DNA of 64,000 bases from positions 3,542-67,541 of the forward strand of contig CAZPPI010000002.1 of NCBI GenBank assembly GCA_964588435.1. Direction: 5' to 3'. This stretch comes from an uncultured Gammaproteobacteria bacterium (GTDB taxonomy: Bacteria > Patescibacteriota > Patescibacteriia > Patescibacteriales > UBA12465). The notes under the pieces were generated by a model. It had not been told where the DNA came from. It worked only from the letters and a program-made list of their open reading frames with translations, and did not search any database. Made by a program: the position numbers and the translations under genes. Position 1 is the first letter of the stretch. Every line of letters begins with the position of its first letter. This document shows positions 1-64,000 of this stretch, piece by piece.

Positions 1-1066
1 ATTATCCCTGAGTTAAAAGATAAAAGGTCAAGCTCAGTACTTTCTGGAGTAGTCGAGAAACTATTGTTAAAAAATTTAATTTGATTTTTTTCTAACACTA
101 ATTCTAAACGATGTTCTAAATTTTTAAAATTAGCAACCGTCTTTTCGTAAATATTTTTTGATATTTTCAAAGCTTTCGTTACTTCAATGGCGGCGGCAAT
201 ATTTTCTTGATTATAGTCGCCTTTAATTTTTGTTTTTAAGTTGCCGGTCTGGAAATAAATAATTTTTTTATTTGATTTTTTTGAACTTAAAAATTTTTCG
301 TAAGTTTTAAATTTTTCTTTTAGCTTTTGATTAATAATTAATAATTTATTTTCCTTACCAAGAGCAATATTTAATTTGGCTTTAAAATAATCATTTAAAG
401 ATTTATGAAAATTTGGGTTATTTGGGTCAGCTGGAGCGAGATGCTCTTTAAATAAATTAGTAATAACAGAAATTTTTGGAGAAATTTTTAAATCTTCAAG
501 TTGAAAGCTTGATAGTTCTAAAACGACGAAATCATTTGGTTTTATTTTTTCTAAAAAGTTTAAAGGCGAGAGACCAATATTACCTCCGAGCCAAGCTTTT
601 GACTTAGTTTCTTTAGTTCTAACCTTTTTATTTAATTTTTTATTTTTTAAATAGTCAGAAATTATTTTGTGAATTAAAGTTGCAGTTGTCCCTTTGCCTT
701 TAGTTCCGGTAACACCGATTATATTTTTAGTCGGACAAAGTCGGAAAAAAACATCTAAGGCGGAACTTAAATAAGATCCCTTTTTTAAAGCTTCTTGAAC
801 TCCAGGGCAGGCAATTGGCCAACCAGGAGAACGAAATAAAATATCAAATTCAAATAAGTTATGATTAAACTCTTTTTCAAGTTGGTAATTTATTTTTATT
901 TTGGTATCTTTTTGAAATTTAGTTTCTATTTTTGCTAATAGTTCTTTCGGTCTTTTATCACAAATAGTAATTTCTTGACCCCTATTCTCTTTGAGTAAAA
1001 GTTTAAGCAAGGCTTGATTATCAAGACCAAGTCCGAGTAGGGCAATTTTTAAATTTTTAGTTTTTT
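1..1066 (-). CDS. murD: UDP-N-acetylmuramoylalanine--D-glutamate ligase MurD (3' end truncated by window edge)
   Basis: Minus-strand ORF starting at ATG 1064-1066 (MVAKKTKNLKIALLGLGLDNQALL...). Mur-ligase P-loop GVTGTKGKGTT and MurD-like N-terminal Rossmann region. The ORF runs off the window start. Confidence 0.7.
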
Positions 1067-1096
1067 TAGCAACCATTTTTTTTATTTCTTGTTTGA

Positions 1097-3844
1097 TTAT
1101 TTCAAGTCGCCCCAATTTTCCGCCACCCCACCTTCAACTTCAAGCGGAACTTTAAGTTTTAAAACTTCGGTCATTAGGTTTTTTATTTTTGGTAAATAAT
1201 AATCTAGCTTAGTCTTTTTCACTTCAAAAATCAACTCATCGTGAACTTGGAGTAATAAACGAATATTTTCACTATCATTTTTAATTAAATCATAGATATT
1301 AATCATCGCCATTTTTATAATATCAGCCGCTCCTCCTTGAATCGGGGCATTAATTGCAATTCGCTCCGCCGCTTTTTTAATCATGGGAATGGAAGAATTT
1401 ATTTCTGGCAAAGGACGTTTTCTACCAGAAATTGTAATGGTAAAACCTTTTTCTTGAGCTTCGGCAATTGACTTGTCCATCGCTTTTTTAATTCCTGGAT
1501 AAGAGGCAAAATATTTAGCAATAAAATCTTTGGCTTGGTAATAGGGAATATTAGCTGCTTGCGCTAGTCCATGAGGCCCTTGTCCGTAAATTATACCGAA
1601 ATTAGTTGCCTTGGCTTCTTGGCGCATCTTTTTTGTTACCTCATCAAGCTTAACATCATTAATCAAGGCTGCGGTCGATTTATGAATATCTTCTTTATTT
1701 AAAAAAGCACTTAGCATTTTTTTATCGCCTGATAAATGAGCGGCGAGCCTTAGTTCAATTTGCGAATAATCAAGTCCAAGCATCACATAATCTTTAGCGA
1801 CAATAAAAGCTTGGCGAATAATTTTTCCTTCTTCGGTTCGGGCAGGAATATTTTGTAAATTTGGATCGGTTGAAGATAGACGACCGGTGGCAGTAATGGC
1901 TTGATTAAAATGACTATGAATTCTTCCGGTTTTTTTATCAACTAATTTCGGCAGGGGATTAATATAGGTTGTAATTAATTTATTAGTTTCTCGATAATCT
2001 CTTAACTTAGAAATAATTGGGTGGGCTTCAAGTAATTTTTCTAATTCATCATCAGCGGTAGAGAAACCAGTTTTACCTTTCTTTATGCCGACGCTAGATA
2101 TCTTTAATTTTTCAAATAAAACTTCCTTTAGTTGTTTAGTCGAATTTATATTAAAATTTTCGCCAGCTAGTTGGTGAATTTCTTTTTCTAGTTTTTTTAT
2201 TTTCAAATCTAATTTTTTACCCAAAGATTTAATTGGTTTTTCATCAAATAAAACTCCGACGTTTTCCATCTCCCCCAAGACCTCAATTAAAGGTAATTCT
2301 ATTTTATTAAAAACTTCCAATAAGTTTTCTTCTTCAAGTCTTTTATTTAAAACTTTCTTTAGTTGAAAAATAATATCAGTTTCTCGGCCAATTTGTTCGG
2401 AAATTTTTTGAATATCAGGTCCATCAAGTTCTAAACTTAATTGTGTGCTTTTCTGTTCACTTCTAGTTTCTATTTTTTCATCAAGCCCTAGCTCTTTAAA
2501 AGCTAAAGAGCTAATTTCATGATTCCTGGTATTAGGATTTAAAAGATAAGAAGCTAGCATTGTATCAAAATAAAGACCACTTAACTTGATGCCTAGAGTT
2601 TTACAAAATAAGTATTCAGTTTTTAAATCATGACCAATTTTTTTAATTTTTTCGTCTTCAAGAATTTTTTTGAGTTCGTTTATTTCTTCTGTTTTTATAA
2701 AAAAAGCCTCACCTTCTTTTAGCGCCAAACTTAAACCTTGAACTGTTTGTTTTTCTCCGATCTTGGCACTAGCTATTTTTAGACTAAAAACTTTCGATTT
2801 TTCAATATTTTTTATTAAATCCAGGAGCTCGGTTTTCGTTTTTACTATTTTGTTAAGAGTTGCTTTTTTATTGACTTTAACAGAACTGTTAATTTTTTTA
2901 TTGTTTTCAATTTCTTCGCTTGGTTTGAAATCGCCGTCCTTGTTAGTTAATAAATCTTTTAAGGTTTTTACCTTAACAAGTAGGGATCTAAATTCAAATT
3001 CACTAAAGAGTTCAAAAACTTTTTCAGTTTTAAAAGTATTGAAGCGAGTTGTTTCTAAATTAAATTTTATTGGCGCTGATTGATTAATGGTTGCTAGTTC
3101 ACGGCTCATAAAGGCCTTGTCTTTATCAGTCTCTAGAAGTTCAATCGTTCTCTCTTTTAAACCACTTTCTTTTTTTTCAAGCGCCTGATAAATTCCTTCG
3201 AGATTTTCAAACTTCAACAAGAGTTCAGTTGCGCTTTTTTCACCAACGCCTCTTACTCCAGGAATATTATCACTTGGATCGCCGCGCAAAGCTTTATAAT
3301 CAATTATTTTATCCGCTCCGAAACCGTAGCGTTCTTTTATTTTTTCTTCATCATATAAAATACTGTCGGATAGTCCGCGACTCATAGTGTAGACTTTGGT
3401 ATCTTTATTAACTAATTGAAGTGTATCTAAATCTCCAGTGATAATTATTTTTTCCAAATTAGAATTTTCTGTTAGTTTGCAAATTGTTCCAATTAAGTCG
3501 TCTGCTTCAAAACCGCTGAGTTCAAAAACAGGAATGTCAAAGGCTTGAGCGAGACGTTTAATCAATGGAATTTGCTCATATAATTCATTTGGTGCTTTAA
3601 CTCTGGTCGCCTTATATTCGCTATAGGCCTCATGTCTAAAGGTTGGTCCTTTTTTGTCGAGAGTCAAAACAACATAATCAGGTCTAAATTCAGTTAAAGC
3701 TTTTAACATAAAAGAAGAAAAGCCATAAACGGCATTAACCAAAAGACCTCCTTTAGTCCTTAAAGTAGGTGGAATTGCGTGGAAACTTCTATGAATTAAG
3801 GCGTTTCCATCGATTATTATGAGTTTTTTCTTGTTTTTAGACAT
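1097..3844 (-). CDS. polA: DNA polymerase I
   Basis: 915 aa. N-terminal 5'-3' exonuclease motif (LIIIDGNALIHRSFHA), C-terminal family-A polymerase motifs (RRQAKATNFGIIYG, LLQVHDELIFE). Confidence 0.93.
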   Translation of the reverse strand: MSKNKKKLIIIDGNALIHRSFHAIPPTLRTKGGLLVNAVYGFSSFMLKALTEFRPDYVVLTLDKKGPTFRHEAYSEYKATRVKAPNELYEQIPLIKRLAQAFDIPVFELSGFEADDLIGTICKLTENSNLEKIIITGDLDTLQLVNKDTKVYTMSRGLSDSILYDEEKIKERYGFGADKIIDYKALRGDPSDNIPGVRGVGEKSATELLLKFENLEGIYQALEKKESGLKERTIELLETDKDKAFMSRELATINQSAPIKFNLETTRFNTFKTEKVFELFSEFEFRSLLVKVKTLKDLLTNKDGDFKPSEEIENNKKINSSVKVNKKATLNKIVKTKTELLDLIKNIEKSKVFSLKIASAKIGEKQTVQGLSLALKEGEAFFIKTEEINELKKILEDEKIKKIGHDLKTEYLFCKTLGIKLSGLYFDTMLASYLLNPNTRNHEISSLAFKELGLDEKIETRSEQKSTQLSLELDGPDIQKISEQIGRETDIIFQLKKVLNKRLEEENLLEVFNKIELPLIEVLGEMENVGVLFDEKPIKSLGKKLDLKIKKLEKEIHQLAGENFNINSTKQLKEVLFEKLKISSVGIKKGKTGFSTADDELEKLLEAHPIISKLRDYRETNKLITTYINPLPKLVDKKTGRIHSHFNQAITATGRLSSTDPNLQNIPARTEEGKIIRQAFIVAKDYVMLGLDYSQIELRLAAHLSGDKKMLSAFLNKEDIHKSTAALINDVKLDEVTKKMRQEAKATNFGIIYGQGPHGLAQAANIPYYQAKDFIAKYFASYPGIKKAMDKSIAEAQEKGFTITISGRKRPLPEINSSIPMIKKAAERIAINAPIQGGAADIIKMAMINIYDLIKNDSENIRLLLQVHDELIFEVKKTKLDYYLPKIKNLMTEVLKLKVPLEVEGGVAENWGDLK

Positions 3845-3996
3845 ACCTTAATTATATATAGAAAAGCCTAGTTTGGCAAAGTAAAAAAGGCCCCCTGAAA
3901 TATAGGCCTTTTAGCTTACGATTTTTTAGAATGTCGTTTTTTTTGTTTCAACTGATTTTTTTTCCATACGCATTAGTTTTTGATTTTTAAACAAAA

Positions 3997-4022
3997 ATCA
4001 CCCAAATAAATTTGGGTGATTG
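3997..4022 (-). terminator. Rho-independent terminator-like hairpin downstream of tRNA-Ala
   Basis: Perfect 10-bp inverted repeat aatcacccaaa/tttgggtgatt immediately 3' of the tRNA on the minus strand, followed by a T-rich tract. A second hairpin sits further on (aaaaggcc...ggcctttt, 3886-3915). Confidence 0.5.
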
Positions 4023-4030
4023 TTTGTTAG

Positions 4031-4104
4031 TGGACCCCAAGGGATTCGAACCCTTGACCCCCTGCTTGCAAAGCAGGTGCTCTAACCAGCTGAGCTAGGG
4101 GCCC
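4031..4104 (-). tRNA. tRNA-Ala: tRNA-Ala (anticodon UGC)
   Basis: Reverse complement reads GGGCCCCTAGCTCAGCTGGTTAGAGCACCTGCTTTGCAAGCAGGGGGTCAAGGGTTCGAATCCCTTGGGGTCCA. It folds as a cloverleaf with anticodon loop TTTGCAA and the G3:U70 alanine identity pair. T-loop is GGTTCGAATCC. CCA is not encoded. Confidence 0.9.
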
Positions 4105-4178
4105 AAAAATAATTTGAGCACGCGCCTTCTCACTGTTAAAAATATTAAATTAAGTCTAAGATAAAGTCAAGTTTATAA

Positions 4179-4424
4179 TTAATTATATTTTAATAATGGT
4201 CCTAAAAGCCAGCTCATGAAATTATTACCGCTTCCAGTAATAAAAATTATTCCTAAAAATAAAAAAACAAAACCAATTAATTTATAGCCGAGTCTTGAGC
4301 CACCAGATGATCCGAACTTGTCTTCAAACCAATTGATACTACCAAAATTATTTAAAAACCATTCGGTCTTGACTGCTAGTAATGCTCCGATGCCTAACAT
4401 TACTAACCCTAATGCTATATTCAT
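4179..4424 (-). CDS. small hypothetical membrane protein (81 aa, two hydrophobic helices)
   Basis: ORF with two predicted TM segments. No recognisable family. Sits directly downstream of the M23 peptidase gene. Confidence 0.45.
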   Translation of the reverse strand: MNIALGLVMLGIGALLAVKTEWFLNNFGSINWFEDKFGSSGGSRLGYKLIGFVFLFLGIIFITGSGNNFMSWLLGPLLKYN

Positions 4425-4451
4425 ATTTTTTAAATATTATTTAAGATAATT

Positions 4452-5618
4452 TTATTTTATATAATTTAAAGGATTATATCTAGTCCCATTAATTACAACT
4501 TCAAAGTGAAGATGCGGTCCAGTTGAACGACCAGTTGAGCCCATGGTTCCTATATTTTCACCTTTTTCTACGCTATCACCAACTTTAACATATAAAACTG
4601 ATAAATGACCATATCTAGTTTTTTTACCGTCACCGTGATTTATTAAAATCGTATTGCCATAACCACCATTCCAGCCAGTTGCAGCAATCTCAATTTTACC
4701 TGCTTCAGCGGCATAGATTGCAGTACCAGTTTTATTTCCAATATCAAGCCCATTATGAGCCCAGGAGAAATATTGAGTAATTCTTTTACCCTCAGTTGGC
4801 CAAACCATATCATCACCACTAGCCTGAACAACCGGAGCTTTAACTAAATCTTTAATTACAGAGACCCCGGTATAAGATGAGGCGGCTGAGGTTCTTGAGA
4901 CGACAGTTACTATCTTAGTTGCCCCTGGTAAAATTAATTTTTGTCCAATTTTTAAAGAAGCATCAACTGCGATGTTATTATGGGTTGCAATATCTTCATT
5001 TTCAATTTTATAAGTATTGGCAATTTTTGATAAGTTGTCACCGGATTTAACACTATAAAGTAAACCACTAAAAGGTAAAATGCTTAAAGTATCTCCGGGG
5101 TGAATTAAACTATAATTTCCAAGGTTGTTTGCCCATAAAATAGTATTAACTGAAATTCCAAAGCGGCTAGCAATTGAAGAAACAGTATCACCTAATTGTA
5201 CAACGTAATCAATTATTTCGGTTCTAACTTGAGTGCTAGTATTATCAATTTTGTTGCTGAAATTTTGTGGTTTTAAAATTAAATCACTTGATTCGTTAAG
5301 AGTTAATAATGAGGACTGAGTTTCGTTAGCATTTTCTGTTTTAAATATTTCGTCTTTATTAACGATACTTTCTTCTTCCTCTAATTTTTGTTTGGCGTCG
5401 GCTAAAATAGCAGGGTTTAATAATTCCTTTACTAAAACCTCTTCTATATTAGTATCAAAGTCAGAAAGAATTAAAGCTGCGGCAGTAGTTTTTGAAAGTT
5501 TAGCATTAGCTTCTTTTATTCCTTGATTAGGGAGAAAATTTGAAGCTGTTAAGATAAATAAAAAAATTAAAATAGCGCTGCCAGTCATTTCTTTTGATAA
5601 AATTTTTTTTAAAGGCAT
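4452..5618 (-). CDS. LysM-domain M23 family (LytM/lysostaphin-like) peptidoglycan endopeptidase
   Basis: Two LysM repeats (DTVSSIASRFGISVNTILWANNL and GDNLSKIANTYKIENEDIA). C-terminal M23 motifs (YGNTILINHGDGKKTRYGHL and STGPHLHFEV). Probable start is MPLKKILSKEM with a signal/TM at 5618, although the ORF stays open to 5702. Confidence 0.85.
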   Translation of the reverse strand: MPLKKILSKEMTGSAILIFLFILTASNFLPNQGIKEANAKLSKTTAAALILSDFDTNIEEVLVKELLNPAILADAKQKLEEEESIVNKDEIFKTENANETQSSLLTLNESSDLILKPQNFSNKIDNTSTQVRTEIIDYVVQLGDTVSSIASRFGISVNTILWANNLGNYSLIHPGDTLSILPFSGLLYSVKSGDNLSKIANTYKIENEDIATHNNIAVDASLKIGQKLILPGATKIVTVVSRTSAASSYTGVSVIKDLVKAPVVQASGDDMVWPTEGKRITQYFSWAHNGLDIGNKTGTAIYAAEAGKIEIAATGWNGGYGNTILINHGDGKKTRYGHLSVLYVKVGDSVEKGENIGTMGSTGRSTGPHLHFEVVINGTRYNPLNYIK

Positions 5619-5855
5619 GCCAGCCAATTCATTTTTTTTAAAACGAAAAATTTTAAAATAGATTGCGATTAATAAATCGTAAAATAAAACGCGAATGAGC
5701 AAGCGAAAAAATATAAGTATTACTCTTATTATTGCTGAGATTATTTTAGCAAAAAAACGAACGATTTTTATTATCGTTAGGGCTGTTTCTATAAAAAATT
5801 TTTTTATTTTTAGGTTTAATTTCTGTTTGATATGTTTTTCCCTTTTAAATAATTT

Positions 5856-6872
5856 TTAATCCACTATTACAGAGAAAGGCTTTTCTGATTTATAAGCCTT
5901 AGCGCCATTAGCACAATAATTCTTTATATTATTTTTAAAATAAGGTGGTTTAGTTGCCTGGATTTTACCAATAATAAAGTAGCTAAGTGCCATAATTAAA
6001 GCAGCTCCATTTTCTGGTTTTATTTTTATTTCCCAGCGTTGTTTTTTTTCACCAAAAAATTTATTTTCACCAAAGCTAATTATTAATTCTTTTTCCCAGG
6101 GAATAACAAATTTAGCATGGCGAGCTTCACCTTGGCTAAAGGCCCTAATTGATAGACGAGGACCAAAAAGTTCGTGTTTTTTTATCTCTAACATGGGAGC
6201 AATGTCGGTAAACTCATCAGGTAGGATGAAACTATAGGCTTTATAATTAACAAAATCTTTAGGAAAAGGCAAGTTTTTTAGTGTTGCTAGAATTTTCTTA
6301 GGTTCCGCATTTTCTGCACCCAAAATCATTCCTAAGTAAGTTGAAACATTATAAGTATAAGGTTCTCTTAATTTCTTGAAAATAAAAACCTTGTCGGCTA
6401 TTTTAGTAGCACTTGAATTAGGAGCACAACTAAAAAGTATGGTTTTTAAACCAAGCTTTTTAGCCAACTCTATTTCCCAGATAGAATCTTTTTCGCCAGA
6501 AGCAGAGATAATTAAAGCTTCTTTTATAAATTTTTTAGAAATTAGAGCTTGATATTCTTTGAGGATCCTCTTAAAATTACTTTCATTTGCAAAAATAGCC
6601 GCTTGATTTCTAAAAATAACTCGACCAGCATTATAAGCATTGCCACTGCCGACAATTATTGGCATGGCCTCAAAGAGCTTATCTGGAAAGCCAGGTTTTT
6701 CTTTAGTAAAAAAATTTAAAGCCGCTAAAACACTTTCATCTAAATTTTGAAGTTTTTCTTGTTTGGGTTTAGACTTGTTTATGAATTTTTCCATATTATT
6801 ATACAATAAAACTATAATCGCTAAATTAGCGATATTTAAATATAGTTTAGCATATATTTTATTATAATTCAT
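5856..6872 (-). CDS. SIS-domain sugar isomerase, bifunctional phosphoglucose/phosphomannose isomerase (PGI/PMI)-like
   Basis: Two SIS-like halves (IIVGSGNAYNAG and ISASGEKDSIWEIELAKKLG), each followed by a C-terminal PGI/PMI-like region. The true start may be the internal MEKFINKSK at 6794. The family call is by motif resemblance only. Confidence 0.4.
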   Translation of the reverse strand: MNYNKIYAKLYLNIANLAIIVLLYNNMEKFINKSKPKQEKLQNLDESVLAALNFFTKEKPGFPDKLFEAMPIIVGSGNAYNAGRVIFRNQAAIFANESNFKRILKEYQALISKKFIKEALIISASGEKDSIWEIELAKKLGLKTILFSCAPNSSATKIADKVFIFKKLREPYTYNVSTYLGMILGAENAEPKKILATLKNLPFPKDFVNYKAYSFILPDEFTDIAPMLEIKKHELFGPRLSIRAFSQGEARHAKFVIPWEKELIISFGENKFFGEKKQRWEIKIKPENGAALIMALSYFIIGKIQATKPPYFKNNIKNYCANGAKAYKSEKPFSVIVD

Positions 6873-6983
6873 CTTGATTTTTATTTCAATTTAGGTTATA
6901 ATTAAAATTACAAAAACTCCAAACTTAAATGAAAAAAATCTTGGAGTTTATTTTGTTGTTTTTTTAATGTAATATTTTTAAAT

Positions 6984-7703
6984 ATGTCGGGACATTCAAA
7001 ATGGGCGACTACGTATCGCCAAAAGGCTATAATTGATGCTAAAAAAGGAGCAATTTTTACTAAATTTGCTAATTTAATAACTATTTCCGCTAAAAAGGGC
7101 GGTGATCCTGAGGTCAATCCCGCTTTAAGAGCGGCAATTGATAGGGCTAAGAGCCTTAGTATGCCTAAAGATAATATTGAACGTGCGATAAAGCGGGGAA
7201 CAGGAGAGTTGGCTGGTGATCAAATCGAAGAATTATATTACGAAGGTTTAATTCCACCTAATATTCAAATTATTGTTAAGTGTGTTACTGATAATAAGAA
7301 TCGAAGTGGAGCAAGTGTTCGTCATATTTTTACTAAAAATGGTGGAGCTTTTGGGGCTGTTTTATGGAATTTTGAACAAAAAGGAGTTATTCAAATAGAT
7401 GCAGAAGATTTTAAAGTAAGCGGTCTTAATCTTGAAAAATTAGAACTTGAATTGATTGATGTTGGTATTATTGACTTTATTAGAGAAGATAGGGGTTTTG
7501 TAATTCAAACTGAGCTTGGTGATTTACAAAAGATAAAGGAACTACTCGAAACTAAAAACTTGAAAATTGAGTCAGCTGAAATTGAATATGTTGCTAAAGA
7601 GCAAATAGCCATTAATAAGGAAACAACAGAAAAGCTTGATAAAATTTTTTCTGAATTAGAAGATAATGAAGATGTAAGTGATTACTATACTAATGTAAGT
7701 TAA
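6984..7703 (+). CDS. yebC: YebC/PmpR family DNA-binding transcriptional regulator
   Basis: MSGHSKWATTYRQKAIIDAKKGAIFTKF...DPEVNPALRAAIDRAK is diagnostic of the YebC family. 239 aa. Confidence 0.92.
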   Translation: MSGHSKWATTYRQKAIIDAKKGAIFTKFANLITISAKKGGDPEVNPALRAAIDRAKSLSMPKDNIERAIKRGTGELAGDQIEELYYEGLIPPNIQIIVKCVTDNKNRSGASVRHIFTKNGGAFGAVLWNFEQKGVIQIDAEDFKVSGLNLEKLELELIDVGIIDFIREDRGFVIQTELGDLQKIKELLETKNLKIESAEIEYVAKEQIAINKETTEKLDKIFSELEDNEDVSDYYTNVS

Positions 7704-7711
7704 GATAATTT

Positions 7712-8185
7712 ATGGTTAGAATAATTTTAGGACTTGATCCCGGGATTGCTGATACTGGTTATGGGATAATAAGTTGTGAAAAAGGTAAGCTTTCTTGCTT
7801 AGCTTATGGTTCAATTAAGACGGAAATTAAAAAAGATTTATCTGAACGCTTGGAGATATTAGATTTTGAACTTAAAAAGTTAATTAAAAAATATCAACCA
7901 GAGCTTGTTGCCGTTGAACAGTTATTTTTTAATAAAAATGTTAAAACTGCCTTGATTGTTGGTCAGGCAAGAGGAGTTTTACTTTTAAGAATTAAAAAAA
8001 GTGGACTTAGAATGTTAGAATTTACTCCAGGACAAGTAAAACAGGCGGTAGCTACTTATGGTCGCGCTTCTAAAGTTCAAGTGCAAAAAATGGTAAAAAT
8101 AATTTTAGGTTTAAAGAGTCTACCTCAACCAGATGATGCTGCCGATGCTTTAGCAATTGCTATTTGCTCTTCGAGCTTTAAATAA
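7712..8185 (+). CDS. ruvC: crossover junction endodeoxyribonuclease RuvC
   Basis: IILGLDPGIADTGYGII N-terminus plus the acidic catalytic residues of the RuvC family. 157 aa. Follows the conserved yebC-ruvC linkage. Confidence 0.88.
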   Translation: MVRIILGLDPGIADTGYGIISCEKGKLSCLAYGSIKTEIKKDLSERLEILDFELKKLIKKYQPELVAVEQLFFNKNVKTALIVGQARGVLLLRIKKSGLRMLEFTPGQVKQAVATYGRASKVQVQKMVKIILGLKSLPQPDDAADALAIAICSSSFK

Positions 8186-8189
8186 ATTT

Positions 8190-9650
8190 ATGGCAAAAAA
8201 ATTGAAAATTGTCCATATTGTCTCAGAGGTCGCACCTTTTTCTAAGACTGGTGGTCTTGGTGATGTATCAAGAAGTTTACCTAAGGCACTTAGACGTTTG
8301 GGTCAGGAAGTTATGATTATTACCCCACTTTATGGCAAAATAATTGATAAAAAAACTTACAAACTTAAAATGCTTTTTAAGGGAGTTGATTTAAAAATTA
8401 ATAGTCAAGAAAGTGTTAAGGTTAATTATTGGCGTGGATATTTAATGGACGATTTGCCTGTTTATTTTGTTGAGTGTTCAAAGTTTTTTTCTAAATATAA
8501 AAAACTTTATGGCTCAAAAAATGAGAATGCAAAATTTTTAGTTTTTTCCGTTGCTGCTTTGAAATTATTATCAATTTTAAAATTTTCTGCCGACATTATT
8601 CATTGTCATGATTGGCAAACAGGTCTTATTCCTTATTATTTGAAAACAGATTTTCGTTATTCTAAAACTTTAAAAAATGCTAAAAGCGTTTTTACTATTC
8701 ATAATTTGATTTTCCAATTAGGACATAATTGGTGGGAAATACCTTTAGAAAAAAAAGATTATGGGAGGACAAGAGTTCCTCATCTTAGTGATCCTGGTTT
8801 AGAAAACATAAATTTTGCTAAACGAGCTATTCTTTCGGCTGATATTGTTAATACAGTTTCCGAGCAATATCGTTCAGAAATTATGACAAAAAAGTTTGGT
8901 CAAGATCTTCATCGAATTTTAAAAAATCGTGAAGCCAAACTTTTTGGAATTATTAATGGCATTGATTATAATACTTATAACCCAGAAAAGGATCCTGGGT
9001 TATATCGTCAATATTCTTTTTTAAATCATAAGGAAGCAAAACAAGATAATAAACTTTTCTTACAAAAAAAAGTTGGTTTACCGGAAAATATTAAAATACC
9101 AATTTTTTGTACTACTTCGCGGGTAACTTTTCAAAAAGGTTTTAATTTAATTTTGAAAATTTTGGAAAGTATTATCAAGCTTGATTTACAAATTATTTTT
9201 ATGGGAGATGGTAACCAAGAATATATTAAGCCAATAAAAAAATTACAAAAAAAATATCCGAAAAATATTGTTTGGTTACCTTTTTGTCAAAAATGGGAAA
9301 CCTTGCTTTATGCTGGTAGTGATTTTTTTCTTTTACCTTCTAATCATGAGCCTTGTGGAATTAACCAATTAATTGCTATGCGTTATGGTTGCATTCCGAT
9401 TGTTCGAGAAATTGGTGGTCTTTATGATACGGTTGAAAATTATAATCCAACTACTAAGAAAGGGAATGGTTTTACTTTTAAAACTGAAGAGGCTAACACT
9501 TTCTTTACAGCGATTGTTAGAGCCTTAGAAAACTATAAGTATAAAAAATCTTTTGAAAAACTTGTTAAAACAGCGATGAAAGAATCAAATAGTTGGGAAA
9601 TTCCCGCCAAGAAATATTTAGAACTTTATTATCAAGCACTTGAAGGTTAA
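8190..9650 (+). CDS. glgA: glycogen/starch synthase (GT5, ADP-glucose type)
   Basis: N-terminus KIVHIVSEVAPFSKTGGLGDVSRSLPKAL is the canonical GlgA KTGGL motif. C-terminal GT-B domain. Start placed at ATG 8190, since the longer ORF from 8157 overlaps ruvC. Confidence 0.88.
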   Translation: MAKKLKIVHIVSEVAPFSKTGGLGDVSRSLPKALRRLGQEVMIITPLYGKIIDKKTYKLKMLFKGVDLKINSQESVKVNYWRGYLMDDLPVYFVECSKFFSKYKKLYGSKNENAKFLVFSVAALKLLSILKFSADIIHCHDWQTGLIPYYLKTDFRYSKTLKNAKSVFTIHNLIFQLGHNWWEIPLEKKDYGRTRVPHLSDPGLENINFAKRAILSADIVNTVSEQYRSEIMTKKFGQDLHRILKNREAKLFGIINGIDYNTYNPEKDPGLYRQYSFLNHKEAKQDNKLFLQKKVGLPENIKIPIFCTTSRVTFQKGFNLILKILESIIKLDLQIIFMGDGNQEYIKPIKKLQKKYPKNIVWLPFCQKWETLLYAGSDFFLLPSNHEPCGINQLIAMRYGCIPIVREIGGLYDTVENYNPTTKKGNGFTFKTEEANTFFTAIVRALENYKYKKSFEKLVKTAMKESNSWEIPAKKYLELYYQALEG

Positions 9651-9668
9651 ATTTTTAATTAAAGTTTT

Positions 9669-10826
9669 ATGATTTGGATAAATTTTTTACATCTTTACCA
9701 GCCAGCTAATACTGACAATTATCATCTTCAAGAATCGCTTGATAAAAGTTATTGGCGTTTAATTCGTTTGTTAGAAAATAACCCTGAGTTGCGAATGACT
9801 TTTAATGTAAGTGGTTGTTTGTTGGAGCGTCTAGAAAACATGGGTAAACTTGATTTTATTGAAGCTTTAAAAAAATTAAATAATAGTGGACGCTTAGAAC
9901 TTGTTTCTTCGGCTGCTTATCACGGTTTTTTGCCACTCTTACCCGAGGAAGAAGTGAAAAAACAAATAGAGGAAAATGAAATAATTTTAAAGAGGTTTTT
10001 TGGTTCCAATTTTAAAGCTAAGGGATTTTTTTTACCAGAGATGTCTTACTCGCCAGCTTTAGCTAAAATTGTAAAAAGTTTTGGGTATGAGTGGATTATT
10101 TTGGATCAAATATCAGCTGTTTCTGAGCAAATTAATTCAGAACAAATTTTTATTGATGAGGCTAGCGGACTTAAAGTAATTTTTCGTCAACGCGAGTTTT
10201 CTCGAGCTTATCCACCAGATGAAATTTATAAATTGTTAACAGTTAATAAATCGGTAGTAGTTAGCGCGACTGATGCTGAACTTTATGGCTTAAGGCATGA
10301 GGACCCGACCGCTGAAATGGAGAAAGTCGCTGCTGATAAAAGAATTATTACTAAAACTGTTAGTGATTATATTGCTTCTTTTTCATTTGAAAATTTATTA
10401 ACTATAAAATTAAGGGAGTCTTCTTGGGAAAGCGAGGAGGAAGACATTCTTCAAGGGAAACCTTTTATTCTTTGGCAAGATAAAAAAAACATTATTCATC
10501 GTGATCTTTGGCGCTTAGCTAATCTTTCCTTAGGTTTGGGTGAAAAATTTAAAGATGATAAAAATATTGAATGGCACCGTTGGCACTTAGTTAGAGGTCT
10601 AGCTAGTTGTACTTTTTGGTGGGCGAGCGCTAATGATTTTGCTTCCAGTTTTGGACCCTATGCTTGGAACCCTGATATTGTTGAGCGTGGTTTAAACGAT
10701 TTATTGCGTTCAGTTAGAGCAATAGAAGATAAAAAAAGCTTAAGAGACAAATTAAAAGCTGAGGCTTTATGCCTTTGTATTAAAAAAAATTTATGGCGTC
10801 ATCATTGGCTTAAGCATTGGCTTTGA
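9669..10826 (+). CDS. glycoside hydrolase family 57 protein (alpha-glucan branching/glucanotransferase-like)
   Basis: GH57 signature regions: INFLHLYQP (region I), NVSGCLLERL, ELVSSAAYHGFLPLL, FFLPEMSY (nucleophile Glu region) and SATDAELYG. Short (385 aa) for a GH57 member. Confidence 0.6.
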   Translation: MIWINFLHLYQPANTDNYHLQESLDKSYWRLIRLLENNPELRMTFNVSGCLLERLENMGKLDFIEALKKLNNSGRLELVSSAAYHGFLPLLPEEEVKKQIEENEIILKRFFGSNFKAKGFFLPEMSYSPALAKIVKSFGYEWIILDQISAVSEQINSEQIFIDEASGLKVIFRQREFSRAYPPDEIYKLLTVNKSVVVSATDAELYGLRHEDPTAEMEKVAADKRIITKTVSDYIASFSFENLLTIKLRESSWESEEEDILQGKPFILWQDKKNIIHRDLWRLANLSLGLGEKFKDDKNIEWHRWHLVRGLASCTFWWASANDFASSFGPYAWNPDIVERGLNDLLRSVRAIEDKKSLRDKLKAEALCLCIKKNLWRHHWLKHWL

Positions 10827-10878
10827 AAATTTAGATTTAGTTTTAATAAAAAGAAAGGTTATTAAAGACAGATTATTT

Positions 10879-11922
10879 ATGAATAAAATTTTGCAGTTGT
10901 TAGATGAGGATTTTGTCCGCCAATATTTTGATCGTGAGCTCTTAGCTCTTTATCCAGATTTTTTAAAAATTGTTTCGGTTAAAATAAAACCTTATAAAAA
11001 ATTAATTTGGCAAACAACTTATCATGTCGTTGTCGCTTTTGAAGTTGAGTTTTTAACCAAGAAGAAGGACTTAGAGAGTGTTTTTTTAGTTTGTTCAGCT
11101 CATAGCGAGGAGCCAAGAGAAAATGTTTTTAAGGTTTTAACTTTTCTTCGACAACAGGGATTTGCTAATAACTGGATAGATATTCCTGCCCCTTTGTTTT
11201 TTTCTGAGGAGTTTAAGGGAGTGTTTTACACTGGTTTAAAAGGAGAAAATATTTTAAAGCAAGTGAGAATCGGTGGTGATATTGCTGCAGAAAAAATTGC
11301 TTTAGCGGGAAAACTATTTGCCGCTCTTCATTCTCTGCCTATTCAGGATGCTTCAAGGTTTAATTTGCAAAGGTCTAAGATTGCTAATGTTGTCCCAGGA
11401 GTTGAAGTAATATTGAGAGAAATGTCGCTACGTTATAAGGGCGTTTATGATGAGGATTTAAGAGAATTTTATGATCACTTTATTAATAAGGAAGCTGAAT
11501 TTTTTAAATCTGAAGAAAACTTAACCTTAATTCATGGTGATGCTCATCTAGAAAACATTATTGATACTGGCGTAGGACGCTTAGGTATTATTGATTTTGC
11601 TGATCTTTGCCTTAGTGATTTTGCTAGAGATTTAGGAACCTTTTTACAACAATTAGAATATCGAGCTACCAGTGTTAAAACTGGTTTAAGAAATCCAGAA
11701 GAAAATGCTCGATTTAAAAAAATATTTTTAGATGAATATACTAAAGCTAGGGGTTTGAAATTGGATAAAAATTTAAAAGCTAGAATTAAACTTTATTATG
11801 ATTGGACGATGTTAAGAACGGCAACTTATTTTTTTCTTAAAGCTGAAGTTGAGATTGAACGAGCTGAAGCTTTATTTACTAGAGTGCGAGCTAGTTTTAA
11901 AAAGAATGAGCCAATTATTTAA
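10879..11922 (+). CDS. aminoglycoside-phosphotransferase-fold kinase (possible sugar/maltokinase-like)
   Basis: Brenner catalytic motif LIHGDAHLENII and DFADL Mg-binding motif of the APH/choline-kinase fold. Sits in a glycogen-gene context. Confidence 0.55.
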   Translation: MNKILQLLDEDFVRQYFDRELLALYPDFLKIVSVKIKPYKKLIWQTTYHVVVAFEVEFLTKKKDLESVFLVCSAHSEEPRENVFKVLTFLRQQGFANNWIDIPAPLFFSEEFKGVFYTGLKGENILKQVRIGGDIAAEKIALAGKLFAALHSLPIQDASRFNLQRSKIANVVPGVEVILREMSLRYKGVYDEDLREFYDHFINKEAEFFKSEENLTLIHGDAHLENIIDTGVGRLGIIDFADLCLSDFARDLGTFLQQLEYRATSVKTGLRNPEENARFKKIFLDEYTKARGLKLDKNLKARIKLYYDWTMLRTATYFFLKAEVEIERAEALFTRVRASFKKNEPII

Positions 11923-12019
11923 GATAATTTTTTTTGCCCTTGCGAAATTTGGTTAAGACCATTAAAATTAAAGATAGAGTCGAGATTTTTAAAAATTTTT
12001 GTTAATTTACTACTGTTTT

Positions 12020-14611
12020 ATGTCTAGAAGGAAGAAAAAACAATCAGGCTTTGAAACTATTTCCATGCCATCTCTTGAACTTAGTGATAAGGCAAGAAAA
12101 AGTGTTTTTATTGTTATTTTAGCAGTGTTTGGTCTTATTAGCTTGTTAGGACTTTTTAATTTATCTGGTCATTTTGGTGGTTTTGTTGCTAAATATTTAG
12201 GGCTTATTTTTGGATTTGGAAAGTGGCTAGTACCTTTAATTTTTCTTTATTGGGCTTTAGTTGTGGCTGATAAAATTGGTCATTATTTAAAATTCTCTAA
12301 TTATTTAGGTTTATTTTTGCTATTTGTTTCCTATCAAAGTCTTTTTCATTTTTTTATTACTCAAGAAGCCTGGGAAGCTTCAGCTTTGGCTGGACGAGGA
12401 GGTGGTTATATTGGTTTATATTTAAGCCAAGCAACTAATTATGTTTTTGGTGTTTATGGTGGGGTTATAGTTCTTTTTGCTTTATTTTTAATTGCTTTAG
12501 TTTTAGCTTTTAATACTTCTTTAACAAAAATAATTGGTCGTGAATCTTTTTTGGCTAAAGTTTTTCTTCCTTTGTTTTTATTTTTTCAAGCACTTTTTTC
12601 TGGAAAAAATAAAATTGAGTCTGAAGAAGGGGAAAATGAAAATAAAGAGAGACTTAATGAATCTCAAGAATTTATTGATAATGCTCGAGAAGAAATTTTA
12701 AGTTCTTGGGCAAAAAAAGACATAAATTATTTAAGTGCTGAGGAAGAGAATTCTGGAGAAGATATTAATCCAGCTGCCTTGCATAAAGATGACTTAAAGG
12801 TTCAGGAAAAAATAGTTTGGCCGAAAAAGAGAATTAAGATTGATTTGCCTTTGGAGTTATTAAATAATAAATTTTCCAAAGCAATTGGTGGGGATATTGA
12901 TGTTAATGCTGAAAAGATTAAAAAAACTTTAGAGAAGTTTGGCATTGGGGTTGAGATGGGAGAAACGAAGGTTGGTCCAACGGTAACTCAATATACTTTT
13001 CGTCCAGCTGAGGGAGTTAAGCTTTCAAGAATAACAACTTTAAATAATGATCTTTCCTTATCTTTAGCGGCTCACCCAATTAGAATAGAGGCACCAATTC
13101 CAGGAAAATCTTTGGTTGGGGTTGAAGTTCCTAATAAAGCTAAGGCAATTGTTGGTCTTAGAGAAATTTTGGAAGATGATAACTTTAAAAAACGAAAAAA
13201 TAATTTGATGATTTCTCTTGGTAAAGATGTTGCTGGTATGGCTTGGCTTTATGATTTAACAAAAATGCCCCACTTATTAGTTGCTGGAGCAACTAATTCC
13301 GGTAAGTCAGTTTGTTTAAACGCAATCATTGTTTCTTTACTTTATCAAAATAATCCGGATGATGTGCGCTTTATTATGGTTGATCCAAAACGAGTAGAGC
13401 TCCCAACGTATAATGGAATTCCTCATCTTCTAACCCCAGTTATTACTGATGTTAATAAAACTATTAATGCTTTGAAATGGTGTTTAAATGAGATGGATAG
13501 ACGTTATGATTTATTAAATAAAGCTAATAAAAGAAATATTCAATCTTATAATACGACGACTAAAGAAAAACTGCCTTATATAATATTTATTATTGATGAG
13601 TTAGCCGACTTTATGATGACTAGCGGTAAAGAGATGGAGGCGGCGATTATTCGTTTAGCGCAAATGTCTCGAGCAATTGGAATTCATCTTATTTTAGCAA
13701 CTCAAAGACCAAGCGTTGATGTTATTACTGGTTTGATTAAAGCTAATATTCCAACTCGTATTGCTTTTTCTGTAGCTTCTTTAGTTGATTCTAAGACAAT
13801 TTTAGATTCATCGGGGGCAGAAAAACTTTTAGGTCAGGGGGATATGTTATTTTCTGCAGCTGAGTTTGCTAAACCAAAAAGAATTCAAGGAGCTTATTTG
13901 AGTGATGAGGAAATTAATGATGTTGTTAATTATATTAAAGAAAAAAGTGGTGCAGCTGATTATCTTGAAGGCGTTACTGATAGGCAGAAGGTTAATGGTA
14001 ATGCTGGAGTTGGTTTAGATGGGACTCATGGCGATGAAGACGAATTATTTGAAGAAGCTAAGGAAATAATTATTAAAGCGGGAAAGGCTTCAACTTCAAT
14101 GTTGCAAAGGCGGCTTTCTATTGGCTATGGTCGAGCAGCTAAAATTTTAGATATGCTTGAGGAAAATGGTATTATTGGCGCTTCTAATGGCTCGAAACCA
14201 AGGGAAGTTTTAATTAGTAGTGGGGAATATAATTCGGAAAAAGATTCTTTAAGTGGCATACCAATTCATAATCGGGATAGTTTTAGAGCACCAGAAAGTT
14301 ATTTTTCTTCAAGTCATGATGATGAAGATGATGAAGATGAAGATGGTAGTGATGATGGTATTTTGGTTTTTACTGATGATAGGGGAAATAAGGAAGATGT
14401 GGAAATCGAAACGATAGAAGACGAAGATAATTTGAATAAAAATAGTGAATTTTTATTAGATGAAGAAGAGATCAAAGAAATAGTTAACGATGAAGATGAA
14501 ATTTTAGAAGATATTAGAAACAAAGAAGAGAAAAAACAAGAATCAAATAATTCTACCGACGTAAAACCTTTGCCTTTCGAGGAAGATGATGAGATGTTTT
14601 TTTCTCGTTAA
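12020..14611 (+). CDS. ftsK: DNA translocase FtsK/SpoIIIE with long acidic C-terminal extension
   Basis: N-terminal polytopic membrane domain. Motor domain with Walker A GATNSGKS and Walker B IIFIIDELAD. Gamma winged-helix domain (SMLQRRLSIGYGRAAKILDMLEENGIIG). A further ~150-aa D/E-rich tail follows. Start placed at ATG 12020 rather than the upstream TTG at 11999. Confidence 0.9.
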   Translation: MSRRKKKQSGFETISMPSLELSDKARKSVFIVILAVFGLISLLGLFNLSGHFGGFVAKYLGLIFGFGKWLVPLIFLYWALVVADKIGHYLKFSNYLGLFLLFVSYQSLFHFFITQEAWEASALAGRGGGYIGLYLSQATNYVFGVYGGVIVLFALFLIALVLAFNTSLTKIIGRESFLAKVFLPLFLFFQALFSGKNKIESEEGENENKERLNESQEFIDNAREEILSSWAKKDINYLSAEEENSGEDINPAALHKDDLKVQEKIVWPKKRIKIDLPLELLNNKFSKAIGGDIDVNAEKIKKTLEKFGIGVEMGETKVGPTVTQYTFRPAEGVKLSRITTLNNDLSLSLAAHPIRIEAPIPGKSLVGVEVPNKAKAIVGLREILEDDNFKKRKNNLMISLGKDVAGMAWLYDLTKMPHLLVAGATNSGKSVCLNAIIVSLLYQNNPDDVRFIMVDPKRVELPTYNGIPHLLTPVITDVNKTINALKWCLNEMDRRYDLLNKANKRNIQSYNTTTKEKLPYIIFIIDELADFMMTSGKEMEAAIIRLAQMSRAIGIHLILATQRPSVDVITGLIKANIPTRIAFSVASLVDSKTILDSSGAEKLLGQGDMLFSAAEFAKPKRIQGAYLSDEEINDVVNYIKEKSGAADYLEGVTDRQKVNGNAGVGLDGTHGDEDELFEEAKEIIIKAGKASTSMLQRRLSIGYGRAAKILDMLEENGIIGASNGSKPREVLISSGEYNSEKDSLSGIPIHNRDSFRAPESYFSSSHDDEDDEDEDGSDDGILVFTDDRGNKEDVEIETIEDEDNLNKNSEFLLDEEEIKEIVNDEDEILEDIRNKEEKKQESNNSTDVKPLPFEEDDEMFFSR

Positions 14612-14666
14612 TTATTTATTTTCAATTTTTTAAAGATAATTAGTATAAATTAATAATTTTAAATTT

Positions 14667-15029
14667 ATGAATAATTTTGAAAATCCACAAGACATTATTA
14701 ATAAAGAAACTTTGGTTGATGCTGAAAAGTTAGCGCCGATTGAAAATATCAAAATTGTACAAGAACAGTTGGATGAGATAAAAGATAACCTTGAAAAATT
14801 AAAAGTTTTTCAAAAAGAAGTATCTGATGAAATTGATAAACATATTGATAGTTTATCCGATGCTATTAAAAGTCAGGAGCACTATCAAATAGAGTTAAAG
14901 TTGCATGAATTACAAACTGAGTTAACTTTAATTAGTTTAAAAATTAAAGAAAAGGTTGAGCAATTACAACTTATACTTTTATCAATGAATAAAATTAAAG
15001 ATTTAAATCAGGTATCGGTGCAAAATTAA
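14667..15029 (+). CDS. hypothetical coiled-coil protein (120 aa)
   Basis: Heptad-rich sequence lying between ftsK and the murE-like gene. No recognisable family. Confidence 0.5.
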   Translation: MNNFENPQDIINKETLVDAEKLAPIENIKIVQEQLDEIKDNLEKLKVFQKEVSDEIDKHIDSLSDAIKSQEHYQIELKLHELQTELTLISLKIKEKVEQLQLILLSMNKIKDLNQVSVQN

Positions 15030-15036
15030 ATTTAAA

Positions 15037-16470
15037 ATGCTCAACTTACTTAAAAAATTAATTCCTCAAAAAATTTTTAAAATTATAAGTCCGGCTTATC
15101 ATTTTATTTTGAGTTTTTTTGCTGCTTTTATTTATGGTTTTCCTAGCCATCGATTAATTGTTATTGGTGTTACTGGAACAGCTGGTAAAACTTCAACCGC
15201 TTATTTAATTACGAGGATGTTGACTGACGCTGGTTATAAAACTGGAATGACATCAACTACTATTTTTTCTGATGGAGAAAAGGAATGGCTTAATGATAAA
15301 AAAATGACAATGCCGGGGCGTTTTTTTATTCAAAAACTTTTAAAGAAAATGTTAAAAAACGCTTGTGTTTATGCTATTATTGAAACAACTTCAGAGGGAA
15401 TTAAACAATTTCGCCATCGTTTTATTAATTATGATACAGTTTTATTTACTGGTCTTTATCCAGAGCATATCGAGTCTCATGGTAGCTTTGAAAAATATAA
15501 AAAAGAGAAGGGAAAATTATTTGCTCATTTAAAAAGATGCGGGGTTAAACATTTAGATGAAAATAAGAGGATTGTAAAACCAGGGAGTCAGTTAAAAAAA
15601 TTAGATTTTAAACGGCTTGATAAAACTGTAATTATTAATGGTGATGACGCTGAAGCTGAATATTTTTTGAATTTTTGGTCAGAGGCAAAGATTATTTGTT
15701 CATTTCAGTCTGAAGATTTTTTAGTTGATTTAAAGACTAAGATAAAACCAGAGAACTTAAGCAATGATTTAACTTTTGTTCTTGGTCGTGATGTTGTGGG
15801 AACTGCTCAGGGAACTAGTTTTATTATTAATGATGAAAAGATAAATTTAAAATTGCTTGGTGATTTTAATGCTAAAAACGCAATTAATGCTTATGCTGTT
15901 GGCTTAAATCAAGGTCTTGCTAAAAATCAAATTAAAGTTGGGCTTGAAAGTGTTAGAGCTTTAGCGGGTAAACTTGAAATAGTAGAGCTCGGTCAAAATT
16001 TTAAGGTGATTGTTGATTATTCTTTTGAGCCTAAAGCCCTAGAAAATCTTTATAAAATTATTGATTTAATTCCGCACAATAAATTAATTCATCTTTTAGG
16101 TTCAACTGGGGGTGGGCGCGATAAAGCTCGCCGTCCTATTTTAGGAGCTTTAGCAGCTAAGAGGGCTGACATAATAGTTGTTAGTAATGAGGATCCTTAT
16201 GACGAAGATCCAGCAACTATTATCAATGAAGTTGCTCGTGGCGCGGAGCTTGAGGGTAAAGAATTAGGTAGGAACTTATTTAAAGTTCTAGATCGTCGCG
16301 AGGGCATAAAAAAATCACTAGAATTAGCAGAAAAAGATGATTTAGTTCTTTTTACTGGTAAGGGAGCGGAACAATTTATTTGTCTAGAGAAGGGTAAGAA
16401 AATCCCCTGGAATGAAACTGAGATTGTTAAAGAATTGGTTGTGGAAAAGATGTGTATTGACAAAAAATAA
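15037..16470 (+). CDS. murE: Mur ligase family protein, MurE-like (UDP-MurNAc-tripeptide synthetase)
   Basis: P-loop GVTGTAGKTST. C-terminal Mur-ligase motif LGSTGGGRDKARRPILG...VSNEDPYDEDP matches the MurE DNPR-EDP region. Confidence 0.6.
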   Translation: MLNLLKKLIPQKIFKIISPAYHFILSFFAAFIYGFPSHRLIVIGVTGTAGKTSTAYLITRMLTDAGYKTGMTSTTIFSDGEKEWLNDKKMTMPGRFFIQKLLKKMLKNACVYAIIETTSEGIKQFRHRFINYDTVLFTGLYPEHIESHGSFEKYKKEKGKLFAHLKRCGVKHLDENKRIVKPGSQLKKLDFKRLDKTVIINGDDAEAEYFLNFWSEAKIICSFQSEDFLVDLKTKIKPENLSNDLTFVLGRDVVGTAQGTSFIINDEKINLKLLGDFNAKNAINAYAVGLNQGLAKNQIKVGLESVRALAGKLEIVELGQNFKVIVDYSFEPKALENLYKIIDLIPHNKLIHLLGSTGGGRDKARRPILGALAAKRADIIVVSNEDPYDEDPATIINEVARGAELEGKELGRNLFKVLDRREGIKKSLELAEKDDLVLFTGKGAEQFICLEKGKKIPWNETEIVKELVVEKMCIDKK

Positions 16471-16630
16471 AAAATATAATAATATAAGTTTATCTTAACA
16501 CTTTTTTAGCTTTTAAAAAAAGTGATTTATCAAAAAAATAGTTAACTTAATAAAGTGAAACTCGAGCCATGTTTGGGGTGGGGTTTTTTGTGTTGAGTAA
16601 TTTTTTTTATTTTCTAATTAAACACATATT

Positions 16631-19600
16631 ATGTCCAATATTATGTCCAAGAGGAAATCATTTTCTGACTCTTTGTCAACTGTGCCAATGCCTGATTTGA
16701 TTGAAATTCAAACTGATTCTTATAAATGGTTTCTAAAAGAAGGTTTAGCTGAACTTTTTGATGAAATAAATCCAGTGACTGATTTTATTGGTCGTGATTT
16801 AGAATTATATTTTGATGACTACTATTTTGATGAACCAAAATTTTCTGAAATTGAAAGTCGTGATAAAAATATTACTTATGAAGCACCTCTTCGTATTAAG
16901 GCAAGGTTATTAAATAAAAAAACCGGTAAAGCGATTAATCAGGAAATTTTTTTAGGTGATTTTCCTTTAATGACTGGTAATGGAACTTTTATTATTAATG
17001 GGATTGAAAGAGTTATTGTTTCTCAACTTATCCGCTCGGCTGGAGTTATGTTTACCTCTGAATTCATTAAAGGAAAGAAAACTTATGGGGCGAAGATTAT
17101 CCCTAATCGAGGAGCTTGGTTAGAGATTGAAACTGATGCTAATAAAGTTCTTTGGGTTAGAATTGATCGCAAAAGAAAGGTTGCTGCCACCTCTTTGTTA
17201 AGAGCTTTTGGTTATTCAAGTGATGAAGAAATTAAAAAATTATTTGTTGATGTTGATTTAGTTAAAAATGAAGAAGAGCCAACCTTTATTGATGCGACAA
17301 TTGAAAAAGATGCGGCTAAAGATGAGGCTGAAGGTTTACAGGAAGTTTATCGTCGTATTCGTCCAGGAGATTTAGCTTCAGCTGAAAATGCTAAGCAACT
17401 TATTTATTCAATGTTTTTTCGTTTTGATCGTTATGACTTCGGGCGCGTTGGTCGTTATAAATTAAATCGTCGTTTTGGCTTAGATTTATCAGCCACAAAA
17501 AAAGAAAACAGAATTTTACGTCGTGAAGACTTAACTTTAATTTTAAAGGAAGTAATTAGATTAAATATTACTAAAGAACCAGAAGATGATATCGATCACC
17601 TTGGTAATCGTCGTATCAGGGCGATTGGCGGTTTAATTCAAAATCGTTTCCGGGTTGGGCTAGCTCGAATGGAAAGAATTATTAAAGATAGGATGTCAAC
17701 TTCTGATGTTTCTTCTTTAACTCCTTCAAAATTAGTTAATGCTCGTCCAGTTATTGGAGTTGTTCGTGAATTTTTTATGTCCTCCCAATTGTCTCAATTC
17801 ATGGATCAAACTAATCCTTTAGCAGAACTTGAACATAAGCGCCGTTTATCAGCTATGGGACCTGGTGGTTTAACTAGAGAAAGAGCTGGTTTTGATGTTC
17901 GTGATGTACATACTACTCACTATGGACGTATCTGTCCGATTGCTACTCCAGAAGGTCCAAATATTGGTTTAGTTGGTCACTTGGCGAGTTATGCTCGTTT
18001 AAATGTTTATGGTTTTTTAGAAGCTCCATATAAAAAAGTTATTCATGATAAAAAGGGTGCTTATGTTACTGATGAGATTGTTTATCTTGATGCTTTTGAA
18101 GAAGAAAAATATATTACAGCTGATGCTACTATTCCGACCGACAAGAATGGAAGATTTTTGGTAACAAAATTTGAGGTCAGAAAAAACGGTGAACCGGGAA
18201 TGGAAGATGTTAATAAAATTGATTTTGTCGGCGTCGCTGCTAATCAGATTATTTCTATTGCCACCTCTTTAGTCCCTTTCATGGAACATAACGATGGTCA
18301 AAGATCTTTGATGGGAACAAACATGCAACGTCAAGCCGTTCCTCTATTGAAAACTGAGGCCCCAATTGTTGGTACTGGGGTTGAAGCCCGAGCGGCGATA
18401 GACAGTGGCCACGTTGTTATTGCTTCTGAAGATGGGGAAATTACGGCCGTTGATGGAGCTTCGATTGAATTAACTAATAAAAAAGGAGAAAAACAGCTTT
18501 ATACTTTGAATAAATTTTTACGATCTAATTACTCAACCTGTCTAAATCAGCATCCGATTGTTAGTGTTGGCGATAAGGTTAAAAAGGGTGATGTTATTTC
18601 CGATGGTCCAGCAATTGATAATGGTGAATTGTCTTTAGGAAAAAATATTCTTGTTGCCTTTATGACCTGGGAAGGCTTTAATTATGAAGATGCGGTTGTT
18701 ATTTCTGAGAGGATGGTTAAAGATGATGTTTATTCTTCAATCCATATTGAAAATTATGTAATTGATGTTCGTGATACCAAGCTTGGTCCAGAAGTTATTA
18801 CTAATGATATTCCTAATATTTCTGAAGAGAAATTGAAAAATCTTGATGAGGATGGAATTATTAGAATCGGTGCTAAAGTTTCAAGCGGTGATATCTTGGT
18901 TGGTAAAATTACACCAAAAGGAGAAACAACTTTATCAGCTGAAGAAAAATTATTAAGAGCAATTTTTGGTGATAAAGCTAAGGATGTTCGTGACTCCTCT
19001 TTATACTTAGAGCATGGTGAACATGGGAAAGTTGTTGATATTAAAGTTTTCTCTCGTGAAGAGGGTGATAAATTATCGGCTGGTGTTTTGCAATCAATTA
19101 GAGTTTCCGTTGCTAATTTAAGAAAAATTCAAGTTGGTGATAAAATGTCTGGTCGTCATGGAAATAAGGGGGTTATCTCTCGGGTTGTACCAATTGAAGA
19201 TATGCCTTTTATGGCTGATGGTACTCCGATTGATGTAATTTTATCTCCACTTGGTATTATTTCTCGTATGAATTTGGGTCAGTTGCTTGAAACTCATCTT
19301 GGTTTTGCTGCTAAGAAGAATGGTTATAAAGTTATGACACCAGCTTTAAATGGTATTAAAGAACAGGATATTAGAGATGAACTTAGAAAAGCTGGCTTAC
19401 CTGAGGATGGAAAAATTACACTTTTTGATGGAAAGAGTGGTGAAGCTTATGATCATAAAATCACTGTTGGTTATAAATATATGCTTAAACTTAATCATAT
19501 GATTGAGGATAAGATTCACCAACGTTCAATTGGTCCCTACTCATTAATTACCCAACAACCTTTAGGAGGAAAAGCTCAATCAGGTGGTCAAAGATTTGGA

Positions 19601-20017
19601 GAAATGGAAGTTTGGGCGCTTGAGGGTTATGGGGCTGCTCATACTTTACAGGAAATGTTAACAATTAAATCTGATGATGTCCCAGGACGAAGTAAAGCCT
19701 ATGAAGCAATTATTAAAGGCGAGGAAATTGAGAAGTTAAATGTTCCTGAATCTTTTAATGTTTTAATTCGTGAGCTTAAAGGTTTGGGTCTTAATGTTGA
19801 TCTTCTTGGTGGTGACGGGCAAATTGCTTCCGAGGTTTTGACCGAACTTGATAGTGATTTTCAAGAAAAAGAAAAGACGGAATATAAAGATTTAAAAGAA
19901 GTTGCTTCTGAAGAGGCGGCTTTAGTTATTGCTGATGAGGGTGTCTTTGAAGATGAGCTTGGGGAAAATGAAGAACCGATTGTTGAGGATGAGAATGTAG
20001 CGGAAGAGTTAGAATAA
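16631..20017 (+). CDS. rpoB: DNA-directed RNA polymerase subunit beta
   Basis: 1128 aa. Conserved RpoB blocks such as GDKMSGRHGNKGV and RFGEMEVWALEGYGAA. Confidence 0.97.
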   Translation: MSNIMSKRKSFSDSLSTVPMPDLIEIQTDSYKWFLKEGLAELFDEINPVTDFIGRDLELYFDDYYFDEPKFSEIESRDKNITYEAPLRIKARLLNKKTGKAINQEIFLGDFPLMTGNGTFIINGIERVIVSQLIRSAGVMFTSEFIKGKKTYGAKIIPNRGAWLEIETDANKVLWVRIDRKRKVAATSLLRAFGYSSDEEIKKLFVDVDLVKNEEEPTFIDATIEKDAAKDEAEGLQEVYRRIRPGDLASAENAKQLIYSMFFRFDRYDFGRVGRYKLNRRFGLDLSATKKENRILRREDLTLILKEVIRLNITKEPEDDIDHLGNRRIRAIGGLIQNRFRVGLARMERIIKDRMSTSDVSSLTPSKLVNARPVIGVVREFFMSSQLSQFMDQTNPLAELEHKRRLSAMGPGGLTRERAGFDVRDVHTTHYGRICPIATPEGPNIGLVGHLASYARLNVYGFLEAPYKKVIHDKKGAYVTDEIVYLDAFEEEKYITADATIPTDKNGRFLVTKFEVRKNGEPGMEDVNKIDFVGVAANQIISIATSLVPFMEHNDGQRSLMGTNMQRQAVPLLKTEAPIVGTGVEARAAIDSGHVVIASEDGEITAVDGASIELTNKKGEKQLYTLNKFLRSNYSTCLNQHPIVSVGDKVKKGDVISDGPAIDNGELSLGKNILVAFMTWEGFNYEDAVVISERMVKDDVYSSIHIENYVIDVRDTKLGPEVITNDIPNISEEKLKNLDEDGIIRIGAKVSSGDILVGKITPKGETTLSAEEKLLRAIFGDKAKDVRDSSLYLEHGEHGKVVDIKVFSREEGDKLSAGVLQSIRVSVANLRKIQVGDKMSGRHGNKGVISRVVPIEDMPFMADGTPIDVILSPLGIISRMNLGQLLETHLGFAAKKNGYKVMTPALNGIKEQDIRDELRKAGLPEDGKITLFDGKSGEAYDHKITVGYKYMLKLNHMIEDKIHQRSIGPYSLITQQPLGGKAQSGGQRFGEMEVWALEGYGAAHTLQEMLTIKSDDVPGRSKAYEAIIKGEEIEKLNVPESFNVLIRELKGLGLNVDLLGGDGQIASEVLTELDSDFQEKEKTEYKDLKEVASEEAALVIADEGVFEDELGENEEPIVEDENVAEELE

Positions 20018-20047
20018 AATATTTTTCATAAATTAAGATCATAATAT

Positions 20048-23000
20048 ATGCTAAATCCGATAAAAACCAGTGATTTTGAGGCAATTAAACTCAAACTGGC
20101 TAGCCCTGAAGACATTTTGTCTTGGTCGCACGGTGAAATCATTCGTCCAGAAACGATAAATTATCGCACCCAAAAACCAGAAAAGGATGGCTTGTTTTGT
20201 GAAAAAATATTTGGACCAACTAAGGACTGGGAATGTGCTTGTGGTAAATATAAAAAAATTCGTTATAAAGGAATTGTTTGTGATAAATGTGGAGTTGAGG
20301 TAACAAGGAGCGTTGTTCGTCGCGAACGTTTGGGCCACATTACCTTACAAATTCCAGCAACTCATATTTGGTTTTTAAGAGGTTTGTCTTCGAAGATTGG
20401 TTTGCTTTTAAATATTGGCGTTCAATCTTTAGAAAAGGTTATTTATTATGCTAGTTTTATTGTTACTGATGTTGACGAGAGCTTAAAAGAGGCAACAATC
20501 GAACAAATTAAATCTGAATATAAAGCTAAGATTAAAAGTATTGAGAATGATTTTAAAAACCGTTTAAAGAGTTTAATTGAAGGTGATGAAAAAAATGTTG
20601 GACTTGATGAAAAGGCTTTATTAATTGAAAAAGAAGAGAAACTTGCTAGCTTAGAAGAAGATTTTATTCAAGTGCAAAAAGATTTAAAAGATTTGCGTCC
20701 ACTTTTAATTTTATCAGAAAGTGATTACCAGAGTTTAAGCATGAAATTTGGTCATATCTTTGAAGCTTCTATTGGAGCGGAAGCGATTAGAGGCTTATTG
20801 GCTAAAATTGATTTGAAATCAAGTATTGATAAATTAGAAGAAAAATTAAAAGAAGCAAATGAAGTTAAAAAAGAAAAATTAGTTAAACGATTAAAATTAC
20901 TTAAGAGTTTTTATAATAATAATATTCGTCCAGAGTGGATGATTATGACAATTGTTCCGGTTATTCCACCCGATTTAAGACCAATGGTTGCTCTTGATGG
21001 TGGTCGTTTTGCTGCTTCTGATTTAAATGATTTATATCGTCGTATTATTAATCGTAATAATCGTTTAAAACAATTAATCGAACTTAATGCGCCGGAAGTT
21101 ATTTGTCGTAATGAAAAAAGAATGCTTCAAGAAGCGGTTGATGCTTTAATTGATAATAGCGCTCGGCACACTAAAACGGTCGTTGCTTCAACTGGACAAA
21201 AAAGACAATTAAAATCTTTGGCTGATACTTTAAAGGGTAAGCAGGGTCGTTTCCGTCAAAACTTGTTAGGTAAGCGAGTTGATTATTCCGGTCGTTCGGT
21301 AATTGTTGTTAATCCAAAATTAAATTTAGATCAATGTGGTTTACCAAAAATTATGGCCCTAGAATTGTTTAAACCTTTTATTATTTCTCAATTAATTAAA
21401 CGCGAGATTGTTCATAACGTTCGTAGTGCTTCTCGTTATATTGAGGCAGGACATGATGATGTTTTTGATATTTTAGAAGAGGTTGTTCGTGAAGCTTTTG
21501 TTTTATTAAATCGCGCTCCGACTTTACATCGTTTGGGTATTCAGGCTTTTAGACCAGTTTTAATTGAGGGTAAGGCGATCCAGATTCATCCTCTTGTTTG
21601 TACTGCTTTTAATGCTGACTTCGATGGTGATCAGATGGCTGTTCATGTTCCTTTAACTAAGGAGGCAAGAGCTGAAGCTAGAGATTTAATGCTTTCAAGT
21701 CATAATCTACTAAAGCCAGCCACTGGTGAACCGATTGTTGCTCCGGGACAAGATATTGTTTGGGGTATTTATTATATTACTTTTGTCGAAGATAATTACG
21801 CCACTAAAATTAAAGAGAAAGCTAAACATTTTTATGATTTTGAAGAAGCAAAGTTAGCTTATGACAATAATAAAATTGATTTACATGAAGCAATTTTTGT
21901 TAAGGTGAATGATGAATTAATGAAAACAACTATTGGTCGCTTAATCTTTAATGAATTATTGCCAGAAAAATTAAGATTTATTAATGAGGTTGTTGGTAAG
22001 GGAAAAATTAGAGATTTAATTCGTGAATGTTTACGTGTTTATGGTGAAGAAGAAACGGTTAGATTTATTGATGGCTTAAAAAAGAGTAGTCTTAAATATA
22101 TTACTAAATCTGGTTTGTCTTGGGGCTTTGGTGATTTACCGAGCTTTAAAGAAAAGGATATTTTAATCAAAAAGACTAATGAAAGTGTAGAAATTATTAA
22201 TGAGCAATACGAGGAAGGGCTTTTAACTGATAGTGAAAGATATTCTAAAGTTATTCAAGAGTGGACTAAGACTAAGGATACGATTGCCGAAATTTGTAAA
22301 AAAGGTTTAACCGGAATTCTTCCAGTTTATTCTATGATTGATTCTGGCGCTCGTGGTTCTTGGGCTCAACCGGTTCAGATTTTAGGTATGAAAGGTTTAG
22401 TAACCTCGCCTTCAGGTGCAATTTTAGAGTTACCAGTTAAAGGAAACTTTAAAGAAGGTTTTGGTGTGCTTGAATATTTTATTTCAACCCATGGTGTGCG
22501 TAAAGGTTTGTCTGATACGGCCTTAAGAACAGCTAATGCTGGTTATTTAACTCGTCGTTTAGTTGATGTTTCTCAGGATGTGATTGTCTCAAAAGATGAT
22601 TGCGGCGATAAAGAAGGGATGATTTTAAATCGAACTCAAATTGAGAAAGATGGTGAAGACTTCTTCCGCAAAATTAGCGGTCGCTATTTAGCGATTGATG
22701 CTGTTAATAATAAGGGCAAGGTTATCTTGACTGCTGGAGAGATAATTGATGAAGAAAATTTAGAGATACTTAAAAAATCTGAAGTAGAGGAAGTCGTTGT
22801 TCGCTCAATTTTAAGTTGTAAGATGCATAAAGGAATTTGTGCTAAATGTTATGGTTGGGATTTAGCTTATAATAAGCCTGTAAAAATTGGAGCAACTGTT
22901 GGTGTTATTGCCGCTCAATCTATTGGTGAACCAGGAACCCAGCTTACTATGAGAACTTTCCACTCCGGAGGTGTAGCTAGTGGCGACGATATTACTCAGG

Positions 23001-23980
23001 GTTTACCGAGGGTAGAAGAAATTTTTGAAGCTAGAAGCCCGAAGAAGAAAGCTTTAATGGCCGATGTTGATGCTAAAGTTTCTGTTGAATTCGGCAAGAA
23101 AGCTATTAGAGATAAGAATAATAAAGAAATCATTGTTGATAATCCTCAGGTTAAAGTTTTAAGTCTCAAATTTAGTGGCAATGAACAAGATAAATATTAT
23201 TTTTCTGAAAAGGTTAATGAGCTTAAATTGGCTGGCGGCTTAACTGCCAAGGATACCAAAAAATTAGAAGTTAAAGTTTTAGTTAAAGATGGTGCGATTG
23301 TTTCTAAAAATACAGAATTATTCAAAGTTGGTTCCGAGGTTGTTAAATCAAAATCAAGTGGTAAAGCCGAGATTAGCGCTAAATATGTTTCAGTTGAACA
23401 CGAGGTCGAAAAGGTTAAAGAATTTTCAATTTTAAAGGGAACAATGTTAATGGTTAAAGATGGGGACCTTGTTAAAAGGGGGGATCAATTAACTGAAGGT
23501 AGTTTAGATTTACGTGAACTTTATAAACTAAAGGGTCAACTTGAAACTCAGAAATATATTATTTCTGAAATTCAATACGTTTACTCTTCTCAAGGTCAGC
23601 CTTTGAATGATAAGCATATCGAAATTATTGCCAGACAGATGTTCTCTCGTTTTTTAATTAAGGAATCAGGTGAAACTAGTTTATTACCAGGAGAAGTCGT
23701 TGAAGAAGAGGTTTTGGAAAGATCTAATAAGGGGATGAAGAAGAAATCTCAGGGTGAAAGATTATTGATGGGTATTACTAAAGCTTCCTTATCAACCGAT
23801 AGTTTCTTATCAGCCGCATCTTTCCAAGAAACTTCTCGTGTTTTAATTGATGCCGCGGTTAGTGGTAAGATTGATTATCTTGAGGGCTTGAAAGAGAATG
23901 TTATTATCGGTTGTTTAATCCCAGCCGGAACTGGCTATAAAGGTAAGAAAGCTAGAGCTGATTATAGTGAGAGTGAATAA
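20048..23980 (+). CDS. rpoC: DNA-directed RNA polymerase subunit beta'
   Basis: 1310 aa. Zn-finger [23 protein letters not shown], catalytic [12 protein letters not shown], bridge-helix and trigger-loop regions. Confidence 0.97.
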
Positions 23981-24030
23981 TGGTGAAGGCATCTTCTTGT
24001 TGTTAAAATAGATAAAAGATTATTATAAAA

Positions 24031-24062
24031 AGATGAGCCCTGTTTTTGGGGCTCATTTTTTA
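24031..24062 (+). terminator. Rho-independent terminator after rpoC
   Basis: GC-containing hairpin gatgagccc-tgttttt-ggggctcat followed by TTTTTT. Confidence 0.75.
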
Positions 24063-24101
24063 GTTGAAAATCTTAGCAAAATAAGCTAATATTAATAAGT
24101 A

Positions 24102-25652
24102 ATGAAAATAACTAAATTAAAAAATTGGCCGTTTCATTTGAAGCTCCGACTTGTTTTTGGGGTGTTTTTGTTAGTTATCTTAGTAGTTATTTTTTGCCTT
24201 AAAATTGTGCCTGATGGCAAAACTTTCTATAAAAAAACCTGGTCTAATAGTTTTTTTTCGGCTCGCGGGACTCTACTTGATTTTAGACCGGGGATTCGTT
24301 TTGATTCTAAGACTAAGGATTATTTAAAGATTATTGCTGAACCGATTTATTTTAACTTTTACGCCCCTCGTTCTTTTTCTAAAGCAAAAATAACAATTAA
24401 ATATTTTGATAATTTATCAAAGGAAACGCCAATAATTGAACTGGGCTTATTAAAAGGAGGACTTAATGGTAATTATGAACTTAAACCTCTTCAAAATAAA
24501 ATTATTGATGAATTAAAATTTTCTTGGGCTAAAATTGTTGATGACGGCGAAACTTTAATTTTACAAAGAGAAAAAATTTATGATAATGAACTTGAATTTC
24601 TCGCGGATTTATCTGTTGGTAAATTAAGAAACTGTGCTGGTGGTCCTTTAAGTTGTGCTGTTTTTTACAATTATAGTTATGACTATAATTACAAAGCTCC
24701 GCTTAATAATTTAAATCATTCATTAAAAATAAATCAAGCTCTTCGCGGTGAGCACCAATTTTTTAGTTATTTTAATCAAGGGAAATGGTTCTTGGATTTT
24801 AATTTTCGCGATTTAAATTTAAGTAGCGGTCAAGAAGTAGTACGAGTTGATATTTATTTAGCGGACAAATTAATTGAGAGTCAAAGCTTAAACGGACTTG
24901 ATTTAGCCCCTAGCAACGAAGGTTTTAATAATGCCAAGCCCCAGGGTGAAACTATTGGGGAACTTCGTTTTGCTGGTCTAGCCGAAGAAGGGGCTTTATA
25001 TAAAGTTGAAATTAAAGCCAGTAATGATATTGTCATTGAAAATATAGAGAGTTCTTCCAACCAAATCGTTTTTATTAATAAACTTTGGCCAGTTTATAGC
25101 GATGGTTTAAAAATTTCTACTGACGCTAATTTTTTATCAGTTAAAACTTTTGAAACCGAGTCATTAGGCCCCCTTTTTCTTAATGACGAAAAATTTGAGT
25201 TAGACACAACTTATAATAGCTTATTACTTGAAGTTAAAAATAAGGCTAGATACTTAAATGAACTAAGTCTTGAAAAAAGTGGGGTTTTAGTTGAGTTAAA
25301 TGGCTTTATTGCTTTAGCGGAAACTAAGTTTTTTAAACCTCTTCCTCAAAAAATGGACAGATTTTTTTCTAAAGACGGGGGAGCTTCTTATCTTTTGAGT
25401 AATTACAATTCCCCTAAAAAAGAGAAAGATTATAAAGTTACTAGTCTTGAATTTGATTTAGACTCGGCTTATTTAGAGGATAATTATTATTCCTTTGTTA
25501 TTTCTGTTCCTGGTCTAGAATTGTCTCAAAATTTTAACGATGAAGGATTGCCAATAGAATCTGAAAGTTATTTAGGAATTAAAGAAATTAAAATCGAAGT
25601 TGAGGGCAGAAGTTTAAGCGAAAAAATTAAAGAAGTAGTTCGAGGTCTATGA
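24102..25652 (+). CDS. hypothetical membrane-anchored extracytoplasmic protein (516 aa)
   Basis: Single N-terminal TM (LVFGVFLLVILVVIFCL) followed by a large hydrophilic domain. No motif recognised. Confidence 0.55.
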   Translation: MKITKLKNWPFHLKLRLVFGVFLLVILVVIFCLKIVPDGKTFYKKTWSNSFFSARGTLLDFRPGIRFDSKTKDYLKIIAEPIYFNFYAPRSFSKAKITIKYFDNLSKETPIIELGLLKGGLNGNYELKPLQNKIIDELKFSWAKIVDDGETLILQREKIYDNELEFLADLSVGKLRNCAGGPLSCAVFYNYSYDYNYKAPLNNLNHSLKINQALRGEHQFFSYFNQGKWFLDFNFRDLNLSSGQEVVRVDIYLADKLIESQSLNGLDLAPSNEGFNNAKPQGETIGELRFAGLAEEGALYKVEIKASNDIVIENIESSSNQIVFINKLWPVYSDGLKISTDANFLSVKTFETESLGPLFLNDEKFELDTTYNSLLLEVKNKARYLNELSLEKSGVLVELNGFIALAETKFFKPLPQKMDRFFSKDGGASYLLSNYNSPKKEKDYKVTSLEFDLDSAYLEDNYYSFVISVPGLELSQNFNDEGLPIESESYLGIKEIKIEVEGRSLSEKIKEVVRGL

Positions 25653-25855
25653 AGAAAATAACTGAAAGACAAAAAGAGATACTGAAAATTGTTGTGCAGG
25701 AATTTTTTTATTTTCTTAGTGTTTTAGTTGCCGCTTTTTTTGTTCTTGATATTATTTTTCGGGGGTTAATTACAGCTTACTTAAATTTAAACCTCCTTTT
25801 TCTCCTTTGGATAATAATAGCTTTAATTGATTTGCGGTTTAATAAGAAAAAATAA
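25649..25855 (+). CDS. small membrane protein (68 aa)
   Basis: Start overlaps the upstream stop as ATGA (translational coupling). Two hydrophobic helices. Ends 1 nt before the murJ start. Confidence 0.45.
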   Translation: MKKITERQKEILKIVVQEFFYFLSVLVAAFFVLDIIFRGLITAYLNLNLLFLLWIIIALIDLRFNKKK

Positions 25856-25856
25856 A

Positions 25857-27503
25857 ATGATAAAAGATATTTTTAAAAAACAAATAAATAGTATCACGGT
25901 TGCCGCTGCTTTAGTAGCGATATCTTCTTTAGCCTCTCGTCTTTTAGGAGTTTTACGTGATCGTATTTTAGGTGGTAAATTTGGCGCTGGGCAAGAACTT
26001 GATATTTATTTTGCCGCTTTTAAAATTCCCGATCTTATTTATGGCTTAATTGTTTTAGGGGCATTATCGGCGGGCTTTATTCCTGTTTTTACTAAGTTAA
26101 TTAAGGATTATAAATGTGACAAAAAAAATCCGGCTGAAGTTTATGAAGTAAATAAAGAAGCTTGGCTTTTATCAAGTAATGTTTTAACAATTTTGTTTTT
26201 TGCGCTCGCACTACTGTCTATTTTAGGTTTTATTTTTGCTCCCTTTTTAACAAAACTTGTTGCTCCTGGCTTTAATTTGACCGATCAAGCTTTAACGGCA
26301 AAACTAACTAAAATAATGTTTTTATCCCCAATACTTTTAGGTATATCCGGGATTTTTGGGGGCATGCTTCAATCATTTAAACGTTTCTTAGTTTATTCAT
26401 TGGCGCCAATTTTTTATAATTTGGGTATTATTTTTGGAGCAGTTTATTTAGTTGATATTTATGGACAGATCGGTTTAGCTTGGGGAGTTGTTTTAGGCGC
26501 CTTGCTTCATTTATTAATTCAAATTCCTACGATTTATAGTCTTGGTTTTCGTTATTCTTTTCGTTTTTCTTTAAAAGATAAGAATGTTTTAGAAATCTTT
26601 AGAGTTATGGTTCCGCGAATGATGAGTCTCGCAATTTCCCAGGTTAATTTATTAGTTATTACTGCTCTTGCTTCTGGTTTAGCAAGCGGCTCTTTAACTG
26701 TCTTTAATTTAGCGAATAATTTACAATCTTTTCCAGTAGGAATTTTTGGTATTTCTTTTGCTGTTGCCGCTTTTCCACTTTTATCGGCGACAGCCTTTAA
26801 TAAAGAAGTGCTTGCTAAAAACTTTTCTCAAGCTTTTCGACAGATTTTATTTTTTATTGTTCCGGCTACAGTTTTGATGATAATTTTACGAGCACAAATT
26901 GTTAGAATTGTTTTTGGGACGGGAAACTTTAGTTGGCAAGATACTATTTTAACCATGAATACCTTAGCTTTTTTCTCAATGAGTTTATTTGCTCAAGCGA
27001 CGATTCCTCTTTTAGTCAGAGTTTTTTATGCAAGACATAATTCCAAAACCCCTTTTTATTTAGGGTTAATTACAGTTTTTGTTAATATTATTTTATCTCT
27101 TTTCTTCGCTAAAACCATGGGTGTTACTGGTTTAGCTTTAGCTTTTTCGCTCTCAAGTATTTTAAATTTTTTACTATTATTTTTTTGGTTATATCTTGAA
27201 ACGGGAGCGATTAAATTTCAAGAAATTGTTTTTTCTGTGGCTAAGTTTAGCATTGCGGCAATTTTGGCCGGACTCGGAGCTCAAGCGACAAAGTATTTAG
27301 TTTGGCCTTATATTGATATGACAAGATTTAGCGGCGTTTTTATTCAACTTATTTCAGCTGCTATTGTCGGCACTTTAATTTATGCTCTTATTTGTTATCT
27401 TTTGCGTAGTGTTGAATTGTTAGATTTTATTGAATCTTTGAAGCGACGTTTTCCTTTTAGAAAGGTTAAAATTAGTGATCAGGGAGAGGCGCGTGGTCTT
27501 TGA
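25857..27503 (+). CDS. murJ: murein biosynthesis integral membrane protein MurJ (lipid II flippase)
   Basis: N-terminal ALVAISSLASRLLGVLRDRILGGKFGAGQELDIYFAAFKIPDL is typical of MurJ/MviN, with a 14-TM architecture. Start placed at ATG 25857. Confidence 0.88.
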   Translation: MIKDIFKKQINSITVAAALVAISSLASRLLGVLRDRILGGKFGAGQELDIYFAAFKIPDLIYGLIVLGALSAGFIPVFTKLIKDYKCDKKNPAEVYEVNKEAWLLSSNVLTILFFALALLSILGFIFAPFLTKLVAPGFNLTDQALTAKLTKIMFLSPILLGISGIFGGMLQSFKRFLVYSLAPIFYNLGIIFGAVYLVDIYGQIGLAWGVVLGALLHLLIQIPTIYSLGFRYSFRFSLKDKNVLEIFRVMVPRMMSLAISQVNLLVITALASGLASGSLTVFNLANNLQSFPVGIFGISFAVAAFPLLSATAFNKEVLAKNFSQAFRQILFFIVPATVLMIILRAQIVRIVFGTGNFSWQDTILTMNTLAFFSMSLFAQATIPLLVRVFYARHNSKTPFYLGLITVFVNIILSLFFAKTMGVTGLALAFSLSSILNFLLLFFWLYLETGAIKFQEIVFSVAKFSIAAILAGLGAQATKYLVWPYIDMTRFSGVFIQLISAAIVGTLIYALICYLLRSVELLDFIESLKRRFPFRKVKISDQGEARGL

Positions 27504-27577
27504 TTTAATAGTTTTTCGGGCTTGACCACAAGACTAGCTTATGGAAGAATAGAGGAATAGATGATAAATATAAAATT

Positions 27578-29398
27578 ATGAAAGATATAGTTAAAATTAG
27601 AAATTTCTCAATTATTGCTCATATTGATCACGGGAAATCAACTTTGGCTGATAGGATGTTAGAAATAACAGGAACAGTTGATAAACGAAAAATGAAAGAT
27701 CAAATTCTTGATGGCATGGATATTGAAAGAGAAAGAGGAATTACCATTAAATTACAACCAGCAACTATGGAATATCAAGGATTTCGTTTGAATTTAATTG
27801 ATACTCCGGGTCACGTTGATTTTTCTTATGAAGTTTCTCGTTCTTTAGCGGCAGTAGAAACAGCCGTTCTTTTAGTTGATGCTAGTCAAGGGATTCAAGC
27901 CCAGACTCTAGCTAATTTATATCTTGCTTTAGCTCAAGATTTGATAATTATTCCGGTTATTAATAAGATAGATTTGCCGGCTGCCGATATTCCGAAAGCA
28001 AAAAGAGAAATTATTGACTTACTTGGCTGCAAAGAGGAGGAAATAATTTGTGCTTCTGGAAAAACCGGCGCTGGAGTTGAAGAAATTCTACAGAGAGTTA
28101 TTAGTTTTGGTGAACCACCAAAAGATTTAATTAAAGACAATGAAACTACTCCTCGGGCCTTAATTTTTGATTCAAAATACGACGCCTATCGTGGTGTTGT
28201 TGCTTATATTCGAGTCTTTAACGGTCAAATCAAAAAAGGTGATAAAATAAAACTGCTTTTCACTAAAGCGGAGAGCGAAGTTTTAGATTGTGGTTTTTTT
28301 AAACCTGATTATTTCTCAACTGGCGTGATTGATTCGGGAGAAATCGGCTATGTTATTACCGGCTTCAAACAGGTTGGTGATTGTCGTGTTGGTGATACGC
28401 TCTCTGCCGGGCAAGGCTCTTCTTTTAGCGCTAATGTTAATCCTTTGCCTGGCTATGAAGAAGTTCGTCCGATGGTTTATGCGGGAATTTTTCCTCGTGA
28501 AGGCAATGATTTTAAAGATTTACGCGATGCGATGGAAAAATTAAAATTAAATGATGCTTCATTATCTTATGAACCAGAGCGATCTGATGCTCTTGGTCTT
28601 GGTTTTCGTTGTGGTTTTCTAGGACTACTCCACCTCGAAGTTTTCCAAGAACGGCTAAGACGAGAGTATGGACTTGATTTAATTGTTACAGTTCCGAGTG
28701 TTGCCTATCAAGTAATAAAATCTGATGGTGAAGAGATAGTAGTTAGAACCCCACAAAGATTGCCGGAACCAAATCAGATTAGTAAGATTTTAGAACCTTG
28801 GGTTAGACTTGATATCGTTGTCCCAAAAAATTACATGGGTAATGTTATTAAACTTACTCAGGAAAAAAAAGGATTTTATCGTAATACTGAATATTTATCT
28901 TCTGAGGGTGAAAGTAGTCGTGTTTTACTTCATTATGAGATGCCTTTATCGGCTATTTTAACTGACTTCTATGATAAATTAAAAAGTGTTTCGGCTGGTT
29001 ATGCCTCGATTAATTATGATTATTTAGATTATCGTGAGGCCGATGTTGTTAAGCTTGACATTTTAGTGGCTGATGATATTGTTGAGTCTTTAGCAACCAT
29101 TATTTATCGTGATGATGCTTATCGTGAGGGTCGGGCGGTAGTAGAAATTTTAAAAGATAGTCTGCCTCGTCAAATGTTTGCTGTCAAAATCCAGGCTTCT
29201 ATTGGGGCGAAGGTTATTGCCGCCGAAAGAATTCCAGCGATGAGAAAAGATGTGACCGCTAAACTTTATGGCGGTGATGTTAGTCGCAAGCGCAAACTGT
29301 TAGAAAAACAAAAAAAGGGAAAAAAGAAAATGATGGCGGCTGGTAAAGGTAGCGTTGAAATTCCCTCTGATACTTTTGTTAAAATTTTAAAAAGATAA
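27578..29398 (+). CDS. lepA: translation elongation factor 4 (LepA)
   Basis: IRNFSIIAHIDHGKSTLADR G1 motif, DTPGHVDF G3, and the LepA-specific C-terminal domain. Confidence 0.95.
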   Translation: MKDIVKIRNFSIIAHIDHGKSTLADRMLEITGTVDKRKMKDQILDGMDIERERGITIKLQPATMEYQGFRLNLIDTPGHVDFSYEVSRSLAAVETAVLLVDASQGIQAQTLANLYLALAQDLIIIPVINKIDLPAADIPKAKREIIDLLGCKEEEIICASGKTGAGVEEILQRVISFGEPPKDLIKDNETTPRALIFDSKYDAYRGVVAYIRVFNGQIKKGDKIKLLFTKAESEVLDCGFFKPDYFSTGVIDSGEIGYVITGFKQVGDCRVGDTLSAGQGSSFSANVNPLPGYEEVRPMVYAGIFPREGNDFKDLRDAMEKLKLNDASLSYEPERSDALGLGFRCGFLGLLHLEVFQERLRREYGLDLIVTVPSVAYQVIKSDGEEIVVRTPQRLPEPNQISKILEPWVRLDIVVPKNYMGNVIKLTQEKKGFYRNTEYLSSEGESSRVLLHYEMPLSAILTDFYDKLKSVSAGYASINYDYLDYREADVVKLDILVADDIVESLATIIYRDDAYREGRAVVEILKDSLPRQMFAVKIQASIGAKVIAAERIPAMRKDVTAKLYGGDVSRKRKLLEKQKKGKKKMMAAGKGSVEIPSDTFVKILKR

Positions 29399-29407
29399 AA
29401 TACTAAT

Positions 29408-29503
29408 ATGAAAAAGAAAAAGGCGATGAAAATCTTTTGGCTCCTTGTTTCAATTATGGTGATTTTTTCCATGGTTGCCTGGACTTCGATGGTTGGATTT
29501 TAA
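29408..29503 (+). CDS. possible small hydrophobic peptide (31 aa)
   Basis: ATG-initiated ORF MKKKKAMKIFWLLVSIMVIFSMVAWTSMVGF in the lepA-recJ spacer, with a Lys-rich N-terminus and one TM. Below the ORF-track cutoff. Speculative. Confidence 0.25.
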   Translation: MKKKKAMKIFWLLVSIMVIFSMVAWTSMVGF

Positions 29504-29516
29504 ATAAAATATTTAC

Positions 29517-31349
29517 ATGAAAATTTGGCAATTAGAATCTTCTGCTCCAGAAAAATTATTTCAGGATAATCAAAATCTTGATCCGGTCCTTTTGCAATTG
29601 CTTTATAATCGAGGCTTAACTACGGCCCTAGAAATTAAAGAATTTATTTCCGGAGAGCTACGAGAAGATTTAAAACTTGGTTTAAACAAAGGTGAGAAAG
29701 GGGATTTTTATAACCCTTTTTTATTTCGTGATATGACGGCAGTAGTTGATTTAATTATTACTCATATTAAAGCTGGCAATAAAATTGTGGTTTATGGCGA
29801 CTATGATGCTGATGGTGTTACTTCCTCAGTTATCTTACTTGAAACTCTAAAAACTTTAAAAGCTGAGGTAGAAATTTACTTACCAGATAGAGTTTCTGAA
29901 GGTTATGGCTTGAATAAAGCCGCTCTCAAAGTTATTGCTGAACAAGGGTTTAAACTTTTAATTACCGTTGATAATGGAATTAGAAATAAAGCAGAAGCTG
30001 ATTATGCTAAAGAATTAGGGCTTGATATTGTTATTACCGATCACCATGTTTTACCAGAAAAAGAAGAGGATTATCCAACCTGTTTATTTATTGATCCAGC
30101 TGATACCCGGGAAAAATATCCGTTTAAAGTTTTAGCTGGTGTTGGGGTCGCTTTTAAGTTAATTAGCGCCCTCCTTTATAAATCAAATTTAGAGCCAAAA
30201 CAAAAAAAACTAATTAGTGATAAAGCTTTAGATTTAGTTGCGGTTGGCACGGTTGCTGATATGGTTAGCTTGCTTGGTGAAAATCGTTTGTTAGTTAAAA
30301 AGGGCCTAGAAGTTTTAAATAAAAAGAAACGTCTTGGTTTAAATAAATTAATGGAAGTTGCTAATATTAATAGTGATAAAAAACTTGAAGCTTGGAATAT
30401 TGGTTGGCAAATTGGTCCGCGTCTTAATGCTGCTAGTCGCTTAGCTCATGCTAATAGCGCTTTCGCGCTTTTAACAACCACCGATGAAGATGAGGCGTCT
30501 GAATTAGCTGAAGAATTAAATCAAAGAAATATTAGTCGTCAAAAAATTACTGAAGAAATTAGTGCTCAGGTTGAAGAACAAATTGATAGAAATAACTTAC
30601 CAAAAATAATTATTGGCATCGCTGCCGAAGGCCAGATTTGGAATGAGGGAGTTATTGGTTTAGTGGCGGGGCGAATTGCCGATAAATATTATCGCCCAAC
30701 TCTTATCATTACTCGCCTAATTGAAGATTTCGAATTTAATGCTAAGTTGAACAAAGTTATACCAAAAAAATTAAACTTTAAAGGATCTGGTCGTTCGATT
30801 GAGGGCTTTAATTTAATTGAAGCTATTGAAGCTAGCTCTGAACATGTTGATAAATATGGTGGGCATCCGATGGCCTGTGGTTTTTCTGTTAAAGATGAAG
30901 AAAAATTATTAAAATTTAAAGAAAAACTTGAAGAGCTTGCTTCTAATTTAAGTGAAAAAGATTTAATCCCTAAATTAACAATTGAAGCAGAGCTTGATTT
31001 CTCTGAAATTAATTTAGAACTCTTAGAAAAAATTGAACAACTCGCTCCTTTCGGTCAGCATAATCAACAGCCCCGCTTTGTCTCTTATCAATTGAAAATA
31101 AATGATATTAATTTGATGGGTTTTGAAAATCAGCACATCAAACTTCGTTTAATATCTTCTGATAATTCAAGTTTAAGAAATCATTCTTTTTCCGCTCTAT
31201 CATTTGGTGACGCTAAAAAATATGAGACCTTGAAAGTTGGCGATATTATCGATTTAGTTTATTATTTAGATATCAATGATTTTAATGGCAGAAGAGAGCC
31301 TCAGTTAAAAATTATTGATCTTAAACTAAGTGAAATTAGTAATGATTAA
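29517..31349 (+). CDS. recJ: single-stranded-DNA-specific exonuclease RecJ
   Basis: DHH motifs (VYGDYDADGVTS, ITDHH) and the DHHA1 domain (GGHPMACG). Confidence 0.9.
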   Translation: MKIWQLESSAPEKLFQDNQNLDPVLLQLLYNRGLTTALEIKEFISGELREDLKLGLNKGEKGDFYNPFLFRDMTAVVDLIITHIKAGNKIVVYGDYDADGVTSSVILLETLKTLKAEVEIYLPDRVSEGYGLNKAALKVIAEQGFKLLITVDNGIRNKAEADYAKELGLDIVITDHHVLPEKEEDYPTCLFIDPADTREKYPFKVLAGVGVAFKLISALLYKSNLEPKQKKLISDKALDLVAVGTVADMVSLLGENRLLVKKGLEVLNKKKRLGLNKLMEVANINSDKKLEAWNIGWQIGPRLNAASRLAHANSAFALLTTTDEDEASELAEELNQRNISRQKITEEISAQVEEQIDRNNLPKIIIGIAAEGQIWNEGVIGLVAGRIADKYYRPTLIITRLIEDFEFNAKLNKVIPKKLNFKGSGRSIEGFNLIEAIEASSEHVDKYGGHPMACGFSVKDEEKLLKFKEKLEELASNLSEKDLIPKLTIEAELDFSEINLELLEKIEQLAPFGQHNQQPRFVSYQLKINDINLMGFENQHIKLRLISSDNSSLRNHSFSALSFGDAKKYETLKVGDIIDLVYYLDINDFNGRREPQLKIIDLKLSEISND

Positions 31350-31359
31350 AATATTTTCT

Positions 31360-31764
31360 ATGCAAAAGATTATTATTTATAGTGATGGTGGCGCTCGTGG
31401 TAATCCAGGGCCAGCCGGAATTGGCGCGGTTTTATATGATGAACATAAAAATCTATTAGCAGAAATTTCAAGTTATCTTGGGGTTGCCACTAATAATCAG
31501 GCCGAGTATAAAGCTTTAATTGCCGCCTTGAAAAAAGCCAAAGAGCTGGGCGCTAAAGAGATTGATTGTTTTTTAGATAGCGAATTGGTTGTTAAGCAAT
31601 TGAGACGAGAATATAAAGTTAAAAATGCTGAGCTCGCTCCATTATTTTTAGAAATTCATAATCTTTCTTTAAGTTTCCAGAAAATAAATTATAACCATAT
31701 TCGTCGAGAGCTAAATAAAGAAGCCGATCGTTTAGCTAATGAAGCGATGGATAGGGGTTTATAA
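31360..31764 (+). CDS. rnhA: ribonuclease HI
   Basis: IYSDGGARGNPGPAGIGAV...TNNQAEYKALIAAL...DSELVVKQL matches the RNase H catalytic core. ATG 31360 is preferred over the in-frame GTG at 31330, which would overlap recJ. Confidence 0.85.
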   Translation: MQKIIIYSDGGARGNPGPAGIGAVLYDEHKNLLAEISSYLGVATNNQAEYKALIAALKKAKELGAKEIDCFLDSELVVKQLRREYKVKNAELAPLFLEIHNLSLSFQKINYNHIRRELNKEADRLANEAMDRGL

Positions 31765-31803
31765 CTGATTGGAATAATTGATTTTATTTTTTTGAATCAA
31801 TCT

Positions 31804-32949
31804 TTATTTTTTCGGACAAGCGGGAACACTAATATGAAGGTGGTCGCCTTCATTAAGAATAAAGCCGGGGCCACTTGTATACACACCACAAGCATTAGCT
31901 GCCTTAACTAAAAGAGTTGTATTTTCTTCATCGCCTAAATCTACGGCATAAGATTTATTAGTTCCAGTGCCGCCGCCATAATGACATGATCCGCAAGAAT
32001 GAACGCAGCCTTTACCGTTACAAGATGTTTCGCAAGCGGTTAAATTACCAATATATTTACTATCACTAATTGATGATATGCGACCGATTCCATTTGGTAA
32101 ATTACTTCTCATGCAGTTAAGGAAATTTGCTAATTCTGGGCTAGCATCATTAATTTGATTGATAATTCCTGGGTCCCATTTCCAACCATCAGTATTAATG
32201 TTAGAAGAATAAGAACCTGAAGGAGTGTTTGGTGCCTGCCCAGTAGTTATTGACTTTAATTTTGTTAACTCTGGATTAACTTCATAAAGAATCATATAAG
32301 CAGAGAATAATATAACTAAACCGGTAATACTTCCGCCGATTAAACCTTTGGCTTTTGAAACTTTTCCCGAGTCGCCACCTGAAGTAAGCCAGAGTAAACC
32401 GCCTGCCATTAACATTAAGGCAGCAAGAATTCCTCCTACAGTTAAACCGTAATTATAAATTGAGGCTACATATTTAGCAATCCAATTGATAGAGCAGGAA
32501 TAATTTCCGCCTTCTACATTAACACAACTAACATCAGCCTCATCAAAAACTAAACCAGGTATTTGTATTTGTAGCTCAGGCGCATTAAATTTTGGTGCGT
32601 TGCTAACGGGTGTAGGCGTATTTAGAACTATTATACTATCTTCTGGGGCACAGCAACAAACGGGAGCGCTGTATAGACCACAACTAGCCTTACTAATATC
32701 ACAATCAGGTGGCCCGTCAATTGAAAAAGTTGTTCCAACTCTGCCGCCTACATATAAACTAGCACAATATTCAGCGCTAGTTTTAGAACTGTCATTACAA
32801 CTAAAAGCACAATTAGCAGCTTGAGCATTATTTGGCCAAACAAGAATTAAACTATAAACAAAAAAAATTCCTAAAACAAATAAAGATAAATATTTTTTTT
32901 GAATAATTTTAAATTTTTTATTTCTTGATTTTCCTGAAAGAAATGTCAT
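31804..32949 (-). CDS. Cys-rich secreted membrane-hairpin protein, pilin-like (VirB2/TrbC-like topology), paralog 1
   Basis: Signal/TM. Cys-rich N-domain. Conserved two-helix hairpin core IYNYGLTVGGILAALMLMAGGLLWLTSGGDSGKVSKAKGLIGGSITGLVILFSAYMILYEVNPEL, shared almost verbatim with the ORF at 33866-34804. A Cys-rich C-terminal domain ends ...SYAVDLGD...GDHLHISVP. Confidence 0.6.
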   Translation of the reverse strand: MTFLSGKSRNKKFKIIQKKYLSLFVLGIFFVYSLILVWPNNAQAANCAFSCNDSSKTSAEYCASLYVGGRVGTTFSIDGPPDCDISKASCGLYSAPVCCCAPEDSIIVLNTPTPVSNAPKFNAPELQIQIPGLVFDEADVSCVNVEGGNYSCSINWIAKYVASIYNYGLTVGGILAALMLMAGGLLWLTSGGDSGKVSKAKGLIGGSITGLVILFSAYMILYEVNPELTKLKSITTGQAPNTPSGSYSSNINTDGWKWDPGIINQINDASPELANFLNCMRSNLPNGIGRISSISDSKYIGNLTACETSCNGKGCVHSCGSCHYGGGTGTNKSYAVDLGDEENTTLLVKAANACGVYTSGPGFILNEGDHLHISVPACPKK

Positions 32950-32963
32950 ATTTTTAGAAATTT

Positions 32964-33860
32964 TTATATTTTAGTCATTCTATATTTCTCAATATTTTTT
33001 TGTGCTAAATTTTGGATATCTTTTAAGTCAGATTTTTTTAGATGTTTAAATCTGCCTTGTTGCATTAAATACTCTTCAACTGACTTCGCCTGGAAGCCCT
33101 GACTAACACTCGAAGTACTTAATTTTCCCTCAACAAATTCAACTAAAGGGTATAAGCCAGTTTGAACTGCTAATTTACCAAACATCACCGCTTCGTCATT
33201 TTTTATTTTCCAACCAGGAATACAGGGACTTAAAATTTGGATATAACTTGGACCAGTAGTTGCTAAGGCTTTTTTAACTTTGTTAGTTATATCATCAGGA
33301 AAACCAGTTGTTGATTGGGCAACATATTTTAAGCCGTGAGCTAAAGCAATAGCTAGCATATCTTTTTTGACTTGACTTGAGCCGATAGATTCTTTACCAC
33401 TCGGACTGGTTGTCGTATCGGCTCCATAAGGAGTTGCGGCGGAAGCTTGAACGCCTGTATTAGAATAAGCTTCAGTGTCATAACAAATATATAAAATATT
33501 TTCTCCTCTTTCCCACATGCCGCTTATTTGTCCAAAACCAATATCATAAGTTCCGCCATCACCCGCTTGAACCACGACTTTTGTTTTTTTATCACCCTTA
33601 TTTTTCAGGGCGGCATTAATACCGCTAGCAACACTAGAAGCATTTTCAAATAAGGAATGAATCCAAGGTAAGCCCCAAGAACTTTGTGGATAGGCTGTTG
33701 TTGTTACCTCTAAGCAACCGGTTGCATTAGCGATAATTGTATCTTCGTTTAGACCTCGCATAACTGCTTGAGCGGCTGAAAGTTGACCACAACCAGCACA
33801 GGCATTATGGCCAGGGGAAAGAAATTTTTTCGGTTTTTTGGATGTATTGCTGTTTTTCAT
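32964..33860 (-). CDS. porB: pyruvate/2-oxoacid:ferredoxin oxidoreductase beta subunit (TPP-binding)
   Basis: N-terminal CAGCG, plus the TPP-binding motif GDGGTYDIG...YDTEAYSNTG. Confidence 0.88.
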   Translation of the reverse strand: MKNSNTSKKPKKFLSPGHNACAGCGQLSAAQAVMRGLNEDTIIANATGCLEVTTTAYPQSSWGLPWIHSLFENASSVASGINAALKNKGDKKTKVVVQAGDGGTYDIGFGQISGMWERGENILYICYDTEAYSNTGVQASAATPYGADTTTSPSGKESIGSSQVKKDMLAIALAHGLKYVAQSTTGFPDDITNKVKKALATTGPSYIQILSPCIPGWKIKNDEAVMFGKLAVQTGLYPLVEFVEGKLSTSSVSQGFQAKSVEEYLMQQGRFKHLKKSDLKDIQNLAQKNIEKYRMTKI

Positions 33861-33865
33861 AGAAA

Positions 33866-34804
33866 TTATTTTAGACTTTTTAACTTACAATATCCATTTG
33901 TTTTGTTAATATCATTTTTATCATTTCTTTCGCAATAAAATAATGAACCAGATTCAGCTTTTCCTTCCTGAGTAATAGTACATAAAGTTTTATCATCTCC
34001 TGGACGACATTCATCAGCGGTTATTTTTCTTCCTAAGATGGAACTATCAAAACAGTGTGATATTGCCCCTACTGTATTACCCCCAGTGACACAAGTGCAA
34101 CAAACATCAGAGGGATCATAACAATAATGAGTAGCGCCTTGTTGTCCAGCTGTAAACATTGTTCTGCATTCTCCATTTGAAGGACAAGAAGTTGCTTGAT
34201 AATCAGCTTCACAACTTGTAAAAATTTGTCCAGCTTTTTCTCCTGTTGTATATCTAGTGTAGCCCTTTTCTTCTTTAACTTCAAAAGTTATAGCTCCTTG
34301 TTCTTTATGACAACATTGAACGTCATAAGTTAAAATATTCTGTACCACTATCATTTTAACCCCCTTCATTTGTACTAAATCAGGATTAATTGTATTTAAA
34401 ATAAAATAAGCTCCCATTAAAATAACTACGCCCGTTATGCTGCCGGCAATAATACCTTTAGCTTTTGAAACTTTACCAGAATCACCACCGGAAGTAAGCC
34501 AAATTATGCCTCCAGCCATTAACATTAAAGCTGCTAAAATTCCACCAATCATTATTCCATAATCATAAATTGCTTTAATGTATCTAGCTAATAAGTCGCT
34601 TACAATAAAACCATCCTGATCGGAAGAGCCAACTGCAGTTTGTCCAGAAATTGAAGAAAAGGGAATTTCTATTTGTGGAGTAAAATAAATAGTTTTAATT
34701 TCTTCGCTTTGAGCTAAAATTGGTTTAGTCGCAAAAGCTGCGGCTAAAAAGAAGAGGGCGAAAACTACGATAAATATTTTTATTGTTTTGAAACTTTTAA
34801 CCAT
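33866..34804 (-). CDS. Cys-rich secreted membrane-hairpin protein, pilin-like (VirB2/TrbC-like topology), paralog 2
   Basis: Signal peptide. Hairpin core IYDYGIMIGGILAALMLMAGGIIWLTSGGDSGKVSKAKGIIAGSITGVVILMGAYFILNTINPDL. Cys-rich C-terminal domain of about 170 aa. The start overlaps the porA stop by 8 nt. Confidence 0.6.
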   Translation of the reverse strand: MVKSFKTIKIFIVVFALFFLAAAFATKPILAQSEEIKTIYFTPQIEIPFSSISGQTAVGSSDQDGFIVSDLLARYIKAIYDYGIMIGGILAALMLMAGGIIWLTSGGDSGKVSKAKGIIAGSITGVVILMGAYFILNTINPDLVQMKGVKMIVVQNILTYDVQCCHKEQGAITFEVKEEKGYTRYTTGEKAGQIFTSCEADYQATSCPSNGECRTMFTAGQQGATHYCYDPSDVCCTCVTGGNTVGAISHCFDSSILGRKITADECRPGDDKTLCTITQEGKAESGSLFYCERNDKNDINKTNGYCKLKSLK

Positions 34805-35990
34805 AAAATTTTAAGCTATCATTTTTTTTAGGGCTATCTATAATAATTTTTTTAATTATTACTTCGCTAACATCACGACCACCTAGACCGACAATATAAT
34901 TTTTAATCAGAGCGTTCCTATTTTTTTGCTTACTTAAAGTTTCAACGATATCATTATAAAGCGGGCCGGCTTGACCTAGACTAATAGCTTTCTCTAAAAC
35001 AGCGACATGAGTATTTGGTTTTATTAGTTTTAAGACTTCCTGAGCCGGGAAGGGACGATAGGTTTTTATTTTTAATAAACCAACTGAACTTTTAAGTTTT
35101 TTATCACTTATTATTGTTTCTAAAATTGTACCATTAAGTGAACCAAGGGCAACTAAAATTACTTTTGGATTTTTTGGTCCTAAATATTCAACTAAACCAT
35201 TATCTTTATTATTAAAACCTAAAATTTTAATCATCAAAGCATATTCTTTTTTTATTGAGTCTAATGATTTGATTAAATCTTGATGCAAACTTTCTCTGGT
35301 TTCCATGTAATAAGCAGGAGGGAAAAAAGCGCCAAAAGTTTTAGGATTTTTTGGATCAAGGTAAGTTCCTTTTGCCGGCTTATAATCGGGTAGGAATTTT
35401 TTAACTTTAGCTCTGGTTGGAATAATTACCGGTTCATAAGAATGGGTTAAAATAAAGCCGTCCATATTTACCATTACTGGTAGCCCGTGTTTTTCGGCTA
35501 TTTTATAAGCAAGCAGATGTTGATTAATTGCTTCTTGAGAATCAGAGGCAAAAAATTGGATAAAACCGGAATCTTTAATATTCATCACATCACTATGATC
35601 ATTCCAAATTGAAATTGGTGCCGAAATAGCGCGATTAGCACAGGTCATAACAACCGGCAATCTCATGCCGGCGATATTATGGATAACTTCGGCCATTAAT
35701 AGCAAGCCTTGTGAACTAGTAGCACTATAAACCCTAGCGCCCGCGGCACTTGCCCCTAAAACGATTGAAGCGGCTGCAAATTCGCTTTCAGCTCGTAAGT
35801 ATTCATAATCCGCTTCTCCCTCAGCTTTTATTTTAGCAAGATCTTCAACGATATGGGTCTGGGGAGTTATTGGATAAGCAGAAATAACATTTGGTTTAAT
35901 GTTTTTTATCGTTAAAGCGACCGCCCTTGAACCCTCAAGAATTTCTCTTTTTCCTTCATTAGTTTTATTTATAATTTTATTTTTTGTCAT
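34797..35990 (-). CDS. porA: pyruvate:ferredoxin oxidoreductase alpha subunit
   Basis: GSRAVALTIKNIKPNVISAYPITPQT...SATSSQGLLLM are PorA domain I motifs. Confidence 0.88.
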   Translation of the reverse strand: MTKNKIINKTNEGKREILEGSRAVALTIKNIKPNVISAYPITPQTHIVEDLAKIKAEGEADYEYLRAESEFAAASIVLGASAAGARVYSATSSQGLLLMAEVIHNIAGMRLPVVMTCANRAISAPISIWNDHSDVMNIKDSGFIQFFASDSQEAINQHLLAYKIAEKHGLPVMVNMDGFILTHSYEPVIIPTRAKVKKFLPDYKPAKGTYLDPKNPKTFGAFFPPAYYMETRESLHQDLIKSLDSIKKEYALMIKILGFNNKDNGLVEYLGPKNPKVILVALGSLNGTILETIISDKKLKSSVGLLKIKTYRPFPAQEVLKLIKPNTHVAVLEKAISLGQAGPLYNDIVETLSKQKNRNALIKNYIVGLGGRDVSEVIIKKIIIDSPKKNDSLKFYG

Positions 35991-36004
35991 AAATTTTCCA
36001 GTGA

Positions 36005-36274
36005 TTAAAAATCTTCTTCCATCCTAATAGCTTTAACTGGGCATTCTTTAGCACAAAGACCACAACCTTTACAATAATTATAATCGGGTATTGGTTTTAG
36101 TTTGTCATAGCCCTTAACTTTTTTCATCTCAATACAATTTTCAGGACAAATTTTGGCACAAAGACCACAGCTAATGCAGATATCTTTATCGATAATTGGT
36201 TTATGATTTCGCCAAGGGCCAGTTTTATTTTTAAGAGAACTATTTGGTTCAGCGATTAATTTTTTTATACTCAT
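36005..36274 (-). CDS. porD: pyruvate:ferredoxin oxidoreductase delta subunit (2x[4Fe-4S] ferredoxin)
   Basis: Two CxxCxxCxxxCP clusters: CISCGLCAKICP and CKGCGLCAKECP. Confidence 0.85.
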   Translation of the reverse strand: MSIKKLIAEPNSSLKNKTGPWRNHKPIIDKDICISCGLCAKICPENCIEMKKVKGYDKLKPIPDYNYCKGCGLCAKECPVKAIRMEEDF

Positions 36275-36282
36275 ATAATTAA

Positions 36283-36831
36283 TTATTTATTTGAAAAAGC
36301 TTTTTCAATCGCTTTAATATTTTTTTCAACAATTTCTTTGCCCTTATCTTTAAATTTTATTTCAATTGCTTTTTTTAAAGATTCAAGAGAAACGAGTTTG
36401 GTAAATTTAGCAAAAGCACCTAAAATAACGGTGTTAACGATGTTTTTGCCAATTATTTCTAAAGCAATTTCAGTTGCTGGAGAAAAGTATAAATTTTTTT
36501 TGTTTTTTAATTCTTCCCAGCGATTTTTTTTAGCGTTAATAATAATTTTTGTTTCATCATTAATACCAGTTAAAATATTATTAGAATCTAATAAACTTGA
36601 ATCTTGAATAATTAAAACACTTGGTTCATAAATCTGTTCCCTCGTAGTTATTTTTTTTCTACTAATTCTGGCGTAGGCTTGGATTGGTGCTCCGGTCCTT
36701 TCTACTCCAAAATTTGGAAAAGCTTGAGCTTCAAGTCCATCGTAGAAAGCGGCTATAGCAATTAATTCAGCGGCCGTTACCACACCTTGTCCGCCTCGAC
36801 CGTGTATTCTTATTTGTTCTAAATTGTTCAT
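36283..36831 (-). CDS. porG: pyruvate:ferredoxin oxidoreductase gamma subunit
   Basis: IRIHGRGGQGVVTAAELIA...FGVERTGAP is typical of the POR/KOR gamma subunit. Confidence 0.85.
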   Translation of the reverse strand: MNNLEQIRIHGRGGQGVVTAAELIAIAAFYDGLEAQAFPNFGVERTGAPIQAYARISRKKITTREQIYEPSVLIIQDSSLLDSNNILTGINDETKIIINAKKNRWEELKNKKNLYFSPATEIALEIIGKNIVNTVILGAFAKFTKLVSLESLKKAIEIKFKDKGKEIVEKNIKAIEKAFSNK

Positions 36832-36834
36832 ATT

Positions 36835-37605
36835 TTAATTAAGGGTTTTTAAGCCAAGAATTAGTTCAATTAAATTTTCTTTACTTAATCCTCCGATTAT
36901 TTCTAAACCATTAATAAACCAAGTTGGTGTGCCCTTGATTCCTAATTTTTCGCCATCTTCATAATCTTTTTTTATTTGACTAAGATATTTTTTGTCTTCA
37001 ACACATTTATTAAATTTTTCTATATCCATTTCTAGAATTTCTGCCATTTGTCCTAGAGCATATTTTTTTTCTTCTTCATCAATTACAATTGCTAAATCTT
37101 CTTGTAAATCAAAAATAAGGTCATGCATTTCCCAAAATTTTCCTTGTTCACCAGCGCAACGGGCACCAAGGGATAAAACAATTGAATCTTGTCCTGGATA
37201 ATCACGATAAACAAAACGAACATCATTTTTAAATTCCTCGGCGACAGCTTTAATTATTTTAGAAATTTGAGCACTATAAACACAAGAAAAGTTACTAAAG
37301 TTTGTGATAATAAGTGGTTCCTTATCTAATTCTGTTTTTTCTGCTCCTAAATAATAGTTATCATTATTTCCCGCAATTAATTTAATTCTTTCCTCGGCTG
37401 CCATAATCAGGGAATTCTCTAATTCTTCTTTTTGTATTTTTTTTACTTCATCAAAAATATAAAAAGTTGCTAGGAAGACAAGAATAAACAATAAAATTGC
37501 TATTATTATAATTAAAATTCCCCACCATTTTTTGTGCCAAGGTAATAATTCTTTCTGGTGGCGAGCTTTCATTTTTGCATACTCAATTCTATCAGAAATA
37601 CTCAT
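36835..37605 (-). CDS. membrane-anchored DsbA/BdbD-like thioredoxin-fold protein with CxxS active site
   Basis: N-terminal TM. DsbA-family hallmarks ARCAGEQGKFWEMHDLIF and GTPTWFINGL. The active-site position reads FSNFSCVYSAQ (Cys-x-x-Ser rather than CxxC). Confidence 0.65.
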   Translation of the reverse strand: MSISDRIEYAKMKARHQKELLPWHKKWWGILIIIIAILLFILVFLATFYIFDEVKKIQKEELENSLIMAAEERIKLIAGNNDNYYLGAEKTELDKEPLIITNFSNFSCVYSAQISKIIKAVAEEFKNDVRFVYRDYPGQDSIVLSLGARCAGEQGKFWEMHDLIFDLQEDLAIVIDEEEKKYALGQMAEILEMDIEKFNKCVEDKKYLSQIKKDYEDGEKLGIKGTPTWFINGLEIIGGLSKENLIELILGLKTLN

Positions 37606-37693
37606 AAACTTTTTAAATTGAAAATATAGCTAAATTAAGTTATAATTTAAACAAATACAGGGTATTTTGTTTAAATTTATTATAACATACTTT

Positions 37694-38470
37694 ATGAAAA
37701 TAATCTCTTGGAATGTTAATGGTTTGCGAGCGGTTTTAAAAAAAGGATTTTTAAATTTTCTAGATCAAGAAAAGCCGGATATTTTATGTCTTCAGGAGAT
37801 AAAAATTTCTAGTGGAGCAATTATTAAAGAGAAATTTGATTTTAAAGATTATTTAGAATTTTATTATCCCGCTATTAGGCCTGGTTATAGTGGCACGGCA
37901 ATTTTTATCAAAGAAAGTTTAATAAAAAAGGGGAAAAGTTTTAAGGTTAAAAATGGTTTTAGTGTTGGCGACTTTGACGATGAGGGGCGAACTCAAGTTT
38001 TAGAGACGGAAAATTTTTATTTAATTAATTCTTATTTTCCTAACTCTCGAGCGGATTTGAGTCGACTCGATTTTAAAATTAAATTTAATGAAGAAATTTT
38101 AAGTCTAGCAAAAAGATTAGAAAAGAAAAAACCAGTAATAATGACTGGTGATTTTAATGTTGCTCACGAAGAAATTGATTTAGCTCGTCCTCAAGCTAAC
38201 GAAGGGGAATCGGGTTTTACTAGGGAAGAGCGGACCTCAATGACAAAAATTTTAGCCGCTGGTTTTATTGATAGTTTTCGTGTTTTAAATCCCGATAAAG
38301 CTCAATATTCTTGGTGGAGTTTTAGAGCGGGGGCAAGACAAAGGAATGTTGGTTGGCGGATTGACTATTTCTGTGTATCCGCTAAACTTAAAAAATCAAT
38401 AAAAAAGGCTTATATTTTAGATAAAGTCATTGGTTCAGACCATGCTCCGATTGTTTTGGAAATCCTTTAA
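37694..38470 (+). CDS. xth: exodeoxyribonuclease III / AP endonuclease
   Basis: MKIISWNVNGLRA...LCLQEIK...TGDFNVAH...GSDHAPIV are EEP-family catalytic motifs. Start placed at ATG 37694 rather than the upstream 37667. Confidence 0.88.
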   Translation: MKIISWNVNGLRAVLKKGFLNFLDQEKPDILCLQEIKISSGAIIKEKFDFKDYLEFYYPAIRPGYSGTAIFIKESLIKKGKSFKVKNGFSVGDFDDEGRTQVLETENFYLINSYFPNSRADLSRLDFKIKFNEEILSLAKRLEKKKPVIMTGDFNVAHEEIDLARPQANEGESGFTREERTSMTKILAAGFIDSFRVLNPDKAQYSWWSFRAGARQRNVGWRIDYFCVSAKLKKSIKKAYILDKVIGSDHAPIVLEIL

Positions 38471-38485
38471 AATAACTTTAAACAT

Positions 38486-40933
38486 ATGTACGATCATCAA
38501 GCTTTGGAGAAAAAATGGCAGAAAATTTGGGCTGACTCAAATCTTTATCAGACGGTTGAGGACTTCTCTAAACAAAAATATTATATTTTAGATATGTTTC
38601 CTTATCCTTCCGGGGTTGGTCTTCATGTTGGTCACCCTAAAGGTTATATTGCGACTGACATTTTTGCTCGCTATAAAAGATTTAAAGGCTTTAATGTTTT
38701 ACACCCAATGGGCTGGGACGCTTTTGGTTTACCGGCAGAAAATTATGCTATAAAAAATAAAGTTCATCCAAGAAAAGCAACTGATGAAAATATTGTAAAT
38801 TTTAAAAAACAACTTTCAATTCTTGGCTTTTCTTATGATTGGGAACGGGAAGTTAATACAACTGATCCAGCTTATTATAAATGGACTCAATGGATTTTTT
38901 TACAAATGTGGAAAAAGGGGTTAGCTTATGAATCATTTGAACCAATTAATTGGTGTCCCTCTTGCCAGACTGGTTTAGCTAATGAAGATTTAGAAAATGG
39001 ATTATGTGAAAGATGTGGTAGTGAGGTTGAACAAAAACCGATGCGTCAATGGGTTTTAAAAATTACTGATTACGCTGATCGTTTACTTGATGATTTAGAA
39101 AAATTGCCAAATTGGGAGAATGCAATTAAAGACATGCAGAGAAATTGGATTGGTAGAAGTCAAGGGGCGGAGATAATTTTTAAAATTAAAGACAGCAAAG
39201 CGGAAATAAAAGTTTTTACAACTCGAGTTGATACAATTTTTGGTTGCACCTACGTTGTTTTAGCTCCGGAAAATAAATTGTTAAATGAGTTAAAGGGAAA
39301 AATAAGAAACTTTCCTCTTGTTCAAGAATATCTTGAACTCGCTAAGCACAAAACAGAACTGCAAAGAACCGATTTAAATAAAGATAAAACGGGAGTTGTT
39401 TTAGAGGGACTTTATGCAATTAATCCTTTTAATGGTGAGGAGCTTAAGATTTTTGTTGCTGACTATGTTCTTAACTCTTATGGAACGGGAGCGGTTATGG
39501 CGGTTCCAGCTCATGACGAAAGAGATTTTGAGTTTGCGGAAAAATATGGTTTGAAAATTAAAACTTCAATTGGGCAAAAACAAGGTAATCGTATTTTGGT
39601 TGGAGAAAAAAGTTGTTTTACTGCTGATGGTTATTTGGTTAATTCCGGAAAATTTAATGGCTTAAGTTCAGGGGAGGCACGTTTAGAGTTGACCGCTTGG
39701 TTAGAAAAAAATAATTTAGGTTCGGTAAAAACTAATTATAAAATTAAAGATTGGGTTTTTTCTAGGCAAAGATATTGGGGCGAGCCGATACCCCTTATTC
39801 ATTGTCCTAAGTGTGGTATTGTGGCTGTGCCGGAAGAGTCATTACCATTAAAACTACCCGAAGTTGAGAGTTATGAGCCAAGTGGAACTGGTGAGTCACC
39901 TTTAGCTGGAATTGATGATTGGGTTAATACGAGTTGTCCAAAATGTGGTGGAGCGGCTAAAAGAGAAACAAATACTATGCCGCAATGGGGTGGTTCTTGT
40001 TGGTATTATTTACGTTATATTGATCCGAAGAACGATTTAGTTCTAGTTGATAAAGAAAAAGAAAAATATTGGTCGCCGGTTGATTTTTATGTTGGTGGAG
40101 CCGAACATGCGACGCGTCACTTAATTTATGCTCGTTTTTGGCATAAGTTTTTATTCGATATCGGCGTGGTAAATTATGATGAGCCGTTTACGAGATTACA
40201 ACAAGTTGGTTTAATTATAGGAGAAGACGGAAGAAAGATGTCAAAGCGTTGGGGTAATGTTGTTAATCCTAGTGAAATTGCCTTGAAATATGGAGCTGAT
40301 TCTTTGCGGGTTTATGAGATGTTCATGGGGCCATTTTCTCAAACGGTTGTTTGGAATTCTAATGGTCTAATTGGTGCTAGAAAATTTTTAGAAAAAGTGG
40401 AAAATTTATTAAGTAATTTTTCGTCAGAGTTAGAACCAGAGATTGAAGAAGAAAAAATTGTTTCTTTGCTTCATAAAACAATTAAAAAAGTTCAAAGCGA
40501 TATCGAAAGTTTTTCGTTTAATACCGCGGTTTCTGCTTTGATGATTTTTATTAATGAGTGTACTTCTTATAAACAGGCTAATGGGAAACTTCCATTAAAA
40601 AGAGATAATTTAAAACTTTTTATTATAATTTTATCGCCCTTTGCTCCCCATTTATCAGAAGAAATTTGGCAAATATTAGGAGAAAAAGATAGTGTTTTTC
40701 AATCATCTTGGCCAAAATTTTCTGAAGAGTTGGCTCAAGATAAATTAATTAATTTAATTGTTCAGGTTAATGGTAAATTAAGGGCAACGTTAGAAGTTGA
40801 AGCTGAAATTTCCGAAGAAGAAGCTTTTAAATTAGTTTTAGAAAATGAAAAAGTTAAAACCCATATTGCTGGCAAGAAACTATTGAAAAAGATTTTTGTT
40901 AAGGGTAAATTGATTAATTTAGTTGTTGAATAA
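38486..40933 (+). CDS. leuS: leucine--tRNA ligase
   Basis: HVGHPKGY (HIGH motif), KMSKRWGN (KMSKS motif), and the CP1 editing domain. Confidence 0.95.
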   Translation: MYDHQALEKKWQKIWADSNLYQTVEDFSKQKYYILDMFPYPSGVGLHVGHPKGYIATDIFARYKRFKGFNVLHPMGWDAFGLPAENYAIKNKVHPRKATDENIVNFKKQLSILGFSYDWEREVNTTDPAYYKWTQWIFLQMWKKGLAYESFEPINWCPSCQTGLANEDLENGLCERCGSEVEQKPMRQWVLKITDYADRLLDDLEKLPNWENAIKDMQRNWIGRSQGAEIIFKIKDSKAEIKVFTTRVDTIFGCTYVVLAPENKLLNELKGKIRNFPLVQEYLELAKHKTELQRTDLNKDKTGVVLEGLYAINPFNGEELKIFVADYVLNSYGTGAVMAVPAHDERDFEFAEKYGLKIKTSIGQKQGNRILVGEKSCFTADGYLVNSGKFNGLSSGEARLELTAWLEKNNLGSVKTNYKIKDWVFSRQRYWGEPIPLIHCPKCGIVAVPEESLPLKLPEVESYEPSGTGESPLAGIDDWVNTSCPKCGGAAKRETNTMPQWGGSCWYYLRYIDPKNDLVLVDKEKEKYWSPVDFYVGGAEHATRHLIYARFWHKFLFDIGVVNYDEPFTRLQQVGLIIGEDGRKMSKRWGNVVNPSEIALKYGADSLRVYEMFMGPFSQTVVWNSNGLIGARKFLEKVENLLSNFSSELEPEIEEEKIVSLLHKTIKKVQSDIESFSFNTAVSALMIFINECTSYKQANGKLPLKRDNLKLFIIILSPFAPHLSEEIWQILGEKDSVFQSSWPKFSEELAQDKLINLIVQVNGKLRATLEVEAEISEEEAFKLVLENEKVKTHIAGKKLLKKIFVKGKLINLVVE

Positions 40934-40946
40934 AAAAAATTAAAAA

Positions 40947-41882
40947 ATGTCTGAAATATTAAAAAGAACAAGAGAAATCTGCCGGTTACTTGAAATAAAA
41001 CCAGCCCGATCAAAGGGGCAAAATTTTTTAATTAATGAAAAAATTTATGATGAGATTGTAAAAGTTGCAGAAATTTCCGCGGATGATGTCGTTTTAGAAG
41101 TTGGTCCTGGTTTGGGTTTTTTAACAGCGAAATTGGCGGAAAAAGCTAGACAAGTAATCGCTGTTGAGCTTGATGATAAAATTGCTTCTTATTTGGAGAT
41201 GGCGATTGCTGCTCAGGATGTTGAAAATATTTTTATTGTTAATGAGGATGTTCTGCGTTTTAATTTGGGGGCTTTTTTTGAAAAAAATGGCTTTAAAAAG
41301 CAACAAAAATATAAAATCGTCGCTAATTTACCATATAACATTAGCTCAATTTTTTTAAGAACTTTTTTATCTTCTCAATTAAAACCGGAGTCAATTACTT
41401 TGATGTTACAGAAGGAAGTTGCTAATAGAATTATTGCTCAAGCGCCTGATAATAATTTATTAGCTCTTTCCGTTGCTTTTTATGGCGAAGCAAAAATTAT
41501 TCGTGAGGTTAAGGCGGGTAATTTTTGGCCAGAACCTAAAGTTGATAGCGCTGTGATTAAAATTAGTCTAAATAAAGATGATCACTGGCGTGATTTTTTA
41601 ATTGCTAATAAAATTATTAAATTCAGTAAGAAAAAAGATGATTTATTTTTAGAACGAGAAATTTTAGGTCTAGAAAGAAAGTTTTTTAGAATGTTAAAGG
41701 TTTCTTTTAGTGCAAAACGAAAAATGCTTAAAAATAACTTAGCCGCTGGACTAGAAATTAAGGCTTTAGAACTTGAAGAAAATTTACTTTCAATTGGGAT
41801 TGATTTAAAGACTAGAGCCGAAAATTTAAGCCTTGAAGATTTCAAAAAATTATTTGCGACTATTTATAAATTTATGATATAA
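40947..41882 (+). CDS. rsmA: 16S rRNA (adenine1518/1519-N6)-dimethyltransferase RsmA/KsgA
   Basis: KGQNFLINEKI...VLEVGPGLGFLT (SAM-binding motif I)...NLPYNISS. About 30 aa longer at the C-terminus than typical. Confidence 0.88.
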   Translation: MSEILKRTREICRLLEIKPARSKGQNFLINEKIYDEIVKVAEISADDVVLEVGPGLGFLTAKLAEKARQVIAVELDDKIASYLEMAIAAQDVENIFIVNEDVLRFNLGAFFEKNGFKKQQKYKIVANLPYNISSIFLRTFLSSQLKPESITLMLQKEVANRIIAQAPDNNLLALSVAFYGEAKIIREVKAGNFWPEPKVDSAVIKISLNKDDHWRDFLIANKIIKFSKKKDDLFLEREILGLERKFFRMLKVSFSAKRKMLKNNLAAGLEIKALELEENLLSIGIDLKTRAENLSLEDFKKLFATIYKFMI

Positions 41883-41899
41883 TAAGGGCATAGATTTTT

Positions 41900-41918
41900 A
41901 GTCTTTAAAGACTTTTTT
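41900..41918 (+). terminator. weak terminator-like hairpin between rsmA and the T4SS-like locus
   Basis: agtct-ttaa-agact hairpin followed by TTTTTT, immediately before ATG 41919. The stem is short. Confidence 0.3.
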
Positions 41919-42581
41919 ATGCTTGAAAATTATCACTTGTCGAGGGAAGACTCTTTAGAAAAAAAAGCTTCAAGAACGCGGAAACTAGTAATTTTTATTT
42001 TTACAGTTGTTGGCGTTTTTTTGTTATTAATAGGTTTTCGTCAGTTAAAAAATAATATCTATAATCCTTTTAGTTTTGCTAATCAGGAAACTAAAGATTT
42101 AAGTTCGGCTGAAGCTGAGGTTCTTTCTTCTTATATCTTGCAGACAACCGATACTGATGTTGATAATTTTTCTGATTATGATGAGTTGTATGTTTATGGG
42201 ACTTCACCTTTTTTGGCTGATACAGATTCCGATGGAATAAGTGATTATGATGAAATTCAGGGTGAAACTGATCCACTTTGTGCTAAAGGTCAAGATTGTT
42301 ATGGATTAAGAGACCCAAGTTTTGTTGTTGCTCCTGATTTATCAGGAAATACCGGAACTAATATTAACGAGACTTCAACAACTCAAGACGAAGACTTGGC
42401 TATTATCGAGGATATAATTAGTGGTCAAGCAGATCCGGCGTTTTTACGAAACCTGCTTTTAAATAATGGTTTTAATGAGGAAGAGTTAAATCAAATAAGT
42501 GATGAGGATTTACAAGCCGCTTATTTTGAGGTTGTTAGTGAACAACTTTCGGCGCAACAAGAAGAAATAAATAATCAATAA
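41919..42581 (+). CDS. secreted/membrane-anchored protein with thrombospondin type-3-like Ca-binding acidic repeats
   Basis: N-terminal TM, then DTDVDNFSDYDEL...DTDSDGISDYDEIQGETDP (DxDxDGxxDxxD-type repeats) and an acidic tail. Confidence 0.6.
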   Translation: MLENYHLSREDSLEKKASRTRKLVIFIFTVVGVFLLLIGFRQLKNNIYNPFSFANQETKDLSSAEAEVLSSYILQTTDTDVDNFSDYDELYVYGTSPFLADTDSDGISDYDEIQGETDPLCAKGQDCYGLRDPSFVVAPDLSGNTGTNINETSTTQDEDLAIIEDIISGQADPAFLRNLLLNNGFNEEELNQISDEDLQAAYFEVVSEQLSAQQEEINNQ

Positions 42582-42593
42582 TATAGAAATAAA

Positions 42594-45500
42594 ATGAAAA
42601 ACTTTTTATTTTTTTTGGAAGATAAAAAACATAAAAATCTTAAAAATTGTTATTGGCTTTTTTTGATTTTTATTTTCGCTTTTTCTTTTAGTTTTTTTCA
42701 GATTCAAGAAGTAAAGGCTCAGGCTGTTGTAACTGATCCCGGAGCCATGGCGCAAAGAACGGTTGAATCGGTCAAACAAACATTTTGGCAGAAATTAGGG
42801 ACGGCTCTGAAGAAAGCGGGGTCCATTGCTTTTAATAGAACTCTACAAAGCTCTTTAAATAAAATTGCTTATGATGCCGCTAATTATATTGGTGCTGGTG
42901 GTGATGGTCAAAAACCATTATTTCGGACTGAGGGGTTGGGTGATTATATGAAAAAGATTGGTGATGAAGCGGGCGGTCAATTTTTAGAAACTTTTGTCAG
43001 AAATCTTGATACCTCCAATGCAACCTCCACTCTTTCTTGTGAAAAGCGTCTAGAGAATTGTTTAACCGATTGTTATCGTCAGGCTAATGGTTACGATCCA
43101 GCTGATGCAGAAAGTCTTAAGTATTTTAGAGATGGTGTGGCGGCTGGTTATGTTGGCGCTGGAGGGCAAGATACAAAGGGCGAGGTTATTGTCGCTGGAC
43201 AAGCTTGTGTTAAACAATGTGAACTTGGAAATACGAGTTGTGTTAGTAATCCTAATAATAATAAGTTAGGCTCAGCTTCTGATGTTAATTCTTTTAATGT
43301 TTGTCAGCCCTCATCAATTGAGGTGAAATTAAAAATCAGTCTTGGTTTAGTTGAACAGAATCGCCCGACTGGTCCAAATTGTACCGCGACCACAATAATT
43401 AATAATTGGGGTGATGATATTGATAAAAAGTTGGCTTCAATTTCTGATGGAAGTTTTTTAAAAAACATTGATAATATTTTTGATCCACGAGCGAATGATT
43501 TAGGAATTTATTTTTTGGCACGAACAGATCTTTCCGCACAATCAAAAATAGAAGTGGATAAGGCTGTATTGGAGGATACAAAAACTGGCGGCTGGATTGA
43601 TGTTAGAAATATTGCCGGTGAATTAAAAGGAACACCCGATACTGCTAAAAACGCTGAAGCCGATGCTAGAGCTATTAGAATAGCAAATTTTGGAAAGACT
43701 ACTGGTGATATTTTTGTTGATGCAGCTAATTTATTTCTAAATCAACTTGCAATTAGTGCTTATAATAATTTGATGCGAAAATTGTCTGATAAAAAAGCTG
43801 ATGCAGGGCCAGCTTTAGCTGATCCTGGAGTTGATCCTAATTTTTCTAGTGTTTCGAGTATGCGAGAGAAAACTAGAGTTCTAATAGAGACAAATTTTGA
43901 GTCGAAAGCTGATTATAGTGTTTTATCTGAATTAGCAGCTTGTCCTAATCCTGGAAATCCTGGACCAAACAATTGTGTAATTGATGACAGGTTTATGCAA
44001 GCTATTGTTGAACAGAAGACTGTTGGTGAAGCGATTAAAGAGGGTTATTTGAACTCGAACTGGAAAGTAGAAAAAGATGTTTTTGCTTCTGCTTATAATA
44101 ATCATTATTCTTTACGTAATATTAAAATTTTAAGAAAATATCGAATCGTCCCTCTTGCTTGGGAGGTTGCGATTGAGAAAGCTTTTGAAGATGAGGAGAT
44201 ACCGGAAAATGTTACCCTTGGTGATTTAGTCGCTTGTTTTTCTGAGAATGATGAATTTGATAAATTTAGTACTAATTTTAAGAGCAGTGATATAAGTTGG
44301 TGCCAGGGTTTAGTTGATCCAAACTGGGTTTTGAAAGCCCCACTTAATTATTGTGGTCAATCTGGCAGTGGTTCCCATATTCTTAATATGACGATGATTC
44401 CTAGTCTTTCTAGTAGTGAACAATTAATTATTACTCGTGCAGATGATTATTGTGCTGATAATCAAAGTTGTATTAAGGAAAGTAAAGAAGGTGCTTGTGA
44501 TCTTTATGGTTATTGTACTGAGGACCGAAGAACTTGGAATTTTGAAAGTGACTCTTGCTCTCCGATAAATAATACTTGTCAAAGTTTTATTAATACAAGT
44601 AATCAAGCAACCGCATCTTATTTAGAAAATACTCTTGATTATGGCGATTGTAACGCTGATTCGGCTGGTTGTCGTCGCTATTCTTTATTTGGTAAATATA
44701 ATGAAAATGGCTCTGTCTCTTGGAATCTTTTTAACAATTTATTCTTTAATAAAAATTTAGTTTCCTGTAATTCTGAAAATGAAGGTTGCTCTGAATTGAT
44801 GCGGATTAAGCCGACTTGGGGATTTAATTTTGTGACCGATTCTGCTTTTAATTTTTTTGGTCTTAATCAGGAACCGGCCGGATCTAAGCTCGGACCATGG
44901 GGAGTATTAGCTGGGGCTAACGCTCAGATTATTAATACTAACGAAGAAGCACCTGATTTTACCGGCAACTCAAAAGCTATTAAAATTTCTGGATCTAATG
45001 GGGCAGGGTTTGAATCAAGCTCTGAAGTTTTTCCTGAAAATTTACAAATTTTAATTAATCAAGATTATACTCTAAGTGCTGATATTTTCTTATTTAGTGG
45101 TGACAGAGTCCAAATGTTTTTAAATCCTGGCGATAAACAAGTGTCAACGGTTGTTAATCAGAGTGGTTATTGGCAAAGAGTTAGTTTAACAATTAATACT
45201 GATTCTGGTTTCTATGAGCCTAAATTTTCCTTTGTTGGTTATGGGTCTTCGGTTAGTTTTTATGTTAAAAATATTAAATTTGAATTAAGTGGTGTCGAGA
45301 CAACTTATAATAATTATGGTAGCTATATTAGTAGGGCAGGAAGCTTGTTATCAGCTCGATTTAGTCAAAAATTATTACCGGCTTATTTACATGAGACTTG
45401 TTATGTTGATTCTGTTTCAGCTTCAAAGGATTATACTTTAAAAAGTGATGCTCCAGCTATTTGTTCTAATTATGCTAGACAATGTAATCAGGATGAGGTT

Positions 45501-48500
45501 GGTTGTGAACTATTTATTAATAGTTATGATAATTTTTCAACTCCAGCTCAAGTAAATAGTTCTGACTATTGTGCTGGTGAATGTGTTGGTTACGACGTTT
45601 ATATTGCTAAAGAAAATTATTTTAATCCAACAGAAGCTCAGAATTTAATTCCTAATTCAACTACTAAATGTGCTCAGTCTGCCGTTGGTTGTAACGAATT
45701 TACTAATTTAGATGCAGTTGCTAAGGGTGGCGAGGGAAAAGAATATTATTCTGAATTAAAGCAATGTATCAAGCCAAATTCTGGGCAATGTGCTAATTTT
45801 TATACCTGGGAGAGCTCTGCTGGTGGTTATCAAATTAAAACTTATAGTTTACAAAAAGACAATAATAATAATCCTTTAATCAACTATGGCGATCAAGCTT
45901 CAGGTGACTGTAGCGATATCTTTGGTCTACCGCTTAGCGATCCTCGTTATAATCCTGATTGTAGAGAATTTAGAAACACTTCCGGCCAGGTTTCCTATCG
46001 TTTAATTTCAAGAGTCATAACTTGTTCAGATAATTGTTTCAGTTATCGTTTAAATAGCAATAATATTCATCCGACCGCTAAAACCCAGGCTGAATGTAAT
46101 AGTAGCAGTGATGAAACTTATTGGAATAGTTCAAATTCTACTTGTCTTACTTGTTTAAATGGCGGTAAGTGGGATACAAATCAAAATGCTTGTGTTTATC
46201 AAGCGATCCCTGGGGAAGGAAAATCTTGCCAAGCCTCTCAAGTCGGCTGTCGGGAGTATAATGGTAATCGTGGTAATGATGTTCGTTTAATTGCCAATTA
46301 TGATTTTGAAAATGGTCTTAGTGGTTGGTATTCAAACTGTACTGATGGAGTTGACTGGAGCCCAGTTGCTAATAATCAACAAGGAAGTTCACTATTCTAT
46401 AATTCTTCCGCTAGTTCCTGTGAATCGTCTGGTGGTGAAAAGGTTGCTAAGATAAAGCTTGGTTTAGAAATTAAAGCTGGAAGAGCTTATAGTTTGAAAT
46501 TTTTAGCTCGTTCTGCTGAAGCTAATATTTTAGAAATTTATTTTGAGAGTGTTGACGGCGATAGATATTTCTTTAATTTATCGGCGGTGGCTGAAAGAGA
46601 TGGCGCAGTATCAATTAAGGGTGGAAATGAATGGGCTATTTATCAAGTTAATTTAGAAAATGTGACTGAAACCCTAGGTTTTGATGGCACTTTAAATATT
46701 TCTGCTAGTCATGATTTTTATATTGATGATTTGCTTTTAACTGAGATTAGTAATCGTTATTATTTTATTAAAGATTCAATTAAAATTCCTGATGTTTGTT
46801 ATTATGATAATTCAGGAAAATATCAAGGCGCTGATTATAATCTAGGCTGCTCTCAATATAAAGACAAAGATAATTATATTCATAATTTACATAATTTTAC
46901 CAAGCTTTGTCCTAGCTCTTCGATTGGTTGTGAACAAATGATTACAACTAATAATTATACTTCGCCCCAGGCTATGTCTTGGAATGTGAATAATTTAGGA
47001 CAATCTTGCGACCCTGGCGATGAAGGGTGTTTAACAGTTGAAAGAGATAAGATAATATATGTGGTCTATGATAAATCAAAATCTTGTCTTGCTAATGACA
47101 TCGGTTGTAGCCGAATGGGGGAGGGTCTTGGTTCTGGTTATGATATTAGTTGGTCTGATGTTTTTAAATTGAATAACCCTAATAATTACAATCAAACTTT
47201 ATGTGCTGAGGGAGATTTAGGTTGTGAGGAATATCGAGATATTAATAGTGGTGGTCTAAGTTACTTTAGAAATCCAGCAAATAATTTATGTGTTTATCGT
47301 TCCAGTAGTAATCCTGAGATTTCTGGTAAGGCTTGGTATAAAGTTCCAGTAAAAAGATGTGATTTAAATAGTAATGGCTCGATTGAAGGACTTGAAGTTG
47401 GGGGGACAATTTGTTCTAAAGATGAAGATTGCGTTTCAGGAACTTGCGTTGTTGATAACAATGATTATACTTGTTCAGTTTCCTATTTAAAAACTATTGG
47501 TTATGGTGGTTTAGGGGCGGCAATCCCTGTACCTGATAAATCGGTGGCTTTGTGTGATGCCGCCGCCGCTGGTTGTACAGAATATATTGATCCAGTTAGT
47601 AAATTTAATCCTAATTTAGTAAAAAATCCCGAATATAATGATGGTGGCAAGGGTTGGGGTGAAGATATTTGGCCTCAAGTTAATGGTAATCCAATAGGTA
47701 AAACTGAACAGGTCATTAGTTTAGAGAGAAATAAACTTTATGGTTTTAGAGCGACGGATAAGAGTGGGGGTGTTGTTGACGGAGGAGTTAGCCTTAAATT
47801 TATTGGTGATGTTAGAATTTTAGGCGAGGAGACTATCGATACGATAAAAAAATTAGGAACTAGTAATAATTTTGGCGATGTAACTAAATTATTAACTATT
47901 AATGCCAATTATCCTTATATTATTTTTAATTCTTTGAGTAATTATTCAGCTCTCTTATCGGGCGGGGACGCAAGTTATATTATTGAATTAAAAGAATTAG
48001 CAATTGACTATAATATTAGAGGGGATGTTGATGGTAGTAGTTGTAATGGTTTAGTAAATTTTGATACTGGTTGTATTTTATTTAATGAACGCTCAATTGC
48101 TGGGGCAGCTGGTTTGGAATTAAATAAATTTAATGCCTTGGCGGGTGATGGTGTGCCAGTCATTAGTTATAGCCCCTATAATGCCAATAAACTATTAAAA
48201 GTAAGACCTGATAGAACTTGTGCTTCTTGGCTTTCTTGTACTTCCTATGCTTTAAATAGTGATGGTTCAAAATCTTGTAGCTCAGTTGCTGAATGTAATC
48301 TATTAGATGATAAAAATGAGTGCCTTAATTTTATTGTCAGACCAGAAGCTGAAAGCATTGTTTTTGATGCAGAAAAAAATCGTAATGCGACCGGTTACGC
48401 TTTGGCGGGAAATTATTATTTTAACAACATTAAGGAAGTTGGTCTTAATACTAGTGTTCGTTATGACTTTGAAGAAAATATTCCTCCTTTGAGCTGTGTA

Positions 48501-50942
48501 CGGGCCAATAGTGCTGGAGAGCCCTTGATTAATGACACCGGCTTTTGTTCCTTTGATGAAAACATAATTAAAGACAGCTTGATTCGTGAACCGGGACTAA
48601 TTAGCTATCCGGCTAAAGGAAAAACTTATTTAAAAGTTTCTCCTCTTCAAGCAATTTCTCCTCATGCAGGAGGCTCATATGTTGTTTTGCCAGAAGCGGG
48701 AGAATATTATTTAAGTTATTTACTTAATACTCAGAATTCTAATACTTCAGCTAAAGTATCAATTGAAAACGTTTCTAATAGAAATATTATGCATGACATG
48801 GGAGTAGAAGAACAAGCCCCTAATGGTTGGGAGAGAAAAATTCATAAAATAACAACAGTTAAGGATAATGTTAAAATTAGAATTTATTTAAGTTTAGTGG
48901 AAACGGGTAGTTCGGGGCCAGTTTATTTTGATGATATAAATATTGAAACAGTTTTAAGGGTGGCTGAGAATGATTATCGTGCTCGTGATTGTCGACTTTA
49001 TCCGAACTCTTCTAGTTTTGGTTGTCAGGAAGTTGAAAATTCGGTGGTTAGAAATGGGGTTGAGGGTTATTGTCTTGAATATGATTTAGCTAATTCAAGT
49101 GTTTGTCAACTCTGGATGCCAATTGATAGAATTGCCTCGTCTAAAATAAATAGTAATCAGCTTGGTTATAATGGTAAATACCCTCTTAGTTATTGTGCTT
49201 TGGCTAACAGTAATTTTCTTTATCTTGAAAAAAGAGAAGCGGCTGTAGTTAAAGAAGAAAGTATTAGAAGAAATAGTGATGATTATTTAGATGTTCGTGT
49301 TTGTTATTATCCGGGAACAGCTCTTAATTATTGTCAGTCAATGTTTTATGCTAGTAGTTCGATTGAAATAATGCCAACTTCAACTCCTTTAGGACAACCA
49401 ATTAGTACTTCTGGCGAATATAACGTTACCATTACCTATGATAATAACAATCCTGATAGTGAGCCAATTATTACTGTTGGTGGTCAACAAGATTTAACTC
49501 AAGAAGAGCAAGAAGAATTACCAGAAAATCTTGTTATTGTTGGTGGAAAAGTTAAAGATTTAGGGAATATTCCGGTGGTTTCTGAATATTGTGGTGATTC
49601 AGGAAATTATTTCTTAATGGTCACCCAAGATTTGAAACAAGAAAACGGGTTATTTAAACGAGATGATGTGGCCATCACCTACCTTTGTTTACCAATTAAT
49701 AATTATAATTATTATACTCCTGATAGAACCTTTAGATACGTAGCGACAAAATCAGAACCGATAACAACTTTTAGTGGTGTGCAGAAAGTTTATCCAATTA
49801 CTGATGGTTGGTATTTAGCTGATGGTTTTCATAACGCTGCGGGGATAGCCCCAGAAAATAAAAGAGGGGGTAGTCCTGGTGGTTTTGATGAACTTTATAA
49901 TGCTGATCCACCTCTTCGAGTTTTGGATTTAAATTATTCAATACCAGCTGGAGAAGATGATTTAAAAAAGATTTCAAGTAGTGATCCTGATGAAGTTTTT
50001 CGTTTAACTTGTGATAAATTTGTTGAAGCCGTTTCTGGTTCCGGGGATAATATGGCTTGGACTAGCAGAGTTGCGCTTGGTTCAAATTATATAGTTACTT
50101 CAACAAATCCGATTATACGATACAATGGTTATATTAGACAGATTGGCGACATTCCTTTCGGAGCAGCTTCTTGGCCCGATGATTTTAATTTGGCAAAAAG
50201 TGAGAGGGTTCCTTTATATAATCAATACTCAGCTAAAAATAAAGAAGATGTTTTTGCTGGACGTCCTTATGGTTGTAACGCTAAAGATGCTCAGGGGGTC
50301 GCTAACTGTTCTAGTATTGGCTATTGCAGCGCTAATCCCGACGTTTATTGTTTAGTTGATAATACCGGACTATTTAATGCCAATACTTATGATATCACTC
50401 GTCATTCTTGTGGTACTTGGGGAACCTGTAAACCTCTATGGACCATTCCTACAGGAGCCTATCAATCTAGCGTGCTAATATCTTATCTTAAAGATTACCC
50501 TAGCGCCCTTAGTCAATTATTTATCCAAGCTCCAGTTGCTTATGAGTTTAAAGATGATGCTGGGGGTTATGTTAGTGCTACTGGATATTATAATTCTAAT
50601 ATGGCTGGGTCTAATCCTGGAGTTTCAAACCTTAAACTTTATAAAGCTGATACGAGCATTGAATTTAATGCTGATTCTGGAATTAGAGCTGGTAATTACC
50701 GCTTGGAATTTAATTCAAATATTGACTCTGATCATCAACCACTGAAAGAAATATTTATTGATTGGGGGGATGGATTTAAGCAGGTTATTATTGGTGAGGA
50801 TTCAAAGAGTAGCTCATCTGAAGCTAGACATATTTTCTACCATTTCTATCCTGATAACAGAGCGTTAGATAGCACAATTATCAGGGTTAGAGTTTATGAT
50901 AATTGGAAGAAAGGATCAACTGATGCGATTTTAACAAGATAA
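42594..50942 (+). CDS. giant (2782 aa) secreted Cys-rich surface protein with CBM4/9-like jelly-roll modules
   Basis: Signal peptide ending VKAQA. Uninterrupted 8.3 kb ORF with more than 100 Cys. At least three modules with the N-x-[DE]-F-E-x-G-x-x-G-W carbohydrate-binding signature: around nt 44815-45290 (IKISGSNGAGFESS...), 46295-46750 (NYDFENGLSGW...FYIDDLLLTEI) and 47620-48010 (NPEYNDGGKGWGEDIW...). Confidence 0.85.
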   Translation: MKNFLFFLEDKKHKNLKNCYWLFLIFIFAFSFSFFQIQEVKAQAVVTDPGAMAQRTVESVKQTFWQKLGTALKKAGSIAFNRTLQSSLNKIAYDAANYIGAGGDGQKPLFRTEGLGDYMKKIGDEAGGQFLETFVRNLDTSNATSTLSCEKRLENCLTDCYRQANGYDPADAESLKYFRDGVAAGYVGAGGQDTKGEVIVAGQACVKQCELGNTSCVSNPNNNKLGSASDVNSFNVCQPSSIEVKLKISLGLVEQNRPTGPNCTATTIINNWGDDIDKKLASISDGSFLKNIDNIFDPRANDLGIYFLARTDLSAQSKIEVDKAVLEDTKTGGWIDVRNIAGELKGTPDTAKNAEADARAIRIANFGKTTGDIFVDAANLFLNQLAISAYNNLMRKLSDKKADAGPALADPGVDPNFSSVSSMREKTRVLIETNFESKADYSVLSELAACPNPGNPGPNNCVIDDRFMQAIVEQKTVGEAIKEGYLNSNWKVEKDVFASAYNNHYSLRNIKILRKYRIVPLAWEVAIEKAFEDEEIPENVTLGDLVACFSENDEFDKFSTNFKSSDISWCQGLVDPNWVLKAPLNYCGQSGSGSHILNMTMIPSLSSSEQLIITRADDYCADNQSCIKESKEGACDLYGYCTEDRRTWNFESDSCSPINNTCQSFINTSNQATASYLENTLDYGDCNADSAGCRRYSLFGKYNENGSVSWNLFNNLFFNKNLVSCNSENEGCSELMRIKPTWGFNFVTDSAFNFFGLNQEPAGSKLGPWGVLAGANAQIINTNEEAPDFTGNSKAIKISGSNGAGFESSSEVFPENLQILINQDYTLSADIFLFSGDRVQMFLNPGDKQVSTVVNQSGYWQRVSLTINTDSGFYEPKFSFVGYGSSVSFYVKNIKFELSGVETTYNNYGSYISRAGSLLSARFSQKLLPAYLHETCYVDSVSASKDYTLKSDAPAICSNYARQCNQDEVGCELFINSYDNFSTPAQVNSSDYCAGECVGYDVYIAKENYFNPTEAQNLIPNSTTKCAQSAVGCNEFTNLDAVAKGGEGKEYYSELKQCIKPNSGQCANFYTWESSAGGYQIKTYSLQKDNNNNPLINYGDQASGDCSDIFGLPLSDPRYNPDCREFRNTSGQVSYRLISRVITCSDNCFSYRLNSNNIHPTAKTQAECNSSSDETYWNSSNSTCLTCLNGGKWDTNQNACVYQAIPGEGKSCQASQVGCREYNGNRGNDVRLIANYDFENGLSGWYSNCTDGVDWSPVANNQQGSSLFYNSSASSCESSGGEKVAKIKLGLEIKAGRAYSLKFLARSAEANILEIYFESVDGDRYFFNLSAVAERDGAVSIKGGNEWAIYQVNLENVTETLGFDGTLNISASHDFYIDDLLLTEISNRYYFIKDSIKIPDVCYYDNSGKYQGADYNLGCSQYKDKDNYIHNLHNFTKLCPSSSIGCEQMITTNNYTSPQAMSWNVNNLGQSCDPGDEGCLTVERDKIIYVVYDKSKSCLANDIGCSRMGEGLGSGYDISWSDVFKLNNPNNYNQTLCAEGDLGCEEYRDINSGGLSYFRNPANNLCVYRSSSNPEISGKAWYKVPVKRCDLNSNGSIEGLEVGGTICSKDEDCVSGTCVVDNNDYTCSVSYLKTIGYGGLGAAIPVPDKSVALCDAAAAGCTEYIDPVSKFNPNLVKNPEYNDGGKGWGEDIWPQVNGNPIGKTEQVISLERNKLYGFRATDKSGGVVDGGVSLKFIGDVRILGEETIDTIKKLGTSNNFGDVTKLLTINANYPYIIFNSLSNYSALLSGGDASYIIELKELAIDYNIRGDVDGSSCNGLVNFDTGCILFNERSIAGAAGLELNKFNALAGDGVPVISYSPYNANKLLKVRPDRTCASWLSCTSYALNSDGSKSCSSVAECNLLDDKNECLNFIVRPEAESIVFDAEKNRNATGYALAGNYYFNNIKEVGLNTSVRYDFEENIPPLSCVRANSAGEPLINDTGFCSFDENIIKDSLIREPGLISYPAKGKTYLKVSPLQAISPHAGGSYVVLPEAGEYYLSYLLNTQNSNTSAKVSIENVSNRNIMHDMGVEEQAPNGWERKIHKITTVKDNVKIRIYLSLVETGSSGPVYFDDINIETVLRVAENDYRARDCRLYPNSSSFGCQEVENSVVRNGVEGYCLEYDLANSSVCQLWMPIDRIASSKINSNQLGYNGKYPLSYCALANSNFLYLEKREAAVVKEESIRRNSDDYLDVRVCYYPGTALNYCQSMFYASSSIEIMPTSTPLGQPISTSGEYNVTITYDNNNPDSEPIITVGGQQDLTQEEQEELPENLVIVGGKVKDLGNIPVVSEYCGDSGNYFLMVTQDLKQENGLFKRDDVAITYLCLPINNYNYYTPDRTFRYVATKSEPITTFSGVQKVYPITDGWYLADGFHNAAGIAPENKRGGSPGGFDELYNADPPLRVLDLNYSIPAGEDDLKKISSSDPDEVFRLTCDKFVEAVSGSGDNMAWTSRVALGSNYIVTSTNPIIRYNGYIRQIGDIPFGAASWPDDFNLAKSERVPLYNQYSAKNKEDVFAGRPYGCNAKDAQGVANCSSIGYCSANPDVYCLVDNTGLFNANTYDITRHSCGTWGTCKPLWTIPTGAYQSSVLISYLKDYPSALSQLFIQAPVAYEFKDDAGGYVSATGYYNSNMAGSNPGVSNLKLYKADTSIEFNADSGIRAGNYRLEFNSNIDSDHQPLKEIFIDWGDGFKQVIIGEDSKSSSSEARHIFYHFYPDNRALDSTIIRVRVYDNWKKGSTDAILTR

Positions 50943-51006
50943 TTATTTTACTGTTAAGAAGAAAAAAAATAAGGTATAATTTAGAGAGAATTAAGTTTAG
51001 TTGCTT

Positions 51007-51543
51007 ATGCACGTTGATGATAATTTATTAGAAAGGACTAGTGATGAGGATGAGGATGAAGATTTTTCTTTTGATGGTGAGTCTTATGACCAAGGTGAAG
51101 AAGAGAGTCAAATAGGGAATCAGGGTCGAGCAAGAGATGATGTTGACGACAGTGCCCCCCAGTCTTTAAGAGAGGCGAGAATAATAGAGAAAGCTAAACT
51201 TGATAGTCAAAGTAAAAAAGAGGAGTTAAAAAAAACAGCAAAAGCAGAGGCGTCTTCAAAACTTTTAACTATATGCTTTTCCCTTAAAACTCTAGGTGCT
51301 TCCTGGGGACTATCAGCTCTTTATGGAAATGTTCATCTTTTTTTAAAGTATACAGTTAATAATAAATTAAGGGGATTAAGTTTAAGAGAGTCAATGATAT
51401 TGTTGTTGTGTGATGTAATTATAATTTTATTAATTATTATCCAGGTTGCTCTTATTGCTTTAATTGTTGGCTTTATTAAAAATCCTCTTGAAGCTATTAA
51501 AAGTATATTAGAAAGCGTGTTCCCGAATTGGAAAAATATTTAA
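51007..51543 (+). CDS. small protein with acidic N-terminus and C-terminal hydrophobic hairpin (possible T4SS membrane component)
   Basis: DEDEDEDF-rich N-terminal half. Two C-terminal hydrophobic segments (LLTICFSLKTLGASWGLSALYG and MILLLCDVIIILLIIIQVALIALIVGFI). Immediately upstream of the VirB6-like gene. The ORF track starts at TTG 51001. Confidence 0.45.
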   Translation: MHVDDNLLERTSDEDEDEDFSFDGESYDQGEEESQIGNQGRARDDVDDSAPQSLREARIIEKAKLDSQSKKEELKKTAKAEASSKLLTICFSLKTLGASWGLSALYGNVHLFLKYTVNNKLRGLSLRESMILLLCDVIIILLIIIQVALIALIVGFIKNPLEAIKSILESVFPNWKNI

Positions 51544-51574
51544 TTGGTTTTATTAAAAAATAAGTTGCAAAAAA

Positions 51575-54169
51575 ATGAAAATTAATATTTTCAAGAAAAT
51601 AAATAACTCCCTGGGAAAAAAATCAATAATTATTATTAGTGTTTTGGTTTTTTTGGGCTTATCTTTAGCCGCTCCGGCTTCTGCTGATTGGGCAATCACA
51701 GTATTTGGTGGTATCTTAAAAATAATTATTGGCGGGGTTGGACTTATTTTAATTTTAGCTATTAGAGCTTTAGTTTATGTTGCTCAATATTCAACTTTTT
51801 TAAACTCGGGCGCCGTTACCCTTGGCTGGGTTATAGTTCGTGATCTTTGTAATATGTTTTTTGTGGTCGTTCTTTTAATTATTGCTTTTGGAACAATTCT
51901 AAATATAGAAAAATATAATTATAAAAAGTGGTTGCCAAAATTAATTTTGATGGCAATTTTAATTAATTTTTCTAAAACTATTTGTGGGGTTTTAATTGAT
52001 ATTGCTCAAGTGGTGATGCTTACTTTTGTTAATTCTTTTAGCACTATTGGTGCCGGAACCTTGGTTAATGTTTTGGGGATTACCGATATTTTGCAAATAG
52101 CAAAAAGTGGTAATGAAGATATTGGTTTTTGGACGGTTATCGGTGCTTATTTACTTGGCTTAGCCTACGTTATTGTGTCTCTAATAGTAGTTATTACGAT
52201 GATATCGATGCTCGCTATTCGTATTGTCATGATTTGGATTTATGTTGTTTTATCACCTTTAGCTTATCTTTTGTCAGCTTTTCCCGGGGGTCAATCTTAT
52301 GCTTCAAAATGGTGGACTGAGTTTACTAAAAATTTAATTGTTGGACCAGTTTTAGCTTTTTTTCTTTGGTTATCTTTTGCTGCTTTAACCAGTGATCAAG
52401 TAAGAGATGCTCAAACAATAGATGAGGCTAGTAGATTAGAGCAAAATAAGTTATTAGGTTTTGATCCTGATGAGGCCTCAATCGAAACTAAAGCTTCTAG
52501 TCCTGGAGCTTTAATTAAATTTATCATTGCAATTGGGATGCTTGTTGGTGGTCTTAAAATTGCTCAAGAGGTTGGCGGTGCCGCCGGTTCTATGGCAGGC
52601 AAGGGAATGGCAGCGGTTAATAAAGCGGGCAAGATTGGTTTAGCGGGTGCGGCGGCGATTACTGGAGTAAGAGCGGCTAAGGGAATTTATAAAAATTATA
52701 GCTCTGCCAGAAAATCAGCCCGAGAAGATAAATATAAGAATGCCGCAGTTAAGATGGCGGATGGAATTGGGAGGGCTAAAAAAAGTGTCGGCGGAGCGGT
52801 TACTGGTGGTTTGCAAAAAGTTAAAGATAGTACTTTTGGTAGAAGAGAGGCAAAAGCTAAAAAACTTCAAGCTGAGGCTAGAGTAGAGAGTACAGAAATC
52901 GATACAATAAAACAGAACCTTAATCAAAAGAAGGGTGTGGTCGGTGATTATCAGTATGATGAGGGTGTTAAGAGTTGGCGTCATAGCATAACAGGAATGG
53001 TAACTGGAGAAGAAAGAGTTAGAGAAAAGGCTGATGAGATTATTAAAGCTAAAGATGACGTTGTTAGCGCTAAACAAACAGAGGCAGAGAAACTACATTT
53101 CAAACAACAAAAAATAGATGATGTTTTGAAATATGGAGCCTTAGCTGCTGGAGGCATAGCTGGACTTGCCCTTGGCGGCGTCCCAGGACTTCTTGTTGCT
53201 GGAGGGGCCGCAGTTGGAGCTTCGCGTGGTTATGATAAATTTAAAAATGCTGGTAAAACCGATTTAGGGATTGCTTCTGGATTTCGTCTAAAGGAGATTA
53301 AGAAGGAAAAAGATGCTTTGAAAGATGAGGATAATGGAAGTGTGATTGCTAAGATGGATGATCGTACTATTAGCGCTTTTGAGAGAGCAGCTGCGGCTTT
53401 AGAAGCGATGGATAGAGGTTTGCTTTCCTCTGAACAAGCAGAATCTAAGAAAAAAATGATTGCGAATGAGATTGGCGGAGTCGATGAGAATGGTGATTTT
53501 AAGGATAAAAAAGTTGGTAATTATTTTGAATCGATTGCTGAAAGAAAAAATATTTCCGCTTCTTCTGATTTTCAAGATTTAAAAAGTGAAAATCCTGAAG
53601 TAAAGAGTCGAGCTGAAAGAAATGTTAGAGATAATGTTGAAAAAGGTAATTATAGCCTAGAATCTCTTGACGTAGGAGCAATTAGAGCGATTGGTCCTCA
53701 ATTAGTTGCCGCGATGAAGGCTAAAGACTTTGGCGCTCAATTTACTGCAATGAAAGACCAAGCTAAAAAGCGAGAGATTGTTGAGATGTTAAAGAAACTG
53801 GTTAATAAAGATACTAGCGGATTGCCAAGCGGTAGTATTGAAAAAAACAATGCTGAAGCGGGAAAATTAGAGGCGATGAAGAGATTGAATCAAGTTACGG
53901 ATTTAAATACGGCAACGGTTGGAATTTCTGATCCCGTAGATAGACAGGCTAAAAAAGAAGCGATTTTGGCTGATTTATCTTTTACTCAATTGGCGGATGT
54001 TTTTAATGGCAATGATAAAAAACAGCAAGATGCAATTGTTGAAGCTATACAAAAGTCTAGTCGTGAGGATAAACTTAGTATTTTTGTGACCGCAGAAAAA
54101 TCTTTAAGGGGAACATCTCAGGTTGCTAAAGATTTGCGCTCTGAGGCTAAGCTTAATTTAGAAGTTTGA
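51575..54169 (+). CDS. VirB6/TrbL-like polytopic T4SS inner-membrane protein with ~500-aa hydrophilic C-terminal extension
   Basis: Signal/TM followed by 6-7 TM helices in about 300 aa, with an architecture like TrbL/VirB6/ConG. Then a Gly/Ala-rich linker and a long charged C-terminal domain. Confidence 0.55.
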   Translation: MKINIFKKINNSLGKKSIIIISVLVFLGLSLAAPASADWAITVFGGILKIIIGGVGLILILAIRALVYVAQYSTFLNSGAVTLGWVIVRDLCNMFFVVVLLIIAFGTILNIEKYNYKKWLPKLILMAILINFSKTICGVLIDIAQVVMLTFVNSFSTIGAGTLVNVLGITDILQIAKSGNEDIGFWTVIGAYLLGLAYVIVSLIVVITMISMLAIRIVMIWIYVVLSPLAYLLSAFPGGQSYASKWWTEFTKNLIVGPVLAFFLWLSFAALTSDQVRDAQTIDEASRLEQNKLLGFDPDEASIETKASSPGALIKFIIAIGMLVGGLKIAQEVGGAAGSMAGKGMAAVNKAGKIGLAGAAAITGVRAAKGIYKNYSSARKSAREDKYKNAAVKMADGIGRAKKSVGGAVTGGLQKVKDSTFGRREAKAKKLQAEARVESTEIDTIKQNLNQKKGVVGDYQYDEGVKSWRHSITGMVTGEERVREKADEIIKAKDDVVSAKQTEAEKLHFKQQKIDDVLKYGALAAGGIAGLALGGVPGLLVAGGAAVGASRGYDKFKNAGKTDLGIASGFRLKEIKKEKDALKDEDNGSVIAKMDDRTISAFERAAAALEAMDRGLLSSEQAESKKKMIANEIGGVDENGDFKDKKVGNYFESIAERKNISASSDFQDLKSENPEVKSRAERNVRDNVEKGNYSLESLDVGAIRAIGPQLVAAMKAKDFGAQFTAMKDQAKKREIVEMLKKLVNKDTSGLPSGSIEKNNAEAGKLEAMKRLNQVTDLNTATVGISDPVDRQAKKEAILADLSFTQLADVFNGNDKKQQDAIVEAIQKSSREDKLSIFVTAEKSLRGTSQVAKDLRSEAKLNLEV

Positions 54170-54241
54170 TAAAGCCAAGAGAAGATCCTTTCTGTTAGAA
54201 TATTTAATGATAAGCTATTGTTAAAAAACAAAATTTAAACT

Positions 54242-55408
54242 ATGCCAACAAATATAACTGATAAACAATTTAATGAGAAATATGTCGACTTACCCGAGGA
54301 GGCAAAGTTCTTTTTTAGTTCTGAAAAAAATGGCGCAAATATTTTAGCCCTTGCTTCTGAATATAAGTTAGAACCAGACATTATTTATTCTTTAAATTTT
54401 TTAGCAGTTAATTCCGGTTTTGACTTTTCTCTACTTGAGGAAAAAATTAAAACTTTAAATTTAAGTGGCATAAGCTCAACCAGGTTTTGGCAGGATTTTA
54501 TTGGTCGCTTATTATTGCCAATTTCTGAGGCGATGGAAGAAAGTTCTGACGGGAAAATTAATATTGCTAAGGTTTTAAAAAGCACGGGGGCAAAATTGGA
54601 AAAATATCAAAGTTATGTTAATCAATTAAGAAATGAAATTGAGGATGATATTTTAAAAGCAGCCGAAGAAGAGGTTGAAGCTTATAAAAAGAGTTTTGAT
54701 ATTAAAGAAGAGAGCCAATATATTTTTAATCTTTTATCCGAGGATATTTTAATAGTTTTAAATTCTAAAAGTTTTGAAGCGGCCGCCGCTTTAAATCGTA
54801 GTTTAATTTTTCTCTTATTTAATGCCGAGAATTTTAAGGATGAAGCTTTGAGAAAAATTTTTGCTAACAAGCAATTAATTGGTGAGGAAAAAATTTCTGT
54901 TGACAATAAAGAAGTTATGCCAACAGTTTCTGCTTGGCTTAAGGATTTTATCAAAAAAAACAGTTCAAGTTTATTTGATGATTTAATTTTAGCTCAATAC
55001 CTAAATACCTCTGAAAACGCTAAAGTTCTTCAACCAAAAGAAAAAGAGCTTTTAGGTAATTTAATTCGTTTTTATAAAAATATTGCTTTTTTTCCAGAAA
55101 GCATGAACGAAATACCGCCTCAGAAATGGCAAATATTCCCTTTTGACGCGACTAGTTATTGGCAAGAGATTGAGGGTTCAGTAAAAAATAAAAAACAACT
55201 CGGTTTACCAACGGAACCAGAAATAATTGAAGAGGATGTTGGGGAGAGTAACGATGTCCTAAGTGAGAAAGATTTTAAGCCGGAAAATTATGATGATAGT
55301 GCGGAACTGAGAAATTTACGAGAGTTATTAGCTTCTTTCCCGCCCGCTAGTTTAGAAAGAAAAGCGATTAACGAAGAAATTAAAAGATTACAACGAGATA
55401 AAAAATAA
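54242..55408 (+). CDS. hypothetical cytoplasmic protein (388 aa) within the T4SS-like locus
   Basis: No TM and no recognisable motif. Its stop lies 1 nt from the next gene's start. Confidence 0.5.
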   Translation: MPTNITDKQFNEKYVDLPEEAKFFFSSEKNGANILALASEYKLEPDIIYSLNFLAVNSGFDFSLLEEKIKTLNLSGISSTRFWQDFIGRLLLPISEAMEESSDGKINIAKVLKSTGAKLEKYQSYVNQLRNEIEDDILKAAEEEVEAYKKSFDIKEESQYIFNLLSEDILIVLNSKSFEAAAALNRSLIFLLFNAENFKDEALRKIFANKQLIGEEKISVDNKEVMPTVSAWLKDFIKKNSSSLFDDLILAQYLNTSENAKVLQPKEKELLGNLIRFYKNIAFFPESMNEIPPQKWQIFPFDATSYWQEIEGSVKNKKQLGLPTEPEIIEEDVGESNDVLSEKDFKPENYDDSAELRNLRELLASFPPASLERKAINEEIKRLQRDKK

Positions 55409-55409
55409 A

Positions 55410-56819
55410 ATGTTTGATTATTTGCAAAAATTCAATAATTTACCAAATACTTTACGCGATAAAGTTTCTTCACCGACAGCAATGCGGGCAGTTTCGGCTT
55501 TGGAATTAAAATATAAAGTTGATTTAGCCGCTCTGGTGATGAAAGTGATGGCAAAAACTTTAAAAGTTAAGGATTTGCCAGAGTATTTTATTAATGAATT
55601 TTCTTTGAGCCAGGAGGACGCTCGCGCTTTAAACGACGATATTTTAAAAGAAATTTTTGCACCGGTTAGTGAATATTTATCTTTAGACGAAACTAAAAAG
55701 TCGCCGAAAATTAATGAATTTTCTTCAACTTTAGTTAGAGAGTTTGGCTTATCTTTGCCGAGTGAAGATCTTTATTCTCGCTTAAATAATATAATGTTAA
55801 CTTTTTTAAAAGGAGTTAGAAGCAAAATAGATGCTAAAAGCGCTTTGATGAAAAAGGTTGAGTTTGGAGGATTAGGCTTAACTCAGGAAGAGGCGGATCG
55901 AGTTTTTAAATTAGCTGAAAAAAGGGATATTCAAAAAGATTCTTTAGTTATTAAAGACCTTCCAATCGTTGAAGAGGAAGTAAAGAATTCTTCGCTTGAT
56001 CAAGCTCTTATAGATCAGGCGGTAAAAGAAGAAATTTCAACCGCGCCAATATTAGAAAAAAGTTCGAAAGAAAAATTGGATAAAATTATTATGGCGGCGG
56101 AGATGAATTCAGTCCCAGTTTATGATTTAAAGAAATCTTTAGTTGAAAAAACAGATATAGATAAAGAATCTTTATTACCAAAAGAAGAAAAACAGAATAT
56201 CTTGCCAGTAACAGAGAATAGGCTTAAGCTTGAGGAAAAATTGGAAGTAAAAACCGGATTAACTCAAGAAGAGACTCAGGCAGAAATTCGAGAACCAGTT
56301 CAAGAAACAATACCAGTACCGGCTCAAGAAGAAGTTCAGACAAAAATATCGCCGATTGAAGAAGCTGATTTAAAGAAAGATTTAAAAGGGGAGCAAGAAA
56401 ATTATGTTGCCCCAACAACTTTAAATTTGAATTTTAAACGCCCAGCGCCGACTTCAAATAAACCAAGGATGGAAGATATTAAACCGGTAGCAAAGGCAAT
56501 GAGTCCGATTGATGAATTAGCGTTTCTTGATTTAGTAAATTTTCGCCGTCTTTCTGATAATTCTGATGAAGCAGTTTTGAAGATTTTTAATAAAATTAAA
56601 TTGTTGGAAAAGGATGGCTATGATAAGATGGTTTCGGGGGTAAAAGCTTGGCGCCAAAATGAAGTTAATCGTTTATATGTAAAAATTGGCCAGGAGACTT
56701 TACTTAAAGGCCTGTCCTTGAAAGAGGTTATTGTTGAACGTCAAAAAAGAAACATGCCTTTTTTAAAGGTTGAAGAAATTAATGCAATTTCCAAATTGAA
56801 TGGAAGGTTATCTTTTTAA
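55410..56819 (+). CDS. hypothetical charged protein (469 aa) within the T4SS-like locus
   Basis: Lys/Glu-rich, with no TM and no NTP-binding motif, so it is not a VirD4 or VirB11. Confidence 0.5.
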   Translation: MFDYLQKFNNLPNTLRDKVSSPTAMRAVSALELKYKVDLAALVMKVMAKTLKVKDLPEYFINEFSLSQEDARALNDDILKEIFAPVSEYLSLDETKKSPKINEFSSTLVREFGLSLPSEDLYSRLNNIMLTFLKGVRSKIDAKSALMKKVEFGGLGLTQEEADRVFKLAEKRDIQKDSLVIKDLPIVEEEVKNSSLDQALIDQAVKEEISTAPILEKSSKEKLDKIIMAAEMNSVPVYDLKKSLVEKTDIDKESLLPKEEKQNILPVTENRLKLEEKLEVKTGLTQEETQAEIREPVQETIPVPAQEEVQTKISPIEEADLKKDLKGEQENYVAPTTLNLNFKRPAPTSNKPRMEDIKPVAKAMSPIDELAFLDLVNFRRLSDNSDEAVLKIFNKIKLLEKDGYDKMVSGVKAWRQNEVNRLYVKIGQETLLKGLSLKEVIVERQKRNMPFLKVEEINAISKLNGRLSF

Positions 56820-56822
56820 AAT

Positions 56823-57254
56823 ATGCAGCAATTTATCGTACCACAATTTATTGATGTTGAAGCAAAAATTATTGGCCCGATTACCGCTCCTCAATTTTTG
56901 ATTTTACTTGCAGCTACTTTAATAATAGCTCTTTGTTATCGCCTTCTTCATTTCACTCCTTTCCTAATAGTTACTGTTATAGTCCTTGGTTTAGCTGGCA
57001 CTTTCGCCTTTGTTAAAATAAATGGCCGATCTTTTCATTATTTTATTTTAAATTTATTACAAACAACTCGCCGACCCAATGTTAGAGTTTGGAATCATAA
57101 AATTGTCGTTAATGAGCAAACAGAAAAAACATCAATTCAGAAAATTGACTATAAACCTCTACCAAAAAAAGAGTATAAAAAATCAAGACTAGCAGAGATC
57201 TCTTTGATCGTTGATACTGGTGGTAAATATAGAGGGGAAAATCAGAATCTTTAA
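56823..57254 (+). CDS. VirB3-like small two-TM protein (ConD/PrgI-like position)
   Basis: 143 aa with two TM helices (ITAPQFLILLAATLIIALCY and FLIVTVIVLGLAGTFAFV). Sits directly upstream of VirB4, which is the conserved VirB3-VirB4 arrangement. Confidence 0.45.
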   Translation: MQQFIVPQFIDVEAKIIGPITAPQFLILLAATLIIALCYRLLHFTPFLIVTVIVLGLAGTFAFVKINGRSFHYFILNLLQTTRRPNVRVWNHKIVVNEQTEKTSIQKIDYKPLPKKEYKKSRLAEISLIVDTGGKYRGENQNL

Positions 57255-57263
57255 AATATAATT

Positions 57264-57929
57264 ATGGCTAAAAATAAGATTAAAAATTCAACCCAAGAGC
57301 ATCTTGATATCGCTGAAATCAGAGATGATATTGTTGTTATGAAAGATGGAACCTTACGTTCTGTTATTATGGTTTCTAGTATTAATTTTTCTTTAAAGAG
57401 TGAAGACGGTCAAAACGCAGTTATTGGCGCTTATGTTCGCTTTTTGAATAATTTAAATTTTCCTTTACAAATTATTATTCAATCCAGAGAATTAGATATT
57501 GATAATTATTTAGAGTACTTAAAAATAAAAGAGAAGGAACAGACGAATCGTTTATTAAAAGTACAAACGGCCGACTATATTGAATATATTAAAGAATTAA
57601 CTTCGTTAGGAAAAATAATGAATAAAAGATTTTTTGTCGTTGTTCCCTATAGCGCCTTGTCAGATAAACGAAAAGGATTTTTTAGTCTCTTAGGCGAGGC
57701 TCTGCGACCAGCAACAATTTTAAAATTAAAAGAAAAAACTTTTAGAAAATATCAGGAAATGCTTGATCGTCGGGTTGATAGTGTAATTGGTGGGCTAGAA
57801 TCTATGGGGGTAACAACGACGAGACTTGATACCCAGAGTTTAATTGAATTATATTATAAAACTTATAATCCAGAATCATCAAGAAACCAGGAATTACCAG
57901 ATTTAGATAAGATGAGAGTTGAGCGTTAA
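57264..57929 (+). CDS. virB4: VirB4/TrbE-family ATPase, N-terminal domain fragment (in-frame with next ORF, separated by a single TAA)
   Basis: HLDIAEIRDDIVVMKDGTLRSVIMVSSINFSLKSEDGQNAVIGAYVRFLNNLNFPLQIIIQ matches the VirB4/CagE/TrbE N-terminal pattern. It ends at TAA 57927-57929, in the same frame as the ATG at 57939. Confidence 0.6.
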   Translation: MAKNKIKNSTQEHLDIAEIRDDIVVMKDGTLRSVIMVSSINFSLKSEDGQNAVIGAYVRFLNNLNFPLQIIIQSRELDIDNYLEYLKIKEKEQTNRLLKVQTADYIEYIKELTSLGKIMNKRFFVVVPYSALSDKRKGFFSLLGEALRPATILKLKEKTFRKYQEMLDRRVDSVIGGLESMGVTTTRLDTQSLIELYYKTYNPESSRNQELPDLDKMRVER

Positions 57930-57938
57930 TTTTTATCT

Positions 57939-59825
57939 ATGATAAATTTCAATAAGAAAGTAACAAAAAAAATAAAGATGAATGAGCCAGTTTCTCTCAG
58001 AAAAAAAACTGAGGCTTCTTTAATTGAGAGAGATCCTCTTCTAACTAGAGAAATTATTGAAGAGGAAAAGACTTTTCGTCGTGGAGTTTTATCGGTCCGT
58101 GATATTATTGCTCCCTCTGCTTTAAAGGTTGAAACAAATAATATTCGTTTGGGTAATAAATTTTTACGAACAATTTTCGTTGTCGCTTATCCGCGTTATA
58201 TTTCAGTTGGTTGGTTTGCTCCCATTATTAATTTAAATGTTACGTTTGATATTTCGATGTTCTTCTATCCGATTGCTAGCTCTATTGTTCTAAAACAATT
58301 AAAGGATAAGGTTGGTAATTTAGAGGCACAAATTATTGCTGATGCTGACAAGGGAGCTGCTCGTGATCCCTTAAGAGAAACGGCTTTACGAGATATTGAA
58401 TATTTGCGAGATGCTTTAACTCAGGGGACGGAAAAATTTTTTCAATTTGCCCTTTATACTACTTTATATGCTGATAATATAGAAGATCTCGATCGTTTGT
58501 CAGACCAGGTTGAGGATATTTTCGGTTCACGTTTGGTCAATTCTCGTCGGGTTTATTATCAGGCTGAACAAGGCTTTAATTCAACCTTACCACTAGGAAA
58601 TGATGAACTCTATATTACTTTTAATATGAATTCTTCGCCGATTGCCTCTTCTTTTCCATTTATTTCATCGGAGTTAACTAGTGACAGCGGAATTTTGTAT
58701 GGTATCAATCGTCATAATAATAGTTTAATTATTTTTGATCGTTTTTCTTTACAAAACGCTAACTCGGTTGTTTTTGCTACCTCTGGGGCGGGAAAAAGTT
58801 ATGCAATTAAATTAGAAATTTTACGTTCCTTGATGCTCGGCACTGAAGTTATTGTTATTGATCCAGAAAGGGAATATAAACATCTTGCTGAAGCTGTTGG
58901 CGGAACTTATGTTAATATTTCTTTATCATCTGATAATAAAATTAACCCTTTTGATTTACCTAGTTCAATTGGCGGCGACGCTAGACCAAAAGATATTATT
59001 AGAAGTGCGGTTATTACAATCAAGGGCTTGATTAAGTTGATGATTGGCGGTCTTAATTATGATGAAGATTCTTTGATGGATAGAGCATTACTCGAAACTT
59101 ATGCTAAGAAAGATATTACCCCAGACGCTGATTTGTCAAAAATTGAGCCGCCAATTATGTCAGATTTAGAACAGGTATTAGAGGGGATGGAGGGCGGAAA
59201 TAATCTAGTGTCGCGACTAAAAAAATATACCAAAGGAACTTTTGCTGGTTTATTAAATAACCAAACTAATGTGCAAATGGATAATCAGTTGGTTTGTTTT
59301 TCCGTTCGAGATTTAGAAGATGAGCTTAGACCGATGGCGATTTATACAATTGTTAATTATATTTGGAACATTGTTAGGAGCGAGATGAAAAAAAGAATTT
59401 TAGTTATTGATGAAGCTTGGTGGATGATGCAAAATGAGGATAGTGCTAAATTTATTTTTGCCCTTGTTAAGCGTTGTCGTAAGTATTATTTAGGAGTTAC
59501 AACAATTACTCAAGATGTTAATGACTTCTTAACTTCACCTTACGGTCAAGCGATTGTTAATAATTCTTCTTTACAGATTTTGATGAAACAAGCTCCGGCC
59601 GCAATTGAGCAAATTCAAAAAACTTTTTTACTTACTGAGGGTGAGAAATATTTATTGCTTGAATGTGGAATTGGTGAGGGAATATTTTTTGCTGGTAATA
59701 AACATGTAGCGATGAAAGTCGTTGCTTCTTATACCGAGGACCAATTAATAACCTCTGATCCACGTCAATTGCTAGAAATCGAAGAAGCAAAGAAAGACTT
59801 TGCGGAGAGTCAGGACCTAGAATAA
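57939..59825 (+). CDS. virB4: VirB4/TrbE-family T4SS ATPase, C-terminal ATPase portion
   Basis: Walker A VVFATSGAGKSYAIKL, Walker B RILVIDEAWWMM, and a C-terminal VirB4-type domain. 221 aa + 628 aa gives a typical VirB4 length. Confidence 0.8.
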   Translation: MINFNKKVTKKIKMNEPVSLRKKTEASLIERDPLLTREIIEEEKTFRRGVLSVRDIIAPSALKVETNNIRLGNKFLRTIFVVAYPRYISVGWFAPIINLNVTFDISMFFYPIASSIVLKQLKDKVGNLEAQIIADADKGAARDPLRETALRDIEYLRDALTQGTEKFFQFALYTTLYADNIEDLDRLSDQVEDIFGSRLVNSRRVYYQAEQGFNSTLPLGNDELYITFNMNSSPIASSFPFISSELTSDSGILYGINRHNNSLIIFDRFSLQNANSVVFATSGAGKSYAIKLEILRSLMLGTEVIVIDPEREYKHLAEAVGGTYVNISLSSDNKINPFDLPSSIGGDARPKDIIRSAVITIKGLIKLMIGGLNYDEDSLMDRALLETYAKKDITPDADLSKIEPPIMSDLEQVLEGMEGGNNLVSRLKKYTKGTFAGLLNNQTNVQMDNQLVCFSVRDLEDELRPMAIYTIVNYIWNIVRSEMKKRILVIDEAWWMMQNEDSAKFIFALVKRCRKYYLGVTTITQDVNDFLTSPYGQAIVNNSSLQILMKQAPAAIEQIQKTFLLTEGEKYLLLECGIGEGIFFAGNKHVAMKVVASYTEDQLITSDPRQLLEIEEAKKDFAESQDLE

Positions 59826-59862
59826 AGTACAGCTAATTTTTAAAATAATTAATTTAAAATAT

Positions 59863-60477
59863 ATGGATAATAATAGAAAAAAGATTGGTATTATGTTAAT
59901 AATTTTAGGGCTTTTAATAATTGCTTTAATAATTTATTTTGGTTTTATTAAAAAAGACAAAGACGAGCCAATTATAACTGAAAACCCTGTGGTTGATTTA
60001 CCGTTACCGGCTGGAGATGACTTAACAAATCCTGGAGATATAGCTCGTTCTTGGCAACCAAATTTAAGCGCTGAAGCGGATCATGTTTTTAATGAAACGG
60101 ATTTGGAAAAACGTGCTAAAGCTTTTGCTGAGAGATTTGGCTCTTATTCGAATCAATCAAATTATAGTAATTTTTCCGACCTAGAAATATTTATGACCAA
60201 GAGTTTCTCTGATTGGACCGAATCTTATGTCGAACAGTTAAGAGAGAGTGCTCCTGGTTATGAAGTCTATTATGGGATAAGTACAAGAGCTTTAACGACT
60301 GAGTTAATTAGTTTTGATGAAGCCTCTAGCAAGGCGGAGATTAATGTTTTAACCGAAAGAAGTGAATCTTCAGCCAATGGCGGTGATTTAGAGCCTTATC
60401 AACAAAAAATACTTTTAAAATTCAATAAAGTAGCTAATGATTGGTTGGTTGACGCTGCTTATTGGGAGAAAAGATAA
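59863..60477 (+). CDS. membrane-anchored periplasmic protein, VirB8-like position (hypothetical)
   Basis: N-terminal TM (IGIMLIILGLLIIALIIYFGFI) plus a hydrophilic domain of about 170 aa, directly after VirB4. The size and topology fit a VirB8/NTF2-like bitopic protein, but no motif was verified. Confidence 0.35.
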   Translation: MDNNRKKIGIMLIILGLLIIALIIYFGFIKKDKDEPIITENPVVDLPLPAGDDLTNPGDIARSWQPNLSAEADHVFNETDLEKRAKAFAERFGSYSNQSNYSNFSDLEIFMTKSFSDWTESYVEQLRESAPGYEVYYGISTRALTTELISFDEASSKAEINVLTERSESSANGGDLEPYQQKILLKFNKVANDWLVDAAYWEKR

Positions 60478-60482
60478 AATTT

Positions 60483-61829
60483 ATGGCGGGAATGAAAAAA
60501 ATATTTTCTTGTACGAATTGTGGCGCCCAATCTCTGAAATGGAGTGGGCGCTGTTTGGAGTGTGGTTCTTGGGGAACTTTAGTTGAGGAATTACTAGATG
60601 ATAAGGAAGTGAAAAGAGAGGCATTAAAAAAGATTGCTGGCGCTGAGATGATTTCTCTTGGTTCCTTAAAGCAGGAAAAATTAACTCGTTTTAAAACTAA
60701 TATTTCTGAAATCGATAGAGTTTTGGGCGGAGGAATTGTTCCCGGTTCTTTAATTCTATTAAGCGGAGAGCCAGGAATTGGTAAATCAACTTTAGTCGCC
60801 CAGATTGCTTCCTTAGCTGGGGAAGGAGAGCTTACTGCTTATGTTAGCGGTGAGGAATCAGCTTTGCAGGTTCGTGATCGAATGGCGCGCTTAGAAGTTA
60901 ATTTCGAAAAAATTAAATTCATTTCTGAGACTAATGTGGAAAAAATCATTGCTGCTGTTTTAAAAGAAAAACCAGCAGTTTTAGTTGTTGATTCAATTCA
61001 AACAGTTTATTCCTCTTTAATTCCTTCTGAGGCGGGCGGGATTTCTCAAATTAGAACGGCGGCGGTTAAATTTTTAGAACTTGCTAAAGAAAATAATATT
61101 GCTGTCATTTTAATTGGCCACATAACTAAAGATGGCCAAGTTGCGGGTCCGAAGTCATTAGAGCATATAGTTGACACCGTCTTGTATCTTGAAAATGAGG
61201 CGGGAAGTAATCATTGTTTTTTAAGAGCAACAAAAAATCGTTTTGGTTCAGTTAATGAGCTTGGAGTTTTAGAAATGACAAGCAAAGGTTTTAAAGAAAT
61301 TAAAAATCCTGGAGCAATTTTTATTGAAACAGTTGGAGGTAATTTATCGGGTTCGGTTGTTTCCTGTGTAATGGAGGGGAGTCGACCATTTTTAGTTGAT
61401 GTTCAGGCTTTAGTTTCAAAAACAGTTTTTGGTTATCCACAAAGGAAGGCGAGCGGCTTTGATTTAAATCGTTTAGCTGTTTTAAGTGCAGTTATTAGCA
61501 AGCGAACAAAAATTAATTTAACTGCTCAAGATATAATTTTAAATTTAGCGGGCGGTTTAAAAGCTTCTGATCCCGCTCTTGATTTAGCAGTTGCTGTCGC
61601 AATTATATCTTCTGTTAGTGATAAAAAAATTTTTCGTGAAACAATTGTTTTAGGAGAGATTGGTTTAGGCGGAGAAATTAGGCCGGTTAGTAAATTTGAG
61701 CAGAGAGTTAAGGAGGCGGAGCGGCTTGGTTTTAAAAAAGTTATTGCTCCAATGGTTAATATTAAAGATTCTAAATTAGAATTTTTAAGAGTAAAAAATT
61801 TGCAAGAGATAGTTGAGCTTATTAAATAA
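60483..61829 (+). CDS. radA: DNA repair protein RadA/Sms
   Basis: C4 zinc finger CTNCGAQSLKWSGRCLECGSWG, RecA-like Walker A GEPGIGKSTL, KNRFG motif, and a Lon-protease-like C-terminal domain. Start placed at ATG 60483. Confidence 0.9.
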   Translation: MAGMKKIFSCTNCGAQSLKWSGRCLECGSWGTLVEELLDDKEVKREALKKIAGAEMISLGSLKQEKLTRFKTNISEIDRVLGGGIVPGSLILLSGEPGIGKSTLVAQIASLAGEGELTAYVSGEESALQVRDRMARLEVNFEKIKFISETNVEKIIAAVLKEKPAVLVVDSIQTVYSSLIPSEAGGISQIRTAAVKFLELAKENNIAVILIGHITKDGQVAGPKSLEHIVDTVLYLENEAGSNHCFLRATKNRFGSVNELGVLEMTSKGFKEIKNPGAIFIETVGGNLSGSVVSCVMEGSRPFLVDVQALVSKTVFGYPQRKASGFDLNRLAVLSAVISKRTKINLTAQDIILNLAGGLKASDPALDLAVAVAIISSVSDKKIFRETIVLGEIGLGGEIRPVSKFEQRVKEAERLGFKKVIAPMVNIKDSKLEFLRVKNLQEIVELIK

Positions 61830-61842
61830 AGCCAATAAAAAT

Positions 61843-61874
61843 AAAAAAAACGAGCTTGGGAGCTCGTTTTATCG
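61843..61874 (+). terminator. Rho-independent terminator after radA
   Basis: aaaaaaaacgagct-tggg-agctcgtttt is a hairpin flanked by an A-run and a T-run, so it could act in both directions. Confidence 0.75.
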
Positions 61875-61925
61875 TCAAAATTCTTGACTTAGTTTTTATT
61901 GGTTGACCTAGTTTTTTGGTATTCA

Positions 61926-62240
61926 CTAGGCCACACATTTTTTTTCAGGCAGACGGTGGTGTTTTTGAAGTGGTGCAATTATTGCTAGAGCTTTTTTTTC
62001 TGCTTTTTTGTTCAGAAAAATAAGCTCGCTCACGGTTACTAACTTGGAAGTCCGGGAGGAATGTCCTGTAAATTTCCCCACGATTTGGTTCTGGTCGATG
62101 TCGAAATGAATTTCTTCAACTCTGCCTTGTTCTCCCTGGCGAGAACATGATATTCCTGATTTGCACATGTTTAAAATAGTTTTAAATTTACAATTTGGTT
62201 TATCTATTGGTTTCAAAAATCGTTTTGATCTCAAAGTCAC
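61926..62240 (-). CDS. hypothetical protein (104 aa) in compositionally atypical region
   Basis: The only ORF over 60 aa in a roughly 550-bp GC-richer stretch. No family recognised. It may be non-coding. Confidence 0.25.
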   Translation of the reverse strand: MTLRSKRFLKPIDKPNCKFKTILNMCKSGISCSRQGEQGRVEEIHFDIDQNQIVGKFTGHSSRTSKLVTVSELIFLNKKAEKKALAIIAPLQKHHRLPEKKCVA

Positions 62241-62434
62241 TTATTGAGTTTTATCCAATTTTTAAGTTTTTATTTAAGTTTTAAAGTTCGATTTTTTTTC
62301 TAAGTAGATAATATAATATTAAGTTTTTTAGTCCCTTTTGTCAATTAAAAATGGTAAAAATTATTAATGAGAACCATTAATGTCAACAAGGGGGGGCGCA
62401 AAAGTTTGTCTCCAACTAGCTACGACACTAGCTA

Positions 62435-62463
62435 TTGACATTTAATAAAAAGTATGCTATAAT
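62435..62463 (+). promoter_or_regulatory. consensus sigma70-type promoter (TTGACA-N17-TATAAT)
   Basis: Exact TTGACA (62435-62440), a 17-nt spacer, and exact TATAAT (62458-62463). It sits about 36 nt upstream of the ATG at 62500. Confidence 0.7.
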
Positions 62464-62499
62464 GTATTTAGCAAATGAACATTAACAAAATATAATATA

Positions 62500-62748
62500 A
62501 TGAAAAAGATGAAAGTTTTGAGTATCGTTGCGACCAAGGTTCTTCTTGTCATAACGGGGTTAATCTTCTTACTCGGACTGGCCGGATTAGCCGAGTCAGT
62601 TTCGTTAGGGTCTGTTCTTTGGGCAATCTTTTCGGTTGCCATAATTTTTTTGTCGCTAAAGGGCATTATCTGTCTGGTAAAAACAAAAAATTTCAAGACA
62701 ATCAATCGCCTTGAAGGCCCGAAAAGTCTTGGTGAGCCGATGGAATAA
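62500..62748 (+). CDS. small membrane protein (82 aa) with atypical codon usage
   Basis: Bracketed by the consensus promoter and a strong terminator. Two predicted TM helices. G/C-rich third codon positions, unlike the rest of the window. Confidence 0.5.
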   Translation: MKKMKVLSIVATKVLLVITGLIFLLGLAGLAESVSLGSVLWAIFSVAIIFLSLKGIICLVKTKNFKTINRLEGPKSLGEPME

Positions 62749-62771
62749 AGGACTAGCTGTCCTAAGTATTA

Positions 62772-62796
62772 AGGAGTCAAATGACTCCTTTTTTCT
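62772..62796 (+). terminator. Rho-independent terminator
   Basis: GGAGTC-aaat-GACTCC hairpin followed by TTTTTTC. A second small hairpin (aggac-tagct-gtcct) precedes it. Confidence 0.7.
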
Positions 62797-62812
62797 TTGT
62801 CAAAAACGCTTT

Positions 62813-64000
62813 TTATTCTAGGTGAAAATCTCTATCTAAAGCTCCGAGCTTGGCTTTGAGTAAGGGGTAATTTTTTAAATTCTCATCTTCTTTTAAAATT
62901 TTATAGGCGAAGTCGCGAGATTTTTTTATTGTCTCTAAGTCAAATAAAGCGAGAACGCTTAAATCAAAAAAGCCGCTTTGATAGGAACCAAAAATTTCGC
63001 CGCCACCTCTTAAGCTTAAATCAATTTTTGCTAAATCAAGACCGCGACTATATTTTTCTAAAGATTTTAATCGTTCAAGTGTTTTCTCATTTTTTATTTC
63101 ATCCTTGCTTGGAAAAAGAAAACAATATGACTCTAAGTCGCTCCTATTAACTCGACCCCGAAGTTGATGTAATTGTGCTAAACCAAAACGATCAGCGCCC
63201 TCAATTAATATAATAGTTGCATTAGGAATATCAATTCCAACCTCAATCACCGTTGTTGCCATTAAAATATCAATTTTTTTGGTCGCAAAGTCTGCCATGA
63301 TTTTTTCCTTTTCATCTTTTTTTAATTTGCCGTGGATTAAAGCAACTTTAAATTCTTTAAAATCAGCGGCGGCAATTTTTTCATATTCCTCTTGAGCCGA
63401 TTTAAAAGAAATTTTATCAGAGGCTTTAATTAGAGGATAGACAAAAAAAGCTTGGCGACCATTTTTAATTTCTTTTTTTATAAAGTCATAAATTTTCTCT
63501 CTTTCGTTTTCTTTACAAACTTTTGTTTTAGTTTTTTTTCTTCCAAGAGGAAGCTCGTCTATTAAGGATAAATCTAAGTCACCATAAATTGCTAAAGACA
63601 TAGAGCGGGGAATTGGAGTTGCCGTTAATGAGAGAAAATGAGGACTTGAATTTCCTTCTTTATTTAAGTCAATTATTTTTTTTCTCTGATTAACCCCGAA
63701 GCGATGTTGTTCATCAACAATAACTAAGCCTAGATTTTTTAAAACCGATTTTTCTTGAATTAAAGTTTGAGTGCCAATCACAAGATCTGCTTCTTCTGGA
63801 TTTCCTATTTTATAGGAGCGAGTTTTTAGGGCAATTTTAAAATTATAAGCTTCTAGAAGTTTGGAAATTGTTTTAAAGTGTTGTGCTGCTAAAATCTCAC
63901 TTGGGACCATTAGAGCCGCTTTCTTGGTGTTTAAAGCTGTATTTAACATCGCAATCACCGCGACCAAAGTTTTACCACTACCAACATCACCTTCTAATAA
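62813..64000 (-). CDS. recG: ATP-dependent DNA helicase RecG (5' end beyond window)
   Basis: Helicase motifs: DEQHRFG (motif II, DExH), LSLTATPIPRS (motif III), and the arginine finger QLRGRVNR. The window ends inside the ORF. Confidence 0.85.
   Translation of the reverse strand, partial: LLEGDVGSGKTLVAVIAMLNTALNTKKAALMVPSEILAAQHFKTISKLLEAYNFKIALKTRSYKIGNPEEADLVIGTQTLIQEKSVLKNLGLVIVDEQHRFGVNQRKKIIDLNKEGNSSPHFLSLTATPIPRSMSLAIYGDLDLSLIDELPLGRKKTKTKVCKENEREKIYDFIKKEIKNGRQAFFVYPLIKASDKISFKSAQEEYEKIAAADFKEFKVALIHGKLKKDEKEKIMADFATKKIDILMATTVIEVGIDIPNATIILIEGADRFGLAQLHQLRGRVNRSDLESYCFLFPSKDEIKNEKTLERLKSLEKYSRGLDLAKIDLSLRGGGEIFGSYQSGFFDLSVLALFDLETIKKSRDFAYKILKEDENLKNYPLLKAKLGALDRDFHLE

Follow-up and report, generated by a model that had tools for sequence, protein, structure and literature searches.

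The presented results indicate that the radA–recG interval of this genome probably harbors a lineage-specific cassette of two small genes, p80 and p82, which is swapped by recombination within a conserved chromosomal slot. Both genes are monocistronic and specific to the lineage, and they are transcribed divergently. The window, that is, the whole stretch of 64,000 nt that was analysed, has a GC content of 33% (mean 0.334). A query with the radA protein returned 80 related loci, the closest at 95% protein identity; nearly all of them belong to MAGs of Candidatus Falkowbacteria or of other Patescibacteria, and the host genome is itself taken to be Candidatus Falkowbacteria (Patescibacteria/CPR). 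In close relatives the identity of the radA protein is 95-98%. The radA gene (60483–61829, plus strand; Pfam: KaiC/ATPase, ChlI, Zn-ribbon, and Lon_C) forms the left conserved flank, and the C-terminal part of recG (62813–63967, minus strand; Pfam: DEAD, Helicase_C, and RecG_dom3_C), which extends past the window, forms the right one. An earlier interpretation made from the letters of the DNA, referred to below as the sequence-only reading, had named both genes, and Pfam agrees with it. The two flanking genes converge on an interval of 0.98 kb (about 0.9 kb). A literature search found no work on this radA–recG locus, and a paper on hypervariation in Gracilibacteria (PMC6851277) was set aside as not relevant, its subject being an unrelated repeat gene.

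The position of the two genes is conserved across many related genomes, and so are the promoters that accompany them. radA and recG are convergent neighbors in 67 of the 80 related loci, with a gap ranging from about 0 to 2.4 kb, and about 40 related (Falkowbacteria-like) genomes carry a gene pair in this slot. In most gaps the minus strand carries a small basic ORF beside radA, and the plus strand a small ORF with two to three transmembrane segments beside recG; these proteins fall into several sequence clusters. The membrane proteins of the clade to which the window belongs are joined by weak similarities, namely an (L/I)AES(V/I) loop and an acidic tail, and a second group of membrane proteins carries a loop motif of the form YPG.LL.W.R....P. 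A plus-strand TTGACA-N17-TATAAT promoter with no more than one mismatch, almost always with TG, was found in 39 of the 60 gaps that are at least 300 bp long, and wherever a membrane ORF is present such promoters lie upstream of it. This recurrence speaks indirectly for the use of the predicted promoter in vivo. Perfect copies number 30 in 69 kb of slot DNA and 1 in 611 kb of flanking DNA, which is an enrichment of about 265-fold. The types of module found in the slot largely follow the radA tree.

These observations bear directly on the origin of the interval, which the sequence-only reading had proposed to be foreign or to be the remnant of a mobile module. A recently acquired island, in which DNA from an unrelated donor was inserted between radA and recG, would agree with the atypical third codon positions and the codon use unlike that of the host. 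It would also agree with the result of a word-indexed search of 5.8 billion proteins, in which p82 matched its own sequence only. However, the bulk GC content of the interval is not anomalous, the same gene pair and promoter geometry occur in dozens of relatives and largely track the radA tree, and the locus is devoid of the usual marks of mobility. No integrase or transposase ORF was found in the window, its single tRNA (tRNA-Ala) lies at 4030 and not at the locus, and there are no flanking direct repeats beyond short chance ones. Conserved synteny in relatives is the observation that the sequence-only reading had itself named as evidence against a foreign island; therefore, this proposal, being largely refuted by the synteny, is highly improbable, and the mobile-element remnant falls with it. 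What survives of the foreign origin is a codon composition foreign to the genome together with the exchange of alleles.

The promoter assigned to p82 is located at 62435–62463 on the plus strand, in agreement with the sequence-only reading, which had described it as exact and rare. It matches the sigma-70 consensus at 12 of 12 positions (TTGACA-N17-TATAAT) and carries the TG of an extended -10 element. It is the sole perfect match in the 64 kb of the window, where 0.04 would be expected by chance, and the spacer, too, is preserved in four close lineages. The leader that would follow (62470–62499, plus strand) is short, unstructured (folding energy 0 kcal/mol), and devoid of a Shine-Dalgarno (SD) sequence. 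The missing SD is normal for this host, because an SD-like motif was found in just 1 of the 37 genes checked in the window. The p82 alleles of two related loci, L081 and L001, have a longer untranslated region with AAGGAGG. Downstream of the gene, an intrinsic terminator is predicted at 62771–62799 on the plus strand, with an 8-bp stem and a 4-nt loop (hairpin at 62771–62790) followed by a T-run (-12.1 kcal/mol; z = -4.1), so that the strong hairpin noticed earlier is borne out. This terminator is kept in L001 and L084 even with a different payload. The second terminator of the interval (61847–61870) is bidirectional and would serve both radA on the plus strand and p80 on the minus strand. It has a 10-bp stem and a T-run on the minus strand, with folding energies of -11.9 kcal/mol (minus; z = -5.3) and -12.4 kcal/mol (plus; z = -4.1). 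Both structures have the form of an intrinsic (Rho-independent) terminator, in which a stem-loop containing G+C is followed by a U-tract.

With its own consensus promoter and terminator, p82 is probably strongly expressed, as the sequence-only reading had also supposed. Moreover, in the 680 kb of related DNA that were examined, practically all perfect consensus promoters fall into the slot, which suggests that its product is probably among the most abundant of these minimal cells. The lpp-type unit of Escherichia coli is a monocistronic gene for a very abundant small envelope protein, with a near-consensus promoter and a strong terminator. p82 resembles it in being a monocistronic gene for a predicted small envelope protein, whose promoter is of the consensus class and whose intrinsic terminator is strong. 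Unlike Lpp, the p82 protein has neither a lipobox nor a signal peptide, forms a two-helix hairpin in the model, is hypervariable, and shows no sequence relationship to it.

The p82 gene (62500–62748, plus strand) encodes a predicted two-helix membrane protein of 82 aa, as previously read, and substitution analysis identifies it as protein-coding. Helices were predicted at residues 4-32 and 36-71, structural modelling gave a helical hairpin, and the loop predicted to be extracellular comprises only about 8 residues. Its topology may be N-in/C-in, with a short charged cytoplasmic tail. Further alleles were obtained by tblastn and contig look-ups in L001 (87 aa, 44% identity) and L081 (82 aa, 55% identity). 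The reading frame is open in all three alleles despite an amino acid identity of 44-55%, and both relatives keep two hydrophobic helices and the tail motif KTKNFKTI..LEGP.SLGE. The dN/dS ratio is 0.15-0.43, and substitutions are most frequent at the third codon position and least frequent at the second. No match above the cut-off was found in Pfam, NCBIfam, PHROGs, PADLOC, or PDB sequences, and the positional counterparts from other lineages likewise gave nothing above the cut-offs in the family libraries.

The coding character of p82 speaks against a functional non-coding RNA transcribed from the strong promoter, in which the 82-aa ORF would be incidental. A non-coding RNA, which the sequence-only reading had put forward, may appear attractive, since a consensus promoter and a terminator around a GC-enriched body in an AT-rich genome give the classic look of an sRNA gene. 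Furthermore, a mirror ORF of 82 aa is open on the antisense strand as well, and the transcript folds slightly better than shuffled sequences (z = -2.2). Nevertheless, the folding score is mostly owed to the terminator, and the antisense ORF, which is not conserved in L001, can be accounted for by the fact that p82 uses few TTA and CTA codons. The payload is about 50% diverged in near-identical strains, yet it keeps its frame, hydropathy, and C-terminal motif together with the order of substitution frequencies and the dN/dS values given above. A scan of 61876–62812 against Rfam 15 at E ≤ 10 gave chance matches only (best 17.7 bits vs. thresholds of 44-70). At the gathering score the entire window yielded nothing except one tRNA-Ala elsewhere, and ARAGORN detected no tmRNA. 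The non-coding RNA is, consequently, very unlikely.

A toxin-like module had also been suggested by the sequence-only reading. In such a module p82 would damage the membrane as a holin-like protein or a type I/II toxin, and p80 would act as a repressor or antitoxin. Class II holins and small membrane toxins resemble p82 in size, in the two transmembrane helices, in the N-in/C-in topology supposed for p82, and in the charged C-terminal tail. The p82 protein begins with MKKMK, a double-methionine start, and its sub-threshold Pfam matches are DUF2619 and Phage_holin_3_6 (E = 0.006-0.02). The divergent transcription of a possible small DNA binder, the hypervariability of the locus with its exchange of alleles, and the occurrence of a 40-aa variant with a single transmembrane segment in a close relative would fit such a module. 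However, all the family matches stay below the cut-off (Phage_holin_3_6: E = 0.02, 15.4 bits vs. 28.4), PADLOC and PHROGs gave nothing, and the double-methionine start is not kept in L081. Unlike class II holins, p82 is not part of a lysis cassette, no lysin ORF being present, and it occupies a core syntenic position. That it keeps one chromosomal position throughout a class-level clade is likewise unlike toxin–antitoxin or holin cassettes. In addition, a lethal gene behind a constitutive perfect promoter would require tight repression, of which there is no sign. A toxin-like function is, therefore, improbable, although somewhat less so than a foreign island or a non-coding RNA.

The second gene of the cassette, p80, lies in a segment (61876–62430) that the sequence-only reading had taken to be essentially non-coding, with only a doubtful ORF of 104 aa. 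This view has to be abandoned, as the ORF, trimmed to the ATG at 62168, corresponds to a conserved gene of 80 aa (61926–62168, minus strand), which its conservation and substitution pattern identify as protein-coding. Frame and length are kept in L001, L081, and L083, with an amino acid identity of 68-88% to the protein of the window, and in 10 further loci a homologue is found immediately downstream of radA on the opposite strand. The dN/dS ratio is 0.21-0.43; substitutions are most frequent at the third codon position, which exceeds the first and second in most pairs. The putative p80 promoter, TTGACA-N17-TAATAT, is located at 62316–62344 on the minus strand and agrees with the consensus at 10 of 12 positions. 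Its block is invariant in the window, L081, L001, and L084, and equivalent near-consensus promoters on the minus strand are present in other loci. The span from this predicted promoter to the ATG suggests a 5' untranslated region of about 140 nt (62169–62308, minus strand), a segment that is 88-100% identical in close relatives.

The p80 protein is small and basic, and it is predicted to form an SH3-like beta-barrel with a C-terminal helix. The word-indexed homologue search returned 3 close relatives, and 15 were obtained with a profile. A profile search among 1.84 billion representatives delimited a family of about 45 clusters (50% identity), almost all of 65-112 aa. p80 gave no match in Pfam, NCBIfam, PHROGs, PADLOC, or PDB sequences. 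The AF2 model, built on a 15-sequence alignment, is confident (pLDDT 84) and consists of four to five strands and, after them, a helix spanning residues 54-70. Its best Foldseek neighbors in the PDB were chromo-barrel (MRG15), Tudor, PWWP, and NusG-Spt5 KOW domains (2f5k, 5in1, 5vy1, and 1m1g). These fold matches are weak and generic (E ≥ 0.065; TM about 0.48, with TMq 0.41-0.50; 8-21% identity) and come with no sequence-family match; for this reason p80 is named an SH3-like small barrel and nothing narrower. The minus-strand small proteins of the related slots form five clusters, among which hhalign found no confident link (best probability 40%).

The evidence for the replacement of alleles comes from the comparison of the window with its closest relatives. 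Between the window and L081, the dS is 0.09 for radA and 0.13 for recG (97-100% identity), while for p82 it exceeds 2, at a nucleotide identity of 59%. The segment 62350–62790 is about 50-60% identical and the N-terminal half of p80 about 80%, stretches of 100% identity are interspersed with stretches of 50-80%, and the 3' end of radA (61726–61900) is already mosaic. The segment upstream of the p82 promoter (62350–62434; no strand assigned), which contains a G-run and CTAGCTA-N5-CTAGCTA, is only 58% identical to that of L081, compared with 97-100% in the flanks, and carries a 12-nt insertion relative to it. The opposite arrangement was found as well. Six other contigs carry the p82 allele of the window at 100% identity, while their recG varies by 3-5%. 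In L089 and L090, p82 is 100% identical and the 3' part of recG 95%, which is the reverse of L081 (recG 97%, p82 59%). This identity of p82 despite the variation of recG excludes local hypermutation as the source of the divergence and indicates replacement by homologous recombination. The L083/L084 lineage, in which radA is 96% identical, keeps the promoter and terminator, but its payload is an ORF of 40 aa with a single transmembrane segment. Lineages have evidently traded the payload through homologous recombination whose breakpoints fall within or close to the conserved flanks, in a sample of only four alleles. When metagenomes were scanned for the pattern of the conserved terminator, the L001-type allele was recovered again and no new allele.

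Replacement-type flexible genomic islets are allelic cassettes that are swapped by homologous recombination in conserved flanks, as in O-antigen or surface-protein loci. The radA–recG cassette is similar to them in its fixed position between conserved genes, in its mosaic identity with breakpoints in the flanks, and in a composition that departs from that of the host. Across the four alleles, divergent forms occur in near-identical backgrounds, and the divergence of the flanks is incongruent with that of the cassette, as in such islets. Unlike these, however, the unit of p80 and p82 is tiny (0.9 kb, two genes), the promoter and terminator stay in place while a payload of about 250 bp alone is swapped, and the loop that p82 is predicted to expose measures just about 8 residues.

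The following course of events may be proposed for the cassette. The perfect extended -10 promoter would drive p82 through its short, unstructured, SD-less leader, and the strong terminator would end the unit, with the result that p82 may be a very abundant component of the membrane. The protein would enter the membrane as an N-in/C-in hairpin, its short, charged tail lying in the cytoplasm, and its transmembrane sequence may be weakly constrained or diversified. p80 would be transcribed from TTGACA-N17-TAATAT up to the terminator common with radA, and it may be a nucleic-acid- or protein-binding partner or regulator, perhaps acting at the shared divergent promoter region of 330 bp. Both genes represent unannotated families confined to an uncultured CPR lineage. 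If this is confirmed at the level of transcripts or proteins, the slot would point to a major, fast-evolving envelope component of Patescibacteria, and the locus would offer a clean natural case in which CPR populations replace alleles at a fine scale. The slot would also supply a compact native pair of strong promoter and terminator for the emerging genetic tools in Patescibacteria/CPR. A broader and rather doubtful interpretation is that of a hyper-expression slot common to the whole class of Falkowbacteria, in which a conserved promoter and terminator frame a hypervariable small membrane protein, swapped by recombination, that is paired with a new SH3-like small protein. Such a pair might determine diversity at the population level, e.g., in the interaction with phages, host cells, or kin at the envelope of these episymbiotic ultra-small bacteria. 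If true, the two genes would form a system that has not been described before and has no recognizable relatives.

The composition of the cassette is the remaining element that any explanation has to accommodate. The bulk composition of the interval is not unlike that of the host, and the deviation is confined to third codon positions. The segment 61876–62430, which the sequence-only reading had considered GC-richer, has a GC content of 0.330 vs. the window mean of 0.334 (42nd percentile), and 61876–62812 has 0.344 (63rd percentile). The former is, in fact, a mixture of coding sequence at 61926–62168 (GC 0.42) and a very AT-rich promoter region at 62169–62499 (GC 0.24). Bulk GC is thus not anomalous, whereas the third positions of p82 deviate clearly, as that reading had recognized. 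The GC3 of p82 is 0.47 vs. 0.217 ± 0.023 in 36 large genes of the window (z = 5.7 after amino-acid correction), with both C3 and G3 raised. The p80 ORF also deviates (z = 3.5), and among the other ORFs (seven small and 36 large) none exceeds |z| 2.4, save the antisense mirror ORF. RNA structure was rejected as the cause of the raised GC3, the folding effect (z of just -2.2) being too weak. The third-position anomaly alone is no sign of a mobile element.

Such a codon composition could also result, without any import of alleles, from codon selection linked to expression, acting on genes that are inherited vertically and expressed at an extremely high level. The class-wide conservation of the consensus promoter would support this, as would the fact that module types mostly follow the radA tree. 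So would the behavior of GC3 across about 40 genomes, in which the small genes converge on 0.39 ± 0.07 regardless of the host, while the GC3 of the flanks ranges from 0.16 to 0.70 (slopes 0.12 and 0.28). Against it, G3 and C3 are both raised, and the T-ending codons that are major in the host (GGT, GCT, and GTT) are depleted, not enriched, so that codon use is flat and not optimised. rpoB and rpoC show no such GC3 shift (z = -1.8 and +0.5, respectively); the window contains no ribosomal-protein genes. Flat codon use and the unshifted rpoB and rpoC favor allele exchange in a shared gene pool over translational optimisation. Moreover, codon selection is insufficient by itself, because it cannot yield a p82 dS that exceeds the flank values more than 15-fold or the sharp breakpoints in identity. 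Selection linked to expression is, on this evidence, a rather unlikely sole explanation, and the third-position composition (GC3 about 0.4) probably does not track the host because the payload is exchanged between lineages. The largely tree-like distribution of module types implies, at the same time, that long-range exchange is limited, and the decoupling of GC3 from the host might instead reflect expression-linked codon selection.

Variation at the radA-recG locus of the window is not confined to the 0.9-kb interval between the two convergent genes. The last ~100 nt of radA and its terminator (61726-61900) share 80-84% identity with the related locus L081, whereas the remainder of radA is 96-100% identical. 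This difference indicates that recombination tracts reach into the flanking gene radA.

The content of the interval also varies among the related loci. In L084, a close relative with a radA identity of 96%, the promoter found in the window (TTGACA-N17-TG-TATGAT in L084) and the terminator are both kept, and the payload between them (L084 151-273, - strand) is a 40-aa ORF with a single transmembrane segment, MEKQELKSLISDMKKSLPAALVLVAILLMAVLMAYILGPQ. The same is observed in L083. This short ORF is possibly a deletion derivative of p82, the 82-aa membrane protein gene of the window (62500-62748, + strand). Elsewhere, in other lineages, the interval carries extra genes of two families, of ~395 aa and ~200 aa, and the loci concerned fall into two sets, the first comprising L021, L031, L032, L034, L039, L048, L071 and L080, and the second L029, L033, L043, L049, L054, L058, L062 and L065. 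Judged by eye, the families resemble a SAM-dependent methyltransferase and a 3-methyladenine DNA glycosylase.

The DNA adjoining the -35 box of the p82 promoter (62392-62434) contains a G7 run and a repeated palindromic heptamer, CTAGCTA-N5-CTAGCTA, and includes a 12-nt insertion relative to L081. The repeat could be an operator, or merely a duplication. The AAGGAGG present in the longer 5' UTR of the p82 alleles of L081 and L001 has been lost in the window. Among 37 gene starts checked across the window, only that of radA is preceded by a Shine-Dalgarno-like motif, and A/T-rich leaders take its place. A conserved leader of ~100 nt, common to L018 (~4005-4113), L019 (~8096-8200), L023 (~7937-8130) and L045 (~6124-6235), separates the membrane ORF of these four loci from the consensus promoter. 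This leader, ..TTTAGGTTTTTTGATGTGTC..AGGC..GATCAAAG.AACTAA, could be a cis-regulatory RNA.

An ORF antisense to p82 (62457-62705, - strand) is also 82 aa long, exactly the length of p82, and its GC3 (0.41-0.42) is likewise raised. Its conservation does not extend to L001, and codon choice probably produced this ORF as a side effect.

Within the coding region of p80, the 80-aa gene beside radA (61926-62168, - strand), lies a hairpin with 15-nt arms that are 93% complementary (61988-62027), spanning LIFLNKKAEKKA codons. It contributes to the strong folding z-score (-5.1) of the putative p80 transcript, and L001 keeps it only partly. The p80 profile matched 10 repeated stretches in P0052 (2916 aa, E = 2.6e-6) and four in P0058 (318 aa, E = 9.5e-4). 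These hits may come from a related domain that occurs in repeats, or may reflect low-complexity similarity to the Lys-rich helix.

Upstream of the interval, the region 42594-59825 looks like a type IV secretion or conjugation-like cluster of Gram-positive type, comprising a giant protein of 2782 aa (42594-50942), a PrgI-family protein (56823-57254), a VirB4/TraG P-loop ATPase (57939-59825) and several large ORFs without annotation.
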